Origin: a virus
Lineage: Duplodnaviria > Heunggongvirae > Uroviricota > Caudoviricetes
IMG/VR virus record: IMGVR_UViG_3300013121_000008
Location: 1-64,000 of that record
Length of the DNA stretch: 64,000 nucleotides
Strand: one strand, 5' to 3'
Shown here: positions 1 to 64,000 of the stretch, in pieces
How positions within the stretch are numbered: position 1 is the first letter of the stretch
How the letters are laid out: every line of letters starts with the position of its first letter
The notes under the pieces: model-generated
The model's input: the letters and a program-made list of their open reading frames with translations, nothing else
The model's database searches: none
Told to the model about the DNA's origin: nothing
Position numbers and translations under genes: made by a program

Positions 1-520
1 CCGTCTTCTAATTCAATATCTTCTATATAAACTAATTCTGATTGAAAGTTTTTGTGGTCTGATACTTTTTCTATTATTTGAAATTTAGTAGTATTGTTTC
101 CAAAGAAACCTAAACATTTATATAGTTTATTAGATATTACTTTATACATTATTTTTAATTTTATTATTTTCTGTATAAACAGCAAGCAAAGAAAAGAAAA
201 TAAATGCGAGAAAAGTTGGTATATAAACTGCAGATAAAGATAAAGCAACTCCAAATATACCAGCCGTTGCGTATAATATAGAAATAATTATATATAATTG
301 TGATGGAGATATATTCATTTGGATAGTATAATGATAATTAAAATTATTGATTATATTATTTGTTTGTGTATTATTTATTTCTGGTTGTTCCATTATTAAA
401 TCCATGTTATTGCAAGAAAAAAAGCTACTATTGCAACTAAATAACTATTTAATGCTAAAGCAATAAGCATAGTCATTAAATATAAATTATATATTAGTGT
501 ATAAAGTTCTTTATTATTCA

Positions 521-1732
521 TTAATTTTCCTTATCGTTTATATTTATTATTTCTAAATATAAATTTTCTATTTTATTTAAATCTGGTTTATCTGGAAGAA
601 TTGTTTTCTTTTCTTTAACTAATTGATAAAGATTATATTCTTTCTGTTTTCCAATCTCTAATAACTCATTAAAAGTCATTGAACCATTACGAATATCTTT
701 TAAGAATTTAGCTTTTTCTTCTGGTTGGCGAACATTAAAAGTTCCAGTAGTCAATAATTCTTCACATTGCATTAACAAACGCATTAAATGAAGACCATGC
801 TTACCATCAAAACCATAAGCAGCTTCTAATTCTGCTCTATCTTTGTTTCTATTTTCTTTCCAATTGAGAAATTGTTTATATTCTCTTTTGGCTCTGAAAT
901 AAGCTTTTTCTTTCTTTAGATAATCAGTAAACGAAGTTTCGAATCCTAATGTTTCGCTTAATTCATTAGATATATCTTCTTGTATTTCTATCCAATTGTT
1001 TAAATTGGGATCAAATTTAAATCCTTTATTATCCATTAAAGTAGCCAACAAAGCGGCAACTGAATAGAAAAACTTTTCTTTTGTTTCGTTTGTAGCATTT
1101 ACAAGCCAAGGAGAAATTTCTTCTAAGCTATTTGAAACAAAATTTATAACAGCTTGTAGTTCAGATTCGTTTAATGATTTTTCTGTTTCTAATAAACCGA
1201 AATCACTTCTGGTTGGAACTTTATCCCATTTTTCAATATTGTCTAAATATTTTTTATGAGTTTCAATTCTTTTTAATTGGCTAATAGCATAACCAGTGAA
1301 TGAATATAAAGCTCTATTAGATAGAAATAGATGTTTATTATTTCTAAGTAAATTAGATATTTTTTCATTATGGAAAACAACTAAATTATCTCCAGAAAAT
1401 AATATTTCAATTATATTTGGATTACATTCCGTAGCTAATTTAAAGAATTTTTCTAATGAGAACACAGTAGCTTCATAAAGTTTTTCTTTATCTTTAACTG
1501 TTTCACTTTCTCTACCTGATAATTCTTCAGATTTCCATATGGTTTGCTCAAAGTTTTTAAATAATCTATTTCTATAAGATAATGGAGGAATACATATCCC
1601 TCTATAATCCCAATCAGAGTTTTCTAAATTAGTTCCATAAGCTCTTGATCCACCTAAAACTAATAAAATAGTAGCTTTTTGTAAGTTAAATTCTTGAAAT
1701 GTTTTAGGCCAGTCAAAAGGTATATTATTCAT
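521..1732 (-). CDS. RlaP-like (PF10127-type) predicted nucleotidyltransferase
   Basis: N-terminal LVLGGSRAYGTNLENSDWDYRGI matches the G-S-x-A-Y-G-T...SD-x-D-x-RG signature of the RNA-repair-associated nucleotidyltransferase family; 403 aa ORF. Confidence 0.5.
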   Translation of the reverse strand: MNNIPFDWPKTFQEFNLQKATILLVLGGSRAYGTNLENSDWDYRGICIPPLSYRNRLFKNFEQTIWKSEELSGRESETVKDKEKLYEATVFSLEKFFKLATECNPNIIEILFSGDNLVVFHNEKISNLLRNNKHLFLSNRALYSFTGYAISQLKRIETHKKYLDNIEKWDKVPTRSDFGLLETEKSLNESELQAVINFVSNSLEEISPWLVNATNETKEKFFYSVAALLATLMDNKGFKFDPNLNNWIEIQEDISNELSETLGFETSFTDYLKKEKAYFRAKREYKQFLNWKENRNKDRAELEAAYGFDGKHGLHLMRLLMQCEELLTTGTFNVRQPEEKAKFLKDIRNGSMTFNELLEIGKQKEYNLYQLVKEKKTILPDKPDLNKIENLYLEIININDKEN

Positions 1733-2281
1733 TATTATTTCTTTCCGGTAGTTTTTCTAATAGGAATCGAACCTATATAATATTCTCATTTGGTTTTGAA
1801 TATCCGATGGTTTTTGCCTTGAACCAAGAATTATAATTTTACAACTATAATCCATTCTTTAATCGGCTTGACCTTATCTCCTTCTTCCATTTCAGGCATA
1901 GAGAAATAAAGAAATATTTGTGTAAATATTAGATATTATTTATAAATAATATTACAGACTATAGATAATCTGTTTATTAGCTTTTATCACATAGTTTTAT
2001 ATACTTATATATGTTAGTAATTACTATGTATTTGGTTTTAACACAAATATTTAAACTGTTATTATGTTTTTTTAAAATGGGAAGTTAGTGTATAATTATA
2101 TTTTAAAATCTGAAAGATTTTAATAGCATTTAATTAAATGTGACATTTAATCCTGCTATTTTTAATTATACTAGTATAATTATAATTATCCAGGATAATT
2201 ATCTTATAGCTTTTATCGTATAGACTATTTAGTTAATTCTATACATTTAGTTTTATCACTAACTTCTAAATTTGTTTGTTT

Positions 2282-2641
2282 TTAAAATTCTTTATTGAAT
2301 TTTTTGAATAGAGTATTATAAAGTTTTAAAGCTTCAACTATATCTATTTTTAATATTTCTATAATTTTTTTAACTGCTAATATTTTTTCTTTTGGAAGAG
2401 ACTCAAAAAATAGTTTTAATTCTTCGTTTTCTCTTTTAATTTTAGCTCTTGGATCTACATAAGGATTTCTTTCAATCCATTCATTATGTTCTTCTTCTTT
2501 TAGAAGTAATGAACTATCAAAATTTAGCATATTAACACAACCCATACAAGAGCAAGCATGTGACTCACACCATACATATCTAAAATCATATATTAAGGAT
2601 TGTATTTTTTCGTTTATTTCTTTATATCTTTCTTCGGTCAT
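2282..2641 (-). CDS. hypothetical Cys-rich protein (CxxHxC / CxxC cluster)
   Basis: 119 aa ORF; WCESHACSCMGC motif suggests metal binding. Confidence 0.35.
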   Translation of the reverse strand: MTEERYKEINEKIQSLIYDFRYVWCESHACSCMGCVNMLNFDSSLLLKEEEHNEWIERNPYVDPRAKIKRENEELKLFFESLPKEKILAVKKIIEILKIDIVEALKLYNTLFKKFNKEF

Positions 2642-2949
2642 TATATTCTTGAAAATCCCTTTACAAGTTTATCGGCTCTTTCGGAATCTATATTATAAAT
2701 ATGATCAATAATATAATTAATAATTATATGTTTATCGGGTTTTATTAAGTTTACCATAGTAAGTAAAGCTACAGAAGCATAGGTATCTAATTTATATACT
2801 TCTATTTCGTTTAGGAGTTCAAATAATTCTTCTTTTTGATTATTTTCTAATAATTCATCTATATAACTAATAATTGGATAAGCACAATGACTACCGCCTT
2901 TATAGAGATATTCTAAAAATTTCTTTTTATTTATTGGTTCTTCCATCAT
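2641..2949 (-). CDS. hypothetical protein
   Basis: 102 aa ORF contiguous with its neighbours on the minus strand (4-nt overlaps typical of phage operons). Confidence 0.35.
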   Translation of the reverse strand: MMEEPINKKKFLEYLYKGGSHCAYPIISYIDELLENNQKEELFELLNEIEVYKLDTYASVALLTMVNLIKPDKHIIINYIIDHIYNIDSERADKLVKGFSRI

Positions 2950-3480
2950 TTATTTTATTCTTATAAAATCATATGGATTAATATAATACATTCCTCTTTT
3001 GTAGTCTGCATAACCTTCTATTCTTTTAAAACGCGAAGGTTTTCCATCTTCTCTTTTAGGGGCATTAGGTAAATCTGTAACTGGTTTAATTTGCCAATAT
3101 ACTTTTACGGGCAGAGGAGCATCAAATAATACTTCTTTTTTAGTGAAATTTCCTATTTTTACAGGAGGAACTCTTTTAATTATTCTTGGATAACACCAAT
3201 AATAATAGAATTTGGCTTCAGATTCTAAAGGCAATTTTTCTGGTAATTCATCATTAAATTTACCTTTTAATGGAAATAAAATATTTTCTTTTTCCATTTC
3301 TATATATGGTCCATGGTCGCCATAAACAACTCTATTGTAGCCTCTACAAATAGGCTCTAAGACATCTTTAACAAAGAACTCGGTATTGGTATTACCTTCT
3401 TCTTGAAGTGCCTTAAAACGCCATTCAAGGTCCCTTTTATCAATGAGTCTATTGGGATATATAGCGGTAGTTTGAAACAT
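2950..3480 (-). CDS. hypothetical protein
   Basis: 176 aa ORF, abutting the neighbouring ORFs. Confidence 0.4.
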   Translation of the reverse strand: MFQTTAIYPNRLIDKRDLEWRFKALQEEGNTNTEFFVKDVLEPICRGYNRVVYGDHGPYIEMEKENILFPLKGKFNDELPEKLPLESEAKFYYYWCYPRIIKRVPPVKIGNFTKKEVLFDAPLPVKVYWQIKPVTDLPNAPKREDGKPSRFKRIEGYADYKRGMYYINPYDFIRIK

Positions 3481-3812
3481 TATTTATAACCATACGATAC
3501 CCAATCAATTTCTATTTTCTTTGAAGAATTTGTATCTTTTGTTATTTTTATGCTATAACCAAAATTGTCTCTTAAAGTTTCTATAAGTGGAATTTCAAAA
3601 GGCATGATTAATTCATTTTTTATAGATTTAATTATATTAAATTTTCCTTTAGATATAGCATTTTTAATATCTTCTGATAGATATGTATTTATAAATTCAT
3701 TAACTTTTAATTGTTCTTGTTCTTTTAATTCACTTAATATTTTCATAGAACTTTTATAGGCTTCATTTGCATTAGGAATATTTAATTTATTTTTATTTAT
3801 TGATTCTATCAT
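3480..3812 (-). CDS. hypothetical protein
   Basis: 110 aa ORF. Confidence 0.35.
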   Translation of the reverse strand: MIESINKNKLNIPNANEAYKSSMKILSELKEQEQLKVNEFINTYLSEDIKNAISKGKFNIIKSIKNELIMPFEIPLIETLRDNFGYSIKITKDTNSSKKIEIDWVSYGYK

Positions 3813-4215
3813 TGAAATTTTTACCTCTAATATTCGATTGAATTTGACTTTTTTAATTATATGTTTATACCAATGATCAGTAGCCCAATCTAAAGATTCA
3901 TTAATAGAATATAATTTTGCGTCAATAATAAAAGAGCTAACAATTAATTCTTGTGTTTGGTTTTCTTTTCCGGTACAATAATAAATATTACCTTCTTAAT
4001 CTATTGTTTCTATTATATTTGCATAATGTATTTCTATTTTAGATCCTTAAAATTTAACTTGAGAGAGTCTAATCTTATAAGTGGAGTTTATCACTCTTGC
4101 CGATCTTATAAGTTTGTCTGATAGATGACATTGTCTGTAATTACTTTAGACTACATTTAATTTTTTCTCTCAAGTTTCTATAAATAAAGAATGCACTTTT
4201 ATTTATAGAAGTATA

Positions 4216-4296
4216 GCGGGAACAATGGGATTCGAACCCATGATGTTTTATTATTGATTTAGAATCAATCTTCTTCGACCTCTTGAATATATTCCC
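4216..4296 (-). tRNA. tRNA with anticodon CUA (candidate amber suppressor); CCA not encoded
   Basis: Minus-strand cloverleaf: acceptor GGGAATA/TGTTCCC, D-arm with GG, anticodon stem ATTGA/TCAAT with loop TTCTAAA (anticodon CTA), T-arm ATGGG-TTCGAAT-CCCAT. The 11-nt variable region is unusual. Confidence 0.45.
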
Positions 4297-4303
4297 TTAT
4301 AGG

Positions 4304-4438
4304 AAGGCATAACAGGATTCGAACCTGCGAAACATTCTAGTAATGTAGTTAATTTCCAATATATTTATAATTGAACTACTAGAATATCAATTATAAATAA
4401 TCTTAGTTAACTCTCTTTGACCTCTTGAATATATGCCT
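4304..4438 (-). ncRNA. tRNA-like element with ~55-nt insertion in the anticodon region (intron-containing tRNA or pseudogene)
   Basis: Perfect 7-bp acceptor (AGGCATA/TATGCCT) and T-arm GCAGG-TTCGAAT-CCTGT. The 5' part is near-identical to the tRNA at 4216-4296. The anticodon-stem halves GTTAA...TTAAC are separated by a long AT-rich hairpin. Confidence 0.3.
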
Positions 4439-4453
4439 ATATTGTTTAGTAAA

Positions 4454-4533
4454 TGGCAGGGGCGTCAGGATTCGAACCTAAGTCTTCTGTCTGTTTTGGA
4501 ATCAGAAATTCTGGACCACTGAACTACACCCCT
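4454..4533 (-). tRNA. tRNA-Trp(CCA), CCA encoded
   Basis: Acceptor AGGGGTG/CGCCCCT, D-arm GTTC-AGTGGTCCA-GAAT, anticodon loop TTCCAAA, T-loop TTCGAAT, 3' CCA. Confidence 0.55.
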
Positions 4534-4536
4534 ATT

Positions 4537-4612
4537 TGGAGCGGGAGACGGGACTCGAACCCGCGACCCTCAGCTTGGAAGGCTGATGCTCTACCAACTG
4601 AGCTACTCCCGC
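4537..4612 (-). tRNA. tRNA-Gly(TCC), CCA encoded
   Basis: GCGGGAG TA GCTCAGTTGGTAGAGC ... anticodon stem TCAGC/GCTGA with loop CTTCCAA; T-arm GCGGG-TTCGAGT-CCCGT; perfect acceptor. Confidence 0.65.
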
Positions 4613-4618
4613 AGAAGA

Positions 4619-4704
4619 TGGTGGGCAGAGGTGGATTCGAACCACCGTAGGCGTAAGCCGGCGGGTTTACAGCCCGCTCCCATTGGCCACTCGGGCATCT
4701 GCCC
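4619..4704 (-). tRNA. tRNA-Tyr(GTA), class II long variable arm, CCA encoded
   Basis: GGGCAGA TG CCCGAGTGGCCAATGGGAG CGGGCTGTAAACCCGC + long variable arm + GGTGG-TTCGAAT-CCACC + TCTGCCC-A-CCA. Confidence 0.7.
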
Positions 4705-4705
4705 T

Positions 4706-5044
4706 TTAAATTATTTGTTTTTTTGTTATTGATAAATTACCTTTATTATTGTTTTCGTTTAACGAAATTTGTCCTGCTTCTTTAGGGGCTGGTTCTTTTG
4801 GTAACAAGAATATAACTCTTTCTATTTTTGAAGTATTAGGAATAATAATACTTTTATATAATCTTTCTAAAAAATCTATAAATAATAAAAAACTTATTCC
4901 AGGAATAAATGCTATAACAAGATCACCTGGACGATAATAACTTTCTATTTTTTTTATTCTGCTATTTCTAATATCCCACCAAATATAGGGAGTAATAAAA
5001 ATACCTATGTCCATCATTATGAAAGAAATATATAAATATATCAT
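4706..5044 (-). CDS. hypothetical membrane protein
   Basis: 112 aa ORF with hydrophobic N-terminal segments. Confidence 0.35.
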   Translation of the reverse strand: MIYLYISFIMMDIGIFITPYIWWDIRNSRIKKIESYYRPGDLVIAFIPGISFLLFIDFLERLYKSIIIPNTSKIERVIFLLPKEPAPKEAGQISLNENNNKGNLSITKKQII

Positions 5045-5116
5045 TGTTAAACCAAAGTTATTCTTATTTTTGAGGTATTACAGCACTGTTACTAACTACT
5101 GTGCTATGGGGATATA

Positions 5117-5194
5117 TGGTGCCGATGACAGGATTTGAACCTGTGACCTATCGCTTACAAGGCGATTGCTCTGGCCAGACTGAGCTACAAGGGC
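5117..5194 (-). tRNA. tRNA-Thr(TGT)-like, CCA encoded (two acceptor-stem mismatches)
   Basis: D-arm GCTC-AGTCTGGCC-AGAGC, anticodon stem ATCGC/GCGAT with loop CTTGTAA, T-arm ACAGG-TTCAAAT-CCTGT. Acceptor GCCCTTG/CATCGGC has C-C and T-T mispairs. Confidence 0.45.
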
Positions 5195-5817
5195 GGTATT
5201 GTTATTGTTCCTTTTTCTTTAGCCAAAGATAATTTTCCTTGTGAATCTTCTAAAGTAATAGCTCCTTGTAGTTCTTTAAATTTTTGATAATCACTAGTTC
5301 TTACGGCTTTTTTCAATTTTTCTAATTCTTCTTCTCTTTCTTTTTCTCTTCTATTTTTTTCTTCTTCTAATACTCTTCTCGTTTTTACTGTATTAAAAAT
5401 TAAGAGCTTTAAATACCATTTAGAAACAAATATATTTTCAATTAATGTTCTAAGAGAAGGATTTTTACTTATTACTTCTATTGGAGGTTTTTCAATTTTA
5501 TTATATAGTTTATAAAAATCAGTATTATAAACTTTTTCTATATTTTTGAATATTATTCCATCGTGTTCTATATTTATAAATTCTTCTATTATTTTATAAG
5601 ACCCTGAAATTCTTAAAGAGGTTAAACCTTCAATTATTTCTCGTTCGGTTAAAAAATAATCATTATGTTCTTTTAAAGAGGGATTATATTTTTTCAATAA
5701 ATCCTCATAGGTATCTCTTTTTTCTACATTTCTAAATTCATCTGTAACACTAATTATTCCACTAATTAATAATATAAAAAAGGGAAGAGAAATTAAAGCT
5801 ATTATAATAGAAGTCAT
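5185..5817 (-). CDS. hypothetical membrane-anchored coiled-coil protein
   Basis: 210 aa ORF; N-terminal TM helix (IIIALISLPFFILLISGII) and K/E-rich C-terminus. Confidence 0.4.
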   Translation of the reverse strand: MTSIIIALISLPFFILLISGIISVTDEFRNVEKRDTYEDLLKKYNPSLKEHNDYFLTEREIIEGLTSLRISGSYKIIEEFINIEHDGIIFKNIEKVYNTDFYKLYNKIEKPPIEVISKNPSLRTLIENIFVSKWYLKLLIFNTVKTRRVLEEEKNRREKEREEELEKLKKAVRTSDYQKFKELQGAITLEDSQGKLSLAKEKGTITIPPL

Positions 5818-5857
5818 ATATTTTAATCTTTTTAGAATTTAGTTTAATAAATTGAAA

Positions 5858-5934
5858 TGGTGCCCCCGGTAGGATTCGAACCTACGACCTTGAGATTAAA
5901 AGTCTCCCGCTCTAACCAACTGAGCTACAAGGGC
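5858..5934 (-). tRNA. tRNA-Lys(TTT), CCA encoded
   Basis: GCCCTTG TA GCTCAGTTGGTTAGAGC GGGAGACTTTTAATCTC...GTAGG-TTCGAAT-CCTAC-CGGGGGC-A-CCA. Confidence 0.7.
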
Positions 5935-6193
5935 ATATATTATATTGGTGACCGAAGAAGGATTCGAACCTTCGTGAAAATACTTACTATAGATTATATC
6001 TTCGCGCTCTGCCATCCCAAGTGCCGCTATTGTCCACTTCGCGTATTCAGTCTAAAAAGTAAGAGATTAGGGTAATCTCTCTTTTGATTCTCAGCAAGAG
6101 CCATCAATTCTTGCTTAACCCACTCTTGGAGGTTGTTATGTGTTAGAGGAGAATCTTCAGCCTTTCAATTACTCCAGAAGACCACGTTGGAGA

Positions 6194-7591
6194 CTACATC
6201 ATATTTTCAAATTGATTTGAAACAATGATTCCTTTTAGTTGTTGATCTTTGTATAAGCCCCAAAAAAGTTCGCGCAACTTCTTTTCGTGAAAATCTACTA
6301 ATATTTTTTCACTCATTTTCTTGCATTTAACTTCTTCTGGCTCTTCACCTTCGTTACAAACAATACTAACTTTCTTGTTGGTGTAACGTTTTCCTGCACT
6401 AAAATCAATAACCTGGAGAATAGATAGACCATTCCAACGATGTCCCTCTTTTCTAACTCTAAAGTTATGGAAATTAATTTCTTTTAAGAAAAGATTCTGC
6501 ATCCAATTTCCAATCTTTTCAGCTTCCTTCAAAGATTTTGTAGATTCTTCATAAGAATTCTTCTTATAGAATATTTGTTTTTCTACTCCATCACTTTCGT
6601 AAGTGTAGGTATTGTAACACATGTTGAATTCATATTCTCCATTAGAATTTTGAATCATTCTAATTAAGTCAGAGTAATCTAATGTGTAATGCGGCCCGTC
6701 AATAGAATCTTTTTCTTGTAGGTCAAGAGGTTCTTCACCGTCAGTAACTGATTCTACTCTTTGCTTAGAGAATAAAGACCACCAACTATATTTATTTACT
6801 GCTTGGCAGAAACTAATAAAATCTTCACGCTCTAATGGAATATTCATTATTGGGAAACTTGCGTTGAAACCAATACTTAAAAGTCCAAGTAGTGAGAAAA
6901 TTAGACGTGCCTCTTCTTTAGCAACTTTTCGTTTGTGTTTAGAAGAAATAGTTTTAATTAACTTGTTGCCTAATTCTAAAGTTAAAGCAGAAGCTTTTTC
7001 TTTAACTTCTAAATCTTCATGTTTAACGAATTCTTGACCAATTTTTTCGGTCCAATTTGCAGGACATCCAATTTTAGTGTAACAAGGTACAGAAACTTCA
7101 ATTATGTATTTAACATATTTGTCAGTATTGTCACCCCAGAATTCTCTTAATTTTTCTATTCTTTCCACAAGTTTAGAAGAAATAGTAAACCAACGAATTA
7201 AATCAGAAGAAATGGTATGAGAGTAGTCGGTTACCATTTCAAAGTTTTGGCTTCTTAGTTCTTCGTCGCCATCGTTTTTATAGAATAGAATGACGCTTTT
7301 GTTAATTCTATTTTCAAGAAGATTAACGATTCTAGGTCCATATTCTCCTAATAGAATATTGAGGGTGTAAATAGAGTCTTCAAGAGCCATTGACATTCTT
7401 TCGTCGATTGGAGGTTTATTGACAATATTTTGCTCTTCTTTTTCGAGCATTTCTTGCCAACTGCCATATTCGGTACTTGAATCATCAAATTTTTCAATGT
7501 ATTTTGATTGGCCTTCGGTAAAAACAGTAAAACCAAGTTCGAAATCTTTGAAATCGATTCCGTTTGAAGCGTGAGGAATTAGTTCAATCAT
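6194..7591 (-). CDS. hypothetical protein (weak KxDG nucleotidyltransferase-like motif)
   Basis: 465 aa ORF. Contains ...ILFYKNDGDEEL... (K-x-D-G as in ligase motif I) at about residue 105 and a later ESDGVEKQIFYKKNSY segment. The similarity is speculative. Confidence 0.4.
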   Translation of the reverse strand: MIELIPHASNGIDFKDFELGFTVFTEGQSKYIEKFDDSSTEYGSWQEMLEKEEQNIVNKPPIDERMSMALEDSIYTLNILLGEYGPRIVNLLENRINKSVILFYKNDGDEELRSQNFEMVTDYSHTISSDLIRWFTISSKLVERIEKLREFWGDNTDKYVKYIIEVSVPCYTKIGCPANWTEKIGQEFVKHEDLEVKEKASALTLELGNKLIKTISSKHKRKVAKEEARLIFSLLGLLSIGFNASFPIMNIPLEREDFISFCQAVNKYSWWSLFSKQRVESVTDGEEPLDLQEKDSIDGPHYTLDYSDLIRMIQNSNGEYEFNMCYNTYTYESDGVEKQIFYKKNSYEESTKSLKEAEKIGNWMQNLFLKEINFHNFRVRKEGHRWNGLSILQVIDFSAGKRYTNKKVSIVCNEGEEPEEVKCKKMSEKILVDFHEKKLRELFWGLYKDQQLKGIIVSNQFENMM

Positions 7592-7690
7592 TTTGTACCT
7601 AGAGAATAAATAGGTTAAATAGAATAAAAACAGCTAATAAAAGAAAACTAATTATTAAATTGTTTATTAATAGATAGGTTAAGTATAAAA

Positions 7691-8044
7691 TCATGATAAA
7701 TCTTTTACACTTCCTAATAACATTTGAGTAGATGGCATGAAGTTAAAAGAAATAGCAGAATCGCTATCATCAGTTATAATTATTTGAAACTCTTCTTTAA
7801 CTTCAAATGATAATTCTTTTGGAGAATAGTTTGTATAATAAGATATTTGATTAACAAATTCTATTATTGCATCAACGCCAGAAATTGTCATTGTTGGAGT
7901 GACCTCTACTCCAGTATATACAAAAAGTAAACTTTCAGAGGTTAATGAATTTTCTATCTCTTTTAATTCGGTGTTGCTTATCATTTTTTTTCCTTTTAAA
8001 GTGGTGGAGATAACGGGACTCGACAATTTATCCTTTATTTTCAT
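7691..8044 (-). CDS. hypothetical protein
   Basis: 117 aa ORF. Confidence 0.35.
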   Translation of the reverse strand: MKIKDKLSSPVISTTLKGKKMISNTELKEIENSLTSESLLFVYTGVEVTPTMTISGVDAIIEFVNQISYYTNYSPKELSFEVKEEFQIIITDDSDSAISFNFMPSTQMLLGSVKDLS

Positions 8045-8724
8045 AAAGGTATGGACTATTCCTTTATCTTGGAGATATAACCTTAATCCAAGATAGGAGG
8101 CATTTATGAAAGAAACCGATATCGATTTTTTCCATCCTAGTGCTAGTGCAACTTAATGTCGCTAGCCTATAAGTCTCTAGACAGCTTCAAAACTTTCGTT
8201 TTTAACTGTACGGTGTTGGCACCGGCATAACCCGCTGAGCTTTCGCCGTTTGAGCCTCCTTTGCGAACAAGCATCACTGCTTATTGGGGCACGTTTTACC
8301 CGTGTCTTAAATACTTCTATACTTCTCAGTTCGTAGCCTTTTTAGTTATTTTTAATTGCTAAACCAATTAGTTATTCTATTCATAACAGTCAATTAGTTT
8401 AATTTAAATTTTATAAAATAACTTTTCTAAAATTTTATAAAATCGAGGTTTAATACAAGCCCTTTAAAGTTCAACCATCTCTTTAAAAGACTCCAGTATT
8501 TCTACTGGTCCTTAAACTAAGCGTAAGCTATAGCTGAAGGAGCGACAACAAAGTCGGCACTTACAATTTTGAATTTTCAAAGCTTTTCTGCTTGCCACGC
8601 TAATAATACTTTAGTACCTAATCGATTCCTAAATATCCCCTAATTTTATTTTTTTAAATACAGATAAACACAACAATCTAATAGTATTAGTATTAGAAAA
8701 ATTGAATATATTGACGCCATCATT

Positions 8725-8949
8725 TTAATCACTATTCATATATCTTTGACCAGTTGATGTATAAAGATTATTTTTTTCAATTATTCCAGTAAATGTCGTC
8801 TGATATGATTGAGGTGGGTAATCTTTTAATATTTTTTCAATTTCTTTTTTAATTTCTTCTAAGTTTTCTGATTCTAAATTATAATATACTTTAAAATCAA
8901 AATTTTTTATTTCTTTCTTTATCATTTTTATTTGAATTCCTATAGACAT
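8725..8949 (-). CDS. hypothetical protein
   Basis: 74 aa ORF. Confidence 0.3.
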   Translation of the reverse strand: MSIGIQIKMIKKEIKNFDFKVYYNLESENLEEIKKEIEKILKDYPPQSYQTTFTGIIEKNNLYTSTGQRYMNSD

Positions 8950-8988
8950 TTAATCTATAATAGCTTTATCAACTTAACGAGGTTTTAA

Positions 8989-10173
8989 ATGTTTAATCCT
9001 TTTCTCAGTATTTTAGCTATGAAAGCAAAAGCCATAAAAAATTATTTTCTTGTTTCTCAAGAAGAAAGTAGACTAAATTCTTTAGGTTCTAATAAGCCTG
9101 TTGGCGGAGTTATTGGAGACGGAGCTTTAACTGAAGTTCCAGTTGAAGATCCAATTCCTGTTGAGGAACCAGTTTTAGAAGAAACTGGAAATGTAGAACA
9201 AGAAGATGAAGTATTGGTATCTGATGAAACAGGTGAAGTAGTTGAGCCTGTTGAGGAACCAGTCGTAGAAATTCCTACAGTAATTGAAGACGTTCATTCT
9301 TTAGATTTTTCTCCTGCTTTAAGTTTAAAAACAGATTCCTTAACTCTTAATGGAAAAGTTACTAGCGTAATTGCTTTTCATATGGATACTGGATCTTATT
9401 GGGAAAATATTTCTAATAAAACAGTTTTAGAAGGATATTTATCTGATTTTGAAGCAGTAACTCAAGAAGCTATTGATCATGGATTAAAATTACATATTAG
9501 TCCAACAACCGCAATTGCAAAAACTATGTCTAGTGTAAAAATTGGTGGTGTGCCACTTCCACAATACTTAAGTGATTCTGGTGTTTGGTTAGTTGACGCT
9601 CGTGCTCACAAAACTGAAAGCGCTGCAGAATGTGCTTATTGGCTTTATGAAGTTGGCGGTGCTAAATGGACTGGTGTTTTAGGAAGCTTTGAATCTTTAA
9701 ACGATTATAAGGGATTTAAAACTTATAATGGTAAAAGTTACAAATGGGGAATTTTAACAGGTTATCGTCCTTCACTTCATGCTAATGAAAGTTACGAAAC
9801 AGGTTTAATGGAAACTGGTTTTGGACAAATTAATATTCTTCCTGGTAGAGCTGATACAGTTGCTTTATCTAACTTAGCTAATAGATCAGTTTTATCTGGT
9901 TATTGTCCTTTCGTAGTAAGAACATGGAGATTTAATGTTCAAGCTCCATCTGATGGAAGTATTGGAAGATTCTTCTCGCCTAAAAGACACAACGATCCAA
10001 CAAAATCTTATTACTGGTTAGATGATGTTTTGATGACTTTAGATTTAGCAACTCCAAGAAATCCATTACAACTTTCTGATTATATTAGCGTTGCTAATGC
10101 GGCCATGAAAGAGAAGCTTTTAAATATCATTGTTGACGAATCAAAATATCCCGGAGCTTCTCCAGTAGAATAA
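8989..10173 (+). CDS. hypothetical protein with acidic PVEEP-repeat linker
   Basis: 394 aa; the only plus-strand gene in the left arm; N-terminal repeats EVPVEDPIPVEEPV...VEPVEEPVVEIP; followed by an intrinsic terminator. Confidence 0.5.
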   Translation: MFNPFLSILAMKAKAIKNYFLVSQEESRLNSLGSNKPVGGVIGDGALTEVPVEDPIPVEEPVLEETGNVEQEDEVLVSDETGEVVEPVEEPVVEIPTVIEDVHSLDFSPALSLKTDSLTLNGKVTSVIAFHMDTGSYWENISNKTVLEGYLSDFEAVTQEAIDHGLKLHISPTTAIAKTMSSVKIGGVPLPQYLSDSGVWLVDARAHKTESAAECAYWLYEVGGAKWTGVLGSFESLNDYKGFKTYNGKSYKWGILTGYRPSLHANESYETGLMETGFGQINILPGRADTVALSNLANRSVLSGYCPFVVRTWRFNVQAPSDGSIGRFFSPKRHNDPTKSYYWLDDVLMTLDLATPRNPLQLSDYISVANAAMKEKLLNIIVDESKYPGASPVE

Positions 10174-10200
10174 TAAAGATTAGGTTTAAGATTACATTAA

Positions 10201-10231
10201 AGAACCCGGCTTTCGCCGGGCTTCTTTTTAT
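10201..10231 (+). terminator. rho-independent terminator (bidirectional hairpin)
   Basis: AACCCGGCTTTCGCCGGGCTTCTTTTT: GC stem-loop plus T-tract directly after the stop of 8989..10173. Confidence 0.6.
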
Positions 10232-10329
10232 CTATTATTATTGCTTTAGGAACTAACTATGTTTTTTCAATTAGACTTTAATACAGTTTTCAATTATATT
10301 ATTTTCTAATTTGTAAACTTTTTAGTATT

Positions 10330-10785
10330 TTAAACTACGGCTACAGTTAGAACATCAGCAGTTGGCATGGCGTTCACTACCAATGCTTGTTCGTGGAGAT
10401 AGTTTGCTCTACCAATCGATAGGAAACCAACATCTGCTCTACGCCAACGAGTGTCAGCGGCAAGGTCTTCGTGTGTTTTGTAACGACGATAGCGAGGGTG
10501 CGTTGCGAGGAAGTGTTTGATAACGCTCTCGGCAAAAAGATTTTCAGTTCCACGAGGAATTTCACCATCGATATCCCCATTTGCAAGTCTTCCTCCGGCG
10601 ATTAAGCGAGCGATTCTTTTGCTGAAGAAGTCTACTCGCTTAAGACTGTCGCCTCGACCAGAAGCCTCTACGCAAAAAGCATGAGAGTATCTAATAATAT
10701 TATCTTCTACAGTGTAACTAAGAGTTACCGTACCGAATGAGTTACCAGACCGAACTAGATGAATGTAAGCATAACGTGTGTTCAT
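10330..10785 (-). CDS. hypothetical protein (GC-elevated gene)
   Basis: 151 aa ORF; GC content clearly higher than neighbours. Confidence 0.4.
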   Translation of the reverse strand: MNTRYAYIHLVRSGNSFGTVTLSYTVEDNIIRYSHAFCVEASGRGDSLKRVDFFSKRIARLIAGGRLANGDIDGEIPRGTENLFAESVIKHFLATHPRYRRYKTHEDLAADTRWRRADVGFLSIGRANYLHEQALVVNAMPTADVLTVAVV

Positions 10786-10948
10786 TTTATTTTATTCCTT
10801 TATATTATTTGTTAACTTTTGACGTGAATTCGAACTTCATACCCCTAAAGTGTTCGGAGTGCCTAAAGAACTCTTTACCTTTAAAAGTAAATGGGCCTTC
10901 ATAGTTGTATTGAATCTCTTCTTCTTTTTTCTTTTTAAAAAGTGACAT

Positions 10949-11197
10949 TTACGACCTTAAGTAATAGAAACTACCATCTGCTTTTCTTCTCGTGACGTTA
11001 GGAATAGCATTACGATAATTTCTCTCATGAACGAATAAAAGAGGTTCGTTACCTTCTCTATTGATAATGAGGTCTAATTTAATCGAAGCTTGACCCTTAG
11101 ATTCACTTTTGCCACCATTATTGGCATGTTTTCTTTTTCTTGCTCTTTTAACATATTTTCTGAAAGGTTCAGGAATTGCTCCGTTCTTTTGTGCCAT
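10949..11197 (-). CDS. hypothetical basic protein
   Basis: 82 aa, K/R-rich. Confidence 0.3.
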   Translation of the reverse strand: MAQKNGAIPEPFRKYVKRARKRKHANNGGKSESKGQASIKLDLIINREGNEPLLFVHERNYRNAIPNVTRRKADGSFYYLRS

Positions 11198-11408
11198 AAT
11201 TGCTCCTATTAAATTCTTGTTTTACAAATTCTTCATGTTTCATAGATTTTAAATCTTTATTTTCTTTTTCTAATTCTTTAATTCTTTTATCTTTTGACAT
11301 TTCTTCTTTAAAGAATATTAAAGTAGATTTAATCATTGGAACGAAAAAATTAACAATTAGAAGAGAAATTACAATTAAAAGTATAAAACTAATAGTACCT
11401 GTGGTCAT
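11169..11408 (-). CDS. hypothetical membrane protein
   Basis: 79 aa, N-terminal TM helix and charged coiled tail. Confidence 0.3.
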   Translation of the reverse strand: MTTGTISFILLIVISLLIVNFFVPMIKSTLIFFKEEMSKDKRIKELEKENKDLKSMKHEEFVKQEFNRSNYGTKERSNS

Positions 11409-11409
11409 T

Positions 11410-12306
11410 TTACTCTATTTCGATGAATGGAACTGCAGAGCCTGGAGGCATTGTAGTGGGTAATGAGCCAGACCATTTGTTGATTGCTGCTTCTTGAATT
11501 TCTAATCTACGAAGCTGCAGAACGTTTGGAGTTACTGAACGTGATAGTAAATCATTCATTTCTGCTTGTGCTCTTGCTTGAATGAGTTGTGCTTCTGCTT
11601 CTGCTTGGGCTTGAGCTAAGCGTTTCTCGCCCTCAGCTCTAACCGTTGCTACTTCATTACGAGCTTGAATAGCCGTCTGCGTTGCTACGTTAGCATTAGC
11701 CATTGCAGTCTTAATTGATTCTGGAAGTCTTACATCAGAGGTTAAAGTAACTCGTGTAATAAGTAAACCGTAATCATGGTAAGTCTTTGCAGTGCGTTCG
11801 GTAACACAAAGCATTAATTCTTGTTTACCTTCGCCATATATCTGTTCAACAGTCATATGTGACGCACACATGTTTAATGAGTCACGAACTGTATCTCTAA
11901 CTCGACCGTCTATGGTTTGATTGAGATTTGGTCCATAAGTACGAACCATTCGAATGATTGTGTCGTCATTAGTCGTATCGATACGATAAGCAACACCAAC
12001 ATCAATATTAACTGGCTGTCCGTCTTTACCAGCGAAGGTGATACTCTCATCAGTTTCAGAACCTTCATCTTCGGAACGAGTCCAAACGGCTCGTTCCTCC
12101 ATTACTGGTAGAGGATAGTAATCAGTATTTGGCGAAAATCCTGGCCAATAGCGACCGCCACGACGAATTGAGTATCTACTGTCTTCACTTGCAGAGTTTA
12201 GCTTTACTTCTAAGATTACGTGTCCCGGCTCAGTTGATGCACAACCGGGGACAAAAGACATTAGAATTGCAAACATAGCCATTGAAAAGAAACTTAGATG
12301 ACGCAT
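11410..12306 (-). CDS. SPFH/Band-7 (prohibitin/HflKC-like) domain lipoprotein
   Basis: Signal peptide with lipobox-like VPGC, an SPFH-like core (YGPNLNQTIDGRVRDTVRD...EQIYG.GKQEL...ITRVTLTSDVRLPESIKTAM) and an Ala/Gln-rich coiled coil (AQAQAEAEAQLIQARAQAE). Confidence 0.55.
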   Translation of the reverse strand: MRHLSFFSMAMFAILMSFVPGCASTEPGHVILEVKLNSASEDSRYSIRRGGRYWPGFSPNTDYYPLPVMEERAVWTRSEDEGSETDESITFAGKDGQPVNIDVGVAYRIDTTNDDTIIRMVRTYGPNLNQTIDGRVRDTVRDSLNMCASHMTVEQIYGEGKQELMLCVTERTAKTYHDYGLLITRVTLTSDVRLPESIKTAMANANVATQTAIQARNEVATVRAEGEKRLAQAQAEAEAQLIQARAQAEMNDLLSRSVTPNVLQLRRLEIQEAAINKWSGSLPTTMPPGSAVPFIEIE

Positions 12307-12337
12307 TTTTTATAATTCTCCTTAATTTTTTAATACT

Positions 12338-12706
12338 TTATAGTTCACTTATTTTGAAATTATTCCAATTTCCATCATTATCAATGTAATAAATTTTATT
12401 CAATTCGGTTCTTTTTATATGTTGAAGACAATGAAAACACGGTTTAGATATGGCTGGATTACCATTCTTTGAAAATCTTATAACATATAAATCCAAACCT
12501 TTTAGTGAACCAAACTTTTTAGAAGCTTTATCTATTGCATCCATTTCGGCATGAGCGCAATAAGCTTCTCCATTTCTATAAACTCTTTTGAACTTAGTAG
12601 ACTTTCTTTGTCCATTAACTCCAAAAACAGTAGTATTACCCTTTTGAATCCATGCAGTTAAATGAAAAGCATGATTATTATTTAATGCAATTTTACGAAC
12701 GTTGTC
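12338..12706 (-). CDS. deoxycytidylate/cytidine deaminase-like (zinc CDA fold); no canonical start codon upstream of catalytic motif
   Basis: In-frame region encodes ...TAWIQKGNTTVFGVNG...YCAHAEMDAI...PCFHC... (HAE and PCxxC zinc motifs). The first ATG lies after the HAE motif. The frame is open to a TAG at 12707-12709 and contains no ATG/GTG/TTG before it. Confidence 0.45.
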   Translation of the reverse strand, partial: DNVRKIALNNNHAFHLTAWIQKGNTTVFGVNGQRKSTKFKRVYRNGEAYCAHAEMDAIDKASKKFGSLKGLDLYVIRFSKNGNPAISKPCFHCLQHIKRTELNKIYYIDNDGNWNNFKISEL

Positions 12707-12721
12707 CTAGACGCACCTTCA

Positions 12722-12979
12722 TTATAAATCCTTAAATTCGTTGTTCATGTCATTTTTGGCATCATAGAATCCTTTGCCAAAGCCTTCTTTAAATTCTTTA
12801 TAATGTCTTTTTAAATCTTCTAAAGTTGTATCGTTTGCTATTCCAGCAAGATAAACAAGTAAAACTAATAGTAATCCTATGCCTATCGAAATAAGTTTAA
12901 CTCCAACAAATTTAATCTGAATGATTAAAAAGGTAATTATTAAGACGATTAAAGAGATAAAAGAATATAAATTATTCAT
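12722..12979 (-). CDS. hypothetical membrane protein
   Basis: 85 aa, two TM helices. Confidence 0.35.
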   Translation of the reverse strand: MNNLYSFISLIVLIITFLIIQIKFVGVKLISIGIGLLLVLLVYLAGIANDTTLEDLKRHYKEFKEGFGKGFYDAKNDMNNEFKDL

Positions 12980-13007
12980 AATTATCCTAATTTGATATTA
13001 ATATATT

Positions 13008-13223
13008 TTAATAGTAATATACTTTCCAACCTTTTTTGGTTTTTATAATAGAATGAATTTTCCATTTATTTTTTATTAAATTCTTTACTATCGAATCATA
13101 ATCAGAAAAAGAATTCATTTCTATGTATTGTGAAGAAGTTGGGCGCTTTATTAAGTGCCCAATTCTTCTTTTTACTATTTCTATAATTAGATTTAAAACT
13201 CTAATTATATTATCTTGTTCCAT
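13008..13223 (-). CDS. hypothetical protein
   Basis: 71 aa ORF. Confidence 0.25.
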   Translation of the reverse strand: MEQDNIIRVLNLIIEIVKRRIGHLIKRPTSSQYIEMNSFSDYDSIVKNLIKNKWKIHSIIKTKKGWKVYYY

Positions 13224-13348
13224 TGCTTTTCGCAGGAATATTTTTCTTTGCGTATTGTGAATCTAATTTCTTGGGGTCGCCTTTCCAATCGCCATTGGCA
13301 ATCTTTTTAGCTTTCCAATTTTCAAACCCATTATCAGTAGCTTTAACG

Positions 13349-13654
13349 TTATCCATTTTTATTTTTCTCCTTTTTATATATACTAATTATCAAAAACGAT
13401 GAATATAAAACTCCTATGATTCTTCCGATATCTTTTGAAAGTTTATATTCAACATACCAGAATAAGGCAAAAAGTACCATTTTCTGAATTATATTTGTAA
13501 TTCCTAATACCAAAATTATTGGTGGGAATATTACAAATAAAACATAGGTAAGAAAAGCAAAAGAAACCATTGTTGTAAATAATACAAGCGTTCCTATCGA
13601 TTGTAGAGTTTCTGAATCCTTTCGTATTTCATCAGAAGTTTCTTTTAAGGTCAT
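13349..13654 (-). CDS. hypothetical membrane protein
   Basis: 101 aa, multiple TM helices. Confidence 0.3.
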   Translation of the reverse strand: MTLKETSDEIRKDSETLQSIGTLVLFTTMVSFAFLTYVLFVIFPPIILVLGITNIIQKMVLFALFWYVEYKLSKDIGRIIGVLYSSFLIISIYKKEKNKNG

Positions 13655-13768
13655 TCTTGTTCTCTCATTTCTTTTCTTGCTTGTTTTTCTAATTTCTTTC
13701 TTTTTTTATCCTCATGAGGGCCGGCACCACTTCTTTGAAAAGCATCTACAGCCCAAGGGTTTGCATAT

Positions 13769-14149
13769 TTAATTTTCTTTTTCATTTTCTTTTTCATATA
13801 TTTTACTAAATTTTTGGAACTCTTCTATAATAGCTTTTTCAAAATTAGTTTTATTTTCAACTTGATAAGCAGTTAAGAATATTCTTCCTATATATTTCAT
13901 TATTAAGTCATCAAATAAATAAGAATTGTAAACAATTTTATTTAATTCATCTACTGCTAATTTTTCTATTTCTTCTTCTGGAATGCTTAGAGTAATGAAT
14001 TTATTTGTTTGATAATATATTCTTCTGTTTCCTTCTAATTGACTTAAAGTTCTTTCAGGAAATTCAGTAATAACTTCTGCTAAAATTATTGGCCCTAATT
14101 TAACTATTAAAAGAAATATTTTGTTTTCATTTCTAATTATTTTATTCAT
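13769..14149 (-). CDS. hypothetical protein
   Basis: 126 aa ORF. Confidence 0.35.
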   Translation of the reverse strand: MNKIIRNENKIFLLIVKLGPIILAEVITEFPERTLSQLEGNRRIYYQTNKFITLSIPEEEIEKLAVDELNKIVYNSYLFDDLIMKYIGRIFLTAYQVENKTNFEKAIIEEFQKFSKIYEKENEKEN

Positions 14150-14390
14150 TTTTTAATAAAATTTCTCCATATATAAAGAAATGATTTTTATATAATTCAA
14201 ATACTTCTTTATTATCCAGTTCAATCATATAAGAATAATAATATTCTTTAATGCCATCTGGAATATTTACTTTAATTATTTTTCCTTCTTGATTTCTTAA
14301 TTCGTGTGGAACATTGCCTTTCAGAATTATTCTATCGTTTTCTTTTAAAACATTAGGATTTAATAATTTTATCAATTCTTCTTTTTTCAT
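14142..14390 (-). CDS. hypothetical protein
   Basis: 82 aa ORF, 8-nt overlap with downstream gene. Confidence 0.3.
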   Translation of the reverse strand: MKKEELIKLLNPNVLKENDRIILKGNVPHELRNQEGKIIKVNIPDGIKEYYYSYMIELDNKEVFELYKNHFFIYGEILLKNE

Positions 14391-14405
14391 TTAATTCCAT
14401 TAAGA

Positions 14406-14481
14406 TGGCGGGAGAACATGGATTCGAACCAAGGACCCGCAGATTAACAATCTGCTGCTCTGCCTGCTGAGCTATACTCCC
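14406..14481 (-). tRNA. tRNA-Asn(GTT), CCA encoded
   Basis: GGGAGTA TA GCTCAGCAGGCAGAGC A GCAGATTGTTAATCTGC ... TTCGAAT ... CCA. Confidence 0.6.
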
Positions 14482-14879
14482 TAAGATAGATTTTCTCTAT
14501 TATTTAATAAAAATTCTTTTAACTTTTCTCTTGAATCTATATTATTTATCTTTAAAGCTTGGCTTAAAGGAAACCATGCCTCTTGTATTTTTACATATAC
14601 GGTTAGACCCTTAATTTTTGCCCAATCTCTTACTAAATTAGGCAAATAAACTCCATTATAGATTCTATCAGAACCGTATTCTGTTATTTTGCCGTATACA
14701 TTTGATTTATTAGTTCTTATTTCTACAATTCCATCTTTTAAGGCAGCTAAACAAATTAATCCTTCTGGATTATAAGTATCTGATTTTATAATATGGAAAA
14801 AGAATTGATCTTGACAAATAATGTTTAATGAATTATCTTCTATTAATTCAATCCATCTTTCAAATACATATTCATTCAT
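14481..14879 (-). CDS. hypothetical protein
   Basis: 132 aa ORF. Confidence 0.35.
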   Translation of the reverse strand: MNEYVFERWIELIEDNSLNIICQDQFFFHIIKSDTYNPEGLICLAALKDGIVEIRTNKSNVYGKITEYGSDRIYNGVYLPNLVRDWAKIKGLTVYVKIQEAWFPLSQALKINNIDSREKLKEFLLNNRENLS

Positions 14880-14910
14880 TTATCTGCCTTTCAGTTATGT
14901 AATTTTAATA

Positions 14911-14987
14911 TGGTAATCCCAACGAGATTTGAACTCGTGCTACCGGGGTGAAGGCCCAGCGTTCTAACCTGGCTAAACTATAGGATC
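14911..14987 (-). tRNA. tRNA-Glu(TTC), CCA encoded
   Basis: GATCCTA TA GTTTAGCCAGGTTAGAAC G CTGGGCCTTCACCCCGG ... ACGAG-TTCAAAT-CTCGT-TGGGATT-A-CCA. Confidence 0.55.
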
Positions 14988-15407
14988 ATATTTTGTGATT
15001 TTATTCAATAATGGACAAATGTATTTTATGTTATCTTTTTTCTTATTTTCAAAATACCATACAATATAGTCCATTATAAAACTATCTAATTCGTTTATTA
15101 AGTTTTTTTGAAACATTAAACCTATAACTGCTTCAAAAATAGTTCCAATTGAATGTTCGCTGGTAATTGTGTATCTATCCATAATACTATTTTTAATTTT
15201 TAAGTCAGAGATAAATTGATTCATACTCTGATTACGAACTATTTCATCGTAAATAGTACCCTTTTCTTTTTCGAGTAGAGAAAGAAGAATTAATCTTACT
15301 TTGAGGTTTATATAGGAATCACCTAACCATGCTAAATCTTTTCTTTGGTTTCTGTTTGTTTTTTGTAATTCAGATAGATAAATCTCAAAATTTTTAAAGG
15401 TTTTCAT
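14973..15407 (-). CDS. mini-RNase III-like (ribonuclease III catalytic domain only)
   Basis: LAWLGDSYINLKVRLILL resembles the RNase III signature E-x-L-E-F-LGD; later FEAVIGLMF resembles FEALIGAIY; 144 aa, no dsRBD. Confidence 0.45.
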   Translation of the reverse strand: MKTFKNFEIYLSELQKTNRNQRKDLAWLGDSYINLKVRLILLSLLEKEKGTIYDEIVRNQSMNQFISDLKIKNSIMDRYTITSEHSIGTIFEAVIGLMFQKNLINELDSFIMDYIVWYFENKKKDNIKYICPLLNKITKYDPIV

Positions 15408-15966
15408 TTCCTTTTTCTTTTAGTTCGTTTCTAATTTTCATTAGAAGTATTCCAAGATGATTGGAACCCTTTCCGTTACATACTCCCCAGAAAGTATCTC
15501 CCCAGGTATTGCCTTCTATTAGTTTTGCGTCGCCAGTTTCCAAAAGCATTTTAGCCAGTTCGGTGTTTGGTGCAAATTTTTGACGAAGTAAATCTTCCAT
15601 TACTATAAGTCTACGACTATCCCAATCCTTAGAGGCATTAGTAAGCCCCTTTGGAGGAGCAGAACCTAATCTTTTAGCGAGGCCAGGAGAATCAACTTCT
15701 CTTATTCTTTTTCTTATAGCGGAGTCGTAAGATTTAGCAGCCTGATAGGCATGTTCAGTAGATGGATAGGTTTCGCCTTCGAATTCAACATCTACAAGAT
15801 GAAAATTAGAAAGAAATCTATATTTAAATCTAAAATCATCTATAACATTTGCTTTATTTTTCATTACTTCTTTTCTCGCCAATTCTTTTTCTTGATCAAT
15901 TAACTTATGTATTTCTTCTTTTGTAATTTTATCTTTCGACATTGATTTGTTTTCTATAGCGTTCAC
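15394..15966 (-). CDS. NADAR (YbiA-like, DUF1768) domain protein
   Basis: FLSNFHLVDVEFEGETYPSTEHAYQAAK...EGNTWGDTFWGVC...HLGILLMKIR matches the characteristic NADAR motifs. Confidence 0.75.
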   Translation of the reverse strand: MNAIENKSMSKDKITKEEIHKLIDQEKELARKEVMKNKANVIDDFRFKYRFLSNFHLVDVEFEGETYPSTEHAYQAAKSYDSAIRKRIREVDSPGLAKRLGSAPPKGLTNASKDWDSRRLIVMEDLLRQKFAPNTELAKMLLETGDAKLIEGNTWGDTFWGVCNGKGSNHLGILLMKIRNELKEKGNENL

Positions 15967-16216
15967 AATTTTTATTTGCGTTTTTACAAGGAATACAATC
16001 TATACTTGTACCTTGATAAGTAACAGTTATATAACAAATAACATCTTCGTTTACAACATTGTGTAAATCTACACGATTGTCTGATGCATTATTTACTCTA
16101 CCTAAATAATTACCAATTTTATCTGTAGATTGAAGACTGAATGCAGAAGTAGCATTTTGTGTAGGGACGCAAGAAGTTAAAATTAGAATTATGAATGCAA
16201 CGATAACATATTTCAT
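15929..16216 (-). CDS. hypothetical lipoprotein
   Basis: 95 aa; signal peptide ending in LTSC lipobox. Confidence 0.35.
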   Translation of the reverse strand: MKYVIVAFIILILTSCVPTQNATSAFSLQSTDKIGNYLGRVNNASDNRVDLHNVVNEDVICYITVTYQGTSIDCIPCKNANKNCERYRKQINVER

Positions 16217-16228
16217 TTTACAAACTCT

Positions 16229-16552
16229 TTAACTTAATTTATAATTATTAGCCATTAAAACCAAAGTCACAGCATGGCAAGGATTGGGAACACACCAGCA
16301 AATTAAATCTTTACCTTCTAATTTAGGTAATTCTTTAATTAATTCAGTTTGTCCATATAACCAATTTCGATGAGCTTCAACTGCTTCTTCTGGTGTTTTA
16401 ACTCTATTTTTAGCTAAGCCATAGTTTAAATGAGTAAAATTGTTTCCCCATTTACTAGGTCTTCCCACATAAATAGCATTTTTAGGAATGAATTTATCTG
16501 TTTTTTTATTATAGACTTTAATAGGACCTTTATTTGTTTCTATTATAATCAT
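16229..16552 (-). CDS. DUF4326-like protein
   Basis: YVGRPSKWGNNF ... LICWCVPNPCHA pattern typical of DUF4326, a family found in NAD/ADP-ribose gene contexts. Confidence 0.45.
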   Translation of the reverse strand: MIIIETNKGPIKVYNKKTDKFIPKNAIYVGRPSKWGNNFTHLNYGLAKNRVKTPEEAVEAHRNWLYGQTELIKELPKLEGKDLICWCVPNPCHAVTLVLMANNYKLS

Positions 16553-17085
16553 AAACTTCCTATATCTATATGTATTTTGTTAGGAGTAGTAGCCATATCC
16601 CAAGTATGTTTAGTTCCACCATCTTTAGGAATATTACCATTATTATAGGTTAAAGCTATTATGTATTGAGACTTAGCGACTCTACTGTTCCGAGCCTTAA
16701 ATCCAGGCCAATTACAAACGACAGCCTTTTGATCAATAGCCATCCACAATTGGAATAAAGAATCAACTCCCATATTATCTGAAAACTTTTTGTGGTAATA
16801 ATTAGATATTTCAGCATCTTTACTACCAACAAAACATCTTTTATCCATATCGAACTTAGCAGGTAAATGTAGAATAAGCTGTTTTGCAAATCCATTTAGA
16901 TACTGAATAACAGCAACATGGTCGGCCCAAGCTGCTCCACCAGATACTAATATTCTATCCTCTCTAGAACCAATATCACAAAGAATTTCATTTACCTTGA
17001 TATTCATCTTAGTAAAGACACCTTGATTTAACTTTGCGGCATCATCATTTCTTCCAGCAGTTCCAATGATAGAAATAGAAGTCAT
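16549..17085 (-). CDS. SLOG-superfamily (LOG/DprA-like Rossmann) protein, putative
   Basis: ISIIGTAGRND...ILVSGGAAWADHVAV resembles the nucleotide-binding motifs of LOG/SLOG proteins. Confidence 0.35.
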   Translation of the reverse strand: MTSISIIGTAGRNDDAAKLNQGVFTKMNIKVNEILCDIGSREDRILVSGGAAWADHVAVIQYLNGFAKQLILHLPAKFDMDKRCFVGSKDAEISNYYHKKFSDNMGVDSLFQLWMAIDQKAVVCNWPGFKARNSRVAKSQYIIALTYNNGNIPKDGGTKHTWDMATTPNKIHIDIGSL

Positions 17086-17238
17086 TTATGTCCTTACTCT
17101 TGATTAATAGGAAAACCAATTAGTTGTAACCATTTTGTAAAATAGATATATAATTATTCCAGCTATTATTGTATTGAGTAACATATATATAAAAAATATA
17201 GTTAACAATGTACTAGATATTGTCATTTGTTTTCCTCT

Positions 17239-17955
17239 TTATTTTTCTTTAAAAGTAGGCATTAACCAAAGACCACTATCGAAAAAGAATTCAGAATATT
17301 CGTGATCTATTTTATGCAGAGTTTTTAATGTTTTAACTGTATTGTAATTAAAACACTTGTATAATTCTTCTCTTATTCTTTCTTTTGATGTTGATTCTAA
17401 TTTAGGAATCCAATAAGAAGACTCAAAAAATACTTGGTTAAAGATTTCTTTTACAGGAATCAAATCTTTTGTAATCCAAAATCTTAGTGCCCTAATGATT
17501 CTAAGAGAATCTTCATTGAATCTTTTATTTAGATCGCCAACAGTTCTAAGCTGTTTATTATCGATGTCTATTAAACCATTATGAGGGTCTATATAGTTAC
17601 CTTGTTCATCTATAGCAATAGCGTTTACGGTGAAATCACGACGCGCTAAATCATCGAGTATAGTACCCGAATTTACATAATCAGGTCTTCTACCATCGGT
17701 ATAAGGTCCATCTATACGACAATAGACATAATCTACTGCTCCCATTTTAGGATGTAAAGCTCTAATTGTAAAATATTCGTCATTGATTAAGTATATTTCA
17801 TTATATTTACGAATATACTCTTTCATTTCTTCCCAGGAAGGAGCTTCAACTGCAAAATCTATATCTTTAGATTTTATCCCTAATATTTGGTCTCTTACAG
17901 AGCCACCAACTTGATATATTTTAATAGACATTTTTACTCTTGTTGGCAAGAACAT
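17239..17955 (-). CDS. tRNA nucleotidyltransferase (CCA-adding enzyme) head domain
   Basis: IYQVGGSVRDQILGIKSKDIDFAV is the Pol-beta-type GG-x-VRD...D-x-D signature of CCA-adding enzymes / poly(A) polymerases; 238 aa. Confidence 0.6.
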   Translation of the reverse strand: MFLPTRVKMSIKIYQVGGSVRDQILGIKSKDIDFAVEAPSWEEMKEYIRKYNEIYLINDEYFTIRALHPKMGAVDYVYCRIDGPYTDGRRPDYVNSGTILDDLARRDFTVNAIAIDEQGNYIDPHNGLIDIDNKQLRTVGDLNKRFNEDSLRIIRALRFWITKDLIPVKEIFNQVFFESSYWIPKLESTSKERIREELYKCFNYNTVKTLKTLHKIDHEYSEFFFDSGLWLMPTFKEK

Positions 17956-18146
17956 TCTCTTCTATCAGCATAATATCTGTAAGGTCCTTTGCAAAGTTCT
18001 AAACATTTTTGTTCTTGTTGTTGATGCATTTCATCATTAGTTTTTATATACGAACAAACATTAGGAACAAATATAATAAAAGCTGTTAAAATTGATATTA
18101 TTAAAATATTCCCCCTATCCAAAATAATTTCAAATATACGAATCAT
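17934..18146 (-). CDS. hypothetical small membrane Cys-rich protein
   Basis: 70 aa ORF. Confidence 0.3.
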   Translation of the reverse strand: MIRIFEIILDRGNILIISILTAFIIFVPNVCSYIKTNDEMHQQQEQKCLELCKGPYRYYADRRECSCQQE

Positions 18147-18169
18147 TTTGTTTCCTTTTTAAATTAAAG

Positions 18170-18246
18170 TGGTGTATCCGGAGGGACTTGAACCCACAAC
18201 CTACAGGGTAGAAACCTGTTGCTCTATCCAATTGAGCTACGGATAC
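18170..18246 (-). tRNA. tRNA-Arg(TCT), CCA encoded
   Basis: GTATCCG TA GCTCAATTGGATAGAGC A ACAGGTTTCTACCCTGT ... GTGGG-TTCAAGT-CCCTC-CGGATAC-A-CCA; perfect acceptor. Confidence 0.65.
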
Positions 18247-18553
18247 TTAATTATGGCCTAGGAAATCACCATACGCTGCGTTTCTCCTTTCGACAGGGTT
18301 TTCGCCTGCTTGTGATTGGGAGCATCCAACCTACGTTCTTCAGAATGCTAATTTTCGTGGAATTATGAAAATAAAAAAATAAAAAAACTCCACTATCTTT
18401 GAACGGCGAATTACAGTTATCCAATTTTTGCTTTATGAATCAGGATAATTGGCAATCCTGTTTATATTCGACGGTGCAATTTACCCAACCGTGACGGGCT
18501 CAGTCTTTCCTGAGAGTCAAGGGGCGACTTCCGCCGCCCTCCACCACTTCCGA

Positions 18554-18919
18554 TTACTCGGGAAGCTCAACATCTGGAGTAGAAGTTGCAGAAGACTGAC
18601 CAGCAGGATGGGCAACAAAGAGAGGAATGCCAACGACAAGCCACTCAGTAATGTACACATCATTGTCTGCGCCTTCAGGTCGCCACTTTCGAGTCTGGGG
18701 ACGAAGACTCATACTAAAGGCATCACCCTTGCTGTACTTATTGATGAATCCAGCCTGGGACTCCCAAAAGACAACTCGGAAGGCAGTCGGAGGATTATCG
18801 TCACCGCTGTTCACGAGGAAGGTACAAGTGGCACAACGCTTACCAGAGGTGGTGTCGCGAAGTTCGGGGTCAGCGGCTAACCGCGCATTGAACAGATGAA
18901 GCATAGCAGAGCTAATCAT
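18554..18919 (-). CDS. ssb: single-stranded DNA-binding protein (OB-fold SSB); GC-elevated
   Basis: Aligns with bacterial SSB: LHLFNARLAADPELRDTTSGKRCATCTFLV ... AFRVVFWESQAGFINKYSKGDAFSMSLRPQTRKW ... DVYITEWLV (compare E. coli ...VYIEGQLRTRKW...). The ORF as tracked starts at a TTG; the ATG at 18919 is the likelier start. Confidence 0.65.
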   Translation of the reverse strand: MISSAMLHLFNARLAADPELRDTTSGKRCATCTFLVNSGDDNPPTAFRVVFWESQAGFINKYSKGDAFSMSLRPQTRKWRPEGADNDVYITEWLVVGIPLFVAHPAGQSSATSTPDVELPE

Positions 18920-18944
18920 TTTATTTCTCCTTAATTTACTTAAT

Positions 18945-20459
18945 TTACTTGCCGAAATTGACAATTTTTTCCTTCAATTCATCAGACAAAACGTGGGGAT
19001 ACCAAGAAGGACGAGCATCCCATTCACGATCCAAACGCTCTCGCATTTCACTAAAATCTTCGAACTTGTACTCAACAGGACCAAAATCCCAAACGGTTTC
19101 AAGTAAGTTATGAGTATCTATAATATGGTCACGCCAAGTAGAAGAAGTTTCAGGATATACACTAATTCCATTTCCACGATTGTAAACAGTCAGTCGGCCA
19201 GGAAGAGAATTCTTTAGAGGGTCAGTCTTAGGAGTCTTACGAATATCATAACGAATATTGTTTAGAACTCGCTCTGAAACCTTCGATGCAACCTTCAGGC
19301 TATCTCGATTCTGCTTCTGAAGCAACCCACCGCCCATACCGTATGCAACATTCTGAGCGGAAAACTGCATAGACTCTACAGCATCAGCAATCCTAAAGAG
19401 TTCAGTGATATCGATACCATCACCCTGAATGACCGCAGCACCATCAAGAACCATGAATCCCTTGCTGTTTACTCGGAAACCGAAATGCTTCTTGAGATAG
19501 TGAAGTCCGTTCTCAACACAAGCGATTGGGTCACCAGAGTCAGGACGAGCTACGAAAAGAATATTCTTTTGCTTTGCAAGACGAACAATATCAGGAGGAA
19601 GATTTCGAAGACATTCATCGTAATCACGACTATCTGCAACGAAACTACAGATACAGTTTTCAGGAAGCTTCTTAAGAATTGCTCGCATAGCTTCATAGTC
19701 GCTAAAGTATGAAGTCATAACAGAGTGCTCAGAAGCGTAAACAGAAAAACCTACAGGCTTATCGTTGTTCCAACGCTTTCCAATCCAAGCGGCAGGAAGA
19801 GTGTCAGTTCCCTCAAAAGTAAGCAGATGAGCAAGACCAGTTACCATAGCAGTTTCAACAGAGCTTACGCCTCGATAACCGAAATCGTGAAGACGAGAGC
19901 GAAGTAGAAACATCAAATCGTCTTCAACACTATTCTTAAACTTTTCGCGAAGATACTGATAAACAATACGAGACTTAGTAGCCGTAGTAGTTGCGGACCA
20001 GGCGTGAGTCCAAGTACCTTCGAAATAAGTGATTAGGTCTTCAAATCCATCAGCAGCCTGAATCTGAAGTAGAGGAACATGGGGGTAAACAACAGAGCCG
20101 TCACGAACCATTTGAATCTTGAAAGGCAGATAGCCACCTTCATTAACTACTCGCTGAAAAAGCTCACGAGGCCACATGTAAGGCTGACTACCAACGTGAT
20201 GGTCCTTCCAAACATAATCAGCTTCGTCAATATCTTGCTGAGTAATTCGGCGTGAAATTAGAGTATCGAAAATGTAGCGGAAACCAGAGGCAACGATACG
20301 ATGGTCATTCGTTACTTCGGGAAGAGGTCCACGAGCTTCCATATAAGCACTAAATTCATCAGCTTCGTTAAGCATGAAAAAGTGTCCACCCTTATAACTA
20401 TCAGTCCGAAGGAGGAAAGGAACATCATAAACATTACTACGAGTAGGAAAAGGATACAT
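18945..20459 (-). CDS. nadV: nicotinamide phosphoribosyltransferase (NAMPT/NadV)
   Basis: N-terminal LLRTDSYKGGHF is the NAMPT TDSYK signature; 504 aa, the usual size. Confidence 0.8.
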   Translation of the reverse strand: MYPFPTRSNVYDVPFLLRTDSYKGGHFFMLNEADEFSAYMEARGPLPEVTNDHRIVASGFRYIFDTLISRRITQQDIDEADYVWKDHHVGSQPYMWPRELFQRVVNEGGYLPFKIQMVRDGSVVYPHVPLLQIQAADGFEDLITYFEGTWTHAWSATTTATKSRIVYQYLREKFKNSVEDDLMFLLRSRLHDFGYRGVSSVETAMVTGLAHLLTFEGTDTLPAAWIGKRWNNDKPVGFSVYASEHSVMTSYFSDYEAMRAILKKLPENCICSFVADSRDYDECLRNLPPDIVRLAKQKNILFVARPDSGDPIACVENGLHYLKKHFGFRVNSKGFMVLDGAAVIQGDGIDITELFRIADAVESMQFSAQNVAYGMGGGLLQKQNRDSLKVASKVSERVLNNIRYDIRKTPKTDPLKNSLPGRLTVYNRGNGISVYPETSSTWRDHIIDTHNLLETVWDFGPVEYKFEDFSEMRERLDREWDARPSWYPHVLSDELKEKIVNFGK

Positions 20460-20476
20460 TTTTTTATTTCCTTAAT

Positions 20477-21511
20477 TTAAGTTAATTTTTCATTAAAATA
20501 CATATAGTTGATTATGTCTAGATGGTCTTCATGTACTAAACCAATCTTTGAAAATCTCCATATGTCATAGTAGTCGAACCAAGCGACAGCGATAGCATCG
20601 TCTCCTGCTCTTACCTCACTCACGTCAAAAGAATCTTCTAATTCAAACAGAAAAGCTTTACTTGTTTTTCTATTGGGACTTCTTCCTGGACTATCGAAAT
20701 CTTGAATTTTCTTAACCATATTGACAGTTAAAGATAAGTTAGTTTCTTCCTTCAATTCACGAAGGATTCCATTTACATATCTTTCATCAGCGTTTAGATG
20801 ACCACCCGGAAGTGCCAGTTTTCCATTATCTTCTCTTTTAACCGTTAGTATCTTATTTTTATAAACCACAACAGCATCAACACAAGGGAATATTGGATCC
20901 CAAGGCATATATTTATTATCTTTACTTCTTACGATACTGTATTCGTTTTTCTTTTCCATTTGAGCCAAATAATCTTTATGGGAATAATTTGTATTAAATG
21001 GATCAGAGGAACACAATATAGAATAAGTGCTGTTTGGAACCTTATTTATTAGGTAATGAAGTTGTTGATGGAAAATATAAGGTCTTAAATCAGAAGCATG
21101 GAAATCCGACTTGTGTTCCTTAAAAACCTTTTTCCAGTTAGGAAATAAATTCAGATAATAACTACTATCATCAGAATGCGTTCCTATTAGAGTAAAGTAA
21201 TTGCCAAACAATTCATTCGAAACAGCTCGATAGATTTCAAATTCCCACATTCTGTCGGAATAAGGATAATCGTTTGCGTGAATGAAATAAATTGGCTTAT
21301 TAGATATTGTACTCCAATAATCACTAATCATCTGTTCGCGCTGCGCGATTGAGAAAGGATTTTTGAAATCAATTCGATTACAAGACCCTAAAACTACAAT
21401 TAAATACTTATATTTAGCAGCTTCTATAAATAGATGTAGGTGATTATTGTGAAGAGGCTGGAACCTACCAATAATTACAGCAACACTATTGCTTTCTACT
21501 TCGTTAATCAT
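20477..21511 (-). CDS. natV: bifunctional NMN adenylyltransferase / Nudix hydrolase (NatV/NadM-Nudix)
   Basis: N-terminal VIIGRFQPLHNNH (nucleotidyltransferase motif); C-terminal Nudix box LPGGHLNADERYVNGILRELKEETNL. Confidence 0.75.
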   Translation of the reverse strand: MINEVESNSVAVIIGRFQPLHNNHLHLFIEAAKYKYLIVVLGSCNRIDFKNPFSIAQREQMISDYWSTISNKPIYFIHANDYPYSDRMWEFEIYRAVSNELFGNYFTLIGTHSDDSSYYLNLFPNWKKVFKEHKSDFHASDLRPYIFHQQLHYLINKVPNSTYSILCSSDPFNTNYSHKDYLAQMEKKNEYSIVRSKDNKYMPWDPIFPCVDAVVVYKNKILTVKREDNGKLALPGGHLNADERYVNGILRELKEETNLSLTVNMVKKIQDFDSPGRSPNRKTSKAFLFELEDSFDVSEVRAGDDAIAVAWFDYYDIWRFSKIGLVHEDHLDIINYMYFNEKLT

Positions 21512-21700
21512 TTAAATTCCAACTGTAACTTCAAAAGAATTTATTACGCTAATTTTATTTAGAAAGTGAGTTTCATTAATCTTGGGGACACGAGTTAAAA
21601 GAAGCTTGATTGCTTCTTCTTCATCTTCACCAACAATATTAACAGCATATTCACTATTATCTTCCATGGAGATCATGCTTATGTTATAGATCTTCTTCAT
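21512..21700 (-). CDS. hypothetical protein
   Basis: 62 aa ORF. Confidence 0.25.
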   Translation of the reverse strand: MKKIYNISMISMEDNSEYAVNIVGEDEEEAIKLLLTRVPKINETHFLNKISVINSFEVTVGI

Positions 21701-21945
21701 TGTTTCATTCTCTCCAGAAGTTTATTACTGTAAGATTTATTTGGAAATTGTTTATTTACAAAGGAGTCATTGAAATCAGTTTTAACTAATTTTCTTTTTA
21801 ATCTTTTTTCTAAACAATCTATACACAACATTCCTTCTTTGGAGTTATGTATAGAGAACCATATTTCATCTTTTAACATGTAAAATTCATTAACTTTTCC
21901 AGTATCAATTTTACAATCTAAGCAAAGAAATTTGATTCTTGACAT
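21697..21945 (-). CDS. hypothetical zinc-ribbon protein
   Basis: 82 aa; CLDC...CIDC pairs. Confidence 0.3.
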   Translation of the reverse strand: MSRIKFLCLDCKIDTGKVNEFYMLKDEIWFSIHNSKEGMLCIDCLEKRLKRKLVKTDFNDSFVNKQFPNKSYSNKLLERMKQ

Positions 21946-21961
21946 TTAGTTTACCTTTAAA

Positions 21962-22037
21962 TGGTCCCCCCAGAAGGATTTGAACCTTCGACCGTCGGAT
22001 TAAGAGCCCGCTGCTCTACCAACTGAGCTATAGGAGG
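21962..22037 (-). tRNA. tRNA-Lys(CTT)-like, CCA encoded (anticodon assignment tentative)
   Basis: CCTCCTA TA GCTCAGTTGGTAGAGC ... loop CTCTTAA ... GAAGG-TTCAAAT-CCTTC-TGGGGGG-A-CCA; acceptor has G-U pairs. Confidence 0.45.
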
Positions 22038-22182
22038 GTTTTAATTTTACGAATTCCTATTTTAGTAAATACAACTGGTACTGCTGCAATTGTGAGAATT
22101 GCATTTGGTAGTGCCTTTGTGAAAGCTGCTACAGAAGCAGTAGCGAATAAAATAGAAAGTTTCATTTGTTTCTCATTTTAAG

Positions 22183-22268
22183 TGGTGGCCTAGGTGGGAC
22201 TTGAACCCACACTCCCATACGGGAATCAGATTTTGAGTCTGACGCGTCTACCATTCCGCCACACGGCC
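22183..22268 (-). tRNA. tRNA-Leu(CAA), class II, CCA encoded
   Basis: GGCCGTG TG GCGGAATGGTAGACGCG TCAGACTCAAAATCTGA + long variable arm + GTGGG-TTCAAGT-CCCAC ... CCA; two acceptor-stem mispairs. Confidence 0.5.
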
Positions 22269-22273
22269 ATTAT

Positions 22274-22462
22274 TTATTTATATTTCCATTCATCATCTGG
22301 ATCACCTGTATGTTTTATTATGACAGGTGTTTTCTTTTCAATTAGATTTCCTTTTGAATCTGTAATGAAATAGCTTGAATGCCCACAATTCAACATGGGA
22401 CCATCTCCCATTCTTCCATCTTCGTATGCTTCTTCTTTACATATAGGACATATCTTTTTCAT
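22274..22462 (-). CDS. hypothetical zinc-ribbon protein
   Basis: 62 aa; CPICK...NCGH. Confidence 0.3.
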   Translation of the reverse strand: MKKICPICKEEAYEDGRMGDGPMLNCGHSSYFITDSKGNLIEKKTPVIIKHTGDPDDEWKYK

Positions 22463-22479
22463 TTGAATCCTTTTCTAAA

Positions 22480-22553
22480 TGGCAGGGGTAGTAGGATTCG
22501 AACCTACGCATGGGAGGGTCAAAGCCTCCTGCCTTACCGCTTGGCTATACCCC
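22480..22553 (-). tRNA. tRNA-Gln(TTG), CCA encoded
   Basis: TGGGGTA TA GCCAAGCGGTAAGGC AGGAGGCTTTGACCCTCC ... GTAGG-TTCGAAT-CCTAC-TACCCCT-G-CCA. Confidence 0.55.
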
Positions 22554-22698
22554 ATCGAGTATGAAGCCAAAAGAGGGAATGAATGAATCTTTTGGATAGT
22601 AAAGTAAATAGAGATCACAAGGTAAACTAAAGATTCCAGAGAAGATTTTGAATTTCTTATAGCCTGTATTTTGTCTACCTTGTTCCCATTTCATTTAT

Positions 22699-23001
22699 TT
22701 ACTCAAGTGTAATTTTTTGGTTTGCATTGCATTTTCGGCAAACCAAGTATTGAGAACCATCCAAATTTCGCGAGACGCCATTCCATCTCCAATCATGTTC
22801 GCAAATTGCCTGCAAAGCTTTTATTTTTTCTTGAAGAATATTTATCATTTCATCATGAAAAGATATTAAAGGAACAATAATATCTATTTTTTCAATAAGA
22901 TTTTTACTTTTATAAAACAAACGGAGTCTATTAAGTTCACATACGAAATCTCTATGTTGGTCTATTTCGTTTTTCAAACTTATTATCTCTTTGTTTTTCA
23001 T
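22699..23001 (-). CDS. hypothetical protein with C-terminal zinc ribbon
   Basis: 100 aa ORF. Confidence 0.3.
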   Translation of the reverse strand: MKNKEIISLKNEIDQHRDFVCELNRLRLFYKSKNLIEKIDIIVPLISFHDEMINILQEKIKALQAICEHDWRWNGVSRNLDGSQYLVCRKCNANQKITLE

Positions 23002-23004
23002 TTT

Positions 23005-23379
23005 TTATCGGGGAATCATATTGTAATCCGGAACTACAACCTTACAGTTCGTATTCTGACCCATAGGCGCCCAATTCAGGTCATAACCACACTCAATTGG
23101 TCGTGTAACGTTGTTGGAGTCAAGATAAGAACAAGAAACGTAGCCGTCTCCATCACTATCCCTACCGGAACAAGTAACACGAATGGCATCACGATCCATT
23201 CCCATATCTCGGGCCCAATTTCGAGCATTGCGAGTTGCACTCTGGATATTGCTGTCAACACTCGTGAATCGTGCCACGCCTCCCAGAGCAATTAAAGCAA
23301 GAATACCGAGAATAGCAACGACGACCATTAGCTCGATAAGGGAGAAACCATTCTGCCCTTCGCCCCAGAAATTATACAT
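23005..23379 (-). CDS. type IV pilin / pseudopilin-like protein (class III signal peptide)
   Basis: Leader MYNFWGEGQNG followed by FSLIELMVVVAILGILALIALG, the prepilin cleavage/methylation consensus with Glu at +5. The Cys-rich C-terminal domain resembles pilin disulfide bonding. The ORF track extends to 23574 with a TTG start; the ATG at 23379 gives a leader of pilin-like length. Confidence 0.55.
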   Translation of the reverse strand: MYNFWGEGQNGFSLIELMVVVAILGILALIALGGVARFTSVDSNIQSATRNARNWARDMGMDRDAIRVTCSGRDSDGDGYVSCSYLDSNNVTRPIECGYDLNWAPMGQNTNCKVVVPDYNMIPR

Positions 23380-23595
23380 GGGAATCTGAGCGGGAGTAGG
23401 AACATGATTGAAAAGAGTAATCTGTTCCGGCTCTTCTGTAAAGTTATGCATGGGAATCTGAGATACAAGAACACCCTTTTCAGTTAGATTATCCTCAAAT
23501 CGAGGACCATCCAAAGCGTCAGCGATGAAAGAAGGAGCAGAAAGAAGAATACCAAGCATACGAAGAATGAACATTATTACCTCTATTTGAGTGTT

Positions 23596-24147
23596 TTAAG
23601 AAACAAGATGCTTAAAGTTTTGATGAAAATGATGGAAAATGATTGAACCAACGGCGCTTACGTTCATACTATTAACAGGTCCACACATTTCTACGTGCCA
23701 AACAATAGAATTGTAAAGAATCTCTACGGGAACCCCATGAGTTTCGTGACCCAAACAAATACAAACCTTATTGGTAGGAAATTCTCCTATATTTTCAGAT
23801 TCATCATTCTTTTCCATTGAAATTAGAGTGATGTCGTTATCCCTACAAAATCCAATGAAATCAGAAGGTCGCTTGAAGTTTTTAATTGTAATTACATTGT
23901 TAGTACCACAACTAATCTTACGAAGAGTTTTGTACTCAGGTTTAGCTCCAATTATATAGCAAGTCTCTATTCCGAATGCAACAGCACTACGGATTAGAGC
24001 AGCAATATTTTCTTCACTATTAAGATTTGGAATACAGAACGATGAACCTGGAATTACTTTACGCTTTCCTCCATTTTCAGCAAGAAGCCTCACGGCAATT
24101 TCAGCCCGAGTCTCAGTACGAGGAGGAATGTAACAACTGATATCCAT
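23596..24147 (-). CDS. SpoU/TrmH-family (SPOUT) RNA 2'-O-methyltransferase
   Basis: C-terminal CLGHETHGVPVEIL...NSMNVSAVGSIIFHHF resembles the SpoU motifs LGxExxGL...SLNVSVAAxI. Confidence 0.55.
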   Translation of the reverse strand: MDISCYIPPRTETRAEIAVRLLAENGGKRKVIPGSSFCIPNLNSEENIAALIRSAVAFGIETCYIIGAKPEYKTLRKISCGTNNVITIKNFKRPSDFIGFCRDNDITLISMEKNDESENIGEFPTNKVCICLGHETHGVPVEILYNSIVWHVEMCGPVNSMNVSAVGSIIFHHFHQNFKHLVS

Positions 24148-24174
24148 TTTTAATTCCTTATGAATATAAGCTAA

Positions 24175-24672
24175 TTAAGAGTATAAACTAATTGAATAGT
24201 TTGTATCTTCGAAAGTTTTAACAATCATAGGCTCAACTTTTGCCCAGTTAAGTCCGCCGTTGCCACAACCCAATCGAGGTATACTAATTGTTAAAGGATC
24301 AGATATACCAGTTATAAGATCTACAAAAGTTCCTTCTGGAAACTCTCTCTTCAAAAACTTTTTGAATCTTATTAGACCAGCTTCAATCCATTCATATTTT
24401 GATGGATCTTTCCAATGATTTTTTGTAGCAAAGTTAATGATTAACTTTTCTTTTAAACTCAAAGGATCTTTAAGTGTTAGAGGATATATACCGCCCGCAA
24501 CAAGAATCTTTTTGCTACAAGCATTTCTATATGGAAGCATGAGTGAGTTACCATACCTTTCTTTAAAAGCTAAGGCAACTCCTTTTCCCATGACTCCAAC
24601 ACAATTTACCGTATTAACCAATATGTAATCATTTGAATCTACAATGTTACCAGTGCTGTAAATGATTTTCAT
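24175..24672 (-). CDS. Macro domain protein (ADP-ribose binding/processing, Macro_2/TARG1-like)
   Basis: ILVNTVNCVGVMGKGVALAFKERY is the diagnostic glycine-rich macro-domain motif; 165 aa. Confidence 0.6.
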   Translation of the reverse strand: MKIIYSTGNIVDSNDYILVNTVNCVGVMGKGVALAFKERYGNSLMLPYRNACSKKILVAGGIYPLTLKDPLSLKEKLIINFATKNHWKDPSKYEWIEAGLIRFKKFLKREFPEGTFVDLITGISDPLTISIPRLGCGNGGLNWAKVEPMIVKTFEDTNYSISLYS

Positions 24673-24685
24673 TTTGATTCCTTAT

Positions 24686-24711
24686 GCGCTCGCTTCGCTC
24701 GCGCTTCGCGC
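24686..24711. repeat. GC-rich 19-mer repeat copy 1 (GCGCTCGCTTCGCTCGCGC)
   Basis: Sits 15-40 nt upstream of the Macro-domain gene start, followed by the hairpin GCGCTTCGCGC. Confidence 0.5.
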
Positions 24712-24716
24712 TTTCA

Positions 24717-25016
24717 TTAGATAAACTTGTGCTTTCGAAGAAGCTCCCTATCTTCCTTTTTCATATTTGACAAAAGAACGTTGCTCATAAGATATCGACA
24801 CCTAGTCAATTCTAAATTCTTTTGAGCTTCCTTAGCTTTCCTACGAGCATCTTCTTCCTTGTGCTCGTGCCACCATTCATCGAGTGAAGGATTTAGAGCA
24901 AAGTTATGACTGTAAGTTTCTAAGGAAGAACAAGCCGAACACAAAAGAACCTTTAAGTCTTCAATTTTCTTTTTATCCTGATAATAATAATCTGGAGGAT
25001 CAGTACGACACGGCAT
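24717..25016 (-). CDS. hypothetical Cys-containing protein (paralog of 25042..25302)
   Basis: 99 aa; shares the C-terminal ...TRCRYLMSN...RELLRKHKFI pattern with the adjacent ORF. Confidence 0.35.
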   Translation of the reverse strand: MPCRTDPPDYYYQDKKKIEDLKVLLCSACSSLETYSHNFALNPSLDEWWHEHKEEDARRKAKEAQKNLELTRCRYLMSNVLLSNMKKEDRELLRKHKFI

Positions 25017-25041
25017 GTTTATTTCCTTTTTGAAACAGTTT

Positions 25042-25302
25042 TTAATCAGTGAAACCGTGCTTGCTCAACAAACGCTTAGTTTCATAAGACATATCCTTGT
25101 AGAGAATATACTTTATCTGCTCTTGACAATGCTTAATCTCAAGAGCTTCCTGAGCATCTCGAAAAGCTTTCTTTCGAATTTCAGTAACAGCATTTTTTGC
25201 ACTGTCGGTAACAGCATTTTTCGCATCGTAAGAATTAAAAAATACATAACAAGTACAAGAATCACCAGTAAAACGTTTGCAACAATGAGAACAGTAATTC
25301 AT
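25042..25302 (-). CDS. hypothetical Cys-containing protein (paralog of 24717..25016)
   Basis: 86 aa; ...HCQEQIKYILYKDMS...RLLSKHGFTD; internal AKNAVT duplication. Confidence 0.35.
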   Translation of the reverse strand: MNYCSHCCKRFTGDSCTCYVFFNSYDAKNAVTDSAKNAVTEIRKKAFRDAQEALEIKHCQEQIKYILYKDMSYETKRLLSKHGFTD

Positions 25303-25354
25303 TTTATTTTATTCTTTTTTGAATTGGATGGTATTTATTAGTAGACGATGTTAA

Positions 25355-25954
25355 TTAAATAGAAATCTCGCCAATTCGCATTTTTCTACCTACTTCACAC
25401 CACAACTGAAAGTGATTATTGCGAGTGTTCCTAATTAGTTCAGAACAAATACTTTTGTATGATTCATTTTCAATTTTCTTACGAGCATTGTTAGCTCGAA
25501 TTTCCTTTATACGCTTAATTTCAAGCTCATAGTCTCTTGACAAGCGCTGGTAATCACGATTTTGATATTCATGAATAATACGAGCAGAAGGCTTTTGAGC
25601 TTCCTCGACATATTCAGTGACGATACAGATTTCTTCCCCTGAACTCCTGTCGTATTCATAGTCTTTATCTATATAAGTATATTCTTCATTTTCAGAAGTA
25701 TAAACTACACTCAAAGAAAGCGTAACAGAATATGGACCCTTCCTGTGCTTCGCCGCAATCATCCTCATCGTTTCATCAATACTTACACCAGATTCTACTT
25801 CATAAACCTCAACAATGGTTTCAGAAGGAATAGAAGGAGTCTTAGGAACATCTTGAATTGCTTTCATCTTGGGAAGATTAACAAGTCCAAGTTCACGATA
25901 ATTAATACACAAGTAGTTATAAATATCTTGGTCAGTAAATTTAGTCTTAGACAT
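25355..25954 (-). CDS. hypothetical protein
   Basis: 199 aa ORF. Confidence 0.4.
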   Translation of the reverse strand: MSKTKFTDQDIYNYLCINYRELGLVNLPKMKAIQDVPKTPSIPSETIVEVYEVESGVSIDETMRMIAAKHRKGPYSVTLSLSVVYTSENEEYTYIDKDYEYDRSSGEEICIVTEYVEEAQKPSARIIHEYQNRDYQRLSRDYELEIKRIKEIRANNARKKIENESYKSICSELIRNTRNNHFQLWCEVGRKMRIGEISI

Positions 25955-26204
25955 ATTGGATTTTCCATCCTTTCATTATATTAAGAAATTCTTCTAAAGA
26001 ATCTATGTTGTAGATGTCTGGGCCGCAAGCATCTGCCATAATTGTTCCATCTTCTTTTATATAGTAAGCAAGCCTATAATCACATACTAATTTCTTAGTA
26101 ATATTATAAGTAGCTACTACATATATAGAATCTTTATCTTTGAAATAATAATGAATTAAATTATCTTTATTATCATTTTCGTCAGGACAAAGAAAGAATT
26201 CCAT
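25947..26204 (-). CDS. hypothetical protein
   Basis: 85 aa ORF overlapping upstream gene by 8 nt. Confidence 0.3.
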   Translation of the reverse strand: MEFFLCPDENDNKDNLIHYYFKDKDSIYVVATYNITKKLVCDYRLAYYIKEDGTIMADACGPDIYNIDSLEEFLNIMKGWKIQYV

Positions 26205-26225
26205 TATTATTTATTTCCTCTATAT

Positions 26226-26990
26226 TTAAGTCCTATATTCCATAAAAGGAGTACGATCAGGACCAGGAGAAGTAATTGGAACAACACCAGTTATATTCTT
26301 AGTGTATGGCCAATGATAGGGAGCATTAGAAGGCATAGAAATTCGAAGAATCTGCCTCTTAGTGTCATGAGGAACATGAACAGCCTCATGAACACAGAGT
26401 CCAGAACACCACCATGCTTCATTGTCTTTGAAATCAATAGGAATCTTACACTGATTACGAAGATGTTCACAATCACCTTCATTACCAGGCAATCCATCAA
26501 AATTCTGAATGTAGCTTCGAGTTCCATTGTTAGAAGCAAGAAGAATCATCCCACCCTTATTACCTTTTGAAGAAGCGTAAGCGGAACCTCCACCACCGTA
26601 TGGAGCATATCCACCGCCATAAGGATTAAAATTACGATTTCTATAGTAAGAACCATAGGGGGAATCTTGAGTAATACCTCCACCGTAGGGATTACCACCA
26701 CCGTATGCCGAGCAAGAAACGCCATCAACATGGAGTCCAGGGCGTCGATGAGTAGTTCCCGCAACAACCTCTGCCTCATCGATAGTAAGATAACCAATTC
26801 CCTTATTCGCACCGTTATTTATAATCTTATTCATACGAATCAAATCATAAACCAAATCTGCATAACCACCAACCTGATCTTTACTAAGAGAACTCTTATC
26901 GTTAAAATCAAAAGGCATCATCATTACCCTCAAACCTGTGTAAGAAGGCATAGTAAAGTTACCAAGACGAAACGCTTCAGATTTAAACAT
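26226..26990 (-). CDS. hypothetical protein with Gly/Tyr-rich (PYGGG) repeat region and HxD motif
   Basis: 254 aa; HRRPGLHVDG (possible 2OG-Fe(II) oxygenase-like H-x-D) followed by GGNPYGGG...NPYGGGYAPYGGGG low-complexity region. Confidence 0.4.
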   Translation of the reverse strand: MFKSEAFRLGNFTMPSYTGLRVMMMPFDFNDKSSLSKDQVGGYADLVYDLIRMNKIINNGANKGIGYLTIDEAEVVAGTTHRRPGLHVDGVSCSAYGGGNPYGGGITQDSPYGSYYRNRNFNPYGGGYAPYGGGGSAYASSKGNKGGMILLASNNGTRSYIQNFDGLPGNEGDCEHLRNQCKIPIDFKDNEAWWCSGLCVHEAVHVPHDTKRQILRISMPSNAPYHWPYTKNITGVVPITSPGPDRTPFMEYRT

Positions 26991-27002
26991 TATTATTCCT
27001 TA

Positions 27003-27091
27003 TATTTAAGTACCGAAAGTAAGATTCGAACTTACATCTACGAGGTAAGATTGGATACTCACTGGCATGTATATAATAACCCAATTATATG
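27003..27091 (-). ncRNA. tRNA-like element (canonical acceptor + T-arm, aberrant core)
   Basis: Perfect acceptor ACCGAAA/TTTCGGT and T-arm GTAAG-TTCGAAT-CTTAC, but no canonical anticodon arm could be folded by eye. Confidence 0.3.
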
Positions 27092-27514
27092 ATTTCGGTT
27101 CATATGAATTTAACTAAACTTGTGGAACAGTTAAATTATATTTAGCTGCAATTTTTTTTCATTCTTTCTTGCCAACTAATTACACCAATTTTCATATCGA
27201 TATCATGTGCGTTTTGAAGACTCATCAATAAATCTTCATCAATTCCTTCTAAAGAAGAAGGAAAAAGTTTAGCCTCCCACAACTAGAAGATTAAGATTAT
27301 ATAGTAGAAGGACCTATATATGGAAGAAGAGACTTATATGGAAATGGAAGAAAGACCTGGTATCTCCCCTCTATAAAAATATTTTTTTCCTATATCTCGC
27401 GTAATAGATAAAGGCTTTTTTACTTCATTTTTGTACCTACATAGAATCCAATCATGTAAGTAATGAAACCCATTAGAAAGTATACAGTGAAGGTAGTCAT
27501 TTTTATTTATTCCT

Positions 27515-27736
27515 TTATTTCTTACGTGCTTCCATATAGAAAGTTTCTTTATGCGCTCGCTTCGCTCGCGCGCTCCACACAAACTTTTTGTATTTACGTT
27601 CGCGCTTCCAGGGTCTATTTTCTTCTTTATTTGAAGTTTGTCTATCGGGATTGAAATAGAAAGCAGAGGAAAGAATTAGAAGTATAGCACCGATACAGGG
27701 AATTACTATTAGTAGAGTTTGTATAAATGCTATCAT
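27515..27736 (-). CDS. hypothetical small membrane protein (LLIVIP family)
   Basis: 73 aa; N-terminal TM helix TLLIVIPCIGAILLIL; the C-terminus is encoded by the GC-rich 19-mer repeat. Confidence 0.3.
   Translation of the reverse strand: MIAFIQTLLIVIPCIGAILLILSSAFYFNPDRQTSNKEENRPWKRERKYKKFVWSARAKRAHKETFYMEARKK
27553..27576. repeat. GC-rich 19-mer repeat copy 2
   Basis: GCGCTCGCTTCGCTCGCGCGCTCC; overlaps the 3' end of small ORF 27515..27736. Confidence 0.5.
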
Positions 27737-28027
27737 TCTTATTACCTTTAACTTTTAGTGTTATATTGTGCGCCATACACTCGAAACGGTTCTAATTACC
27801 TTATTTCCCATTAATATCTATTTTTATCCCTTTTTACCCCTATTTAGATATCAATTTGTTGTGTTTTTGCGGCGCACTCTCTCTCTTTATTTCCTATTGT
27901 TATCTTTTTTTATTCTCTGGATGTGTCCATTAAGGTAATTAGTATACCTGTAGAGACTGGAATTACTATTAGTAGGATAGTTAGTAGTTCTGTATCTATT
28001 GGTTTATCTTTTGTTTTTTGTTTTAGT

Positions 28028-28050
28028 ACGCTCGCTTCGCTCGCTCGCGT
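28028..28050. repeat. GC-rich 19-mer repeat copy 3
   Basis: ACGCTCGCTTCGCTCGCTCGCGT, next to the aberrant tRNA-like gene at 28061-28135. Confidence 0.5.
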
Positions 28051-28060
28051 ATCTTGTTTT

Positions 28061-28135
28061 TGGTGTATGCAGCAGGATTCGAACCTACGTTTCCTTGCGG
28101 GTGCAAGGTGTCCTAGTCCTCTAGACGATACATAC
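28061..28135 (-). tRNA. tRNA-like (Gly/Glu-type body, aberrant 6-nt anticodon loop); possible pseudogene
   Basis: Acceptor GTATGTA/TGCATAC, D-arm GTCTAGAGGACTAGGAC, T-arm GTAGG-TTCGAAT-CCTGC. The anticodon stem CCTTG/CAAGG encloses only 6 nt. Confidence 0.35.
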
Positions 28136-28390
28136 ATATAAGAATAGAAACCTCACTTTATGTATAAGCCAAGGTTTATGGCTACCGATGCTCTTATTCA
28201 GGCTCAGTTATTTTCTATTTTCTTTGTGCTATTCTTATATATGGTGTCGGTTATCCCACATGAACCCCTACCGACAAACTAGGGTGCGTTTCGTGACTGG
28301 GACTAATCACGCAGTATCTCTACTGGCATGTTTTACATAGGATCTTATTAGAAGTCATGCTCTTCTTGGGTAGATCAACCCATTCTTAAA

Positions 28391-28466
28391 GTGGTGGGCC
28401 CGGTAGGGATTGAACCTACGACCTTTGGTATATAAGACCACTGCTCTAACCACTGCGCTACAGGCC
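28391..28466 (-). tRNA. tRNA-Ile(TAT)-like, CCA encoded
   Basis: GGGCCTG TA GCGCAGTGGTTAGAGC ... loop CTTATAT ... GTAGG-TTCAATC-CCTAC-CGGGCCC-A-CCA. Confidence 0.5.
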
Positions 28467-28540
28467 CATTAGGGATTTCAGTGATTATTTTACAAATGCA
28501 GATTTACGGTCTTCACAAAGTCTAGCGTATACTTATTATC

Positions 28541-28618
28541 TGGTGGCCCCGCAGGGATTCGAACCCTGGACCCTCGGATTAAAAGTCCGGTGCTCTGACC
28601 TGACTGAGCTACAAGGCC
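28541..28618 (-). tRNA. tRNA-Lys(TTT), second divergent copy, CCA encoded
   Basis: GGCCTTG TA GCTCAGTCAGGTCAGAGC A CCGGACTTTTAATCCGA ... CAGGG-TTCGAAT-CCCTG-CGGGGCC-A-CCA; about 70% identical to the copy at 5858-5934. Confidence 0.6.
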
Positions 28619-28673
28619 CTATTGGCTTTTACAAGGCTTTCTCTTCTCTACATAGGCTCCACTACCTTTCTTC

Positions 28674-28928
28674 TTAGTGGACAGCCTGTGTTGCCGTTGT
28701 AGGCCCTGTATGCTCCTTTTCCTCGTACTTGGCGTAACGCCACTTGAGAGGATTGAAACCATTGCCCTTCACTTCGATCCAGAATTTCTTTCTGTCATTG
28801 GTGTACAGCGACATATAGTAGTCTAGGACTTGGTGAAGCCAACCAGCCATCCAGAATCCGAAACCCAGACCCACACCGTACATGAGGGCTTTTGCCAAGA
28901 ATACAAGTACCAGTCCGATGGTCTTCAT
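28674..28928 (-). CDS. hypothetical membrane protein
   Basis: 84 aa; two TM helices. Confidence 0.35.
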   Translation of the reverse strand: MKTIGLVLVFLAKALMYGVGLGFGFWMAGWLHQVLDYYMSLYTNDRKKFWIEVKGNGFNPLKWRYAKYEEKEHTGPTTATQAVH

Positions 28929-29048
28929 TATCGAACCGGGGCCGCCTTAGAATATCCCGGCTTATCGATTGGGCCCTTCCACTCACCGGCCTTTACCTTA
29001 TCTGCCTTCCACTTTGAAAAATCGAAAGAGCCGTCTGCCTTCGTGTAC

Positions 29049-29378
29049 TTAGGGTCGTGCTTGATCGGTGCGTCCATTCATTTTCTCCTTAGCAGCTTCC
29101 ATGCCGCGTTTGTACTCTTCAATGAGTTCGTTCATTTTATTGTTGATAGAGGCCATGATTCCCTTGAGAGATTCGATGTCCCCAGCGTTCCCCGATAGAA
29201 ACGCAAATGTCATCATAAGAAAGAGAAGTACGTAGAGCAGAAGCCCCTTTACTCCCTTGATTACGATGAATACTCCCGTCATTACTGATAAGAGCAGGTA
29301 GAGGTATGACCTCACTAGTCTTCCAGAGAGATCAGGAGGTCGATCTCGTCGTTGGTGAGTTTCTCGTAGGGAATGCAT
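29049..29378 (-). CDS. hypothetical membrane protein
   Basis: 109 aa ORF with TM segment VFIVIKGVKGLLLYVLLFLMMTFAFL; the true start may be an internal Met. Confidence 0.3.
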   Translation of the reverse strand: MHSLRETHQRRDRPPDLSGRLVRSYLYLLLSVMTGVFIVIKGVKGLLLYVLLFLMMTFAFLSGNAGDIESLKGIMASINNKMNELIEEYKRGMEAAKEKMNGRTDQARP

Positions 29379-29542
29379 TCACCAACGTAGGTGGTACACT
29401 CTTCACGAGGGGTGTCGGTTGCCTCACAGTTCTCCGGGTCACGATGGATGTAGTGAACCACCCACTCAGGAGCGAACGGAGTGAAATCCGCCACTGACAT
29501 CTCCGGAGGACCAGAACAGGCGAAAAGGAAAAGAAACAACAT
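29315..29542 (-). CDS. hypothetical lipoprotein
   Basis: 75 aa; signal peptide MLFLFLFACSG with lipobox. Confidence 0.3.
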   Translation of the reverse strand: MLFLFLFACSGPPEMSVADFTPFAPEWVVHYIHRDPENCEATDTPREECTTYVGECIPYEKLTNDEIDLLISLED

Positions 29543-29550
29543 GTAACCTC

Positions 29551-29868
29551 CTACTTCATCTTGTGGAATCGGGCAGTCGAGCCCGGCTTCTGGAATCCAC
29601 GAACGGTGTTCGGAAACCGCGACTCCATGACGAAATCACAGAATTCCTTGTTCGTGGTCTTGCTGCTGTTGTTGTAGCGAGCCAGCTTCTTCGTGCTCGG
29701 GAAACGGTTGATGGTTCGCTCCTTGCCGCCTCGGACAAGGGTGAGGAAGGGCTTTCCCGGACCAGGGAATGGGGAACTCATCTTTGCGGCTTCGTCATGC
29801 GGAGTCGAAGTGATGAATGAGTGAGAGGCGGGAGACTCCCAATTGTTCCAAGAGTACGAGTGCGACAT
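29551..29868 (-). CDS. hypothetical protein
   Basis: 105 aa; preceded by SD AAGGAG 8 nt upstream of ATG. Confidence 0.4.
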   Translation of the reverse strand: MSHSYSWNNWESPASHSFITSTPHDEAAKMSSPFPGPGKPFLTLVRGGKERTINRFPSTKKLARYNNSSKTTNKEFCDFVMESRFPNTVRGFQKPGSTARFHKMK

Positions 29869-29897
29869 TTTTATTTACTCCTTGTTTTTTCGTTGAG

Positions 29898-30239
29898 TGG
29901 TGCCCCGAGCGGGACTTGAACCCGCACGATCTTTTAATCGGAAGATTTTCGTCCCAACTATTGCTTTCGCAACTAAGATAATGGTAATCTTATTTGTGGG
30001 CTGGACTATGCCTTCACCCTTCTCATTGAGTTAGGGTGCGCTCCGTCTAGTCTCTACACTTTTCTTAGGGAAATTAATGTCTAAATATACTTATGACGAA
30101 GATAGTCTTCGTGAAAACCTAAGACTTAGCTCGGCGTTGTCATTTCAGATTTCACCGAATTTGAAGCGATTCACATATGAAATTTCTTTCATAGTGCTCA
30201 ATTTATAAGTCTCCCGCGTCTACCATTCCGCCACCAGGG
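29898..30239 (-). tRNA. trnL: tRNA-Leu(TAA) interrupted by a group I intron in the anticodon loop (exons 30207..30239 and 29898..29949)
   Basis: The 5' exon reads GCCCTGG TG GCGGAATGGTAGACGCG GGAGA CTT (ends at U34). The 3' exon reads AAAATCTTC + variable stem-loop CGATTAAAAGATCG + GCGGG-TTCAAGT-CCCGC + TCGGGGC-A-CCA. The acceptor pairs perfectly and the spliced anticodon loop would be CTTAAAA. Confidence 0.6.
29950..30206 (-). ncRNA. group I intron (tRNA-Leu(UAA) anticodon-loop type, cyanobacterial/plastid-like)
   Basis: About 257 nt inserted between anticodon positions 34/35. The 5' end is ATAAATTGAGCACTATGAAAGAAATT and the 3' end is ...GGGACG (terminal G). Core elements AGTGTAGAGACTAGACGGAGCGCACCCTAAC and GAAGGCATAGTCCAGCC resemble the conserved R/S (P7/P3) elements of trnL(UAA) group I introns as recalled from memory. 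A GCGAAAGC GNRA-loop lies near the 3' end. Confidence 0.55.
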
Positions 30240-30763
30240 CCTAAAGTTCTTTTTGGGTTTTCTTTTGTACTCAGCACTAGCGCTGTCACGGATCAACCTA
30301 TTTTTTACTTAATAGGTGTACTAACCCAAAACCGTGATTTCTAACATGATACTTATTATGGGCTTTCAACCCTCTGAGTTTCTTAATTGTCTTACTCAGA
30401 GCCGAGACGTTGGAACCTCTTCGAAAAAATGTTCGCAATGTTGATTAGAAAATTACTTGTTGACGAACAAGCCTAACCGCCTAAGACAAGTAGTTTTCAA
30501 GCTTACTTGTTGTTTCTTGCCTTACTTAGACTGGCACTCGTTGTTGCAGACGAGCCTGTCCTCTCATATTTGCGTTCCTTGAGGTAGCGAACTTGATCGT
30601 TAATGAATTGAGCTTGAACTTACACTAGAACGCCTACGCGCCCCCTGACTCCGACAGGACTTTTCGATTACAAGTCGAATGTGCTTGGAACCGACCAAGG
30701 CTCCATGGACTGTTCGTTACCTTTCTTCGCTATTGGTCTAACTAGGAAAGATTGCTCAAAATG

Positions 30764-31015
30764 TTAGAAGCTTCTGCGTAGCTCTTCTCGAAGATACTCT
30801 TTATCTTGCTGGAGCCTCTCTACAGAAGTTTGTAGCCTACTAATTTGGATTTGCTGCTTTTCGATGATTTTGTTCGCGATATCGGTGATTTCGATTAGTT
30901 TTCCGAAGGCCACATGAAGAGCAACAATGTCTTTTTCCATCTTGCTAATTCTTTGATCTTGATCCATTGTAGCTCCTATGTTACGGATCGCTGGTGTCAC
31001 ACGGAGAGCCACCAC
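30764..31015 (-). CDS. hypothetical coiled-coil protein
   Basis: 83 aa ORF. Confidence 0.3.
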   Translation of the reverse strand: MVALRVTPAIRNIGATMDQDQRISKMEKDIVALHVAFGKLIEITDIANKIIEKQQIQISRLQTSVERLQQDKEYLREELRRSF

Positions 31016-31259
31016 TGCTACGACTCATCTCGTACTGGACATCGACATCCGATGCCTGATATGCACGAGCATGGAAGCCATGACACTGACGACCATCCTT
31101 CTTGTAGGCGCCATAGTCTACTACTTGATTGCCCGTGGTTTTGGCTTCGAACATAGCCGGTCGAATTAGTTCGGCAGCTCGCTTCGGGTCCGGAGTGGGA
31201 TCCATTGGACAGTCGACAACCGAATTGAAAGCTTGACGGGCGGCATTGGTGATAATCAT
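30981..31259 (-). CDS. hypothetical protein
   Basis: 92 aa ORF. Confidence 0.3.
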   Translation of the reverse strand: MIITNAARQAFNSVVDCPMDPTPDPKRAAELIRPAMFEAKTTGNQVVDYGAYKKDGRQCHGFHARAYQASDVDVQYEMSRSSGGSPCDTSDP

Positions 31260-32973
31260 CTTAGACTCCGCTATTTGATTTTATTTTTGTTTAAGGGTAA
31301 AGAGTGTTTGTTTTTGATGAGGTCCTTGCCATCTCAAGAATGAAGATGTCTTCAAAAAAAACAACAGGAAACAAACAACCTTGTCGAGAGGATTTATCTA
31401 CACTGATAAGTATGTTAAGCGTAGGTTTCAGTCTCTCAATTATTCATTGAGATTTATAGCCTTTCACCAATTGGAGGGGCCGCTTAAACCCTAACAGAAT
31501 CTTTCCGCAGTCTGTTAACTGGCCGTGTCGTGATCGCGTCACGGGTAGATTGTACACACATTAGCTATTGTTTCCCACTCACTGCTGGTTGACTCTATTT
31601 AACATAAGAGGTTATGTCTCTCTATGAGAGATCTCCGGCGCATTGTGTACTGGTGAGTATTTGTCGAGTTCTGTAGGATATCCAAAAGTGCTGATTACTC
31701 TATTCTACGGCTAGCCCAACTTGAAGCCATCAGACACTACTCGACTATTGGTTGCCCAATCATTTGCATGACCCGCACTCGGTTGCTACCAGCCACCTTT
31801 CTAACTGGTATTCATCGTTCTAAGGGCCGCTAAGCCATTGAGGTCAAAGTGAACGATTACGGAACCTATTGGACTGGAGTGCATTGGGCGTAAGAAGGTT
31901 ACCTTGATTTGCGTCTCTTAGGTTCTTCTTTTAAGGGGTCGCCCAACCCTTTTTGATTTGTTCAGATGGATACGTCCTGACTGTGATTCCATCTTTTTCA
32001 TAAACAGTAGTAAAGTCAGTTTGTTCGCTACTGTTGAATTCCCAGTTTTCTCTGGTCTTAATATCAAGCTTTACGTACTTGATGTAAAAACCCACTTATT
32101 TTTCAAAGTAAGGTCGAGATATATTTCAATCTCTCTTTAATCACGGCCTGCACGACCCTTCGGCTGAGTTTCTGGTCTAATCAATTAGACCAAGGTTTTA
32201 TGGGATTGACGCATTGGGACTTGAACCCTTCGTGATATTGAACGTTAATCACAACATTCATTCTCAGAACATCCAGGAGGTGACTCTCCATTTGTGATGC
32301 GCCATGAAATTTGCGAAGTCAAGGTTAAAGTTTCCTTCGCCGGAACTACCAAATAGCCGAATCTTGTCGGTCACAAAGCTCTTACGAGACGATAGTATTT
32401 AAGTTCTTTATGGTTTTCGCGTCCCCACCATCAAAGCAGTCAGGAGCTACCTGACAATGAATCACAGTGTTTAAATCTCTATACAGAAGAAGACTCTAGA
32501 GAGAATGATTTTTACCAGACTTATCTCTTCTTAGCGTTACTGGTAACTGTGAAGATTTTGCTGGACTACCAGCCAGTCCCTTTATTTACGGCATATACCG
32601 ATATTTTGGAACGTCTTAGCCAGGGTATTAATGCACCCTGTAAAAATGTGAGGTGAAGACTATCCCTCGTCCCGGCTTTCGTCACCCTGTACAGTTATCA
32701 GGGCCCGGTTTGAGCATCTATTTATTTTTGAGGCTTTTCTGTTTACCCTCTCCGTCAGTAGCTGTATAGATGCTAGTTCTACTGAGTTTATGTACAGTCT
32801 CGTTACATCCTGTACGTGGTAGTTCCCTAACCGTTGTACTACTTTATAGTGTCGTCGTAAGGACTTATCCTAGGTTGTCCTGGTTTGCTAAACCCACACT
32901 CAACAGAGCCCGGCGGCACGTCTCCGATTTGCTTTCGCGTACCCTTTTGAGCGATGTTGATTTTCATGGCTTC

Positions 32974-33198
32974 CTACTTGCTAGGGACGACTTCGAATTC
33001 GATTTCGACCCAAGTAACTAGTGTATCGTTGTTAAAATTATACATGTCACCAGTTGTGAGTTCGACTGCGCGCTTTTGATGCAATTGTGCGCTGAGGGGC
33101 GTCATGAGATAGTATTCATTATTCGTGAAGAAAGTATCTCCAGGCTCGACGTACTGAATACACATTTCCTTACCAGAGATATTTTGCTTATATTTCAT
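32974..33198 (-). CDS. hypothetical protein
   Basis: 74 aa ORF. Confidence 0.3.
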   Translation of the reverse strand: MKYKQNISGKEMCIQYVEPGDTFFTNNEYYLMTPLSAQLHQKRAVELTTGDMYNFNNDTLVTWVEIEFEVVPSK

Positions 33199-33749
33199 GG
33201 TTTCTCCTTGTGGTGAAGGGCGTAGGTCGCTTCCCCTTCGTAAGCCCCATAGGTTACCTCAGAAGAGCTAGTTACTCTCTGTAGGGGATCCTACTGCTCT
33301 AGATTACAGTAGTTATTTGATTGTCCCGCAAGCGCGCCAATTGGGACAAAATGTTGTAGAGTAATAGAGGATTTGAAGGACCCAGGAACCTGCGTAATAG
33401 CTTACGCGCAAGCTTCTTACCTCTACAAACTGTCCACTCTACAAAAATGTTGTGCGGTTATTGAATATCCACGGTAGAGCGAAGCTCACCTACCCACCGC
33501 AAGTCCTGTATTTCGAATTACTCACGATATTCGCAGGGCATATGACCTCCCTACGCCGCAGGTTTCGCGCACGCCTGTTGTTCGGATAGATAGGATTTAA
33601 TGGAGCCTTTCGGTTATCCAAATCCAGCGAGGTATCCTTTGAACTCTACTGGTGAAATTCATCAGGTTTCCAACGTTACCTGAATCACCCTTTTCTATTT
33701 TGATTGACCAAAGAGTTTCGGAACTCTTTAGGTAAGGGATTGTGACTTG

Positions 33750-33980
33750 TTAAGTCAGGTTGGGGAAGCACCTGTTACAGCCGTGGTTTCCACACATGGC
33801 CGTCAGGTGCATGTGCTTCTGCATGTTGAAGCCACTACCCTTGGTGGTCTTCTTCTTCCTCTTTCCGTCCCGTCCCTGAGAGGCGTAGAGAGCCTTTCGA
33901 GCCTCTCGTGCCTGGATACGTTCCTTCTTGCGGCGTTCCTTGTTCTTGGCGCGACTTCCACGCCCACCCTTGAGTGCCAT
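33750..33980 (-). CDS. hypothetical basic protein with C-terminal Cys/His cluster (putative nucleic-acid binding)
   Basis: 76 aa; K/R-rich N-terminus and HMHLTAMCGNHGCNRC. Confidence 0.4.
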   Translation of the reverse strand: MALKGGRGSRAKNKERRKKERIQAREARKALYASQGRDGKRKKKTTKGSGFNMQKHMHLTAMCGNHGCNRCFPNLT

Positions 33981-33983
33981 TTT

Positions 33984-34289
33984 TTACTCCGTTTCCTTAG
34001 TGTCGTCCCAGTCGTTGTAGACCGGGAACTCGTCCACGATGTCGAACATGGGCACGGCGGGCCGGTTGCGCGCCAGCGGCTCCGTGTCGTAGAACGCCAT
34101 CTCGGGAACCTTCTCGGTCCGGTCCCCATGCTTCAGATGAACCCGCACGTTCAACATGGAGATGCAGCCTTCGTTGTAGATGTCGAGCACGGTGTAGCGG
34201 TTGCCGCCGCTGGTGATGATCTTGTCGTTCTTGTTCATGACTACTTCATCCGGGTGTGATTGGGAACCGGAACCCAGGCGGTGCTCCAC
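33984..34289 (-). CDS. hypothetical protein
   Basis: 101 aa ORF in the GC-rich island. Confidence 0.35.
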   Translation of the reverse strand: MEHRLGSGSQSHPDEVVMNKNDKIITSGGNRYTVLDIYNEGCISMLNVRVHLKHGDRTEKVPEMAFYDTEPLARNRPAVPMFDIVDEFPVYNDWDDTKETE

Positions 34290-34823
34290 TGGTTGTCTCG
34301 ATCCTTCCCGACTCCAGGAGCCGGGGGATGGGCAGGACCCTTCAGGTAGGTCTTGTTCTTCTGCTGCGAGGCAGGTCCACCCTGCTTCTGTCGGTCGTTG
34401 TACCGCTCCTCGTAGCCTTCGCGGTTCTTTCGGCGGTTGGAACCCAACCAGGTGTGCTTGCTCATGTTGCTACTCCCAGATGAAGCGGGCAATGAAGCAG
34501 AACACCACGGCACTGGTCGTGGACGAAATCCCGAGCATGTACCACAGGAATGCGTTTACGTTGTTGTTTTCCATTTTCTTAGCTCCACAGGTAGTAGATG
34601 ATGGAGATGAACATGATGATCGAGGCGATTCCCGCCAAGATCACGAAAAACAGGAGGATGGCTTCCGTCAGAGTGAAGCCCTTGCGATTGAACATTGTCT
34701 TTTAACCCTCTACTTAAACCCAATAGTGAGGAACGAAATTGTTCTCTGTCTTCGGGTGGGAGCCTAGGTATTCGCACTCCACTTATTTTGTAGTTTGTCC
34801 CCACATTTCTATGGGGTTTGGCA

Positions 34824-35057
34824 TCACATCGCGAGGAATACGATGCCCTTCTTTTCTGCTTCGTTGTACTTTCGAAGCACTTCCTTCTCCGACGGCTCGG
34901 GCTCTCCCCACCCTCGGTTGTTCTTGATGGCTCTGAGGGCCTCTTCCCTCGTTAGCCTACGACCGTGTGGGATAGAACGTTCCTGTTCTTCTACCTCGTC
35001 CCCACAAACGAGAATCTCCTCGTTTACGGGAAGGTAGATTACCTGAAGGTTCGGCAT
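34824..35057 (-). CDS. hypothetical protein
   Basis: 77 aa ORF. Confidence 0.3.
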   Translation of the reverse strand: MPNLQVIYLPVNEEILVCGDEVEEQERSIPHGRRLTREEALRAIKNNRGWGEPEPSEKEVLRKYNEAEKKGIVFLAM

Positions 35058-35074
35058 CTGTCACCTCTAGTTAT

Positions 35075-36142
35075 TTACTGGGTTTCCTGTCGGTACTCCC
35101 AGTTCTCCATCTCCAGTCGCTGCCAGTCAGCCTTCTCGCGAACGAAGAGGGCGCTCCAGGGGGTTTTGAGTGAAGTAGGGGCATCGATGCCCAGTTCCTC
35201 ACCCTGACGCTCCTTGAGGGCCTCCAGACGCTCCAACGAAGCCATGGCGTAGATATACTGCTTGATGCAGTACAGCTTGGAGGACTTGGGGTTCTTGCTT
35301 CCCATCTCCTGCCATTCGTACCAGAAGATGGTACGAAACCAACCAGAAAGCTCCTTCTTCTTCGTCGGAGTCAGAGTCCCGTTGATCTCTTTCAGCAGCG
35401 TCACCATGGGCGCATTGTTGAACTCGATCCAGCGGCCATCTTCGAATCGTCCGTTCTGCCCCACACTGTAGGCCAGAGAGAAGATTGGCTCCATGTTGAT
35501 GGATTCCCCAGCGGCCTCGTTGATGGAACGAATCTTCTTCGCCATCGTCACGAAGTTGTCCAGCTCTCCTCGCACCTTCTTCCAGATCTTTCGACCCTTG
35601 AATGTGGGAGACTTGTTTCCGAAGACGGCCAGGATCCAGGACTTGATGCCCCGAATCGCCATCTCGTACTTGTAGGTGGCCTTGTCGACCTCCTCGTCAG
35701 TGAACGTACCCACGAATTCGAGAACGTCCTCGTCTCCGGTGATGACGGTCTTGATTCGCTCGAAGTCCGCATCGAGGGAGACGAGTTTGTCCTCCATCTC
35801 CCATTCCTGCATCTTGGACGCCCAGAAGCACGCCCGACGAAGGAACATTTCTTCCGGAGAGTCCTTGCTCCAGTGATTCGTCCCGATCTCGCCACCATCG
35901 CCGCTCTTTCGAACGGGGATGATGTTCCCGTCCTTGTCCTTGAGCGCGACCTTGTGGATAATTCCGTTCTTGTCAGGAACGTTCTTGTGGTACGCGCAGA
36001 CCTGAAGGATCGACTGCAGGTCCATGTTGTGCCAGTCGGGCAGGTCGCCTAGAGCGTCAGTTCGCTCGGACGTATCCTCCACTACGGACCCCATCTCCAG
36101 CTTGTCCTCGTGTTCGTTCTCGACTTCGACTTCGATTTCCAT
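35075..36142 (-). CDS. hypothetical protein, paralog family A/B (with 39160..40524)
   Basis: 355 aa; shares LPDW..M.L..I..VC...DG....P..D..GN.IPVRK and downstream blocks with the 454-aa ORF; preceded by SD AGGAGACA. Confidence 0.55.
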   Translation of the reverse strand: MEIEVEVENEHEDKLEMGSVVEDTSERTDALGDLPDWHNMDLQSILQVCAYHKNVPDKNGIIHKVALKDKDGNIIPVRKSGDGGEIGTNHWSKDSPEEMFLRRACFWASKMQEWEMEDKLVSLDADFERIKTVITGDEDVLEFVGTFTDEEVDKATYKYEMAIRGIKSWILAVFGNKSPTFKGRKIWKKVRGELDNFVTMAKKIRSINEAAGESINMEPIFSLAYSVGQNGRFEDGRWIEFNNAPMVTLLKEINGTLTPTKKKELSGWFRTIFWYEWQEMGSKNPKSSKLYCIKQYIYAMASLERLEALKERQGEELGIDAPTSLKTPWSALFVREKADWQRLEMENWEYRQETQ

Positions 36143-36555
36143 CGCTGTCTCCTGTGAAATTGTTATGTGCCACGGCTTTTACTTTGAAAACCCTCCTGCA
36201 CATTCTCCAATGGGACTTGAACCTTTGTCTTTATGGAGTTTTCGCCTGAGTATGCATCCCAGGCCCAAGAACTCTTCTTTACTTGCTTAAGGTAAAGATC
36301 TATCTTGGTTATATTTCTTTTGCAGGTTTTGTTGATTACATTTGTCCTGCACTCAACGAGTATTGATTTTCAACATCCCGTCAAAGTCTATTTCGTAACC
36401 AATTAAACTGAAGACTGAAATAAACTAAATATCTTCAGAGTGTTGTCTTTCGCGTGGTTCTTTGCCTTCAGGCTGGTTGCCCACCAAAGATACTCTACTG
36501 GCTAGTCGTTTGACCTTTGTAGAGGTTATCGTTATTTCCTCCTGTGACTAGTTGA

Positions 36556-36894
36556 CTAGTAGCGGGCGTGAACGTAGAAGTCCACGACCCTCACGATGGT
36601 GCCCTCCGGAAGTGAGAGGATGTCGACATCGGCGTTCGAGATGCTTTCGTGGAGCTTGATGGAGACGAGGGCCTTGGCCAGCTGGGCGTTGTGCTTCCCG
36701 ACGGTGAAATCGGTGATGCAGGATGGCTCCTGACCCGGTTCGGTGACGATGTAGTCCTCGACGTTCTCGGGCACCAAGTTGCCGGAGTAGCAGGTCTTTC
36801 GGAAGACGCGCCGGCTGGGACGAGACGGAACCTTGACGGTGATGATGGTGGTGGTGGTCAGCGTGGGCTTGAGCTTGGACATATTTTTCTCCAC
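36556..36894 (-). CDS. hypothetical protein
   Basis: 112 aa; SD GAGGTGGAG upstream of ATG. Confidence 0.45.
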   Translation of the reverse strand: MEKNMSKLKPTLTTTTIITVKVPSRPSRRVFRKTCYSGNLVPENVEDYIVTEPGQEPSCITDFTVGKHNAQLAKALVSIKLHESISNADVDILSLPEGTIVRVVDFYVHARY

Positions 36895-37682
36895 CTCTAC
36901 TTTAACTTGGTCGATTCATTCAAACCAAGTAGTGGCCTAGGATTTCGCACCACTTTATTTTGTAGATTAACCGTATTGTTTGACGGGCGGCAGCTCTACA
37001 TTCTGTTATTTTTGTTTTTTCTATTATTTTTTATTTTTGGGGCTTAGCTTTCTATCTCCATCGTCCACTTGGATTGCTATACTTAATTATGTATTGAGTA
37101 CGTGGGTTCTTTACCTTACAATTCATTGGGCCCGGGTTCTCAGATGAACTTACTCAGCGCTAAGTAAGTGCTGCTCCACCTTCGCTCACAGCTTCCCCGA
37201 CTTCGCTTGGCACCCAAAACATTAACCTATCAGTTTACTGAAAACTACCACAAACTAACTAACGAATGGCTGATCGCATTATGCTCTCCGATTATCGTTG
37301 AAGTTATTCCCTGAAAAAACTTAGTCTCTTTGAAATCCAATTAAAAAAGAAACTAGTCCATGGCACACCTCCAAGTTACTATTAGTTAGCAGCTACGTTA
37401 ATCTATTAGCCCCTACAGTGCCGATCATTGGGGTTCGGAGGTTATTTAGCCACGGGGCACTCTGTAGCTACATCCCGTAGTAGCAGTAGTCGATTCGCCC
37501 CAGGATGTTCTGGATGACGATGCCATCCTTCATCGTCCCGCCGCAAACCTTTCCACTGATGATTTCGTTGAAGTCATCGTCTACTCCATCTTTTTTTTGT
37601 AAGTCCCGCTAACCCCTTCAGTTCCCCTAACCTTAGAAGCTAAACTTACTTACTGACACAATAAAAACAATCAATAAAATAA

Positions 37683-37810
37683 TAAGAGAAGGTATTTAGG
37701 TATTTAGAAGGTCTTTTAGGTATTTAAAGGTGATTATAGGTATTTGAGGTAGTTTAGGTATTTGAGGGTGATTAGGGTATTTTGGGTATTTAAAGGTATT
37801 TTGGTATTTG
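37683..37810. repeat. tandem iteron-like repeats (GGTATTT core, ~10 copies at 11-12 bp spacing)
   Basis: AGGTATTTAGGTATTTAGAAGGTCTTTTAGGTATTTAAAGGTGATTATAGGTATTTGAGGTAGTTTAGGTATTTGAGGGTGATTAGGGTATTTTGGGTATTTAAAGGTATTTTGGTATTTG, located in a roughly 0.9 kb ORF-free gap. Confidence 0.6.
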
Positions 37811-38068
37811 TTTCGAAGTGGGGCGTATGCCCCTAAACCGAAAAAAGAAAGTAAAAGAAAAAGGGAGGATCTCTCCTCCCTCTTTCAGTGTGCCTACCGC
37901 TCGGCAAGCACGATGTACGTCGTATCCGGATATTCGATGATATCCCACCACCACTTGCGGCGGTTATACGTAGCCATGAACGACTCCAGAGAGCCTTCCC
38001 AGTTCATCTCACCACCCTTGTACATGATCACGATCTTCATGATTGGCTCCTATGCATACGGAATGTAT

Positions 38069-38108
38069 GCATTTAAAAAGGAAATGGCCCCGAAGGGCCA
38101 AATCCTAG
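38069..38108 (-). promoter_or_regulatory. island cassette copy 1: stop-proximal GC hairpin (GGCCCTTCGGGGCC) + TTTCCTTTTTAAATG box
   Basis: Plus strand CATTTAAAAAGGAAATGGCCCCGAAGGGCCAAATCCTAG; on the coding strand it is followed by the second hairpin TGCATAC..GTATGCA, SD and ATG. Confidence 0.55.
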
Positions 38109-38112
38109 AGTT

Positions 38113-38343
38113 CTAGTAGACGTAGGACTGCGAACCCTCCATCAAATACTCCTCCAACTCACCGCAAGCATTGTTGCTCCATCCCTTGCTCCCGAGGAGA
38201 TAGAGGACGCCGTTCACCTTGACCCTAACGATGTGGGGGTCCGCGAACAGCCTCGCGATCCCAGAGGGATGCATCTCCCTCTTCTCGATCCCTTCGTAGA
38301 CCACGCTATCCTGGATGAACGAGTACATGTAAGACACCTTGAA
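38113..38343 (-). CDS. hypothetical protein
   Basis: The ATG at 38343 is preferred (AGGAGG 5 nt upstream) over the ORF-track start at 38364. Confidence 0.4.
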   Translation of the reverse strand, partial: FKVSYMYSFIQDSVVYEGIEKREMHPSGIARLFADPHIVRVKVNGVLYLLGSKGWSNNACGELEEYLMEGSQSYVY

Positions 38344-38373
38344 CATTCTACCTCCTATGAGCATGATTGCTCA

Positions 38374-38410
38374 TTTAAAACGAAATGGGGAGTTTCACGT
38401 CCCCATTCCG
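38374..38410 (-). promoter_or_regulatory. island cassette copy 2
   Basis: CATTTAAAACGAAATGGGGAGTTTCACGTCCCCATTCCG; second hairpin ATGAGCA..TGCTCAT, then AGGAGG. Confidence 0.5.
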
Positions 38411-38418
38411 TCGTCTCG

Positions 38419-39003
38419 CTAGTCGTCCCACTCCGAGTCACACTCGAAGCACGGAGTTCCCAATTCCGTGCCGTGAACGCACGTCTCGATCTTCTTGGTC
38501 TTCCGACGCACGTTCTTCACGATCCGGGGCTGGAATAGGGCTTCCTGCTCGGACTTCTGCTCCTCGACGGCAGGCGGTTCCTCTCGCACCACCGGCTTCG
38601 GCACCACCGGCTTCTCGACCGGCTTCGTGGGTTCCGTCCCCATCTTCGGGAACGGAAGGAGGAAGATCCAGAAGGGCGCCCCGTGGAAGGACAGGGGGAT
38701 GCCCCGCCGATTGGTCTTCATCTTCTCGACGGCTCCCGCGAACCACCGGTTCCCGCCCTGCCAGTAGTCCTGGCGATCAAAGGACACTTTCACCACGCGA
38801 GTGTTGCTGTCCCAGGCCACAATGGCCCGGTTGTGCCACTCAACCCCGCACCACTTGAACAAGATCTTGATCTTCTCCAGCTCCTCCACCGTGGGCTGAC
38901 GGAGGGTCACTCGGGACAGGATGTGCCCCACCTTCTCCTGCGAGGTCAACTCACGGTTGAAGCTGATCTGAGCGAGGTCCTGGTTGTACACGAATTCACG
39001 CAT
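38419..39003 (-). CDS. hypothetical protein with Pro-rich linker and C-terminal zinc ribbon
   Basis: C-terminal CVHGTELGTPCFEC; PKPVVREEPPAVEE linker; the ATG at 39003 is preceded by GGGAG. Confidence 0.45.
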   Translation of the reverse strand: MREFVYNQDLAQISFNRELTSQEKVGHILSRVTLRQPTVEELEKIKILFKWCGVEWHNRAIVAWDSNTRVVKVSFDRQDYWQGGNRWFAGAVEKMKTNRRGIPLSFHGAPFWIFLLPFPKMGTEPTKPVEKPVVPKPVVREEPPAVEEQKSEQEALFQPRIVKNVRRKTKKIETCVHGTELGTPCFECDSEWDD

Positions 39004-39088
39004 GACTGACTCCCGTATGATTGTGTCATACACACAGACCTTGTTGATCCAGTAAGTTCTACACTATGTAGATCCTGGTACGGTTGGT

Positions 39089-39121
39089 CCAGTTAAAAGA
39101 AAAGGTGGGTTGTTATCCCAC
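39089..39121 (-). promoter_or_regulatory. island cassette copy 3
   Basis: CCAGTTAAAAGAAAAGGTGGGTTGTTATCCCAC; second hairpin TCTACAtagTGTAGA. Confidence 0.5.
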
Positions 39122-39159
39122 AATTTCTTCACCCCTTATAGCTCAGGGGGTCACGAGTT

Positions 39160-40524
39160 CTACTTAGCCAGGAAGCGCTCACGCTCCTCGCTGGTCATGT
39201 GGACGTTCTTCACGTCCACCGTCCAGTGGTCAGGGCGCCGGATCTCCTCCAGCCACTTGTGGTTGAAGAGGTCGAACTTGAAGCCCGACTTCTCGTTCCG
39301 GCCCTCGCTGAGCCACGACCAGTCCATCTCCTCCTTGCGGAAGTAGTCGGACCAGTTGGTCTTCATGAGGTTCACCGTCTCACGGTCGACGTGCTTGTCT
39401 TCGGCCAGAGCCTCCAACAGCGCGATCTGGATGAGCGAACCCATCCAGCGGAGCAGGGTGCCCTTGACGGCATCCGACATCCCCGTCCGGACCTCAGCCC
39501 AGAACCAACGCTTGAAGAAGCCGTTGAACTTCTTCTTCGTGTCGTTCTGGACGTAGCCGCCCGTGGGGAGGTGCTTCTCCACGCTCGACCAGATGTGGGG
39601 CCCGTTGGCCTTCTCCCACTTCTGATCGATGTAGAGGCCACCCCACTGGAGGATGGAGATCACGGCACACTTCTCGTCGAAGTCCACCGCGAACTCCTTG
39701 GCCTCCTGCACGGCGCAGTAGAACGTGGTCTTCACGTCCTTCCACACCTTCTTGGCCGTCTCCTTGCCGAAGACGCGGACCAGCCAGCGACGGAACTCCA
39801 GCGAGTCCCGCTCCAGCTTCTCCTGTTCCCGGAGGGTCATCGCCTCCAGGATGTCCTCGGCCGAGGTGAACGGGGACTTCTCCCACACGGACTGCGAGGC
39901 GCAGGCCACCTCGATGTCGTGCAGGAACTTGTCCACGTCGTAGCCCCATTCCATGAGCAGGAACTCGGCCCGCGCTGCCCGGTTCAGGGCCACGTCGCTC
40001 GGGGACTCCTCACCCCAGGTGTTCTTGCCCATCGAGGGCTCGTACACCGGATCCTTGCGGACGGGGATGAGGTTGCCCTCGTTGTCCCGCATCGGGGTCC
40101 GGATGACGATGCCATCCTTCGCCTCCGACTTGACGTAACAGACGCCTAGGATGATCTCCTCCAACGTCATGCTACCCCAATCGGGAAGCGCCTTGAAGAC
40201 GTCATCGCCGTCCTGGTCCTCGTCGGCCTCCACCGCCACGATCCCGGTCGGGGAGTCCTTGTAGTCCATCTCGGGCTGGACCACCTCCTCCTGCGCGAAG
40301 GACTTGTTGCGGCCCCACAGCGCGAAGAGGTCGAGGACGACTCCCTTCGCCACCATCCGACCCGTCTTCAGGTCGCGGTAGCGGTCCCCGGAGATCGCGA
40401 TGTCCATCTCGGCCAGGAAGAGCGCCAGAGGCCCGAAGGCCTTGGTGGCGGCCTGGGAGACGACGGAGGGGACGGTGTTGATGATCTTGGACATTGCTGA
40501 CTCCACAATGCGTACTGCCGGCAC
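39160..40524 (-). CDS. hypothetical protein, paralog family A/B (with 35075..36142)
   Basis: 454 aa; collinear similarity to the 355-aa ORF across several blocks. Confidence 0.55.
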   Translation of the reverse strand: MPAVRIVESAMSKIINTVPSVVSQAATKAFGPLALFLAEMDIAISGDRYRDLKTGRMVAKGVVLDLFALWGRNKSFAQEEVVQPEMDYKDSPTGIVAVEADEDQDGDDVFKALPDWGSMTLEEIILGVCYVKSEAKDGIVIRTPMRDNEGNLIPVRKDPVYEPSMGKNTWGEESPSDVALNRAARAEFLLMEWGYDVDKFLHDIEVACASQSVWEKSPFTSAEDILEAMTLREQEKLERDSLEFRRWLVRVFGKETAKKVWKDVKTTFYCAVQEAKEFAVDFDEKCAVISILQWGGLYIDQKWEKANGPHIWSSVEKHLPTGGYVQNDTKKKFNGFFKRWFWAEVRTGMSDAVKGTLLRWMGSLIQIALLEALAEDKHVDRETVNLMKTNWSDYFRKEEMDWSWLSEGRNEKSGFKFDLFNHKWLEEIRRPDHWTVDVKNVHMTSEERERFLAK

Positions 40525-40735
40525 GCGCGGTTGGCCGTTTGGCCGAAATCATTTTGATGACACTATGTCACCTGACGACAGTTGGTCTTCTGCCGAGTGT
40601 TACTCACTACAGGATCTTACCCAAGGATCAATGGGCCTTGAGGACTTACGAGCTACTGCCTCTATCCCGGTTTGTCGGTTAAGAAAAACAAAAGGGGCAA
40701 ACTAGTGCCCCAGTTGTTTCGATGTCTTGCTTTCG

Positions 40736-40954
40736 CTAAGACATCTTCCACGCGAGGCGGTCCGAACCGCTGCGGCGGCGCTCGTTGTAGTCTCCCGAGG
40801 AGTCCAGGGTGTTCACGATGGAGGCCAACTCAGAGCTCGCCACGCGCCTGTCTTTCCTCGACGCCAACTTCTTCTCCTCCTTCCACGAGTGACGCTGGCC
40901 CTTACAGGGCTTCGAACGAGAAACGGAGCCGTGGGCGATGTTAGAACGGGACAT
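40736..40954 (-). CDS. hypothetical basic protein
   Basis: The ATG at 40954 is preceded by AAGGAGA; the longer ORF-track start would overlap the upstream regulatory cassette. Confidence 0.4.
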   Translation of the reverse strand: MSRSNIAHGSVSRSKPCKGQRHSWKEEKKLASRKDRRVASSELASIVNTLDSSGDYNERRRSGSDRLAWKMS

Positions 40955-40987
40955 CTCTATCTCCTTGTGAACTGGAGCGGGATTGCT

Positions 40988-41025
40988 CCATTTAAAAGGA
41001 AAAACCAGTGTACAAAGCCCACTGG
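40988..41025 (-). promoter_or_regulatory. island cassette copy 4
   Basis: CCATTTAAAAGGAAAAACCAGTGTACAAAGCCCACTGG; second hairpin TGGAGC..GCTCCA, then AAGGAGA. Confidence 0.5.
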
Positions 41026-41041
41026 CAGGCATAGGACAGAC

Positions 41042-41158
41042 TACATCTTGTCACCATAGAAGTAGTCGGTGATCAGAATACCCACCACGATCAGGGCAAC
41101 GTAGCCGCAGAGCCAGATCATCCCGGCATCCGGGGACCAATCGATGTTGGGGAACATT
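41042..41158 (-). CDS. hypothetical small membrane protein (38 aa)
   Basis: MFPNIDWSPDAGMIWLCGYVALIVVGILITDYFYGDKM; SD GGAGA upstream; flanked by cassette motifs on both sides. Confidence 0.35.
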
Positions 41159-41198
41159 CAATCTCCATGAATAGCTGTACTTGATTGTACAATGCTAT

Positions 41199-41237
41199 CC
41201 AGTTAAAAAGAAAATGAGCAGTTTATAGTCTTGCTCA
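41199..41237 (-). promoter_or_regulatory. island cassette copy 5
   Basis: CCAGTTAAAAAGAAAATGAGCAGTTTATAGTCTTGCTCA; second hairpin ATAGC..GCTAT, then GGAGA. Confidence 0.5.
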
Positions 41238-41254
41238 GGACTTGGGAAACTACT

Positions 41255-41411
41255 TGTTCTCTTCGTAGAAGGCCTGCGCGGCCTCCTCGGTGAAGAACGA
41301 GTAGCAGCTAATCCCCGGGTTCAAGCCCTCCGGGAAGTCGCGCTTCAACTGCTCGTGGTTGCCGAACCAGAAGGCGACGCTAGAAGAGGTCAAAACGAAG
41401 AACTTGAGCAT
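41255..41411 (-). CDS. hypothetical small protein (52 aa)
   Basis: MLKFFVLTSSSVAFWFGNHEQLKRDFPEGLNPGISCYSFFTEEAAQAFYEENK; flanked by cassette motifs. Confidence 0.35.
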
Positions 41412-41442
41412 GTTTACTCCAAGCAGGTTGGTTAGGCTCCTG

Positions 41443-41513
41443 CGTTTAAAAGAAAGGGCCTGTCTATGAAGCCGACAGGCAGGCTATAGGCCCCGAAGGG
41501 CCAAATGCTAAGC
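41443..41513 (-). promoter_or_regulatory. island cassette copy 6 (double terminator hairpin)
   Basis: GCGTTTAAAAGAAAGGGCCTGTC..GACAGGC...GGCCCCGAAGGGCC; second hairpin GCAGG..CCTGC, then TGGAG. Confidence 0.5.
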
Positions 41514-41515
41514 GA

Positions 41516-41767
41516 CTAGAACAACCGCAGCTCCATGTAGCCATCGGGCACCCACACGGACACCCGAATCTTGTGCTCCCGGGCCATGGCGATGATCTCC
41601 ATCGCCTTCTCGGGTTCGATGTCCAGGATCATCAACTGGTCGTTACCGTCGATGACGGTACAAGTCCCGAAGGTCTTGGAGAAACTAATCTCCAAGTGGG
41701 ACCCGATCTGGGCCGCCAACGACTGGATGATAATGCCGAAGTTCTTCATGTTGAGGTGGCAGTGCAT
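41516..41767 (-). CDS. hypothetical protein (paralog of 41859..42098)
   Basis: 83 aa; NFGIIIQSLAAQ...AMEIIAMAREHKIRVSVWVPDGYMELRLF parallels NINMIAALELGV...GRKLIEKAKSLGVKVITFTFDGRDFTLA. Confidence 0.5.
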   Translation of the reverse strand: MHCHLNMKNFGIIIQSLAAQIGSHLEISFSKTFGTCTVIDGNDQLMILDIEPEKAMEIIAMAREHKIRVSVWVPDGYMELRLF

Positions 41768-41811
41768 TTCTGGCTCCAGTATCGGACATAGTGAATCTAT
41801 GTCTAGCGATA

Positions 41812-41850
41812 CCAGTTAAAAGGAAAAGGCCCCCGAAGAGGCCTAATCCT
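41812..41850 (-). promoter_or_regulatory. island cassette copy 7
   Basis: CCAGTTAAAAGGAAAAGGCCCCCGAAGAGGCCTAATCCT immediately after the stop of 41859..42098; second hairpin GACATAG..CTATGTC, then TGGAG. Confidence 0.6.
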
Positions 41851-41858
41851 TAGTGTCC

Positions 41859-42098
41859 CTACGCCAAGGTGAAGTCGCGGCCGTCGAAGGTGAACGTGAT
41901 AACCTTGACCCCCAAGCTCTTCGCCTTCTCGATGAGCTTCCTCCCCTCCTCGAAGGGGACTTCTTCGCAGATGGCCCAAACCACACCATTCTTCGCGAGG
42001 CAAAGGCTGTTGCGAAGGGGCCCAATGCACACCTCGTCCACAACTCCCAACTCCAGGGCCGCGATCATGTTGATGTTACCGGTCATCTTGTACTCCAA
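41859..42098 (-). CDS. hypothetical protein (paralog of 41516..41767)
   Basis: 79 aa; SD TGGAG upstream. Confidence 0.5.
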   Translation of the reverse strand: MEYKMTGNINMIAALELGVVDEVCIGPLRNSLCLAKNGVVWAICEEVPFEEGRKLIEKAKSLGVKVITFTFDGRDFTLA

Positions 42099-42125
42099 GT
42101 GAAGACAATCGTTAGTTCATGTCTT

Positions 42126-42165
42126 CAGTTAAAAGGAAAAGGCCCCCGAAGAGGCCTAATCCTAG
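42126..42165 (-). promoter_or_regulatory. island cassette copy 8 (38-nt identical to copy 7)
   Basis: CAGTTAAAAGGAAAAGGCCCCCGAAGAGGCCTAATCCTAG; second hairpin GAAGACA..TGTCTTC, then TGGAG. Confidence 0.6.
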
Positions 42166-42184
42166 TTTCTGCTTCGTTTAACGC

Positions 42185-42532
42185 CTAGCAGTAGGCGAGG
42201 TCGTCCCACCTGTAGGGCAGAACCCTACTGTGGGACTGGAGGAACCTCCACTCGCGGTGGAGGCTGTCGATCTCTTCCACGAGCGGGAAGAGTTCCGTCG
42301 TGTCGCAGCCCTGCTTGTAGCAGAACTGCAACACCCTCACGGCCGCACCGATCTCTCGGGCAACCTCCGACCCCTGCAGCGTTGCCGCTACAGAGATCAG
42401 CTCCCGTGCCTCCGCCCGACACAAGGCCGGACGGTCTTCGATCCACGTTGCGACTTCCGCCGCAACCACGACGACCCCACCCAGCATCGCGAGGATGCAG
42501 GTGAGGACGCAGAGCAGAGACGCGAACGCCAT
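42185..42532 (-). CDS. hypothetical membrane protein
   Basis: The ATG at 42532 (MAFASLLCVLTCILAMLGGVVVVAA, TM helix) is preferred. The ORF-track extension runs through the GTTGCTGGTTGTT tandem repeat. Confidence 0.4.
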   Translation of the reverse strand: MAFASLLCVLTCILAMLGGVVVVAAEVATWIEDRPALCRAEARELISVAATLQGSEVAREIGAAVRVLQFCYKQGCDTTELFPLVEEIDSLHREWRFLQSHSRVLPYRWDDLAYC

Positions 42533-43187
42533 CTTCTCTCCTTTTTTGTTGCTGGTTGTTGTTGCTGGTTGTTGGTTGGGGTTGAACGGCTTTAGAGTAC
42601 CGTTCGCCTCTGTAGAGGACTCAGGGGTTGAAGGATTCATGCCTATTCCCTTCATGGCACTCGGTTTTCCATAGACCGAGAACTGTTACTTCTCTACTTG
42701 CATAGAGCGGTGAGCGTGCTTCGGGGACTTTCACCCCAGGATGCTCACGTAGCCTGCTTAATAGCGCCCTTCCGCGAAGAGCATCTATCGACCTGTTACC
42801 CAGGTTCCAGCCGTTACTAGTGAAGGGGGAGACTATCATCTACCGTATGGCATCCAGTAGATGTAGCAATCACGTTCGCGGTCTGGCGGCATACTGGTAC
42901 ACCTGTCCCTTCAGGACTATTCACAATCTCCAGTGCTAGAAGACTGCTGTTTGCAGGTGGGTACGTGTGGCACACATACCTTCCTCTGATGTGGCAAGCA
43001 TCAGGCTACCTGTATCGTCACCTGGGGGTATCCCCAAGCCTCCGTTACCATTTCTGGTGTAGGGTGAACCCCTACCAGTAGCATATCCCGTATACTAGTA
43101 GCACCGTAGTACCACTAGTCTTACTGTATGTTGTGTGCATACAGAGGACTGGGCTTGTACCCGCAAGGACTACTGTTCAGTAGTCTG

Positions 43188-43229
43188 CCATGTAAAAAGA
43201 AAAGGTAGAGTATACACATACACTCTACC
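43188..43229 (-). promoter_or_regulatory. island cassette copy 9
   Basis: CCATGTAAAAAGAAAAGGTAGAGTATACACATACACTCTACC. Confidence 0.45.
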
Positions 43230-43367
43230 TGATCCGCTCTACGCAAAGAGCAAGATCCCCATCATAATAAGCCCAACAAGGGCCATCACAATGGACTTCC
43301 CATCGTACTGAGACATACTAACTCCTTCTTGAGTTGATAGTGAGCATAGCACCATGCTATACTACTT

Positions 43368-43400
43368 CAGTTAAAAGAAAAGACAGAGATGTACTCTGTG
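43368..43400 (-). promoter_or_regulatory. island cassette copy 10 (left of the island/structural-arm junction)
   Basis: CAGTTAAAAGAAAAGACAGAGATGTACTCTGTG; second hairpin ATAGCA..TGCTAT, then AAGGAG and a 26-aa TM ORF (43249..43326). Confidence 0.45.
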
Positions 43401-43542
43401 TAGACCCCCGGGGGCTCGGAAAGATAGGGACTCCTACCATTCCATATTAATACTAGGTCTATCCATAAATTTTTCATTTTTTAGAAATCTCTATTAAGAA
43501 TTTTTTATTATTTTTAATTATTATTACTTTTAATTATCGACA

Positions 43543-43863
43543 ATGATTATATTTCCAAATCGAGGCGCCGCAACAATGAAAATAGCAGAACAAGATATAA
43601 TTATTTATAAATATTCAAAATTGCTTAAATTAGCATTAGATTTTACTAAATTATTAAACAATAATGAAACTTGCAAAGATATATATAAATTTTCTACACT
43701 AGTAGATAGCTCTCCTAGAAAATTCGACTGTACTAATGCTCAATCTTTAAAGAGAGAAATTTTAAAAAAAATAAAAACTGAAGATATAGAAGATGATTTA
43801 AATATAATAGAAGAGCTTTTAAAGATAGATGATAAATATTTTGATGATGAATGGCGAAAATAA
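43543..43863 (+). CDS. hypothetical protein (first gene of plus-strand arm)
   Basis: 106 aa ORF following an AT-rich divergent region. Confidence 0.4.
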   Translation: MIIFPNRGAATMKIAEQDIIIYKYSKLLKLALDFTKLLNNNETCKDIYKFSTLVDSSPRKFDCTNAQSLKREILKKIKTEDIEDDLNIIEELLKIDDKYFDDEWRK

Positions 43864-43878
43864 TAATGAGTAATAATA

Positions 43879-44697
43879 ATGAGTAATAGTTTAACAAGTA
43901 AAAATAAAAATCCGCAATTTGGAATAATAGATTACGAAAATAATAGTATCGCCAAGACAGAAAGACAAAATGAATTATTTAATAATATTTCATTAAGTGA
44001 AGAGTCTAATAAGAAATTGTTTGTAAAATATAATAATAAACAAGTTGAAAAATTTAAAAAAACTTTAAATAGATATAAATACGGATTAAACGCTTCTGCC
44101 CCTATAATTTGTATGGGACCAGAAAAATGTCCCTTTTTTCATGCCTGTCCAATTGGAAATGGCATTAAAGTAGATCCAGTAATTAATAAAAAAGTACCTA
44201 TTTATGATTCTTTACAAGATTTCCCTATTGGAGAGATGTGTTCTTTAGAGTTGAATTTTATGGAAGATAGATTAAAGTCTTATTTGAATGAGTTCGACGT
44301 TGATCCTATAAATGCATCAGAATTGGCTTTAGTTAATGATTTATCTTTGGTTGATTTGTATAAAAATAGATGTGTTCTTTACCTTAGTGCGGGCGATCTT
44401 CAAAATGAAGGTATAGATTTCTTTAAATCTGAAGAAGCTTATGATTTACAAGGCAATTTAATTAATAGAAAATATCAAGAGCATCCTATTTTAAATGTTA
44501 TGGAAAAACTAGAAAAAAGAAGACATAGAATTTTAGAAGAATTAATAGCTACTAGAAAATCAAAGATGAATATAATGGTTAAGATAAAAGAATCACAAGA
44601 GGATTCTAGAATGTTAACCGAAATAGAAACGATTAGAAAAGCTTTAGAATCTTCTGATAATGAATCTAAAGACGATATCATTATTGAAATAGAATAA
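43879..44697 (+). CDS. hypothetical protein
   Basis: 272 aa ORF. Confidence 0.45.
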   Translation: MSNSLTSKNKNPQFGIIDYENNSIAKTERQNELFNNISLSEESNKKLFVKYNNKQVEKFKKTLNRYKYGLNASAPIICMGPEKCPFFHACPIGNGIKVDPVINKKVPIYDSLQDFPIGEMCSLELNFMEDRLKSYLNEFDVDPINASELALVNDLSLVDLYKNRCVLYLSAGDLQNEGIDFFKSEEAYDLQGNLINRKYQEHPILNVMEKLEKRRHRILEELIATRKSKMNIMVKIKESQEDSRMLTEIETIRKALESSDNESKDDIIIEIE

Positions 44698-44728
44698 AAA
44701 TTGAAATAGAATAAAAATAGAATAAAAA

Positions 44729-46108
44729 ATGCGAAACCAGAATGATTTAAAAAATAGATTTACTATAGGAAGCAAAATACATGGTTTTTCTGACCAGGGT
44801 ATAGCTTTTATGTCTAGAAAATCTAATACTGATTTTGGTTCTCCCTGGCAAGGTTTAAATAATTCTACTTCATTATTTATGTTAAATAATATGTCAAATA
44901 ATTCTACTCCAGCTTTTGCCGCTAATAGCATTCCAATTGATCAACGAGTGGCTGATTTTAGACAATTTGACTATCAAACACCCTTACAAAAGAGACTTAT
45001 AGAAGCAGAATTCACTAAAAAGAATATACAATCCATTGATAGAATGTACTTTTTAGATCCTGCTTTAACGACCCCTTTAGCGTCGGAAGACTATGCTAAA
45101 TATGGTCTAAATACTAGTAAAAAGTTACAAGTAATAGACATTACTAAAAATAATTATAGTGTTGAAGACGCTGATACTATTTTATTTAAGAGTTTTGGTG
45201 GAGAAGCAGCCGTTCGTTTAACAGGTATAGATGCTCCAGAAGTTAGTCATAGTATTTTCTCTGATAAATTTTCCCTTTCTGATAGACAACCCTATGGCGA
45301 AGAAGCTAAAAATTATTTAAGAGATAAATTAAAAGCTGCAAAGTCTGTTAAATTAGTATTAGATCCTCAACAAGATACCTATGGTAGATCGTTGGGTGTT
45401 GTTATAGCTGATGGAGAAAATCTTAATTTAGATTTAGTTAAGAAAGGTTTTGCTTTAAGTTTGCCATTCGGAGATCCAAAAGAAGATTTAATGTCTCGTT
45501 CTGCTATAAGTAATTTTGAAAATATGGCCTATAGAAATAAAGAAGGTCTTTGGAAGAGTAGTTACTGGCAAATATATAAACAAACAATGTCAGATAGAGC
45601 TAGAGTCACAAACGTTTCTCTTCAAAGAGTTGATAGATTAGCTAAAAATTTGAATTTAGCGGGTTTACAGTCTACAATGGAATATGCAGAGGCAAATAGC
45701 ATTAATGATCATATTAAAGCCGCCTCTTCTATATTAAGACCTAAAATGCAAAATATAAATGAAAAAAAGGAATATGAAGAAAGAAATAAGTTAAAATTAA
45801 ATTATGGTTTTAGTCAAAATAAGATTCAAAGTCAATTATTAGTTGAAACAAAAGAATTTATGAACTATAATTCTTCTATGAATACAAAGAAAAATAACTT
45901 ATATGAATCTAATATGAGTAAATTAAGGCTTAATAAATCATCTATAATAGATTCTACTTATCAATCAACATCTTCGTATAGAGAAGCCCCTTCATTTTAT
46001 GTTCAAGAATATAATAAAAAATTAAAAAGAAAAAAAAGAACTGGTCAAGCTCAAAGAATGGCCAACAAAACAATGAACTCGAATACGCAAAATGCTTCTG
46101 CGTGGTAA
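44729..46108 (+). CDS. staphylococcal-nuclease (SNase/thermonuclease)-domain protein
   Basis: Central ...AAVRLTGIDAPEVSH...RQPYGEEAKNYLRDKL...VKLVLDPQQDTYGRSLGVVIADGENLNLDLVKKGFA matches the SNase motifs (GIDAPE, catalytic R/E, D.YGR). Confidence 0.6.
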   Translation: MRNQNDLKNRFTIGSKIHGFSDQGIAFMSRKSNTDFGSPWQGLNNSTSLFMLNNMSNNSTPAFAANSIPIDQRVADFRQFDYQTPLQKRLIEAEFTKKNIQSIDRMYFLDPALTTPLASEDYAKYGLNTSKKLQVIDITKNNYSVEDADTILFKSFGGEAAVRLTGIDAPEVSHSIFSDKFSLSDRQPYGEEAKNYLRDKLKAAKSVKLVLDPQQDTYGRSLGVVIADGENLNLDLVKKGFALSLPFGDPKEDLMSRSAISNFENMAYRNKEGLWKSSYWQIYKQTMSDRARVTNVSLQRVDRLAKNLNLAGLQSTMEYAEANSINDHIKAASSILRPKMQNINEKKEYEERNKLKLNYGFSQNKIQSQLLVETKEFMNYNSSMNTKKNNLYESNMSKLRLNKSSIIDSTYQSTSSYREAPSFYVQEYNKKLKRKKRTGQAQRMANKTMNSNTQNASAW

Positions 46109-46118
46109 AAGGATTTAA

Positions 46119-46913
46119 ATGGATAGACCAACGTTTTCTGATATCTCAATAAAAGAAGTTTTAGGATTTACTTTTTCTCCTAAAGGTGCTGGCGCATGGG
46201 AAGGTTGGGGAGGCCAATGGATTAGTGGAAATCAAATCCCTTCATTTCAACAACCCTCAAACTCTTTAGAATCATTATTAAATATAAGAAAAATAGGAAA
46301 CGCTGGCCCCGGTAATACTTTGATGTCATCTTTCAGAGTTTTTAGTGGTGTTCAAAGTGTTTTAACTGGCTTTTCCGATGGCGGTTTTGGAGGTGCTTTA
46401 GCTTGGGGCGCATCAGAAGTAATTACATCTGGTATAGTGGGCTCTGCTGCTGCGTCTGGTGTCAGTACAGGTGGTCAAATTGGTATTGGCATTGGAGGGG
46501 GAATAGGAACCATACTGTCTGGTGGATCTCCTATTGGTAATATTGTTGGACAAGCCACTGCCTCCTTTCTTATGCAAAGCAGTGCAGGAGGCGCTCTAGC
46601 TGGTGCCGCAATAGGCATAGGCGGTCCTTTGATGCTTGGTGCAGCAACAGCACTGGGAGCCACCTATTTGGCCGGTAGAGGCTCTTATGAGGTCATGAAG
46701 GCGGGATACGCAAGAAGACAAAGACTAACTCATAGTATTGATACTGCAGGTTCTATGGCCGCTTTTATGAACAAAAATGCCTTCACCATGAGAGGAAAAG
46801 CTATAGCAGCAATAAGAAATAATCACTTGAATGCTAGATCTGCTTTTGGTCAAGAAGCGAAAAGAGTTCATTTCTCCTCTTCTCGTAAATTTATTAATAA
46901 TGGACTATACTAA
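46119..46913 (+). CDS. glycine-zipper membrane protein
   Basis: 264 aa; long GxxxG-rich hydrophobic stretch (GIGIGGGIGTILSGG...AGGALAGAAIGIGGPLMLGAATALG). Confidence 0.45.
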   Translation: MDRPTFSDISIKEVLGFTFSPKGAGAWEGWGGQWISGNQIPSFQQPSNSLESLLNIRKIGNAGPGNTLMSSFRVFSGVQSVLTGFSDGGFGGALAWGASEVITSGIVGSAAASGVSTGGQIGIGIGGGIGTILSGGSPIGNIVGQATASFLMQSSAGGALAGAAIGIGGPLMLGAATALGATYLAGRGSYEVMKAGYARRQRLTHSIDTAGSMAAFMNKNAFTMRGKAIAAIRNNHLNARSAFGQEAKRVHFSSSRKFINNGLY

Positions 46914-49117
46914 TGGAATTGAATTTAGAACAAGAACTAGATAAAATATATGAAACAAATAAATATAATTATAAATTTTTAAGATTTGATAGACAGCCTT
47001 CGGAAGAGTTAGTTAACTATTATGTTGATAACTTCAACATTAATACAGATTGTCATTATAGTTGTGTGACTTGTCAAATAGACTATATAAATAAATATAG
47101 AGATCAATTAGAGATTTTAAATGAAAAAACTAAATCTTTAACGGGCCAAAAATTAAAAAAATGGTTTCTAATTAAATGTAATTTCATTCCCAAGGGTTTA
47201 AGCGGTATCAATAAAGACAAATTTGATGCTTTAATAGAAAGCGGCGTAGAAAAAAGAAGAGCATTAAGAATTCTTTTATCTACTATAGATTCTGCTGCTT
47301 GGGCTGAATTAATGATTGGTTTTGATGATGAAACTAAAAAAGAAGAAATCGGTGAACAATTTTACTTAAGATGGTATCAAAAACATATTATTAGGTGTAC
47401 TGCTGACAGAAAAGTGTTAAGACAAGGACGTAGATCTGGAAAGACTGCTGCTGTTTGTGTATCTCTAATAGATAAAGTTTTTAATCATAAAGTATATAAA
47501 GGCATTGATATCAATACTAAAGAAAAGATTTATGGTGGACCTAAAATAGCTATTATTACCCCTTTCCAGTCTCAAGTTTCTGTTATATTCGAACAATTAG
47601 AAGACTATATTAGACGTAATAAAGATTTAGAAAAACAAATCGTTCAAAGAGGTTCAAAACTATATAAACAAACTCCTCCTATGTTGATGGAGTTTAAAAA
47701 CGGAGCTTCTATAACTGGCTTTGTAACGGGAGCGAATAATAAAGAAGACGGAACGGCTGGTGGTGCTATTCGTGGTATTACTGGTGATATTATTTATTTA
47801 GACGAAATGGACATGATTCCAGAGAATATCTATAAAAAAGTTATAGAACCATTAAAACTGTCTAAGCCTCAAACCTATTTTATTGGCTCTTCTACCCCTA
47901 TTGGTAAAAAAGCTACCTTCTATAAATGGTGTAAAGAAGATTTAAAATATAAGGAATTTTATGTTCCTTCTACCGCACTTCCTCATTGGGAACTTGAAGA
48001 AGATCAATACTTATCTGAATCAACTGGTGAGTCTTTTAGAGCAGAATATATGGCTGACTTTATAGTGGACTCTTATGGTGTGTTTAAAAATCCACTTATA
48101 GTAGCAGCTAGAATGAACTATACTTATGATCAAACTAATAATCCACAATTTTGGCTAAATGAGTTTGGAGAAGATTATTATAAGTTCATAAAATGTATTG
48201 GAGTCGACTGGAATAAAACTGTAGGAACAGAATTCTCGGTAGTGGCTTACTCTCCATCGACTGGAAGATATTGGACGTTAGAGAATTATTTAATGCCACC
48301 AACCGAATATTCTAGTGAAGGATATAAAGAAAAACTAAAAGATTTAAATTTCAAATGGGATCCTAAGTATATTTATGCAGATGAAGGATACGGACATACT
48401 ATTTTAGAGAATTTACAATTAGATTCTATGTATATCTCTAAAATGAGAGAAAAAACAGCATTTGACATATCAGTTGCTAAAATTAAAGATAAATTAAAAA
48501 TAATTAATTTTTCTTCTAAATTAGAGTTGTTTAATCGCGCTGTGAACCATAAATTTGAAAAACATGCTAAATCTTTTTTGATTGAAAATGCAGTACAAAT
48601 ATTCGAAAGAGAAGCAATAGGGTTTTCTGAATCTGATTTTAGCTTAATCAAACAATTAGGTAACTATATAGAGAAAGAAAAAAAGGATAATGGAAGAGTA
48701 ATCTATGCTATGGAAAATGATAGTATAGGAGATCATAGACTAGATGCTCTTTGTTTGGGTTTGGCGGGGTTAGTTATAGAGGAATCTTTATTCTCTGTTA
48801 ATTATAGAGATTTATCCACTCCAAGATATATCCCGAATAATGAAACTCAAAATTCTAATGCCGATGAATTAATCCTAAAGGATATTTTTGATTATAGAAA
48901 CTATATAAAAGATAAAGCTAAAAATTCATTGAGACGCTCTCAAATTGATAGATCTTTACAAGAAAAACAAGATGAAGGTTATTTTTCAGAAAAAGGATTG
49001 GCTACTTTTGTAAAAACTGATAGAAAACAAGATTATGATGGTAGTTATGGTGTAAAATATACTCCAAAAACAATAGGCAAGAGAAGAGGCGCCTCTATAA
49101 AGCGAAAAGGATTCTAA
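46913..49117 (+). CDS. terL: terminase large subunit
   Basis: Walker A LRQGRRSGKTAAV, Walker B-like IIYLDEMD, the 734 aa size, and a C-terminal acidic nuclease-like region. Confidence 0.75.
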   Translation: MELNLEQELDKIYETNKYNYKFLRFDRQPSEELVNYYVDNFNINTDCHYSCVTCQIDYINKYRDQLEILNEKTKSLTGQKLKKWFLIKCNFIPKGLSGINKDKFDALIESGVEKRRALRILLSTIDSAAWAELMIGFDDETKKEEIGEQFYLRWYQKHIIRCTADRKVLRQGRRSGKTAAVCVSLIDKVFNHKVYKGIDINTKEKIYGGPKIAIITPFQSQVSVIFEQLEDYIRRNKDLEKQIVQRGSKLYKQTPPMLMEFKNGASITGFVTGANNKEDGTAGGAIRGITGDIIYLDEMDMIPENIYKKVIEPLKLSKPQTYFIGSSTPIGKKATFYKWCKEDLKYKEFYVPSTALPHWELEEDQYLSESTGESFRAEYMADFIVDSYGVFKNPLIVAARMNYTYDQTNNPQFWLNEFGEDYYKFIKCIGVDWNKTVGTEFSVVAYSPSTGRYWTLENYLMPPTEYSSEGYKEKLKDLNFKWDPKYIYADEGYGHTILENLQLDSMYISKMREKTAFDISVAKIKDKLKIINFSSKLELFNRAVNHKFEKHAKSFLIENAVQIFEREAIGFSESDFSLIKQLGNYIEKEKKDNGRVIYAMENDSIGDHRLDALCLGLAGLVIEESLFSVNYRDLSTPRYIPNNETQNSNADELILKDIFDYRNYIKDKAKNSLRRSQIDRSLQEKQDEGYFSEKGLATFVKTDRKQDYDGSYGVKYTPKTIGKRRGASIKRKGF

Positions 49118-49545
49118 TGTTAAGATTTTACGATGAAAATAGAGAATTACTTACTAGTGCTCTTAGATTCACAGCGGATGGTAATTTAGGAGCTTCAAAG
49201 CAAAAAATCATTTATATTAAAAATGATGATTTAACAAAATATTATACAAATATAGTTTTATCGGCTACATCTACTAATTATGAAGATGTTTTAGGGGAGT
49301 GGGCTGAAACAGGTTTTGGTGTTAAGTTTTTATACGGTGAAAGACAACCGACGGAAACAGAATGGGACCAAGTAAAATCTGGTGAATCTATTATTTTACC
49401 AGATATAGGAGACTCTGACGCGGCTGACACAGCTAATTACTATCCTATTTGGATTAGAGTTTTAATTCCCGGAAAAACTTCAGCCCAAAGAAAAACAGAT
49501 ATAGGATTTAAAGTAACTGCTTCTCCTCAATTAGTCGGTGTTTAA
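49117..49545 (+). CDS. hypothetical protein
   Basis: 142 aa, start overlaps terL stop (ATGA). Confidence 0.45.
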   Translation: MLRFYDENRELLTSALRFTADGNLGASKQKIIYIKNDDLTKYYTNIVLSATSTNYEDVLGEWAETGFGVKFLYGERQPTETEWDQVKSGESIILPDIGDSDAADTANYYPIWIRVLIPGKTSAQRKTDIGFKVTASPQLVGV

Positions 49546-49985
49546 TGTCTATAGTGATTAAAAAAATAGAAGACGTTAATACACGTACAGATCTTATCAA
49601 TAGAAGAAAAACTAAAACAATCGTTTCCGACTCTATAGATAAAGAAAATGTCATATCATTTGATAGTGCGGTTAAAGATTTTCTAGATTCGACTAGCCTG
49701 ACTGATTCCGAAAAAGAAAAACTTTCGGAAGAATGGAATGCCGTAAATGAATTAAAAACAAAAATTAAAACTAATAATTCTTTAGTGGCTTCTGTAACTA
49801 ATAAAATAAATAAAGAGTTAGCTGATTTTGAATTTGAATTCGATATATCCGATCAACCTATACTAAAAAAAGCTGTTAAAAAAATATTTAAAAAGAATTT
49901 GAATAAAATTAATTATGAAATGTATTTAAGAGCGAAAGAAGAGTTAGCAAAAATACATTTGGATAAGATAAAAGAGGTAGAGTAA
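49545..49985 (+). CDS. hypothetical protein
   Basis: 146 aa, overlapping start/stop. Confidence 0.45.
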   Translation: MSIVIKKIEDVNTRTDLINRRKTKTIVSDSIDKENVISFDSAVKDFLDSTSLTDSEKEKLSEEWNAVNELKTKIKTNNSLVASVTNKINKELADFEFEFDISDQPILKKAVKKIFKKNLNKINYEMYLRAKEELAKIHLDKIKEVE

Positions 49986-50221
49986 TGGACGAAGAAAATA
50001 TTGCAGAATTATATGCAAAATTATTTCCATATATTGTAAAAGACTTCCCGTTCAAAGAAGATCTAAAAACAATACTTTTAGCCTTTAATATGCCAAATCC
50101 CTCTATTTTTGCACTAGACTCTTCTCCAGAAGGCTTCAAAAAGGCTATTTTCTTAAAAAGTATAATAGATTCTGGTGATGACGAATTGACAAAAAAGATA
50201 AAACCAATAATTAAAATATAA
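49985..50221 (+). CDS. hypothetical protein
   Basis: 78 aa. Confidence 0.35.
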   Translation: MDEENIAELYAKLFPYIVKDFPFKEDLKTILLAFNMPNPSIFALDSSPEGFKKAIFLKSIIDSGDDELTKKIKPIIKI

Positions 50222-51580
50222 ATGGAATTTACTCAAAAAGAAATAAATTTAGGTTTGATTACTTCTAAATATGAAGAAGCTTTATTAAAAAGTGAAGATA
50301 AAAAAGCTTTTAAAGTTATGTTGGCTTCTACTATCAAGGATTTAGATTTTATTAATCAGATAACTGAGAACTCTATAAATAAGTTTCCGGGGACAAAGTA
50401 TTCAGATACCGTTCCTTCAAAGAAACAATCTCAAGAAACTGTATCTTTGGAAGTTTTAGAAAATCTAAATCTTAAAAATGTAGATCCAAATAAATTATTA
50501 AACTATATAGAGAAATGTCTTGATTGTGATAATAGAATAAAATTTGATTTTCAATTGAATCCAGATTTAAATCTATCTGAATCTTTTAGTAATTTAATGT
50601 CAGATGTTAATCAAAGTCTTTCCTTAATAGACGAAACGTTCTCTAAAGAAAGAGACTTATCTCAAATTTGTGCCTTATTAAGACTATTTGAGGGCATTAC
50701 TTGTCCACAAGACATACTTATGATGATTATATCTTTCAAATTAGCGTTAAAGCAGTACGCTAGCCAAGGTTTGTCTTTGAAATTTGACTGGCTTACCTTA
50801 TTCGGTCCAATAATTCAAGGAATAGCTCAATTGTTAGCGGCACTGACGAACACAATGTTTTCTATTATTGAAAACCCATTAGATTGTCTGATGTCTAAGA
50901 TTTATGCTAATTTAGACTTGCTAAAACAAATAAATCCAGACATGTTTAACGGCTCAGATCCCAATATATTAAATATATCAACTGTATCTTCAACAAAAGA
51001 TGGTTTTAAACAGAATACATTAACTTTAGAGCAGTTTGACGAGAAAATTAATCAAAAAAATTCTGTTCCGACTGGTTTTGATTTAAACTTTAATCTAATT
51101 GATTTTATAAATCTAAATGGTTCAGATTCTTTTTCTAAATTGTCTCTTCCAGATAAATTTGTCTTAGCTTTTCAAGACGCAAGAAATACAATTGCTAGAT
51201 TAAAAAATAAAATATTAGAATTGATAAATAATATAAATGGTTTGGTAAAGAACGGGAAATTGTTAGAAATTAAAAACATATCAATTATATTATTTATTAC
51301 AGATATACTTTCTTTCCTTGGTGAATTTATAAATCTTGATTTTGATAATCTTTATCAACTTTGTGAAAATAATCCTTCAAAACTAGAAGATTTGGTAAAA
51401 TCATTATATAATGATGTTGATACCTCTGTAAAAAGAGTTGATAATGGTTTTGAAATTATATTATCTTCTAACGATGAGGATAGAAAGATTTATGTTAATA
51501 GTTGTGCTACAGTGAAATCTGAAAGTCTTAACTATCTCAATAACTTAATAGATGACATAGAGAGCAAACTGAATGGATAA
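50222..51580 (+). CDS. hypothetical structural/assembly protein
   Basis: 452 aa ORF in morphogenesis block. Confidence 0.45.
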   Translation: MEFTQKEINLGLITSKYEEALLKSEDKKAFKVMLASTIKDLDFINQITENSINKFPGTKYSDTVPSKKQSQETVSLEVLENLNLKNVDPNKLLNYIEKCLDCDNRIKFDFQLNPDLNLSESFSNLMSDVNQSLSLIDETFSKERDLSQICALLRLFEGITCPQDILMMIISFKLALKQYASQGLSLKFDWLTLFGPIIQGIAQLLAALTNTMFSIIENPLDCLMSKIYANLDLLKQINPDMFNGSDPNILNISTVSSTKDGFKQNTLTLEQFDEKINQKNSVPTGFDLNFNLIDFINLNGSDSFSKLSLPDKFVLAFQDARNTIARLKNKILELINNINGLVKNGKLLEIKNISIILFITDILSFLGEFINLDFDNLYQLCENNPSKLEDLVKSLYNDVDTSVKRVDNGFEIILSSNDEDRKIYVNSCATVKSESLNYLNNLIDDIESKLNG

Positions 51581-53345
51581 AGATTTAATCGAAATTTTTA
51601 ACAATTTAAACTTGTTGAATGATGCCGTTTCTACTTCTTATAGTAAAATAAAGCCTCTTCGAAACCCAGTTAACAGTTATGGCCGCAATTTAGGTATTTT
51701 CTCAAAACCAGCTTTTAATTTTGGTAATATAAAATCTGCTCAACAAACAGACAGTTATCTTTCTAGAGCTATTGAAAAGAAAACTCTTAAATTCTTATTG
51801 GGCGGTTATGAATTCAATGGCGAAAATCATAAAACTGTTACTTATATATTGAAAAGAATAAAGCAATTTGAAATAGCTTCTAAAAAACCATGGACAATTT
51901 TATTAAAAGAAACTGCTCATGATTTGTTTAGATATCAAAATGCTATGTGGCTTTTAGTTAGAGACGAAAATAATTCTGGTGGAAGAGTATATAAGCAGAA
52001 CGGAAAAGAAATAAAACCAATCGCTGGTATATTTATACTACCTTTCGAAGCACTTGAATTCAAAAGAAAGTCTAATGGCGAAATAGAAAAGGTAAAACTA
52101 AACGTTCCTGGCGCAAAAACATCTCCCGAATGGCCAATAGAGAATATTATTCATTTTTATGTTAACAAAAACCCAGGAGATATAGTAGCAAATCCAATTC
52201 TATTCTCATGTATCGAAGATTTAACATTTTTAAGAAGAATTGAAGAAAACGTATTAGAATTAATAGAATCTAATTTATTTCCTCTATTTCACTATAAAAT
52301 TGGCACTGATGACTATCCAGAAGTAATAAATCCAAAAACTGGTATGAGAGAAGCAGAAGAAATGGCAGAGGTATTAGAATATATGCCGTCCTCTGGATTG
52401 TATATCTCTGACTGGAGACATAGTATAGAAGCTATAGGTTCTGAGGGCAGGGCCCTTAATATCGATAACTACTTAGAATACTTTAAGAAAAGAGTTTTTG
52501 CCGCACTAGGAATGTCAGCTACTGACTTTGGTGAGGGTGACACTTCTAATAGAAGCACCGCACAAACTCAATCTAAGTCTTTAACGGAAGCTGTAGAAGC
52601 CGTTCAAATCGTTATAAAGACTTTTATAGATACCTATTTAATTCCACAATTATTAATAGAAAGTGTTTTTAAATTTGATGTAAGTGCTCCAGAAAATTTA
52701 GTAGAAATTAATTTTAATAAAATTGATATATCTGAACAAATTTTAATGGAAAACAACGGTAAGGAACTGTATAACTCTAATGCTATTACTTACGAAGAAT
52801 ATAGAAAGCATATTGGTAAAAAACCGCTTAAAGAAGAACAAGAAAGTTCTCTTATGTATCATAAATTTCCCAATAGAGCAGAGATTGCTAAAGTAGAACA
52901 AATTAAATCTGGAAGTGCTTCTAGCACAACTGCACAAAATCAACACGGTAAGGCTAGAAAAAAGACTAGTTCTCAAAAAGATAATAGATTAATAAAATTA
53001 TTTGAAAATATAAAATTGGACTTTATTTTAAAAACAAAATCTGAAATAGATTCAAATATAATTGATAATTATGTCAATGAACTATATAATATTTACAATC
53101 TTAAATATTTTGGCTATAAATACAATTTTGAAGAGCAAGATTACGATACAAAGATAAACTTGTATAGACAATCTGCTGATAAAATTATAGAATTTATTGA
53201 TTTAATAAATAAAAAAGTTGAATTTTCTGATCAGTTTTCTATTAAATTAGAAATGTTAATAGATAATACTGTATGGTATTTCGAAGATATTCAAAAAGAA
53301 TTAGAATCTTTCAATAAAAAAATAGAACAAGAAGAGAATTTATAA
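51573..53345 (+). CDS. putative portal protein (assigned by size and position only)
   Basis: 590 aa; downstream of terL and upstream of capsid candidates; no motif verified. Confidence 0.35.
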   Translation: MDKDLIEIFNNLNLLNDAVSTSYSKIKPLRNPVNSYGRNLGIFSKPAFNFGNIKSAQQTDSYLSRAIEKKTLKFLLGGYEFNGENHKTVTYILKRIKQFEIASKKPWTILLKETAHDLFRYQNAMWLLVRDENNSGGRVYKQNGKEIKPIAGIFILPFEALEFKRKSNGEIEKVKLNVPGAKTSPEWPIENIIHFYVNKNPGDIVANPILFSCIEDLTFLRRIEENVLELIESNLFPLFHYKIGTDDYPEVINPKTGMREAEEMAEVLEYMPSSGLYISDWRHSIEAIGSEGRALNIDNYLEYFKKRVFAALGMSATDFGEGDTSNRSTAQTQSKSLTEAVEAVQIVIKTFIDTYLIPQLLIESVFKFDVSAPENLVEINFNKIDISEQILMENNGKELYNSNAITYEEYRKHIGKKPLKEEQESSLMYHKFPNRAEIAKVEQIKSGSASSTTAQNQHGKARKKTSSQKDNRLIKLFENIKLDFILKTKSEIDSNIIDNYVNELYNIYNLKYFGYKYNFEEQDYDTKINLYRQSADKIIEFIDLINKKVEFSDQFSIKLEMLIDNTVWYFEDIQKELESFNKKIEQEENL

Positions 53346-55126
53346 TGGAATTTGATAAGAAACAAAATCAACTTAATTTTTTCATCAAATTAGATGAGAA
53401 AATAGCTAATCTTTCCTCAAAAGATAAAGTTGCGTTTATAGATAATTTGATAAAAAATGGAAATTCAATAAATATTAATTTTCCGTTTTCTCACTCAGGT
53501 AGATTGATTAATCGTAGAATTTACTCGAAGAAAGGTCAGAAACAAGTAATACATGATTTGGTGAATCCCACTCCGGCTCCAATTACTTTAGACCACGAAG
53601 ATAAAACAAGTAATATAATTGGAAGAATTGTCAAGGCTGATTATGTGGATACATTTGCAGAGGCTAAGGCTTTTTTCGATAATAAAAAAATAAATCCTGC
53701 TTATCTTAATGACATTGAAGATGGATTAAAGAAATTAGATTATGAAAAGCTTTCAAACGCCTATCATAAGAGTAAAGTTTTAATGTTTAGAGACTGGAAA
53801 GGTACTGGCTTCATTAAAACTCTAGGCCGCATTTCAGATCCAGACGCAATAGTCAAATTCATTGATCAAAGATACTTAAATCTTTCAGCCGAGCAAAATA
53901 GTGATGTACATGTATGTTCTATTTGTTTGTTAGATTGGAAAAAAGATGGCTTGTGCGAGCATCTCCCTGGAAGAGTATACGATGGCAAAATGGCCTTTAG
54001 TCTTTGCGGTAACATGACAGGATATGGAACTTCTGTTGTTGTAAATGGGGCTGATCCCGATTCATTTGTTAATGAAATAACGTTAAACGACAGTGAAGGA
54101 AATTCTTTAGAAGAAATTTCTGTTAGATTACTTGATAATTTAATAGTTGATTCTTCAATATATGTAGAGGAAAATAATAAAATGAATTTAATTGAATCCT
54201 ATTTAAAAGGCGAAGAATTAACTAAAGATCAACTATTTGATTTATTTTTAGAAGTTTCTGGAGAAACTCTAAATAGAAGCGAATTTGATGGCCTTTCAGA
54301 TTCTATAAAAGTAAACGGATTACCAGTTCTTTCTGTAAAAATTAAAGAAAAACTAGAATCTTTAGAATTAGAAGATTCTTTAAAAGCAGAAGGTTCAGTG
54401 TTTAGTAATTTAATGGCTAAGATTCAACTTTTTGAAGATGAGTCGGCCGAAGAACTTAAAGACACAAAGATTAATCCTGAAACTATAGTAGATTTCTTAA
54501 CTGTTGAGTCCCTAAAAGATGAAAATAATGTTGTATTATTGGATAGAGTAAAAGAAATTGTAAATCAATTAAATTTGATTCCAGATTCAGTCTCTACAGA
54601 ACTAGAAGAAGTTAAAAATAAATTACAACAATTAGAAAATGCTAAAGTTGATTTAGAAAAAGATTCAGTTCTTTTGAGAGAGAAAGAAAAAAATAGAATC
54701 ATAATGATTGATTATAGAAATCTTTTAAGAGATCATGTTAATTTAGTAAAGAATTTTGATAGTCAAAAAGAAAAACTTGATAACTTACTTGAAAAAAGTA
54801 TACCTATTTTTAGTACAATCTTTTCAGATAAAGATTTTTCTGAAATAAATTTTGAAAAAGTTATTGAAATAGTAGATTCTTTTGATAAAGATACTTTAGA
54901 ATCAAAATTAAACGACGGTTTAGCAAATAAAAAAATTGAACCAATAGAATTAGAAGACAATATTAATAACACTTCAATAGAGTCTTTAACTTCATACGAA
55001 AAGAAAGTATTAAGTAATTTCAAAAGCATATTAGATAGTGACGGTGAACAGGCAGCTAAAGCTTATTTCAAAAAAGTAAAGATATACTGCTCAAAAGATT
55101 TCGATCCAAATAAATTTTCGGAGTAA
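53345..55126 (+). CDS. putative scaffolding / assembly protein (acidic, coiled-coil rich)
   Basis: 593 aa; C-terminal half is E/K/L-rich heptad-like (ELEEVKNKLQQLENAKVDLEKD...). Confidence 0.35.
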   Translation: MEFDKKQNQLNFFIKLDEKIANLSSKDKVAFIDNLIKNGNSININFPFSHSGRLINRRIYSKKGQKQVIHDLVNPTPAPITLDHEDKTSNIIGRIVKADYVDTFAEAKAFFDNKKINPAYLNDIEDGLKKLDYEKLSNAYHKSKVLMFRDWKGTGFIKTLGRISDPDAIVKFIDQRYLNLSAEQNSDVHVCSICLLDWKKDGLCEHLPGRVYDGKMAFSLCGNMTGYGTSVVVNGADPDSFVNEITLNDSEGNSLEEISVRLLDNLIVDSSIYVEENNKMNLIESYLKGEELTKDQLFDLFLEVSGETLNRSEFDGLSDSIKVNGLPVLSVKIKEKLESLELEDSLKAEGSVFSNLMAKIQLFEDESAEELKDTKINPETIVDFLTVESLKDENNVVLLDRVKEIVNQLNLIPDSVSTELEEVKNKLQQLENAKVDLEKDSVLLREKEKNRIIMIDYRNLLRDHVNLVKNFDSQKEKLDNLLEKSIPIFSTIFSDKDFSEINFEKVIEIVDSFDKDTLESKLNDGLANKKIEPIELEDNINNTSIESLTSYEKKVLSNFKSILDSDGEQAAKAYFKKVKIYCSKDFDPNKFSE

Positions 55127-55133
55127 TTAGAAA

Positions 55134-56441
55134 ATGTCAGTAACAAAAAATTATAACAGAAGTTTAAAAACCAGAAACGATTTAGCTCCAAGCTTAAATC
55201 CTTTAGTTTTTCTATCAAACCCAGTAGATAGACCAGTTGCTGGCTATACATCTATGATTCCTGCTCCATGGCTTCCTGTTGAGTGGCAAAGTGAAATCTC
55301 CAAAGATTGGTTTGTTATTTCATCGGGTAAAGTTGTAGCTTGGACTAGAGACGGATTTATCGTCCCTGCCGGTTTCAAATTAAGATGGGCCGCTTCAACA
55401 GGCGTTACCTACACTGCTAATGATTATGCAAACAAAACAATGGATATTACAACTGGTGCAGAGTACGCTACAAATGGTACTACTACATATTCAGTAGCTA
55501 ATATCACTACAGCCTTAAGAGCAAGAGGTTTAATCTTAGCTTCTGAGGATTGTGACGATTTCATTTCACAACCAGTTGGCGCTATTCTTTACGATGTATT
55601 TGCATTCGCTGGTGGACCTAACGGCTGGAACCCTGCTTTCTATAAGTTCCAAAACTATACAAAGCAACAAGGTGTTCAATTTACATCCGCATCACAAATA
55701 ATCCTGCCTATCGTGCCAGCATTACACGCTTCGGTTAGCGTTCCAGGTGCCTTAACAGGTGCTACCTTATCAGTTGGCTCAGGTAATATTTACAACGCTA
55801 CAAATACTTTAGCTGCAAATAGATACAGCGAAGCTACAAATACAGATATCGTTGCTTGGGCTATCGCAGACTACCCAATTGCTACAGATACAGATAGAAC
55901 TCCAGTAACTGGCTCCTCAACTGATTTCTTAGTTAGAGAAATTAAAGTAGATTTTGCTGCTGCCGCAACTTCAGAAGAAGCCTTGGGCGCCGCAATTGAC
56001 AGATTGACTACTGCTGGTGATTTCTTCATCGATTATGAAGCCGGTGTTATCTTCATTTACGCTGCTGGTGGAACTGCTATTCCTTCAAACGCTACTGGCG
56101 AAAGTATAACATTCTATTCATATGCTGCTGCTCCCGCTTCAGTAGAAAGATACACATGTATTGTGGGCAATCCTCATCCTGGAGATTGGTTAAAGGTTGA
56201 TTCAAATTCTAACTTCCAAGTCTGGACAACTTCTGACGCTGATACCGACAGAATTGCTAGAGTTCACAGAATAGAATTCGAACCAAAAGATTTACTTGAT
56301 AGAGTACAAACTGCTTGGAAAGGTAGTGAGTTCGGCGCAAAACAACAAATGACTGGTTCTGCTTCGAAAGGTTATAGCTCTACAGTAACTTATTCAAACG
56401 CTGCTGATAAAGTAGCCAGAATTGTGTTAAACATTAGATAA
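55134..56441 (+). CDS. major virion structural protein (capsid candidate 1)
   Basis: 435 aa, Ala/Thr/Gly-rich; GC and codon usage look like a highly expressed gene; adjacent to a second protein of similar size. Confidence 0.4.
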   Translation: MSVTKNYNRSLKTRNDLAPSLNPLVFLSNPVDRPVAGYTSMIPAPWLPVEWQSEISKDWFVISSGKVVAWTRDGFIVPAGFKLRWAASTGVTYTANDYANKTMDITTGAEYATNGTTTYSVANITTALRARGLILASEDCDDFISQPVGAILYDVFAFAGGPNGWNPAFYKFQNYTKQQGVQFTSASQIILPIVPALHASVSVPGALTGATLSVGSGNIYNATNTLAANRYSEATNTDIVAWAIADYPIATDTDRTPVTGSSTDFLVREIKVDFAAAATSEEALGAAIDRLTTAGDFFIDYEAGVIFIYAAGGTAIPSNATGESITFYSYAAAPASVERYTCIVGNPHPGDWLKVDSNSNFQVWTTSDADTDRIARVHRIEFEPKDLLDRVQTAWKGSEFGAKQQMTGSASKGYSSTVTYSNAADKVARIVLNIR

Positions 56442-56464
56442 TAAGGCAAAGGAGCTTATAAAAA

Positions 56465-57775
56465 ATGTATAAGTTTAAATTAAACGACGGAAAAGAACTA
56501 GAGTTACCAGTTGGTGAAGCTACTGATCCAAAAGCCAAGAAAAGAACTGCTGCTAAGTTCTTGGCAGACACTTGGAAAAATCACGGCTTTACTCCAGAAG
56601 GCGACTATTTAGAATTTGGTAAAATTGTAGACTTAATTTCTACTACAGAAATGTCTGAATTGTTACCTATTGCTACCGAATGGATCTTAAGAGAACCTGT
56701 TGAGCCAATATTAGCCATCACTAGTCTTTACACTAGAGTTATGGCAAAAGGTCTTAGCCAGAATATCGTTATGGGTGCTTTAGGTGCTATCGCTGCTGGC
56801 GATGCTGATGAAGGCGGTAACTACCCTGAAGTATCATTCGATACCGGCGGTGCCGTGACTACAGCTACCATCGGTAAAAGTGGTATTCAAGCCTCATTTA
56901 CTGATGAAGCTTTAAGATACATCCCATGGGATATCATGGCTATCCAATTAAGATTAATGAGACAAGCAGTCTTAAGACACACTGAATACAAAGCTATTAA
57001 ATTCTTATTGGCTATGGGTCAAGTCTTATTCGACAATGCTAATCCTACTTCATCTTTATTCGGTGTGACTACTGGTAGAGCAATGGACGGTTCAGCAAAC
57101 GGTTCATTAATCATGGACGATATTTTGACTGCCTATACTCACATGGTAGAAACTGGATACACTCCTGATACATTAGTTATGTCTCCTCAATTCTACTTTA
57201 TGTGGGTTAAAGATCCTGTATTGAAATACTTATTCATGGAAGGATCAGGAAGAGGCGTCTACTTTGCAACCTATACTGGTAATCCTGCTCCTCTTCCAAA
57301 TTGGAGTAACGGTGCTCTAGGCGCAATGGGTCCTTCAAATGGCTACAACGTAATTCCTATGGGTAACGCTGCTGGCGAAACTGCTACTGGATTAGAAGAA
57401 ACTTCTCCAGTTGCTAACTCTGCTCCAGTAATTCCTAACTACTTAGGTCTTCCATTAAGAATTATAGTCTCTCCATTGATGCCATACGATCCTACTACAA
57501 AATTAGGTCATATCTTCTTGGTTGCTTCTGGTAGAGTAGGTTATCACTTAATTGATGAAGAACCATCTACTACAGAATGGCGTGACGAAGATAGAGAATT
57601 AATCAAAGTCAAAATTAAGCAAAGAGATAGTTTTGCAGTTGTTGATGATGGAAACGGTATCTGTGTGTTCAGAAACGTAAAGAACGTTGAAAACTACTAC
57701 CACGGTCATGTTCAATTGACACAAACAGTTTCAGGACAAATTACTGAAATTGATCCAGACACTGCTGTAGTCTAA
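56465..57775 (+). CDS. major capsid protein candidate
   Basis: 436 aa; strong SD (AAGGAG) 7 nt upstream; the composition and size are typical of HK97-fold capsid proteins; followed by the hairpin GGGCCCCTGAGGCCC. Confidence 0.45.
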   Translation: MYKFKLNDGKELELPVGEATDPKAKKRTAAKFLADTWKNHGFTPEGDYLEFGKIVDLISTTEMSELLPIATEWILREPVEPILAITSLYTRVMAKGLSQNIVMGALGAIAAGDADEGGNYPEVSFDTGGAVTTATIGKSGIQASFTDEALRYIPWDIMAIQLRLMRQAVLRHTEYKAIKFLLAMGQVLFDNANPTSSLFGVTTGRAMDGSANGSLIMDDILTAYTHMVETGYTPDTLVMSPQFYFMWVKDPVLKYLFMEGSGRGVYFATYTGNPAPLPNWSNGALGAMGPSNGYNVIPMGNAAGETATGLEETSPVANSAPVIPNYLGLPLRIIVSPLMPYDPTTKLGHIFLVASGRVGYHLIDEEPSTTEWRDEDRELIKVKIKQRDSFAVVDDGNGICVFRNVKNVENYYHGHVQLTQTVSGQITEIDPDTAVV

Positions 57776-57809
57776 TCAAGCTTAGTGATTAGATTTGAAT
57801 TAGGGCCCC

Positions 57810-57833
57810 TGAGGCCCTAATTTTATATGGAGA
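57810..57833 (+). terminator. putative intrinsic terminator after capsid gene
   Basis: TTAGGGCCCCTGAGGCCCTAATTTTAT: perfect GC hairpin followed by a T-run. Confidence 0.5.
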
Positions 57834-57995
57834 TTAGATAAATGAAATTCTTTCAAAATGATTTCGAAGTTTTTGAAATTGAACCATCAATGAGCCTTGA
57901 AGGTGACTCCTTTCAGTTAAAAAATATGTTTTCTAAAATTGAATATGAAGAAGAGACAGTTGTATTATTAAAAGATAAAGAGGAACTAGAAAAAG

Positions 57996-59087
57996 ATGGC
58001 TCCAACAGTAAGTAATATATATCCTTCCGATACAGCTACCGGTGTTCCTATTGGTATTGATATACTAATTACTTTTGACTCAGAAATCGATGAAGAGACA
58101 GCACGCAATAATATAATGGTTTTTGGTGCCGATTTCGATGAAACCTCGGGTCCTGATTCCGTAAAATGGGTAGACCCAGCTATCGGTTATAATCCTTATT
58201 TCTTAAATTCTCCTGGCTTTAACGGTGATTTGAGATATGATATGTATTTCGAGCTATTGAATTCTGATAATACTGTTTTCTCGGGGTTAGATTATGAGTC
58301 TGGATCCCCTAATTACAAAACAAGAGTAAGAATTAAACCCAAAAAGCCTTTAGCTCCAAGCACTATCTATAAAGTTTACGTTATTGGAAATTCAGACTCT
58401 TCTGATGGTGTAATTAGAGGGATAGCTTCCAGAACTGTTTATTCTACTACTTTCGGAGCAAATTTAGGTTCTGGAAACTGTGTGTTTCGCGGAGGCTACA
58501 GAGGAGACACAGAAGATACAGTTACTATAGAGATAACTGAAGCCGGTAATATTGGAACTGCAGAGTATATATGGTATTTAGCGTCCAATCCTTCATTGGT
58601 TTATAGTGGAGTTACTTCTAGAAAATACAGAAGTCTTACCGATATGAATATCGATGTTAGATTTACTGGAAGTGATTTTAATGTTGGGGATAAATTTTCT
58701 GTTAAAATATATCCTCCAGAGTATATGGAAGATTCTTTTCTATACTCCTTTACTACTGGAACTGGAAATATATCAGCTATACCAACCACTACAAGCACTT
58801 CTGTGTTGGGAGATATAGCTACTTCTTCTGAGATTACTGATGAGTTTGAAGTAACGTATACTGATCCAGAAACCCAAGCAATGAAACAGAGCATTAATAT
58901 AAGAGTTATTAAGGTTGTTTTCAGCAACAATATAGATGCTTCGACAATAAATGATAAAACTGTTAAAGTTGAAGCTACTTCTGCTGTTGGTTACGATCCA
59001 ACAACTACAAATCTAGGAAAACTTAATAAATTCTTATATGTTGATGGTAAAAACCTATATATCTTACTACAGACTGGAGAAGAATAA
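57996..59087 (+). CDS. virion structural protein (possible head decoration / Ig-like)
   Basis: 363 aa, Thr/Ser/Gly-rich beta-type composition. Confidence 0.4.
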   Translation: MAPTVSNIYPSDTATGVPIGIDILITFDSEIDEETARNNIMVFGADFDETSGPDSVKWVDPAIGYNPYFLNSPGFNGDLRYDMYFELLNSDNTVFSGLDYESGSPNYKTRVRIKPKKPLAPSTIYKVYVIGNSDSSDGVIRGIASRTVYSTTFGANLGSGNCVFRGGYRGDTEDTVTIEITEAGNIGTAEYIWYLASNPSLVYSGVTSRKYRSLTDMNIDVRFTGSDFNVGDKFSVKIYPPEYMEDSFLYSFTTGTGNISAIPTTTSTSVLGDIATSSEITDEFEVTYTDPETQAMKQSINIRVIKVVFSNNIDASTINDKTVKVEATSAVGYDPTTTNLGKLNKFLYVDGKNLYILLQTGEE

Positions 59088-60091
59088 TGTCTAGATCTGT
59101 TTTAGCGGGCGAAACTATAAATCTTTACTGTGAAGTCTATTCTTTTGATACGACTGGCAATAAAGTTTTAACTGATCCGGATTCTACTCCCATAGTATCC
59201 ATATTCGATGCTTTTCATGACCCGAGAGAGTCTTCTACTGATTTAGTTACTGATGCATTAGTTTATAGAGCAAATGCTACAAGGGTGACTACTGGAGTTT
59301 ATTATTACTCCTATACTCCCGCCGCATCTGCAATGACTAATTATTGGTTTGATTACTGGGAGATTACTTTGGATTCTGTATCTGGAACTGCTGCTATGCA
59401 GTTCTATGTTATTGGAGAAGAAGCTGGCACAACTCCTTTAGGTAATAATATGTTGGTTGAAATTACCTTAGATGAAAATATATCTGATACTAATGGTAAT
59501 TCTTTGGGTGCTGATTATGTATTTTGGTTTACAACCGAATTCGATCCAATGTATTCAGATCCCAAACTGGTTAGACTATACGCAGGAAACTGGGTGAACG
59601 GCATTCCGGATGAAACTCTTTTCTTAATGCTTTATGAGTCCTCTAAACTTGCTGATGATATCACTCCTACCGGTATATGCATTAATACCTCTCTTTATAA
59701 TAATGCTAGAACAAGATTTGTAACTTTAGATTCTATATTTAGATTACTCTCTATTCCTGTTAACCAGGGAGGTATGACAAAATCACTAGGAGATTTGTTA
59801 GTGAAAAGAGGTGAAGCCTCTTTTATGAATATGTTAGATAGAGCAGCCAAAGAAAGACTAGAATGGAGACGCGTGGTAAATTCAGGTGGCAATATAGGCC
59901 CTGGAGAGTCATATGCGCCTATTTCTGTTGTCAAGGGAGCTAGAGATCCAGATAGACTTAATGCGGGCCGTAGATGGCTTAAACCGGGGAGAAATGATAC
60001 ACCTGGGGTCAATGGTAGAGTATCTTTAAGTGGAAATAGATTACAAAGATATTTCTATATAGAAGATAGCAATAATGAGGATTACGATTAA
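59087..60091 (+). CDS. hypothetical structural protein (neck/head-tail region)
   Basis: 334 aa. Confidence 0.4.
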   Translation: MSRSVLAGETINLYCEVYSFDTTGNKVLTDPDSTPIVSIFDAFHDPRESSTDLVTDALVYRANATRVTTGVYYYSYTPAASAMTNYWFDYWEITLDSVSGTAAMQFYVIGEEAGTTPLGNNMLVEITLDENISDTNGNSLGADYVFWFTTEFDPMYSDPKLVRLYAGNWVNGIPDETLFLMLYESSKLADDITPTGICINTSLYNNARTRFVTLDSIFRLLSIPVNQGGMTKSLGDLLVKRGEASFMNMLDRAAKERLEWRRVVNSGGNIGPGESYAPISVVKGARDPDRLNAGRRWLKPGRNDTPGVNGRVSLSGNRLQRYFYIEDSNNEDYD

Positions 60092-60630
60092 TGAATTTGT
60101 ATCCTAGTTCAAAAATAGAATTAGATTTAAGACAAGAACTAATAGATATGTTTCATGGAACCTCTGGTGAGATTCCTAAGAAAAAGAAATTCCTTTTAAG
60201 AAGAATGAGAAGGGATTCTAATAATTCTTTAATTGAATGTTCTTGTCTGTCGTCCATCACTAAAGAACCAGATACAGAAGACGAGTGCATCTTCTGTTTA
60301 GGTGAGGGATATTATTGGGATGAGATTTGGATCTACGGTTATTCAAGAATAAACGATACAGTAGCTCATTTATCTAATAAAAGAATAGCCGTTCAACCAG
60401 GAAGAGTTAGCACATATGAAAAAATATTTTATTTTGAATACGATAAAATAATAACTAAAGAGGATAAAATAATTGAATTAAAACTTGATTATGATGGAGA
60501 AATTTCAGTACCCTATAAGAGAAATTATATTTATATGCCAGAAACAATTCTGGAATTAAGAAGTGATTTTGGAAGAATAGAGTTTATTGTTGTATATACA
60601 AGTGAAAATCCCGCGGTAAGAACTAGATAA
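60091..60630 (+). CDS. hypothetical structural protein with CxxC...CxxC
   Basis: 179 aa; LIECSCLSS...ECIFCLGEG. Confidence 0.4.
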   Translation: MNLYPSSKIELDLRQELIDMFHGTSGEIPKKKKFLLRRMRRDSNNSLIECSCLSSITKEPDTEDECIFCLGEGYYWDEIWIYGYSRINDTVAHLSNKRIAVQPGRVSTYEKIFYFEYDKIITKEDKIIELKLDYDGEISVPYKRNYIYMPETILELRSDFGRIEFIVVYTSENPAVRTR

Positions 60631-61358
60631 TGAGTAATTTATTTGTTGATATAAATACAGAGCTAATAGAAGCTGCCGAAAAGGACGTAACTTTTTTGAT
60701 AGAAGACGGTGACGGTCAATTAAGATCTTTCAACGTAAATGTTCCTCCTAAATTTGAAAATCCATACAGAATAGATCTTAATCAATTCATTCCTCAAACA
60801 AAAGTATTTAATTTAGATCGTTTTTTTGAACTTGCTTTGCAACTAATTAATAAGGAATCAAATAATTCAGTAAGTTTTGTAGAGGAATACCCACCACAAG
60901 ATATGGAAAGTTTAGGTAAAGAAGTAATTACATTCAGATTAATCAAAAGAGAACCGGCTGCTATGAGCGCCGATGCTACAACCAGAAAACAAAAAGGATT
61001 TAGAAATTATTACGATACCAAAGAAAGCAATTACGGTGATAACGTAATACAAATATACAATAGACCTTTGGATCACGAAATAGAGTTTAGTATTTGGGCA
61101 GTTTCAAATAAGTTAGCAAACAAAAGAGCTATTTGGTTAGAAGATTTATTCGTTAAACATAAATGGGTTTTTACTTCAGAAGGCGCCGATAGATTCTTTT
61201 TTGAAAGAAGATTACAAGATGGCTATTTATTAGTCGGAAAACAAAAATTATTTTACAGACCTCTAAGATTTTCACTAAGATTTAATGATTTTATGATTAG
61301 AGCTAATTACGAAATAAAAGATATAGAGATCGCTTTGAATTTAAAATCGGAGATATAA
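60630..61358 (+). CDS. hypothetical structural protein (tail-completion candidate)
   Basis: 242 aa immediately upstream of the sheath gene. Confidence 0.4.
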   Translation: MSNLFVDINTELIEAAEKDVTFLIEDGDGQLRSFNVNVPPKFENPYRIDLNQFIPQTKVFNLDRFFELALQLINKESNNSVSFVEEYPPQDMESLGKEVITFRLIKREPAAMSADATTRKQKGFRNYYDTKESNYGDNVIQIYNRPLDHEIEFSIWAVSNKLANKRAIWLEDLFVKHKWVFTSEGADRFFFERRLQDGYLLVGKQKLFYRPLRFSLRFNDFMIRANYEIKDIEIALNLKSEI

Positions 61359-63257
61359 ATGGCATACGATAGTGTTCCACAAATTTCAGCAAGATATTTA
61401 GACGGTAATTTTGATATTATCGCTGCAACCTCACAACCTTCAGTTTTGGTTTTAGGAACCGCTACAGATGGAAGAACTGACTCTCTTTACAGAGTTGGCT
61501 CTATTAGTCAAGCCTCCGCAGAATTCAAAAACACTGGTACTCTTATTAAGGGTTTATATGAAGTTTCTGTTGCTGGTGCCAACAATGTTTGGCTTAGAAG
61601 ATTAGCAACAGGTACTCCAGCCGTTTTAACTGGTGTCGGTTCCGATGATGGTTCGGACGGTATTACAATTACTACAGTTCAAGAGGATAATGATGCCGGC
61701 GATAGATACTCTATTTGGTTTACTGCTTCCGATGGTAGATTAGCTATCTATGATAACGAAGACGAAGAATGGATTTACGATACCGCCGAAATATTAGCTA
61801 TTGATACTGGCTTAATCAGTGTTGAAGGTGTTCACGTATTAGGCGAAGGCGTTGACATTGGAACTCAATCAGGCCCTGTAGCCATGAGTGAATGTGAAGA
61901 TATTGATGTAGCTTTATCTTACACTGCCGGAACAGATGGAGATGCTCCTTCTTTCATGGAGTTATATGAAGCACTTGAAGAAGCTTATGAAGAACTCGAT
62001 TGGCAAAAATTAGACTTCATCGTTCCAATGAAAGCGACATTAGATGCTCCAAATATTGAAACATTAACTTCTTCACAAATTACCACATTAGGATTAGACG
62101 GTTTAACTGATTACCCTACTGCCGGTGGCACAAAAGATTATCTTGGTCGTCTTTTCAAACAAGAATACAACGGTAGTTATTACTACTGGTGGGATATGGA
62201 TAATGATGGTGTTGCTGAAATCTATCCATCAGTCGGTTCTGCTTCCGCAACCACTGATATAGATGGAGAAACACTAACAAGCTCTGATTTTCACGAAGTT
62301 AATTTCGCTTATCAATTAGCAGAGTTTTGTAGAAAAGCTTCTACTACATGGCACACCTGTATTGGTTTCGTCGGAGTAGAAGGACCAGACGGTTTCGATA
62401 AGGCTTCTTTGGCTGCATGGATTGGTAAACTTCCTACATATACAGAAATGAACGATGGTTCTATCGTGGTCTCTACGACCGCTAATAACGGAACTGGCTT
62501 ACTTGGAAATAAATTCCTTGCTGGCAAAAAAGATTTCAGAGGTTCTGTAAAAGATGGTGGTTTTATCAAAACTGATAGTGGATTCTTAGACGGCACAGAA
62601 GAATTAGACGCAAACAATAGAGTAATTGATATTGGTAAACACATTGTAATCGCTCCTATGTACTGGGTTCACGTAAATAAATATGTATCTCCAACCTCAA
62701 CTTTAGGTAGACCAGTTCCATATCTAGGTGGAACCGCTACAACTATTGCTGGTAAATATGCTACATTGATCGAATCAGAAGAAGCTAATGGCTTGAATGG
62801 TTTACTCAAAGGTGGTAGATTGGACGGTATAAAGATTCCTGGTAGATTACTTAGTGCCCTAAATAGTATAAGATACGTTTGTATTAAAACTGAGCCTCCA
62901 GTCGGTATCGTTGCCTCTGGCTCCAAGACCGCTGCTAGACCAGAAAGTGATTATGCAAAGATTTCTACTATTAGATCAGTGAATCGTGAATTAAGAGGAT
63001 TAAGATCTATCTTATTCAAATTCCAAGGTAAACCTTTTAATCCTACTACAGAATCGTCTATTTCTACTCTTACTGATTCTTTCTTGTCATCTGAAAGAGA
63101 GATAGGCATAAACAATGGAGCTAGATTCTACTTGACCTCTACTCAAGCTCAGAGAATACTTGGACAATTGAAAGGTAAATTGAAAATGGTCCCACCATTG
63201 GCAATCGAATCAATTGATATCGAAGTAAGTCTTACTGACGATCCCTCTACTTTATAA
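61359..63257 (+). CDS. tail sheath protein
   Basis: 632 aa; N-terminus SVPQISARYLDG...SQPSVLVLGTATDG...YRVGSISQASAEFKN follows the contractile-sheath N-terminal pattern; a tube-sized gene follows directly. Confidence 0.55.
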   Translation: MAYDSVPQISARYLDGNFDIIAATSQPSVLVLGTATDGRTDSLYRVGSISQASAEFKNTGTLIKGLYEVSVAGANNVWLRRLATGTPAVLTGVGSDDGSDGITITTVQEDNDAGDRYSIWFTASDGRLAIYDNEDEEWIYDTAEILAIDTGLISVEGVHVLGEGVDIGTQSGPVAMSECEDIDVALSYTAGTDGDAPSFMELYEALEEAYEELDWQKLDFIVPMKATLDAPNIETLTSSQITTLGLDGLTDYPTAGGTKDYLGRLFKQEYNGSYYYWWDMDNDGVAEIYPSVGSASATTDIDGETLTSSDFHEVNFAYQLAEFCRKASTTWHTCIGFVGVEGPDGFDKASLAAWIGKLPTYTEMNDGSIVVSTTANNGTGLLGNKFLAGKKDFRGSVKDGGFIKTDSGFLDGTEELDANNRVIDIGKHIVIAPMYWVHVNKYVSPTSTLGRPVPYLGGTATTIAGKYATLIESEEANGLNGLLKGGRLDGIKIPGRLLSALNSIRYVCIKTEPPVGIVASGSKTAARPESDYAKISTIRSVNRELRGLRSILFKFQGKPFNPTTESSISTLTDSFLSSEREIGINNGARFYLTSTQAQRILGQLKGKLKMVPPLAIESIDIEVSLTDDPSTL

Positions 63258-63272
63258 TTAAAAGGATAAACA

Positions 63273-63920
63273 ATGGCTTCTAATACTTCTTTTCAATTAG
63301 CTAGAACATTCACTACTTTCGCGGGTGTTGACATTAGCGTTGTCTTCGGCACCGAACTTATAGGTGAAATGCAAGCTCTCTCATTTGCCGTGCAAAGAGA
63401 AAAGGCTCCTCTCTACGTTTTAGGTAGAGTAGATCCTTTGGCATTTGCTAGAGGTAAAAGAGGTATTGCTGGAACTCTTATTTCGTTGCTTTTAGACGAG
63501 CATATTTTATTCAAGAGATTTGCAGATTCTTACTTCGTTGCAGATAATTCAGAAATTCAACCAAATGTTTCTAATAAGTTAGATGTGACTAATGGTTCTT
63601 TAGACACTGTTGGCTCTACAGTCTTCGTGCCTAACGACTTATCACAAAACTTTACAGTAACTAATGCATGGTACGTAGATCAATTACCTCCTATTGACAC
63701 AGCTATTGTTGCCGTTAATGAATATGGTTCTGCCGCCACCATGAGAATATTGGGTATGGAAATTTTGAATGAAGGTTCGGGTTTCTCAATTGACGATACG
63801 ACTATTGAAGATCAAATGACATATGTAGCAAGAACTATTCTTCCATGGCAAAGACTTGGTATGTGGGGTAGCTCAGGTGATACATCCTTGACATCTACTA
63901 GTAGATTTATTCCAGCTTAA
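63273..63920 (+). CDS. tail tube protein
   Basis: 215 aa ORF immediately after the sheath gene (the canonical sheath-tube order). Confidence 0.45.
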   Translation: MASNTSFQLARTFTTFAGVDISVVFGTELIGEMQALSFAVQREKAPLYVLGRVDPLAFARGKRGIAGTLISLLLDEHILFKRFADSYFVADNSEIQPNVSNKLDVTNGSLDTVGSTVFVPNDLSQNFTVTNAWYVDQLPPIDTAIVAVNEYGSAATMRILGMEILNEGSGFSIDDTTIEDQMTYVARTILPWQRLGMWGSSGDTSLTSTSRFIPA

Positions 63921-64000
63921 TTTATTATAATTAAGTTTTTGGAGCAAGATGTTTTACTCGTATTCGGGATCAGATTTTTCTTGCGCGGCTTTCTTTAGTC

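Follow-up and report, generated by a model that had tools for sequence, protein, structure and literature searches.

A structurally competent candidate amber-suppressor tRNA in an uncultured AT-rich jumbo phage whose visible genes use the standard genetic code

The minus-strand gene at positions 4216..4296 of the phage DNA analysed here encodes a tRNA with the anticodon CUA that is, as a structure, a competent candidate amber suppressor. The DNA is a stretch of 64 kb, referred to below as the window, from a source contig of ~158 kb; the other 94 kb (~59%), probably including the lysis and tail-fibre genes, lie outside it. The explanation that we favour, with confidence that is about even, is that a structurally competent amber suppressor is carried by a jumbo phage with the standard genetic code and AT-rich genes that end in TAA.

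The preliminary description had proposed a tRNA-shaped gene at this location with a 7-nt anticodon loop, TTCTAAA, in which U33 and A37 are in place and the anticodon is CUA. It had named a tRNA-calling program as a check, and ARAGORN found 15 tRNA genes in the 64-kb window, all on the minus strand, and assigned the anticodon cta to exactly 4216-4296. The Rfam tRNA family RF00005 matched 4217-4296(-) over the full model with 58.5 bits (gathering score 29) and E = 4.5e-10 when the entire window and all families are counted, and zero non-canonical pairs were flagged in the alignment. This score ranks tenth among the 15 tRNAs, above the Glu, Leu, Tyr and Trp tRNAs of the window. Both the sequence and the Rfam alignment bear out the proposed loop (UUCUAAA, 4258..4264, minus strand): read from 4264 to 4258 it holds the anticodon C-U-A at 4262-4260 together with U33, A37 and A38, and the A36-A37-A38 context is typical for tRNAs that read codons starting with U.

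The tRNA is 81 nt long with a GC content of 37%. Its 5' half reads GGGAAUA UA UUCA AGAGGUCGA AGAA G AUUGA UUCUAAA UCAAU and its 3' half continues after UCAAU with AAUAAAACAUC AUGGG UUCGAAU CCCAU UGUUCCC G. All 20 stem pairs are standard; the acceptor stem (GGGAAUA/UGUUCCC) has 7 bp with one G-U pair, the anticodon stem (AUUGA/UCAAU) has 5 bp, the T arm is AUGGG-UUCGAAU-CCCAU and the D loop contains G18-G19. When the bases were read off the sequence and set against standard tRNA architecture, those for the U8-A14, G15-C48, G18/G19-T-loop, G26-A44 and U54-A58 contacts were all present. The gene therefore has what RF00005 expects of an elongator tRNA, namely the acceptor and anticodon stems, U33, the T loop, G18-G19 and a score above the gathering threshold, and it has the CUA anticodon in a canonical loop that marks an amber suppressor. 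The preliminary description had found the 11-nt variable region atypical and had wondered whether the fold itself was mistaken. The region is indeed 11 nt long (AAUAAAACAUC) and unpaired, but it is real, and the suspicion of a mis-fold did not hold. The cloverleaf is also the fold of minimum free energy. The tRNA has no long paired variable arm of the class II type, while the 3-bp D stem (UUC/GAA) with its A13-A22 mismatch does agree with class II. The discriminator is G73, and it is followed by CUA, not by an encoded CCA.

ARAGORN labels the gene 'tRNA-Pyl', which is its name for any CUA anticodon. A pyrrolysine tRNA has a 6-bp anticodon stem, a 3-nt variable loop and a very small D loop without G18-G19. 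The anticodon and the automatic label are the only points in favour of that identity, and the structure refutes it: the anticodon stem has 5 bp, the D loop is large and contains G18-G19, the T loop is UUCGAAU and the variable loop has 11 nt. Furthermore, no family for pyrrolysine biosynthesis (pylBCD) or for PylS was present among the Pfam matches of the 85 window ORFs, and we give a pyrrolysine tRNA next to no probability.

The CUA tRNA is the last gene of a tight, head-to-tail cluster of five on the minus strand, in the order Tyr(GUA), Gly(UCC), Trp(CCA), a Ser-like gene and the CUA tRNA, with spacers of 6, 3, 15 and about 2-5 nt. The Tyr, Gly and Trp genes (4454..4704) are GC-rich and encode CCA. 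The fourth gene (4302..4438, minus), characterised by ARAGORN in intron mode, by folding and by alignment, is a class-II tRNA-Ser-like gene that is AT-rich and without CCA. With introns allowed, ARAGORN places in its anticodon loop a 47-nt insertion, which folds as a 13-bp hairpin with UUCUAG in the hairpin loop and falls far below the length of a group I intron; the splice position is ambiguous, giving an anticodon of either AGA or GGA. The Ser-like gene retains a paired long variable arm, and its D arm aligns nearly identically with that of the CUA tRNA; the two genes are probably paralogues.

Beginning 7 nt past the CUA tRNA, an AT-rich minus-strand hairpin of 12-13 bp (4177..4209), identified by folding, marks where the cluster ends. 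The hairpin lacks a U-tract, and Rfam scans at E<=10 returned no ribozyme match there, HDV-like or otherwise. Just downstream of the tRNA and the hairpin, ~120 nt at 4056-4176 (minus) form a four-way-junction structure closed by an 11-bp helix (AACUUGAGAGA/UCUCUCAAGUU); the 226-nt fold gives z = -2.6, and the structure is not matched by any Rfam family. The gene neighbours of the CUA tRNA have no Pfam or PHROG function except for an RlaP-type nucleotidyltransferase (521-1732, minus).

The 14 canonical tRNAs of the window have 49-65% GC and all 14 encode CCA. AT-rich tRNA-like genes without CCA number three, namely the CUA tRNA (37% GC), its Ser-like neighbour (29%) and a gene at 27011-27099 (35%). 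The last of these, on the minus strand, scores 36 bits with RF00005 and has good acceptor, D and T arms, with 32 nt in place of the 17-nt anticodon arm, one possible fold of which has an 8-nt loop (UAUCCAAU); it is missed by ARAGORN. A further oddity is a Glu-like tRNA at 28061-28135 (minus), which encodes CCA and has a 6-nt anticodon loop (or a 6-bp stem and a 4-nt loop), so that ARAGORN reports the 2-base 'anticodon' cc.

That the CUA tRNA is one of three AT-rich genes without CCA, the other two having grossly altered anticodon arms, counts against a suppressor, since such a group could be decaying or non-translational. It may be, then, that there is no working suppressor and that the gene is either a decaying class-II tRNA paralogue or a tRNA-like RNA with another role, for example as a decoy against host nucleases that target tRNA, or as a processing signal. 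We consider this unlikely, if far from negligible. The gene is an AT-rich orphan without CCA beside 14 GC-rich tRNAs that encode it, and among the neighbouring and related tRNA-like genes are one with an insertion of 47 nt, one with 32 nt in the anticodon region and one with a loop of 6 nt. In addition, its variable arm has collapsed to 11 unpaired nt, and its folding energy is not significantly better than that of shuffled sequence (z = -1.26). Against decay, the stems, the 7-nt loop with U33, A37 and A38, the T loop and the bases for the tertiary contacts have all stayed intact despite the drift to 37% GC; four canonical tRNAs of the window score lower than it does with RF00005, and it sits in a tight cluster of canonical tRNAs. 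The suppressor function that we favour is that of a candidate, for which the position in the cluster and a phage-encoded CCA-adding enzyme argue indirectly. The enzyme, a tRNA nucleotidyltransferase with a CCA-adding enzyme head domain (17239..17955, minus; Pfam PF01743, 3e-24; also PHROG), is likely to be a maturation factor for tRNAs without encoded CCA.

In a BLAST search against phages, the CUA tRNA had just one significant match, 33/38 nt (E = 1e-3), which spans the D arm and the anticodon arm of a tRNA-Tyr(GUA) on a gut phage scaffold. The anticodon stem of that tRNA is identical to ours, and its loop, CUGUAAA, differs at two positions, one of which is the change from G34 to C in the anticodon. 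A match to Lak-A2 at the same level was rejected since it is not a tRNA. The exact 44-nt pattern of the CUA tRNA was absent from the viral and metagenome contigs, and two degenerate patterns gave zero matches in the viral contigs; the two metagenome matches to the degenerate pattern were dismissed as chance, since they lie inside coding sequence and not in a tRNA. No homologue was therefore found in the collections searched (viral contigs, metagenome contigs and phages). When the CUA tRNA, the Ser-like gene and the gut-phage tRNA-Tyr were aligned, 98% of the pair cells were standard and 11/20 pairs had changed on both sides, showing an intact cloverleaf as expected among tRNAs. The CUA tRNA looks like a derivative of a class-II (Ser/Tyr-type) tRNA that lost its variable stem.

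The canonical tRNA-Tyr of the cluster (4619-4704, minus) is identical at 79-80/86 nt to tRNA-Tyr in contigs of ~67-73% GC from Pseudomonadota, Myxococcota and other proteobacterial MAGs, and at 77/86 to that in Actinomycetota contigs (~60-63% GC). These similarities are consistent with a GC-rich bacterial host for this phage of ~30% GC, with no lineage resolved; a host lineage cannot be taken from this tRNA because its 35-nt core is common to several GC-rich phyla.

The inserted residue cannot be read from the ancestry of the CUA tRNA, since G73 opposes TyrRS and the variable arm for SerRS is missing. By E. coli rules, G73 is an antideterminant for both TyrRS and LeuRS, SerRS depends on the long variable arm, and GlnRS recognises U35, the discriminator base and the pairs 2-71 and 3-70; tRNAs for Trp, fMet, Ser, Asn and Lys come to insert glutamine when they are turned into amber derivatives (PMC9976931). 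The bases U35, G73, G2-C71 and G3-C70 of the CUA tRNA suit GlnRS, and therefore glutamine would be the most plausible amino acid under these rules, with serine second; the paired long variable arm wanted by SerRS is missing. The tRNA also has a strong G1-C72 pair and U10-A25; with these and an unpaired 11-nt variable loop it is the ideal substrate of no synthetase, which counts against the suppressor reading.

The source is a tailed, AT-rich jumbo phage of roughly 158 kb; two proteins of the window are recorded as encoded by one JGI contig of 158,130 bp. From 43.5 kb onward the plus strand encodes the portal, the major head protein, the tail sheath and a T4-type large terminase (46913-49117). 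The terminase shares at most 27% identity with those of isolates, the nearest being the jumbo phages MTATph1, ME3 and 0305phi8-36, and 40-55% with those of many metagenomic contigs of 150-200 kb; judged by its sequence, the phage belongs to a family related to nothing cultured. The minus strand from 0-28 kb encodes NAMPT, a NadR-like NUDIX/cytidylyltransferase, NADAR, a Macro domain, the RlaP nucleotidyltransferase, a SpoU methylase, RNase III, SSB and the short CCA-adding enzyme; the Macro-domain, SpoU-methylase and RNase III assignments are family matches to window ORFs. NAMPT, the NadR-like protein, NADAR and the CCA-adding enzyme lie within 15394-21511 (minus), and the RlaP-type enzyme is at 521-1732 (minus). 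Taken with the three family matches, this set for NAD and RNA repair suggests countermeasures to host defences that deplete NAD or target tRNA. Elsewhere, a group I intron-like element at 29982-30216 (minus) matches the full model with 46.7 bits (gathering score 50; E about 5e-10) and has a recognisable P7/P3 core; the surrounding 28-34 kb are poor in ORFs and have about 45% GC.

A CUA tRNA in a phage raises the question of whether TAG is recoded. The preliminary description, which linked the tRNA to phages that recode TAG, had itself seen no long ORF interrupted by an in-frame TAG in the window, and on the coding strands this proved correct. In the AT-rich regions no ORFs on the coding strands are bridged when TAG is read as sense; the few candidate bridges span tRNA genes or join coincidental neighbours. 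An apparent chain of plus-strand ORFs with TAG as sense at 28-43.5 kb was discarded, since these are antisense shadows of GC3-rich genes on the minus strand. Under code 11 the structural module from terminase to sheath (43.5-63.9 kb) has a coding density of 98.4%, its 6,672 codons include no in-frame TAG, and terminase, portal, major capsid and sheath are intact; between 1 and 27.1 kb, 83% of the DNA is covered by ORFs of >=60 aa and tRNAs. Comparing ORFs under codes 15 and 11, as the preliminary description had proposed, thus shows that code 11 suffices in the window. Moreover, TAG is the genuine stop of at least 10 window genes with ribosome-binding sites and their own terminators, namely nine of ten GC3-rich cassette genes and 6194-7591, each followed by a terminator. 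No release factor, including RF2, or aminoacyl-tRNA synthetase family was found among the Pfam matches of the 85 window ORFs; such accessory genes are optional in code 15 phages. In three relatives with terminases 49-51% identical, the gene order from SNase to terminase to capsid is conserved, the structural-module genes are intact in code 11 and TAG ends 1 to 5 genes per locus. Reassignment of TGA was also rejected, since TGA stops are found in ATGA start/stop overlaps. The link to TAG recoding therefore fails in the window, and the visible genes use the ordinary genetic code.

Stop-codon usage, which the preliminary description had also suggested comparing, shows a preference for TAA and no TAG-specific depletion in the window. 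In one AT-rich region (region A) the stops are TAA 23, TAG 4 and TGA 2. In the structural module all 18 of 18 are TAA, where composition predicts 60% (P about 1e-4); since TGA is equally absent there, the absence of TAG is a preference for TAA. Three of the four TAG stops in region A fall within, or directly adjoin, the 5' end of the tRNA gene that follows, where they are the UAG of the U8-A9-G10 region of the tRNA, and therefore processing of the co-transcript by RNase P would remove the stop codon of the mRNA. The ORFs concerned, 5185-5817, 14481-14879 and 14973-15407, have their TAG in or at downstream Thr, Asn and Glu tRNA genes, the sites being 5185-5194, 14481 and 14973-14987.

A partial reassignment of TAG, similar to code 15, might still affect a few late genes, such as those for lysis and tail fibres, in the 94 kb outside the window. 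We regard this as distinctly unlikely. Recoded phages show a strong association with suppressor tRNAs, and the route proposed for recoding is by low GC and scarce TAG and TGA stops (10.1101/2021.08.26.457843); this phage is very AT-rich, its late genes show the TAA excess just described, and most of its genome lies beyond the window. But structural genes are where recoded phages usually carry recoded codons (10.1101/2021.08.26.457843), and here those genes are intact in code 11, as they are in the same module of the three relatives. The working TAG stops and the lack of an RF2 or synthetase gene among the ORFs examined also argue against recoding, as does the body of the CUA tRNA, which differs from the Gln type of the Lak phage CUA tRNAs.

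Nine of the TAG stops of the window belong to a block of ten GC3-rich genes at 35075-42685 (minus). These genes combine a GC3 of 0.69-0.92 with GGAG ribosome-binding sites, and each has its own GC-hairpin terminator, after which comes a TTTYCTTTTAACTG-like motif; the GC3 of the phage's other genes is about 0.2. Their ORFs gave zero Pfam matches. The same pattern of GC3-rich genes occurs in L035, L007:228-3751 and L009:513-833. Two of the genes, 35075-36142 and 39160-40494 (minus), encode paralogous proteins with no assigned function that share the N-terminal motif PDW..M.L..IL.VC...K.G.I......D..GN.IPVRK; the databases yielded a single relative, a protein of 82% identity encoded on a contig of 3.9 kb. 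Among the cassettes, at 37687-37809, there is also a tandem array of ~13 copies of a 9-bp unit (AAGGTATTT) with higher-order periods of 19/38 bp, which could be an iteron or promoter array.

The two gene sets differ sharply in codon usage: in the GC3-rich versus the AT-rich set, AGA is used 1 versus 232 times, TTA 0 versus 320, ATA 3 versus 204 and AAA 8 versus 384. The phage tRNAs, including Lys-UUU (x2), Arg-UCU, Ile-UAU, Gln-UUG, Glu-UUC, Thr-UGU and Gly-UCC, suit the AT-rich set and match codons that the cassettes avoid. This suggests that the GC3-rich block is an early gene set read by host tRNAs, in an AT-rich phage of a GC-rich host.

TAG ends 9/10 of the cassette genes against 4/47 of the AT-rich genes, and a temporal switch could be built on this difference, in which the CUA tRNA, made along with the other phage tRNAs, would drive ribosomes through the TAG stops of the GC3-rich cassettes and of host genes. 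Some ribosomes would then reach terminators without an in-frame stop, leading to non-stop messages and degradation tagging, while middle and late genes ending in TAA would be immune. Such a switch seems quite improbable to us. In its favour, 7/8 genes end in TAG in the close relative L035, a 3.9-kb contig from SRR28338213 with 85-93% nucleotide identity to the block (38-42 kb), and in 4/9 TAG-ending cassettes the readthrough frame runs to or past the U-tract of the terminator before the next stop; the fit of the phage tRNAs to the codons avoided by the cassettes also agrees with it. However, the third-position composition of the cassettes (G3 = 0.42, A3 = 0.06) alone predicts 82% TAG, with P(9 or more of 10) = 0.45, so that the pattern is real but needs no suppressor, and we rejected the enrichment as a link to the CUA tRNA. 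Readthrough would append 2-27 residues, 5/9 cassettes have a back-up stop within 2-7 codons, and the GC3-rich genes of a more distant relative have mixed stops (TGA 3, TAA 2, TAG 1). The fuller form of this idea supposes two translational regimes, one of GC3-rich (0.7-0.92) TAG cassettes served by host tRNAs and the other of AT-rich (GC3 about 0.2) TAA genes served by phage tRNAs, with the CUA tRNA as the switch that would read through or destabilise TAG-ending early and host messages and spare late genes; we hold it to be a long shot.

The reading that we favour, a suppressor in a phage with the standard code, would work as follows. The CUA tRNA would be co-transcribed with tRNA-Tyr, tRNA-Gly, tRNA-Trp and the Ser-like gene, its precursor would be trimmed, and CCA would be added with the help of the phage's CCA-adding enzyme. 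Charged by a host synthetase, it would then compete with RF1 at UAG. The phage could tolerate such a suppressor, since nearly all of its AT-rich middle and late genes have TAA as their stop, which would limit readthrough to the minority of messages terminated by TAG, those of host genes and of the GC3-rich cassettes. As the preliminary description had suggested, the tRNA may act on other loci or on host messages. Against this reading count the finding that immediate back-up stops are not enriched behind TAG-terminated genes, the failure to find a homologue of the tRNA in the collections searched, and the ~59% of the genome beyond the window.

The nearest counterpart may be Xanthomonas phage XacN1, which has two CUA tRNAs and the standard code, and in which in silico TAG readthrough gave no targets (PMC5852040). 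Both are large phages with many tRNA genes, tRNA-processing enzymes and a CUA tRNA, and in neither does in silico readthrough of TAG yield a target. The two have no sequence relationship, however, and the CUA tRNA described here is an AT-rich outlier without CCA and with an unpaired 11-nt variable loop. With the code 15 phages (crAss-like, Lak and other clades; 10.1101/2021.08.26.457843) this phage shares a CUA tRNA, low GC and stops dominated by TAA, and the amino acid that we would predict, glutamine, would be the same. Those phages are defined by in-frame TAG in structural and lysis genes; here none was found in the 64-kb window (of 158 kb), and TAG is used as a real stop. The Lak CUA tRNAs have Gln-type bodies with U1-A72 and a short variable loop, whereas the present body is class-II-like. 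Suppressor tRNAs have also been seen in standard-code relatives of recoded phages without reassigned codons (10.1101/2021.08.26.457843). The theta (HDV-like) ribozyme-linked suppressor tRNAs of gut phages (PMC10879173) resemble ours in being phage suppressor tRNAs with an unusual 3' context; here the Rfam scans at E<=10 matched no ribozyme downstream of the tRNA, where the AT-rich hairpin and then the unclassified ~120-nt structure lie. The CUA tRNA can also be set beside suppressors of cellular origin. Classical amber suppressors of E. coli arose from class-II tRNAs, supD from tRNA-Ser and supF from tRNA-Tyr. The CUA tRNA resembles these in its class-II-like D arm (3 bp and the 13:22 mismatch) and in the A36-A37-A38 loop context, but differs from them in having G73, the antideterminant for TyrRS (PMC9976931), and in lacking the long paired variable arm of the SerRS type.

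Amber-suppressor tRNAs of phages are already well documented, both with and without recoding. What is new here is an environmental, uncultured addition to the unexplained phages that carry amber suppressors with the standard code, distinguished by an unusual class-II-derived tRNA body and a notable genomic setting. More surprising than the CUA tRNA itself are the two opposite codon-usage regimes that one phage combines and the group of tRNA-like genes whose anticodon arms carry insertions or deletions. A suppressor tRNA in a phage is usually read as a flag for stop reassignment, upon which annotators switch to code 15. This case shows that the flag can mislead, since a sound CUA tRNA lies beside structural genes in the standard code and working TAG terminators. 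The amino acid and the targets of the tRNA, if determined, would bear on whether such suppressors are a pre-adaptation to recoding, a tool against the host or a tolerated accident.

Follow-up and report, generated by a model that had tools for sequence, protein, structure and literature searches.

Introduction

The intron of tRNA-Leu(UAA) is the textbook 'ancient' bacterial intron, and how far tRNA introns spread between lineages is debated. In cyanobacteria and plastids, the trnL(UAA) intron interrupts the anticodon loop between U34 and A35 (CUU/intron/AAAA), starts behind a U-1.G wobble, ends in G, and folds its ~250 nt into P1-P9 with GNRA loops on P2 and P9 and no ORF. The intron described here is like it in gene, site and all of these features. 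It differs in its carrier, which is a tailed phage and not a cell or organelle, in harboring an HNH remnant in P6 and an extra P9a hairpin, and in a core motif that is absent from cyanobacterial species representatives. Another close counterpart is the IC3 intron of the Azoarcus tRNA-Ile(CAU) gene, whose blocks P3-P4 (CAAAUUCGG.GAAAC), P4'-P6 (CGCCGAGCCAAGC) and J6/7-P7 (GGUGUAGAGACUAGACGG) we take to be nearly identical to those of the present intron; its arrangement of an L2 GAAA loop with an 11-nt receptor in P8, plus an L9 GAAA loop, is presumably also the same. The Azoarcus intron resides in another tRNA, at another position of the anticodon loop and on a bacterial chromosome, and has no endonuclease remnant; structures of it have been described (PMC13168695, and earlier crystal structures).

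Bacterial tRNA group I introns belong mostly to subgroup IC, and HNH genes are on record for the tRNA-Leu(UAA) introns of Bacteroidota (PMC13011429). The same survey considers horizontal transfer of tRNA introns infrequent, because most copies are without endonuclease genes. Phage group I ribozymes are represented by the introns of T4 (td, nrdB, nrdD), of the SPO1 and Bastille DNA polymerase genes and of Twort, often accompanied by HNH or GIY-YIG homing endonucleases. All of these sit in protein-coding genes, in contrast to the intron considered here, which sits in a tRNA gene. Indeed, a 2014 review placed all phage introns then known in protein-coding genes, although phage tRNA genes are many (PMC3984707). 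Subsequently, Lak phages were reported to have 'enigmatic' tRNA introns, presented as the first of any phage, one of which possibly itself encodes a tRNA (Devoto et al. 2019, PMC6784885), and tRNA introns are also known from alternatively coded jumbo phages (PMC13037316). Like the locus described here, these very large phages display tRNA introns, tRNA arrays and suppressor tRNAs, whereas the two papers do not report their introns as group I and the present one has the features of a clear group I ribozyme. In the open-access literature, we found no description of a phage tRNA gene split by a group I intron.

Here, we analyze such a locus of a large uncultured phage, in a stretch of 64,000 nt from IMG/VR record IMGVR_UViG_3300013121_000008 (referred to as the window).

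Results and Discussion

The Split tRNA-Leu(UAA) Gene

Default ARAGORN and the Rfam tRNA model at its gathering threshold both miss the gene at this locus. Once introns are allowed (ARAGORN -i), it is called as tRNA-Leu(taa) c[29898,30240], i(35,257), corresponding to a 343-nt gene on the minus strand (30240..29898) made up of exon 1, intron and exon 2, in agreement with the spliced fold. The 5' exon (30240..30207, minus, 34 nt; GCCCUGGUGGCGGAAUGGUAGACGCGGGAGACUU), delimited from the sequence and the ARAGORN call, extends from G1 to U34 and contains the 5' strand of the acceptor stem, the D arm and the 5' strand of the anticodon stem, with C32-U33-U34 at its end. The 3' exon (29949..29898, minus, 52 nt; AAAAUCUUCCGAUUAAAAGAUCGUGCGGGUUCAAGUCCCGCUCGGGGCACCA, beginning AAAAUCUUC), delimited by ARAGORN and the spliced fold, extends from A35 to A76 and supplies A35-A36 of the anticodon, the long variable arm, the T arm, A73 and an encoded CCA. 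Joined in silico, the exons adopt an 86-nt class II tRNA-Leu(taa) cloverleaf with long variable arm, A73 and CCA; splicing is predicted to join GGGAGACUU to AAAAUCUUCCGA. Introns that split a tRNA-Leu(UAA) at U34/A35 are designated 'Leu.3Ug', and the present one is of this kind.

The intron itself occupies 257 nt (30206..29950, minus; RF00028 and nhmmer), with A as its first nucleotide and the omega-G at 29950 as its last. It starts with AUAAAUUGAG (extended, AUAAAUUGAGCAC) and ends with GGGACG (extended, UUGGGACG). Stops occur throughout all three frames, and no intact ORF was found in the intron. Its GC content is 38.5%, as compared to 57% for the exons.

The original prediction of a tRNA-Leu(UAA) split at U34/A35 by a group I intron of ~257 nt is upheld by the Rfam match, covariation and homologues discussed below, the length being exactly 257 nt. 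The predicted extent, 29898-30239, was correct at the 29898 end and dropped G1 at the other, where the gene on the minus strand reaches 30240. The complete class II tRNA-Leu with encoded CCA and the joined anticodon loop CUUAAAA were reproduced in the spliced exons. The claim of perfect acceptor pairing was slightly overstated, as two of the seven base pairs are G.U.

Fold of the Intron

A P1-P9 model was drawn by hand on the window sequence, and the supported helices were scored on a MAFFT alignment of 22 distinct intron family members (alignment A2). In the hand model, P1 (30209..30197, minus) pairs C32-U33-U34 (30209-30207) with an internal guide G-A-G (30199-30197). The splice-site pair is the U34.G wobble, which is U.G in 20/22 aligned sequences and C-G in 2/22. 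A 5' splice site after the U of a U.G pair, together with a terminal omega-G, is characteristic of group I introns, and the intron boundaries foreseen directly after U34 and at a final G coincide with this wobble and with the G at 29950. The two U residues at 30201-30200 could pair with A35-A36, forming a putative P10. P2 (30196..30172, minus) is a hairpin with a GAAA tetraloop (L2) supported by both covariation and MFE folding, with compensatory changes at 10/10 pairs; L2 reads GAAA in 17/22 sequences and GGAA in 5/22.

According to the alignment, the 5' strand of P3, J3/4 and the P4-P5-P6 domain extend over 30168..30058 (minus). P3 is formed by CGCUUC (30168-30163) and GGAGCG (P3', 30044-30039), with C-G in 15 and U-A in 7 sequences of the alignment. 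P4 (UCGGUG/CGCCGA, 30158-30153/30136-30131) covaries, as does P5 (30149-30148/30141-30140), which is only 2 bp long in the window. P6 (30130-30129/30059-30058) is, like P3, invariant or compensated, and its outer extension covaries. In the hand model, P6a (CUUAGG/CCUAAG, 30123-30118/30069-30064) is a perfect 6-bp stem closing a 46-nt loop.

Two core blocks had been singled out in the original prediction, and both could be located. The first, GTGTAGAGACTAGACGGAGCGCACCCTAAC (30059..30030, minus), comprises J6/7, the P7 5' strand, P3' and the start of P8, and contains the 20-mer GTGTAGAGACTNGACGGAGC, which is identical in 42 other loci. The second, GAAGGCATAGTCC (30015..30003, minus), comprises J8/7 and the P7 3' strand and fits the Rfam consensus UgAAGAUAUAGUC. 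P7 (GACUA/UAGUC, 30052-30048/30008-30004) is pseudoknotted with P3, and the pseudoknot pairs are included in the counts; its closing pair covaries (A-U in 12 sequences, U-A in 9, C-G in 1). The P8 hairpin (CACCCU/AGGGUG, 30038..30015, minus) displays compensatory changes in 6/8 pairs and carries a variant of the GAAA-tetraloop receptor, CCCUAAC...GAGAAGGG; the canonical 11-nt receptor, CCUAAR...UAUGG, is found in 9/22 relatives.

The P9 domain (30000..29950, minus; alignment) consists of P9, P9a and P9b, followed by A-C-G(omega). Every pair of P9 (30000-29997/29956-29953) and of P9b (29972-29961) covaries in the family register, relative to which the P9 register of the window is slipped by 1 nt. 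P9b, UUGC-GAAA-GCAA, is the GNRA-capped 3' helix of the original prediction, and L9 is GAAA in 20/22 sequences. The extra hairpin P9a (29992-29974) is an insertion specific to the lineage of the window and its closest relative.

MFE folding alone finds P2, P4/P5, P8 and P9a/b, with a z-score of -2.9. A compact core without P5abc, the presence of P2, GNRA loops L2 and L9 and a P8 receptor, here in variant form, make the architecture Azoarcus/Anabaena-like. On the basis of this architecture and of established knowledge, the intron may be labeled 'IC3'-style. The P6 deletion described below and the P9a insertion could impair folding, which we counted against a functional intron.

Family Match and Covariation

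In E-value mode, RF00028 (Intron_gpI) matches 30216..29982 (minus) over model positions 1-253 with 46.7 bits, the E-value being 1.2e-10 for a search space of 751 nt and 2.6e-9 for one of 16.3 kb. The whole-window gathering scan is silent for RF00028, because this score lies 3.3 bits under the curated cut-off of 50. The seeds of RF00028 are not bacterial, and for calling split tRNA genes, intron scores of 18-20 bits have been accepted (Williams 2020, doi 10.1101/2020.01.27.920355). Three homologues (L146, L138 and L137) score above the Rfam cut-off, with 62.2, 53.7 and 53.2 bits, respectively. With a profile of alignment A2 (nhmmer), the window gives a single match, at 30211..29943, with E=8e-41 and 138 bits; phage or metagenome relatives reach 120-190 bits on the same profile. 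As judged from the RF00028 and nhmmer E-values and the MFE z-score, the group I match is well beyond chance.

Pairing is retained in 88% of the cells of alignment A2 with the window's own registers and in 92.3% with the family P9 register, as compared to 75.0% in shuffles. Changes on both sides of a pair occur in 41/64 pairs. The covariation score of 0.443 compares with 0.155 for shuffled alignments, none of 500 shuffles scoring as high, and drops to 0.045-0.10 in controls in which the structure was slid by 1-3 columns. Each helix is invariant or compensated, with support for P2, P3, P4, P5, P7 (pseudoknot), P8, P9 and P9b. A P1-P9 fold, on which the original prediction depended, could be drawn by hand and is supported by covariation, and the inclusion of the P3/P7 pseudoknot in it is typical of group I. 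From its sequence, we conclude that the element is a genuine group I intron of the compact type known from bacterial tRNA genes.

Relatives of the Intron

The closest relative is found on contig SXGU01461307.1 (L134), with an identical sequence on a 26-kb contig (L166). The ribozyme identity to the window amounts to 83-84% in two blastn segments and to 87% over 267 globally aligned positions. An endonuclease version with 68% identity is carried by two groundwater contigs of 192 kb (L169 and L170). All of these are called as tRNA-Leu(taa) i(35,676-678), interrupted at the same site as in the window, and lie inside a minus-strand tRNA array. The arrays on the phage-like contigs L166, L169 and L170 are accompanied by PHROG-type ATPases, a tmRNA and a homologue of the window's RlaP protein.

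To survey the wider distribution, the 20-mer GTGTAGAGACTNGACGGAGC, spanning J6/7, P7 and P3', was searched for exact matches in three collections. It occurs in 5 IMG/VR contigs, in 33 metagenome contigs, and in 4 of 185,579 species-representative genomes, namely MAGs of Paludibacteraceae (Bacteroidota), Bacilli, Bdellovibrionota and Gemmatimonadales; no cyanobacterial genome among these 185,579 representatives contains it. The core-bearing introns interrupt tRNA genes for Leu(UAA), Arg(UCU), Ile(UAU), Lys(UUU) and Met(CAU), often in tRNA arrays (ARAGORN -i). One branch of the lineage appears to interrupt tRNA-Leu(UAA) in the D-loop, after U20, an insertion site without earlier report for group I introns. 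The rating of phage-borne tRNA introns as uncommon is accurate for the literature and does not extend to public sequence data.

Other searches returned little. GenBank phages (blastn) gave a partial match only, to LR756501/LR756503; in the 735-kb phage LR756501.1, ARAGORN calls tRNA-Leu(taa) i(36,205). Plasmids gave only an exon-like match. In IMG/VR, neither an intron-less allele (the spliced junction) nor the window-specific P6 insert was matched. The 14-mer GCTTCAAATTCGGT yielded mostly chance matches and only 2-3 new family members, and a literature text search with the core sequence retrieved unrelated primers only.

Endonuclease Remnant

In the introns of L134/L166 and L169/L170, the P6 loop is enlarged by ~420 nt that encode, antisense to the tRNA, an HNH endonuclease of 156-163 aa. 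This protein matches Pfam HNH/HNH_3 and phrog_10822 (E = 5e-50); its family has >3,700 members, and the N-terminus is conserved across the family. A similar 662-nt intron (L143) also contains an intact HNH gene. These HNH-bearing tRNA-Leu(UAA) introns share site and antisense orientation of the P6-loop gene with each other and their site with the window, whereas the window copy is without ~420 nt of the ORF.

In place of the gene, the P6 loop of the window retains, on the plus strand (30077..30115, antisense to the tRNA), a start codon and 13 codons, MSKYTYDEDSLRE. They were recognized by comparison to the intact 163-aa HNH ORF (P0002), which occupies the corresponding position in the L134/L166 intron: 11/13 residues are identical to its N-terminus, MSKYTYTEDQLRE. 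As only the first 13 codons of the HNH gene are kept, the window's intron is an endonuclease-less derivative. With the HNH motif and ~420 nt of the ORF lost, the copy would be unable to home on its own, and the intron encodes no intact homing endonuclease of the kind that marks a mobile intron. The endonuclease-less state appears as expected late in a homing cycle.

Two further stretches of the antisense frame were considered. The residues 'ENLR' were weighed as a possible further endonuclease remnant, and 'LSSAL' was rejected as such, as it overlaps the conserved P4'/P6 ribozyme core.

Phage Context and Codon Demand

The window belongs to a tailed phage, as it contains PHROGs-assigned genes for a portal (51573-53345), a major head protein (56465-57775) and a tail sheath (61359-63257). 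The capsid protein is ~25% identical to the capsids of jumbo phages (Bacillus, Acinetobacter, Moorella). Its left arm encodes NAMPT, an NMNAT-Nudix protein and an RlaP-type nucleotidyltransferase, interspersed with tRNAs. In total, the window holds 16 tRNAs, the split Leu(UAA) and 15 others, all on the minus strand. A megablast of the structural module against GenBank phages gave no match, an exact-protein look-up of two window proteins retrieved nothing, and the neighboring 254-aa protein has no relatives in IMG/VR.

In the AT-rich phage genes, TTA is the commonest Leu codon (371/741, 50%; 43.8 per 1000), so that the phage would profit from having a tRNA-Leu(UAA). The split gene is located at the edge of a compositionally foreign block of ~15 kb (28.2-43.4 kb), which has 50.5% GC, as compared to 32-33% on either side, and within which GC rises to 42-66%. 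Minus-strand ORFs of this island have a GC3 of 0.75-0.93, versus 0.18-0.26 in the phage genes, and never use TTA. None of the island ORFs matched a Pfam or PHROG family, and blastn of the island against GenBank phages gave no match; one ORF has a single homologue, at 82%. Since the island ORFs are without TTA and half of the Leu codons in the AT-rich phage genes are TTA, the tRNA is of use to the phage backbone rather than to the island. We count the split tRNA among the phage's own tRNAs and regard its position at the island's edge as incidental. No sigma-70-like promoter was found adjoining the split gene; this and the position at the edge of a foreign GC-rich island were both counted against a functional phage gene.

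Proposed Mechanism and Alternatives

We consider it very likely that a large tailed phage has, at 30240..29898 (minus), a working gene for tRNA-Leu(UAA), which holds between U34 and A35 a compact group I intron that is the endonuclease-less descendant of a mobile version. The pre-tRNA would be transcribed together with the adjoining minus-strand tRNA genes, and the intron would fold into P1-P9, with the guide G-A-G pairing to C32-U33-U34. By standard group I chemistry, an external guanosine would attack after U34, at the U.G wobble, and the freed 3'-OH of U34 would then attack after the terminal G (29950). The exons would thereby be joined to an 86-nt tRNA-Leu(UAA) with encoded CCA, and the 257-nt intron released. 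The spliced tRNA is expected to decode UUA, the main Leu codon of the phage. The ancestor was probably a mobile intron with an antisense HNH homing endonuclease in its P6 loop, the gene of which was later deleted down to 13 codons, so that the present copy would be a self-splicing element unable to home by itself.

Alternatively, loss of the endonuclease may have been followed by decay, leaving a splicing-dead intron and, effectively, a tRNA-Leu(UAA) pseudogene. The reduction of the endonuclease gene to a 13-codon stump would fit such a course, as would the RF00028 score below the cut-off, the weak 2-bp P5, the slipped P9 register and the variant P8 receptor; we counted the latter four also against a functional gene. 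However, the core helices are all intact, as are the U.G wobble, the omega-G and the GAAA loops L2 and L9, and the 20-nt core is shared without change by the 42 other loci. The deletion is flanked by an unbroken 6-bp P6a stem, the exons form a flawless tRNA, and since UUA is the Leu codon that the phage uses most, a working tRNA should be under selection. Moreover, classical bacterial tRNA introns without endonuclease genes self-splice in vitro. Absence of endonuclease genes is the rule for bacterial tRNA introns (most are without one, PMC13011429), and we find a dead intron quite unlikely. The high GC of the surroundings raises the separate question of whether the split tRNA comes from a bacterium or another donor, the block at 28-43 kb being an assembly chimera or recently captured foreign DNA. 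The gene's location inside a block of 42-66% GC, the deviating GC3 of the island ORFs, their lack of phage family matches and the occurrence of the same intron core in bacterial MAGs all point this way. Yet the split tRNA is co-oriented with the 15 other left-arm tRNAs, the intron has 38.5% GC, and it is the phage genes, and not the TTA-free island ORFs, that need a tRNA-Leu(UAA). Its nearest homologues reside in tRNA arrays of phage-like contigs that have RlaP in common with the window, and the core motif occurs in no cyanobacterial genome. We consider such a donor unlikely, although a chimeric join of the GC-rich block may exist.

A specific form of foreign origin had been put forward in the original prediction, which took the position inside the GC island to indicate a cyanobacterial or plastid-like source. 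The analysis does not support this claim: the GC content of the intron is 38.5%, the core 20-mer occurs in 0 cyanobacterial genomes, the nearest relatives reside in phage-like tRNA arrays and carry an HNH of a phage family, and the island ORFs are without TTA. In our view, direct orthology with the ancient trnL(UAA) intron, by way of transfer from a cyanobacterial or plastid genome, is very improbable. The insertion site and the overall architecture are alike, and a presumed Anabaena intron sequence, treated as a lead only, scores 80 bits on the A2 family profile (a presumed Azoarcus intron sequence, likewise a lead only, scores 52 bits). However, the window reaches 138 bits and its phage and metagenome relatives 120-190 bits on that profile, and introns of the same lineage are also present in the Arg(UCU), Ile(UAU), Lys(UUU) and Met(CAU) tRNAs of phage-like arrays. 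The nearest relatives lie on phage-like contigs and not in cyanobacteria or plastids, cyanobacterial introns being represented in this comparison by the presumed Anabaena sequence. A scan with a presumed cyanobacterial-type core motif returned 3 chance matches without introns. HNH-bearing tRNA-Leu(UAA) introns have so far come from Bacteroidota (PMC13011429). A deep common ancestry with the cyanobacterial/plastid trnL(UAA) intron lineage may nevertheless exist.

Implications for Phage tRNA Genes

The functional, endonuclease-less phage intron that we favor is of a known kind, a group I intron at position 34/35 of Leu(UAA); new are its phage host, the endonuclease remnant and the phage-associated intron family. 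As far as sequence can tell, it shows that phage tRNA gene clusters also carry putative group I mobile ribozymes. Since default tRNA finders miss split genes, phage tRNA repertoires are under-counted, and in the present case, the tRNA missed is the one reading the phage's most used Leu codon. The same ribozyme lineage occurs in phage tRNA arrays both with and without an endonuclease, and a plausible vector is therefore identified. We tentatively propose, as a possibility somewhat short of probable, that large tRNA-array phages harbor and spread group I introns of the bacterial tRNA type on a substantial and so far undescribed scale, with one lineage in five tRNAs, with and without HNH, plus a D-loop branch, and with the window at the stage after endonuclease loss. 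If this is true, phages could account for the patchy, horizontally scattered occurrence of tRNA introns among bacteria.

Introns in the D-loop of tRNA-Leu(UAA)

The intron core shared with the family of the window also lies within the D-loop of tRNA-Leu(UAA) genes, at L002 (~1410-1630, minus strand; identical copies at L004, L006 and L151), L003 (~868-1300) and L033 (~867-1290), and the anticodon arm of these genes is undisrupted. The P1 helix of the D-loop introns takes the form GGUAG/CUGCC, GGUAA/UUGCC or GGUAAA/UUUGCC, with a U20·G wobble and one compensatory pair. In-silico splicing with cuts placed 3' of U20 and of a nearby G yields a tRNA-Leu(taa) that ARAGORN recognizes as valid, with predicted intron sizes of 217, 361-363 and 341-345 nt. 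The L002-type intron is devoid of both P2 and P8. The IMG/VR contig L002 also carries a match to the type III hammerhead ribozyme (6582-6637, minus strand), which at 52.1 bits exceeds the Rfam cut-off.

Two contigs harbor two copies of the intron family, each in a different tRNA gene. On the 175-kb contig L137, the copies (687-977 and 10717-11065) reside in tRNA genes for Ile(UAU) and for Leu. On L125, a contig of a Paludibacteraceae MAG, an intron in Arg(UCU) is accompanied by a truncated copy (629-996 and 1072-1164).

Genomic surroundings

The phage-like contigs L166 and L169, whose tRNA-Leu(UAA) introns carry an antisense HNH endonuclease ORF, encode a tmRNA on the minus strand (L166, 13256-13634, Rfam 79 bits; L169, 13575-13954, Rfam 55 bits), unlike the window, in which no tmRNA was found. 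L169 additionally harbors a free-standing HNH gene (7022-7855, plus strand), flanked by tRNA genes and belonging to the same PHROG family as the intron-encoded one (phrog_10822); both are antisense to the tRNA array.

The window itself contains a GC-rich island (28200-43400), with 50.5% GC vs 32-33% in the flanks. Five minus-strand ORFs within it (35075-36142, 36556-36894, 38419-39033, 39160-40524 and 42185-42655) display a GC3 of 0.75-0.93, lack TTA codons and have no match in Pfam, PHROG or GenBank phages. A single homologue (82%) of the 454-aa island ORF is located on the 3.9-kb contig L162. Short AGGTATTT-like units are arranged in tandem within the island at 37690-37797, as four copies of a 42-nt register, and GGCCCCGAAGGGCC-type hairpins recur at 38086, 41489, 41813 and 42126. 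The island is either a segment of foreign origin or the product of a chimeric assembly. The ~3.4-kb stretch at 30300-33700 (40-47% GC) contains no ORF >100 aa in the standard code and gave no Rfam match at E<=0.1; it may comprise non-coding RNA or decayed genes.

The minus-strand tRNA features detected by ARAGORN include an amber-suppressor type tRNA with anticodon CUA, labelled 'Pyl' (4216-4296), and a tRNA-like gene with a two-base 'anticodon' (28061-28135). The standard code reads through the structural genes at 43.9-64 kb.

L2 tetraloop and P8 receptor

In the alignment of 22 distinct family members, all those with the canonical 11-nt receptor display a GAAA L2 loop. The five members with a GGAA loop (columns 68-71) share an identical short P8 type, CC[A/C]GAACGG (columns 276-321). 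Judging from these aligned sequences, the tetraloop and its receptor seem to co-vary.

Follow-up and report, generated by a model that had tools for sequence, protein, structure and literature searches.

Short repeated words flank an AT-rich region in several known origins, including those of the SaPIs, P4 (whose ori and crr sites carry octamers), T4 oriE (12-mers) and lambda-type phages. Short repeated words also occur in the P1 pac site and in the flanks of the T7 terminal repeat, and ribbon-helix-helix (RHH) proteins bind sites, R1 parC among them, that are built as arrays of 4-11-bp units spaced 7-11 bp apart and spiralling around the helix. A further arrangement is provided by phage 0305phi8-36 (NC_009760), in which a 6,479-bp terminal repeat with minus-strand hypothetical genes lies directly beside the structural module. 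The outer (left) boundary of this terminal repeat falls within a 775-bp ORF-free gap (212049-212822) containing five direct repeats of ~19 bp and three of 15 bp, one of which ends at the boundary.

The locus examined in the current study shares several characteristics with the SaPI, P4, T4 oriE and lambda-type origins. In an early non-coding stretch beside an AT-rich block, a short word is repeated directly many times, and the word varies between related elements. However, unlike in those origins, no initiator gene is recognisable and no host-factor boxes are present, the units follow one another at uneven distances (8-11 bp) that do not match the helical repeat, and the repeats are not conserved in relatives. 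We consider the array a tentative candidate for one arm of an origin-like cis element, made up of protein-binding sites in many copies, and we describe below the evidence for this proposal together with the competing explanations.

The array was found in a stretch of 64 kb (hereafter ‘the window’) from a large, AT-rich, tailed phage. Up to ~43 kb the genes occupy the minus strand; from 43.9 kb onward they lie on the plus strand, and this plus-strand block includes the genes for the portal, the major head protein and the tail sheath. The portal is 27-31% identical to those of the Bacillus phage 0305phi8-36 and its relatives. The source is an uncultured 0305phi8-36-like myophage and has the appearance of a lytic, jumbo-type myovirus. 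Among the minus-strand genes are 15 for tRNAs, one for a CCA-adding enzyme and others for NAD salvage. Across ~28-43 kb the GC content climbs from ~0.3 to a maximum of 0.59, and the minus-strand ORFs of this island have GC3 values of 0.75-0.93, versus 0.13-0.2 for the structural genes.

None of the 10 convincing island ORFs tested (35075-42655) matches a Pfam or PHROG family, protein searches with the 108-aa product and with a concatenate of nine island proteins gave no homologue and no match, respectively, and an exact look-up of the 355-aa protein was likewise empty. The 444-aa family matched nothing in the PDB or in a scan of GTDB genomes, and AlphaFold models of the 108-aa and 444-aa proteins were unusable (pLDDT ~40). 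Scans of IMG/VR with the 444-aa and portal proteins yielded no relative, and megablast of 36-39 kb and 44-60 kb against phage records yielded no close one. Within the island, the 444-aa protein has a paralog in the 355-aa protein (E 3e-23). Eight island junctions exhibit a single layout, consisting of an intrinsic terminator (often with a UUCG loop), a T-run ending in TTTTAACTG and a 5' hairpin, and at most of these junctions the hairpin is followed by GGAG-N6-ATG.

An earlier note on this DNA had described the region around the array as an ORF-free gap. This description holds in so far as no convincing gene is located in the interval, although one segment has the GC3 periodicity of a gene and is probably a relic of one, as judged from its sequence (Table 1). 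The segment is similar to a stretch of the 444-aa island protein (residues 111-132), and at 22 of 23 nt it is identical to 40098-40120. Because the 444-aa and 355-aa proteins are paralogs, it is probably what is left of a third copy. A TGGAG-N6-ATG start nearby (ATG at 37577-37575) is out of frame with the relic.

Table 1. Features of the gap, its bordering genes and the repeat array (positions in the window)
Feature	Position	Strand	Remarks
108-aa ORFan gene	36556-36883	-	GC3 0.87; follows the gap in transcription order
Gap between two convincing minus-strand genes	36895-37893		999 bp
Remaining part of the gap	36895-37467		~570 nt
Probable GC3-periodic coding relic (ending in DDDFNEIISGKVCGGTMKDGIVIQNILGRIDYCYYGM and a stop)	37468-37581	-	Resembles the 444/355-aa paralog family
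G-rich, C-poor arm (beginning GTCAGTAAGTAAGTTTAGCTTCTAAGGTTAGGGGAACTGAAGGGGTTAGCGGGAC)	37582-37655	-	Compositional mirror of the array arm
AT-rich core (TTATTATTTTATTGATTGTTTTTATTGTGT)	37656-37685	-	30 bp; adjoins the array
Array of 13 units, core GGTNNTT	37691-37809	+	TRF, word counts, spacing measurement
Small GC hairpin (GGGGCATACGCCCC) between terminator and array	37820-37833	-	
Strong intrinsic terminator of the 48-aa gene	37857-37886	-	13-bp stem, long T-run
48-aa ORFan gene	37894-38040	-	GC3 0.78; precedes the gap in transcription order

Read on the minus strand, the gap opens in the same manner as the other island units. The T-run of its terminator ends in TTTTAC, a variant of the TTTTAACTG motif found throughout the island, and the GGGGCATACGCCCC hairpin stands where other units have their 5' hairpin ahead of the Shine-Dalgarno sequence. 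The array then occupies the position where the Shine-Dalgarno sequence and ORF would otherwise be found. GC content falls to 24% over 37640-37729. The part of the gap beyond the relic (Table 1) contains no ORF, Rfam match or significant fold; it includes two further SD-ATG starts, each with immediate stops, and a tract at 36990-37045 that is A-rich (T-rich on the plus strand). For the gap as a whole, folding of both strands gave z-scores of -0.6 to -1.5, which are not significant, and an Rfam search produced no match. Given the presence of a CTA suppressor tRNA, stop-codon recoding was also considered, but it opens no ORF across the gap.

The existence of a GGTATTT tandem array in non-coding DNA was confirmed both by Tandem Repeats Finder (TRF) and by the clustering of words, although its dimensions differ from those first given. 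Instead of about ten copies, 13 units were counted, of which nine are exact and four are GGTNNTT variants (GGTCTTT once, GGTGATT twice and GGTAGTT once). Most units have an A or G directly before the core, and the cores are separated by spacers of 1-4 nt that differ in sequence. The start-to-start distances are 8, 11, 9, 10, 10, 9, 9, 10, 9, 9, 10 and 8 bp, with a mean of 9.33 bp and a Fourier peak at 9.25-9.5 bp, rather than the 11-12 bp originally reported. TRF detects the array at periods of 9, 19, 20 and 38 (best score 122, the highest of any tandem repeat in the window), wherein the 38-nt period is a higher order of the 9-nt units. At period 9, matches amount to just 70% and indels to 12%.

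The corrected spacing has consequences for the argument that the repeats are phased with the helical turn, because this argument rested on the wrong value. At 9.33 bp per unit, successive sites drift by ~40 degrees around a 10.5-bp helix, and therefore they rotate around the DNA rather than occupying one face. The array offers 13 direct repeats, but their mean distance (range 8-11 bp) does not correspond to a multiple of 10.5 bp.

The array is conspicuous in other respects. Nine of the 16 exact GGTATTT words in the window fall within its 119 bp, it is the top cluster of 6-, 7- and 8-mers, and no second GGTATTT cluster is found even with one mismatch allowed, a uniqueness that applies to 64 kb of a genome that is probably larger than 200 kb. 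It contains 35 G residues and one C on the plus strand, such that the transcribed (minus) strand reads (AAATACC)n with one G only, and it is the most skewed 120-nt stretch in all 64 kb (G over C on the plus strand). Variation among the cores is limited to six changes in 91 positions, and GGT and TT are invariant. When a 9-mer array was allowed to decay uniformly with eight indels, 13 intact cores were retained in at most 6e-5 of the runs, although this simulation is crude and takes its number of indels from the lengths of the spacers. Long, perfect duplications within the array, of the kind left by recent slippage, are absent, and the constant period and near-identical units of a plain slippage microsatellite are lacking.

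Pattern scans of IMG/VR and JGI metagenomes recovered microsatellites without relation to the array, repeats in coding sequence and a single contig end resembling a telomere, and none of the matches carries the flanks seen in the window. Some viral contigs (L036, L087 and L095) do contain GGTATTT+N microsatellites that have the same heptamer and periods of 8-11 bp. However, these are perfect, with a constant period and identical spacers, whereas the array in the window combines kept cores with variable spacers. A literature search on this heptamer returned nothing usable.

The only close relative is a 3.9-kb Logan contig (L001, from SRR28338213) that is ~85% identical to the window and stops at window position 38257, short of the array. 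A profile of the 444-aa family revealed nine more distant members, and the gene order of the 444-aa, 194-aa and 83-aa homologues is kept in L166/L167, L168, L169 and L174. In three of these contigs (L166, L167 and L168) a divergent junction is present as well, with structural genes that are 46-52% identical to those of the window, and L169 has a 49-aa gene at the position equivalent to the 48-aa gene. The genomes of this lineage have a GC content of 28-35%, with GC3 values of 0.8-0.98 in the early genes and ~0.2 in the adjacent structural genes. Since the relatives exhibit the same GC3 contrast, the GC-rich island is a lineage trait and not an assembly chimera.

One non-coding module, set in an ORF-poor spacer, was identified in each of L166, L168, L169 and L174, always at the same syntenic location downstream of the 444-, 194- and 83-aa genes. 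In gene orientation, the module of the relatives opens with a terminator and two or three ACTCCGC boxes. An A/C-rich arm of ~120-170 nt with almost no G comes next, then a T-run and directly after it ATTGTGT, and finally a G-rich, C-poor arm. At each of the related loci, the 120-nt segment with the strongest excess of C over G coincides with the first arm, and the strongest excess of G over C at the L168 and L174 loci is the second arm, after the core. The T-rich block of the window matches the corresponding place in L174 at 15 of 15 positions, in L166 at 18 of 19 and in L168 at nine of nine, and the AT-rich core is the sole block with clear sequence matches to relatives.

On this evidence, the array is the G-free arm of the module. 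No ACTCCGC box is present in the gap of the window, and an nhmmer profile made from the modules of the relatives did not retrieve the gap; the equivalence therefore rests on synteny, composition and a core of 15-19 nt. A search of IMG/VR with the pattern of the module core gave 45 chance matches, none of which has the features of the module. As a whole, the module appears to be a compositionally dyad-symmetric, non-coding cis element that has been kept among the relatives of an undescribed lineage of large myophages.

What has been kept in the first arm is not the repeat. The earlier note had named absence from related genomes as a point against its reading, and in four relatives the equivalent tract indeed has no GGTATTT array and no periodicity of AA or C. 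Because only the arm of the window is periodic and GGTATTT is absent elsewhere, the array is lineage-specific, and what the arms have in common is composition rather than a binding word. The aperiodic arms of the relatives contain other words, such as AAACTA, AAATAAC and AAACAAATCAAA. L174 has its own short tandem array, GATTGAGT repeated 5.9 times (4669-4715), which is located in the other arm of the module, and a 32-nt duplication (two copies) with ACTCCGC boxes. Within the module, short repeats thus recur with a changing word. Periodic A-tracts, and with them curved DNA, were also evaluated as the conserved property of the module and were rejected, given that only the window is periodic.

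We propose, with considerable reservation, that the array is a window-specific, tandemly amplified version of one module arm, whose cores would be bound by many copies of one sequence-specific phage DNA-binding protein. At 9.3 bp per site, the protein would coat ~120 bp in a spiral beside an AT-rich core that should melt easily. The element would most likely be a replication origin, at which the repeat-bound protein helps to open the core. Conservation of the cores while the spacers vary, a pattern that is very unlikely under uniform decay, favours binding sites. An origin is favoured by the adjoining conserved AT-rich core, which provides the unwinding region expected next to iterons, by the short repeated words carried in both arms, and by the polarity of the skew, which runs from C over G to G over C (5' to 3' on either strand) as expected at an origin. 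That the repeat word differs among relatives (for example, GATTGAGT and the ACTCCGC boxes) is expected if the sites and the protein change specificity together.

Other observations speak against an origin. No skew switch on the scale of the genome is present at the array, where an inflection had been anticipated. Rather than at 37.7 kb, the cumulative GC-skew minimum is located at ~43.6 kb, where gene orientation flips, and the local positive blip at 37.7 kb is due to the 35 G and one C of the array itself. DnaA boxes are absent from the gap. Searches of Pfam, PHROG and the PDB and for homologues recognised no initiator, helicase, partition or DNA-binding gene near the array, although an initiator of unrecognisable sequence may be encoded there. 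Of the observations that the earlier note had listed as speaking against its interpretation (lack of a skew change and lack of the repeat in related genomes), we therefore largely made both. The interpretation is nevertheless partly supported, because direct repeats beside an AT-rich block constitute an anatomy like that of an origin or a packaging site.

The foremost alternative, which we regard as possible but rather doubtful, is that the arm works as long as it is A/C-rich, free of G and more or less constant in length, and that GGTATTT was amplified by slippage and unequal exchange and binds nothing. The presence in relatives of an aperiodic tract with other A-rich words at the equivalent place agrees with this idea, as does the similar separation of the core from a small GC-rich element, which (by reading the sequences) amounts to ~165-175 nt in L166, L168 and the window. 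In viral contigs, this heptamer also commonly forms short arrays that are plain microsatellites, and decaying gene remnants are found in the surrounding gap. However, intact cores with length-variable spacers are not what simple duplication followed by uniform decay would be expected to leave. The lack of long perfect internal duplicates and the retention of GGT and TT in 13 of 13 units also argue against a neutral expansion. If compositional expansion is all that occurred, the array is an ordinary minisatellite that would be useful chiefly as a strain marker.

A role in packaging, which is unlikely in our judgement, would make the element a pac site or the boundary of a long direct terminal repeat, with repeats that bind the small terminase subunit. 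It is similarly unlikely that such a terminal repeat encloses the early genes found between the gap and the structural module, with a physical end of the genome located in the element. One argument is the distant relationship of the portal to those of 0305phi8-36 and its relatives. In the window as in 0305phi8-36, an ORF-free gap of ~0.8-1 kb with direct repeats is located ~6 kb from the switch in gene orientation. This distance is 5.7-6.7 kb in the window and ~4-8 kb in the relatives. In addition, GC3 falls past the element in L168 and L174, and the related contig L169 ends within it.

Several observations reduce the appeal of a terminal repeat. Kinship with 0305phi8-36 is very distant, the island genes have no homologues among those in its terminal repeat, and an HMM of the 444-aa family found no match in the regions of 0305phi8-36, KLEB27-3 and ME3 that were searched. 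Its boundary repeats are 19-mers spaced 24-25 bp apart that have no sequence similarity to GGTATTT, and two other relatives of this phage have no comparable arrays to the left of the structural module. Moreover, the sequence of L168 runs straight through the element, and in the window no clear step in GC3 can be made out. A search of the literature on repeats at terminal-repeat boundaries produced nothing usable.

Somewhat more unlikely again is a function for the minus-strand transcript, in which (AAAUACC)13 would serve as an unstructured, G-free but C-containing leader that loads an RNA-bound protein. Rho is the most obvious candidate, in which case the tract would back up the preceding intrinsic terminator or act as a timing gate; a different RNA-binding protein is the alternative. 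The composition is that of a rut site, in that a transcribed-strand tract longer than 70-80 nt has more C than G, is G-poor and by prediction lacks structure, and its YC dimers recur at regular distances. Specifically, the minus strand has 35 C residues and one G in 119 nt, a CC dimer occurs every 8-11 nt, and its fold is no more stable than those of shuffled sequences. The tract also follows a terminator, a T-run/AACT motif and a 5' hairpin, as in other island units, and the relatives conserve the G-poor composition but not the sequence.

Furthermore, RNA-binding proteins tolerate spacers of variable length better than DNA-binding proteins do, and other RNA elements (a twister-P1-like ribozyme and T-arm minihelices) are present in the spacers of the relatives. 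However, known rut sites are not tandem repeats, this tract follows a strong intrinsic terminator, and its C content of 29% is below that of classical rut sites. An RNA leader would also leave unexplained both the conserved T-run core and the mirrored G-rich arm.

Within the origin-like reading that we prefer, a more specific version holds that the element is the origin, or the origin plus terminus, of this undescribed lineage of large phages and that its binding repeats turn over fast between relatives. Although we view this version as improbable, it would supply a natural series for the study of how initiators and their sites switch specificity. The comparison across relatives does suggest a rapid turnover of repeat words within a conserved framework, which bears on how the specificity of origins or packaging changes. 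If the element is an origin or terminus, it would be the first cis-acting landmark for a phage lineage that is known from metagenomes alone, whose tested early proteins have no family match and which is without relatives in IMG/VR or the phage reference collection. In the same case, the 13 cores would provide a defined DNA bait with which to fish out the binding protein.

Transcription in the opposite direction was judged to be a very unlikely basis for the array. In this scheme, a promoter at 37653-37680 drives a plus-strand RNA of ~200 nt, (GGUAUUU)n, that ends at hairpins at 37820-37886. The RNA would then be a sponge for a protein or for ribosomes, which is equally hard to credit, although units such as AGGUGAU and GAGGU resemble Shine-Dalgarno sequences. 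A sigma-70-like sequence (CTGACA-16-TAAAAT, 10 of 12 positions) ends 10 nt before the array, and hairpins do follow it. However, 12 promoter-like sites were found versus 7.1 +/- 2.3 in shuffled sequences, which is no clear enrichment, and the position of this one is not conserved in relatives, where the repeat is also absent. The T-run of the hairpin is weak on the plus strand, and the fold has a z-score of only -1.5.

It may also be that a repeat RNA transcribed from the array serves to titrate an RNA-binding factor of the host. A CsrA/RsmA sponge was not detected (PrrB_RsmZ model of Rfam: 13.8 bits, gathering score 44, E-value 1.7), and the units contain GGU and not GGA. Neither does the array resemble the repeats of ToxI-type type III toxin-antitoxin systems, because there is no true ~36-nt unit and no plus-strand gene after the array; the region downstream codes on the minus strand.

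The least probable proposal is a partition centromere or operator bound by an RHH protein, of the ParR/parC, ParG/parH or omega-heptad type: the many short units at sub-helical spacing, on which dimers would spiral, are typical of sites such as the pSM19035 omega heptads, TP228 parH and R1 parC, and one variant unit, AATCACC, comes close to the omega heptad WATCACW, but those arrays have a fixed spacing and lie beside par or regulator genes, whereas the spacing here is variable, Pfam and PHROG recognise no ParA, ParM, TubZ or RHH gene among the island proteins, the phage appears to be lytic, and the array is absent from relatives.

As a separate observation, the twister-P1-like ribozyme in the spacers of the relatives was detected with 52.9 bits and an E-value of 3.5e-11, below the gathering score of 67.2, and the T-arm minihelices that these spacers also hold are tRNA-like.

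Within the same phage, third-position GC content (GC3) reaches 0.75-0.98 in the early-gene block and only 0.13-0.22 in the structural genes. This contrast is kept across the related metagenomic phages despite protein identity of only 35-50%, so the GC3-rich block is a trait of the lineage, and not the mark of a chimera or of a recent transfer. In the relatives, GC3 peaks beside the structural module and falls with distance from it, whereas the trend in the window is less regular. Codon adaptation of the early genes or biased gene conversion near genome ends may be the cause of the contrast.

A single intergenic layout recurs in eight copies on the minus strand of the window, wherein a terminator hairpin, frequently carrying a UUCG loop, is followed by a T-run ending in TTTTAACTG and then by a 5' hairpin. 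In most of the copies, the 5' hairpin is followed by GGAG-N6-ATG. No sigma-70-like promoters were evident. The AACT motif, represented by ACTCCGC boxes in the relatives, possibly serves as a phage-specific promoter or as a site of RNA processing. All of the relatives carry two or three (A/T)ACTCCGC boxes per non-coding spacer in constant orientation, and within their loci the box is nearly confined to these spacers; none is present in the window's gap.

Positions of features in the window and in related phages (L166, L168, L169 and L174, contigs of related metagenomic phages; L111, region of Bacillus phage 0305phi8-36)
Feature	Sequence	Positions	Strand
Intergenic layout copies	window	38067-38084, 39087-39104, 40986-41003, 41197-41214, 41810-41827, 42123-42140, 43186-43203, 43365-43382	-
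(A/T)ACTCCGC boxes	L166	13136, 13347	
(A/T)ACTCCGC boxes	L168	6251, 6412	
(A/T)ACTCCGC boxes	L169	3434, 3493, 3592	
(A/T)ACTCCGC boxes	L174	4389, 4431, 4463	
GC3-rich early-gene block	window	28000-43200	
GC3-rich early-gene block	L166	5500-12500	
GC3-rich early-gene block	L168	2384-8600	
GC3-rich early-gene block	L174	972-3903	
GC3-rich early-gene block	L169	928-3130	
Gene for 444-aa protein	window	39160-40494	-
Gene for 355-aa protein	window	35075-36142	-
Probable relic of this gene family	window	37468-37581	
tRNA with CUA anticodon	window	4216-4296	-
Odd tRNA	window	28061-28135	-
Direct repeats	L111	4078-4243, 4278-4471 (NC_009760 ~212077-212470)	

The two ORFan proteins of 444 aa and 355 aa are paralogous to each other (E = 3e-23). 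Their family is small, with about ten 50%-identity cluster representatives (P0001-P0010) among 1.84 billion, and it is without a known domain or a solved structure.

The tRNA with anticodon CUA, labelled Pyl by ARAGORN, is an amber suppressor, and reading TAG as sense yielded no convincing gene lengthening; the odd tRNA was called with a two-base 'cc' anticodon. A group I intron match on the minus strand of the window (29982-30216; 46.7 bits, E = 2.5e-9), which narrowly misses the gathering score of 50, sits in an ORF-poor stretch of the island at ~29.9-33.7 kb. The non-coding spacer of L174 holds a candidate self-cleaving ribozyme of the Twister-P1 type (5217-5283, plus strand; 52.9 bits, E = 3.5e-11, gathering score 67.2), whose conserved core nucleotides align, and the GC-rich region of ~300 nt around it looks structured. 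Minihelices resembling tRNAs, each with an acceptor-like stem and a GGTTCGAATCC-type T-arm, are found in L166 (~13545-13600) and L174 (~4850-4880), where ARAGORN makes no tRNA call for them.

The ORF-free gap of 0305phi8-36 carries five direct repeats of ~19 bp (GACATAACGTGTGCGATAC) and three copies of CTTGAATGACTTGTG. These repeats lie immediately beyond the terminal repeat's left boundary, and the end of the last of them coincides exactly with that boundary. In L166, a perfect 332-bp tandem duplication (12432-13108), either real or an assembly artefact, includes a small gene with its terminator and directly precedes the spacer of that phage. The metagenome contig SWCD01020468.1 (L141) opens with a tandem repeat, (GGGTATTT/GGGTGATT)n, whose period is 8 bp (1-75) and which adjoins GC-rich DNA; this looks like a telomere-type end and has no relation to the window. 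The word cluster ranked second in the window, at 44607-44753 on the plus strand, consists of four to five copies of AAATAGAA and spans the end of the gene for a 272-aa protein and the start of an endonuclease-domain gene.
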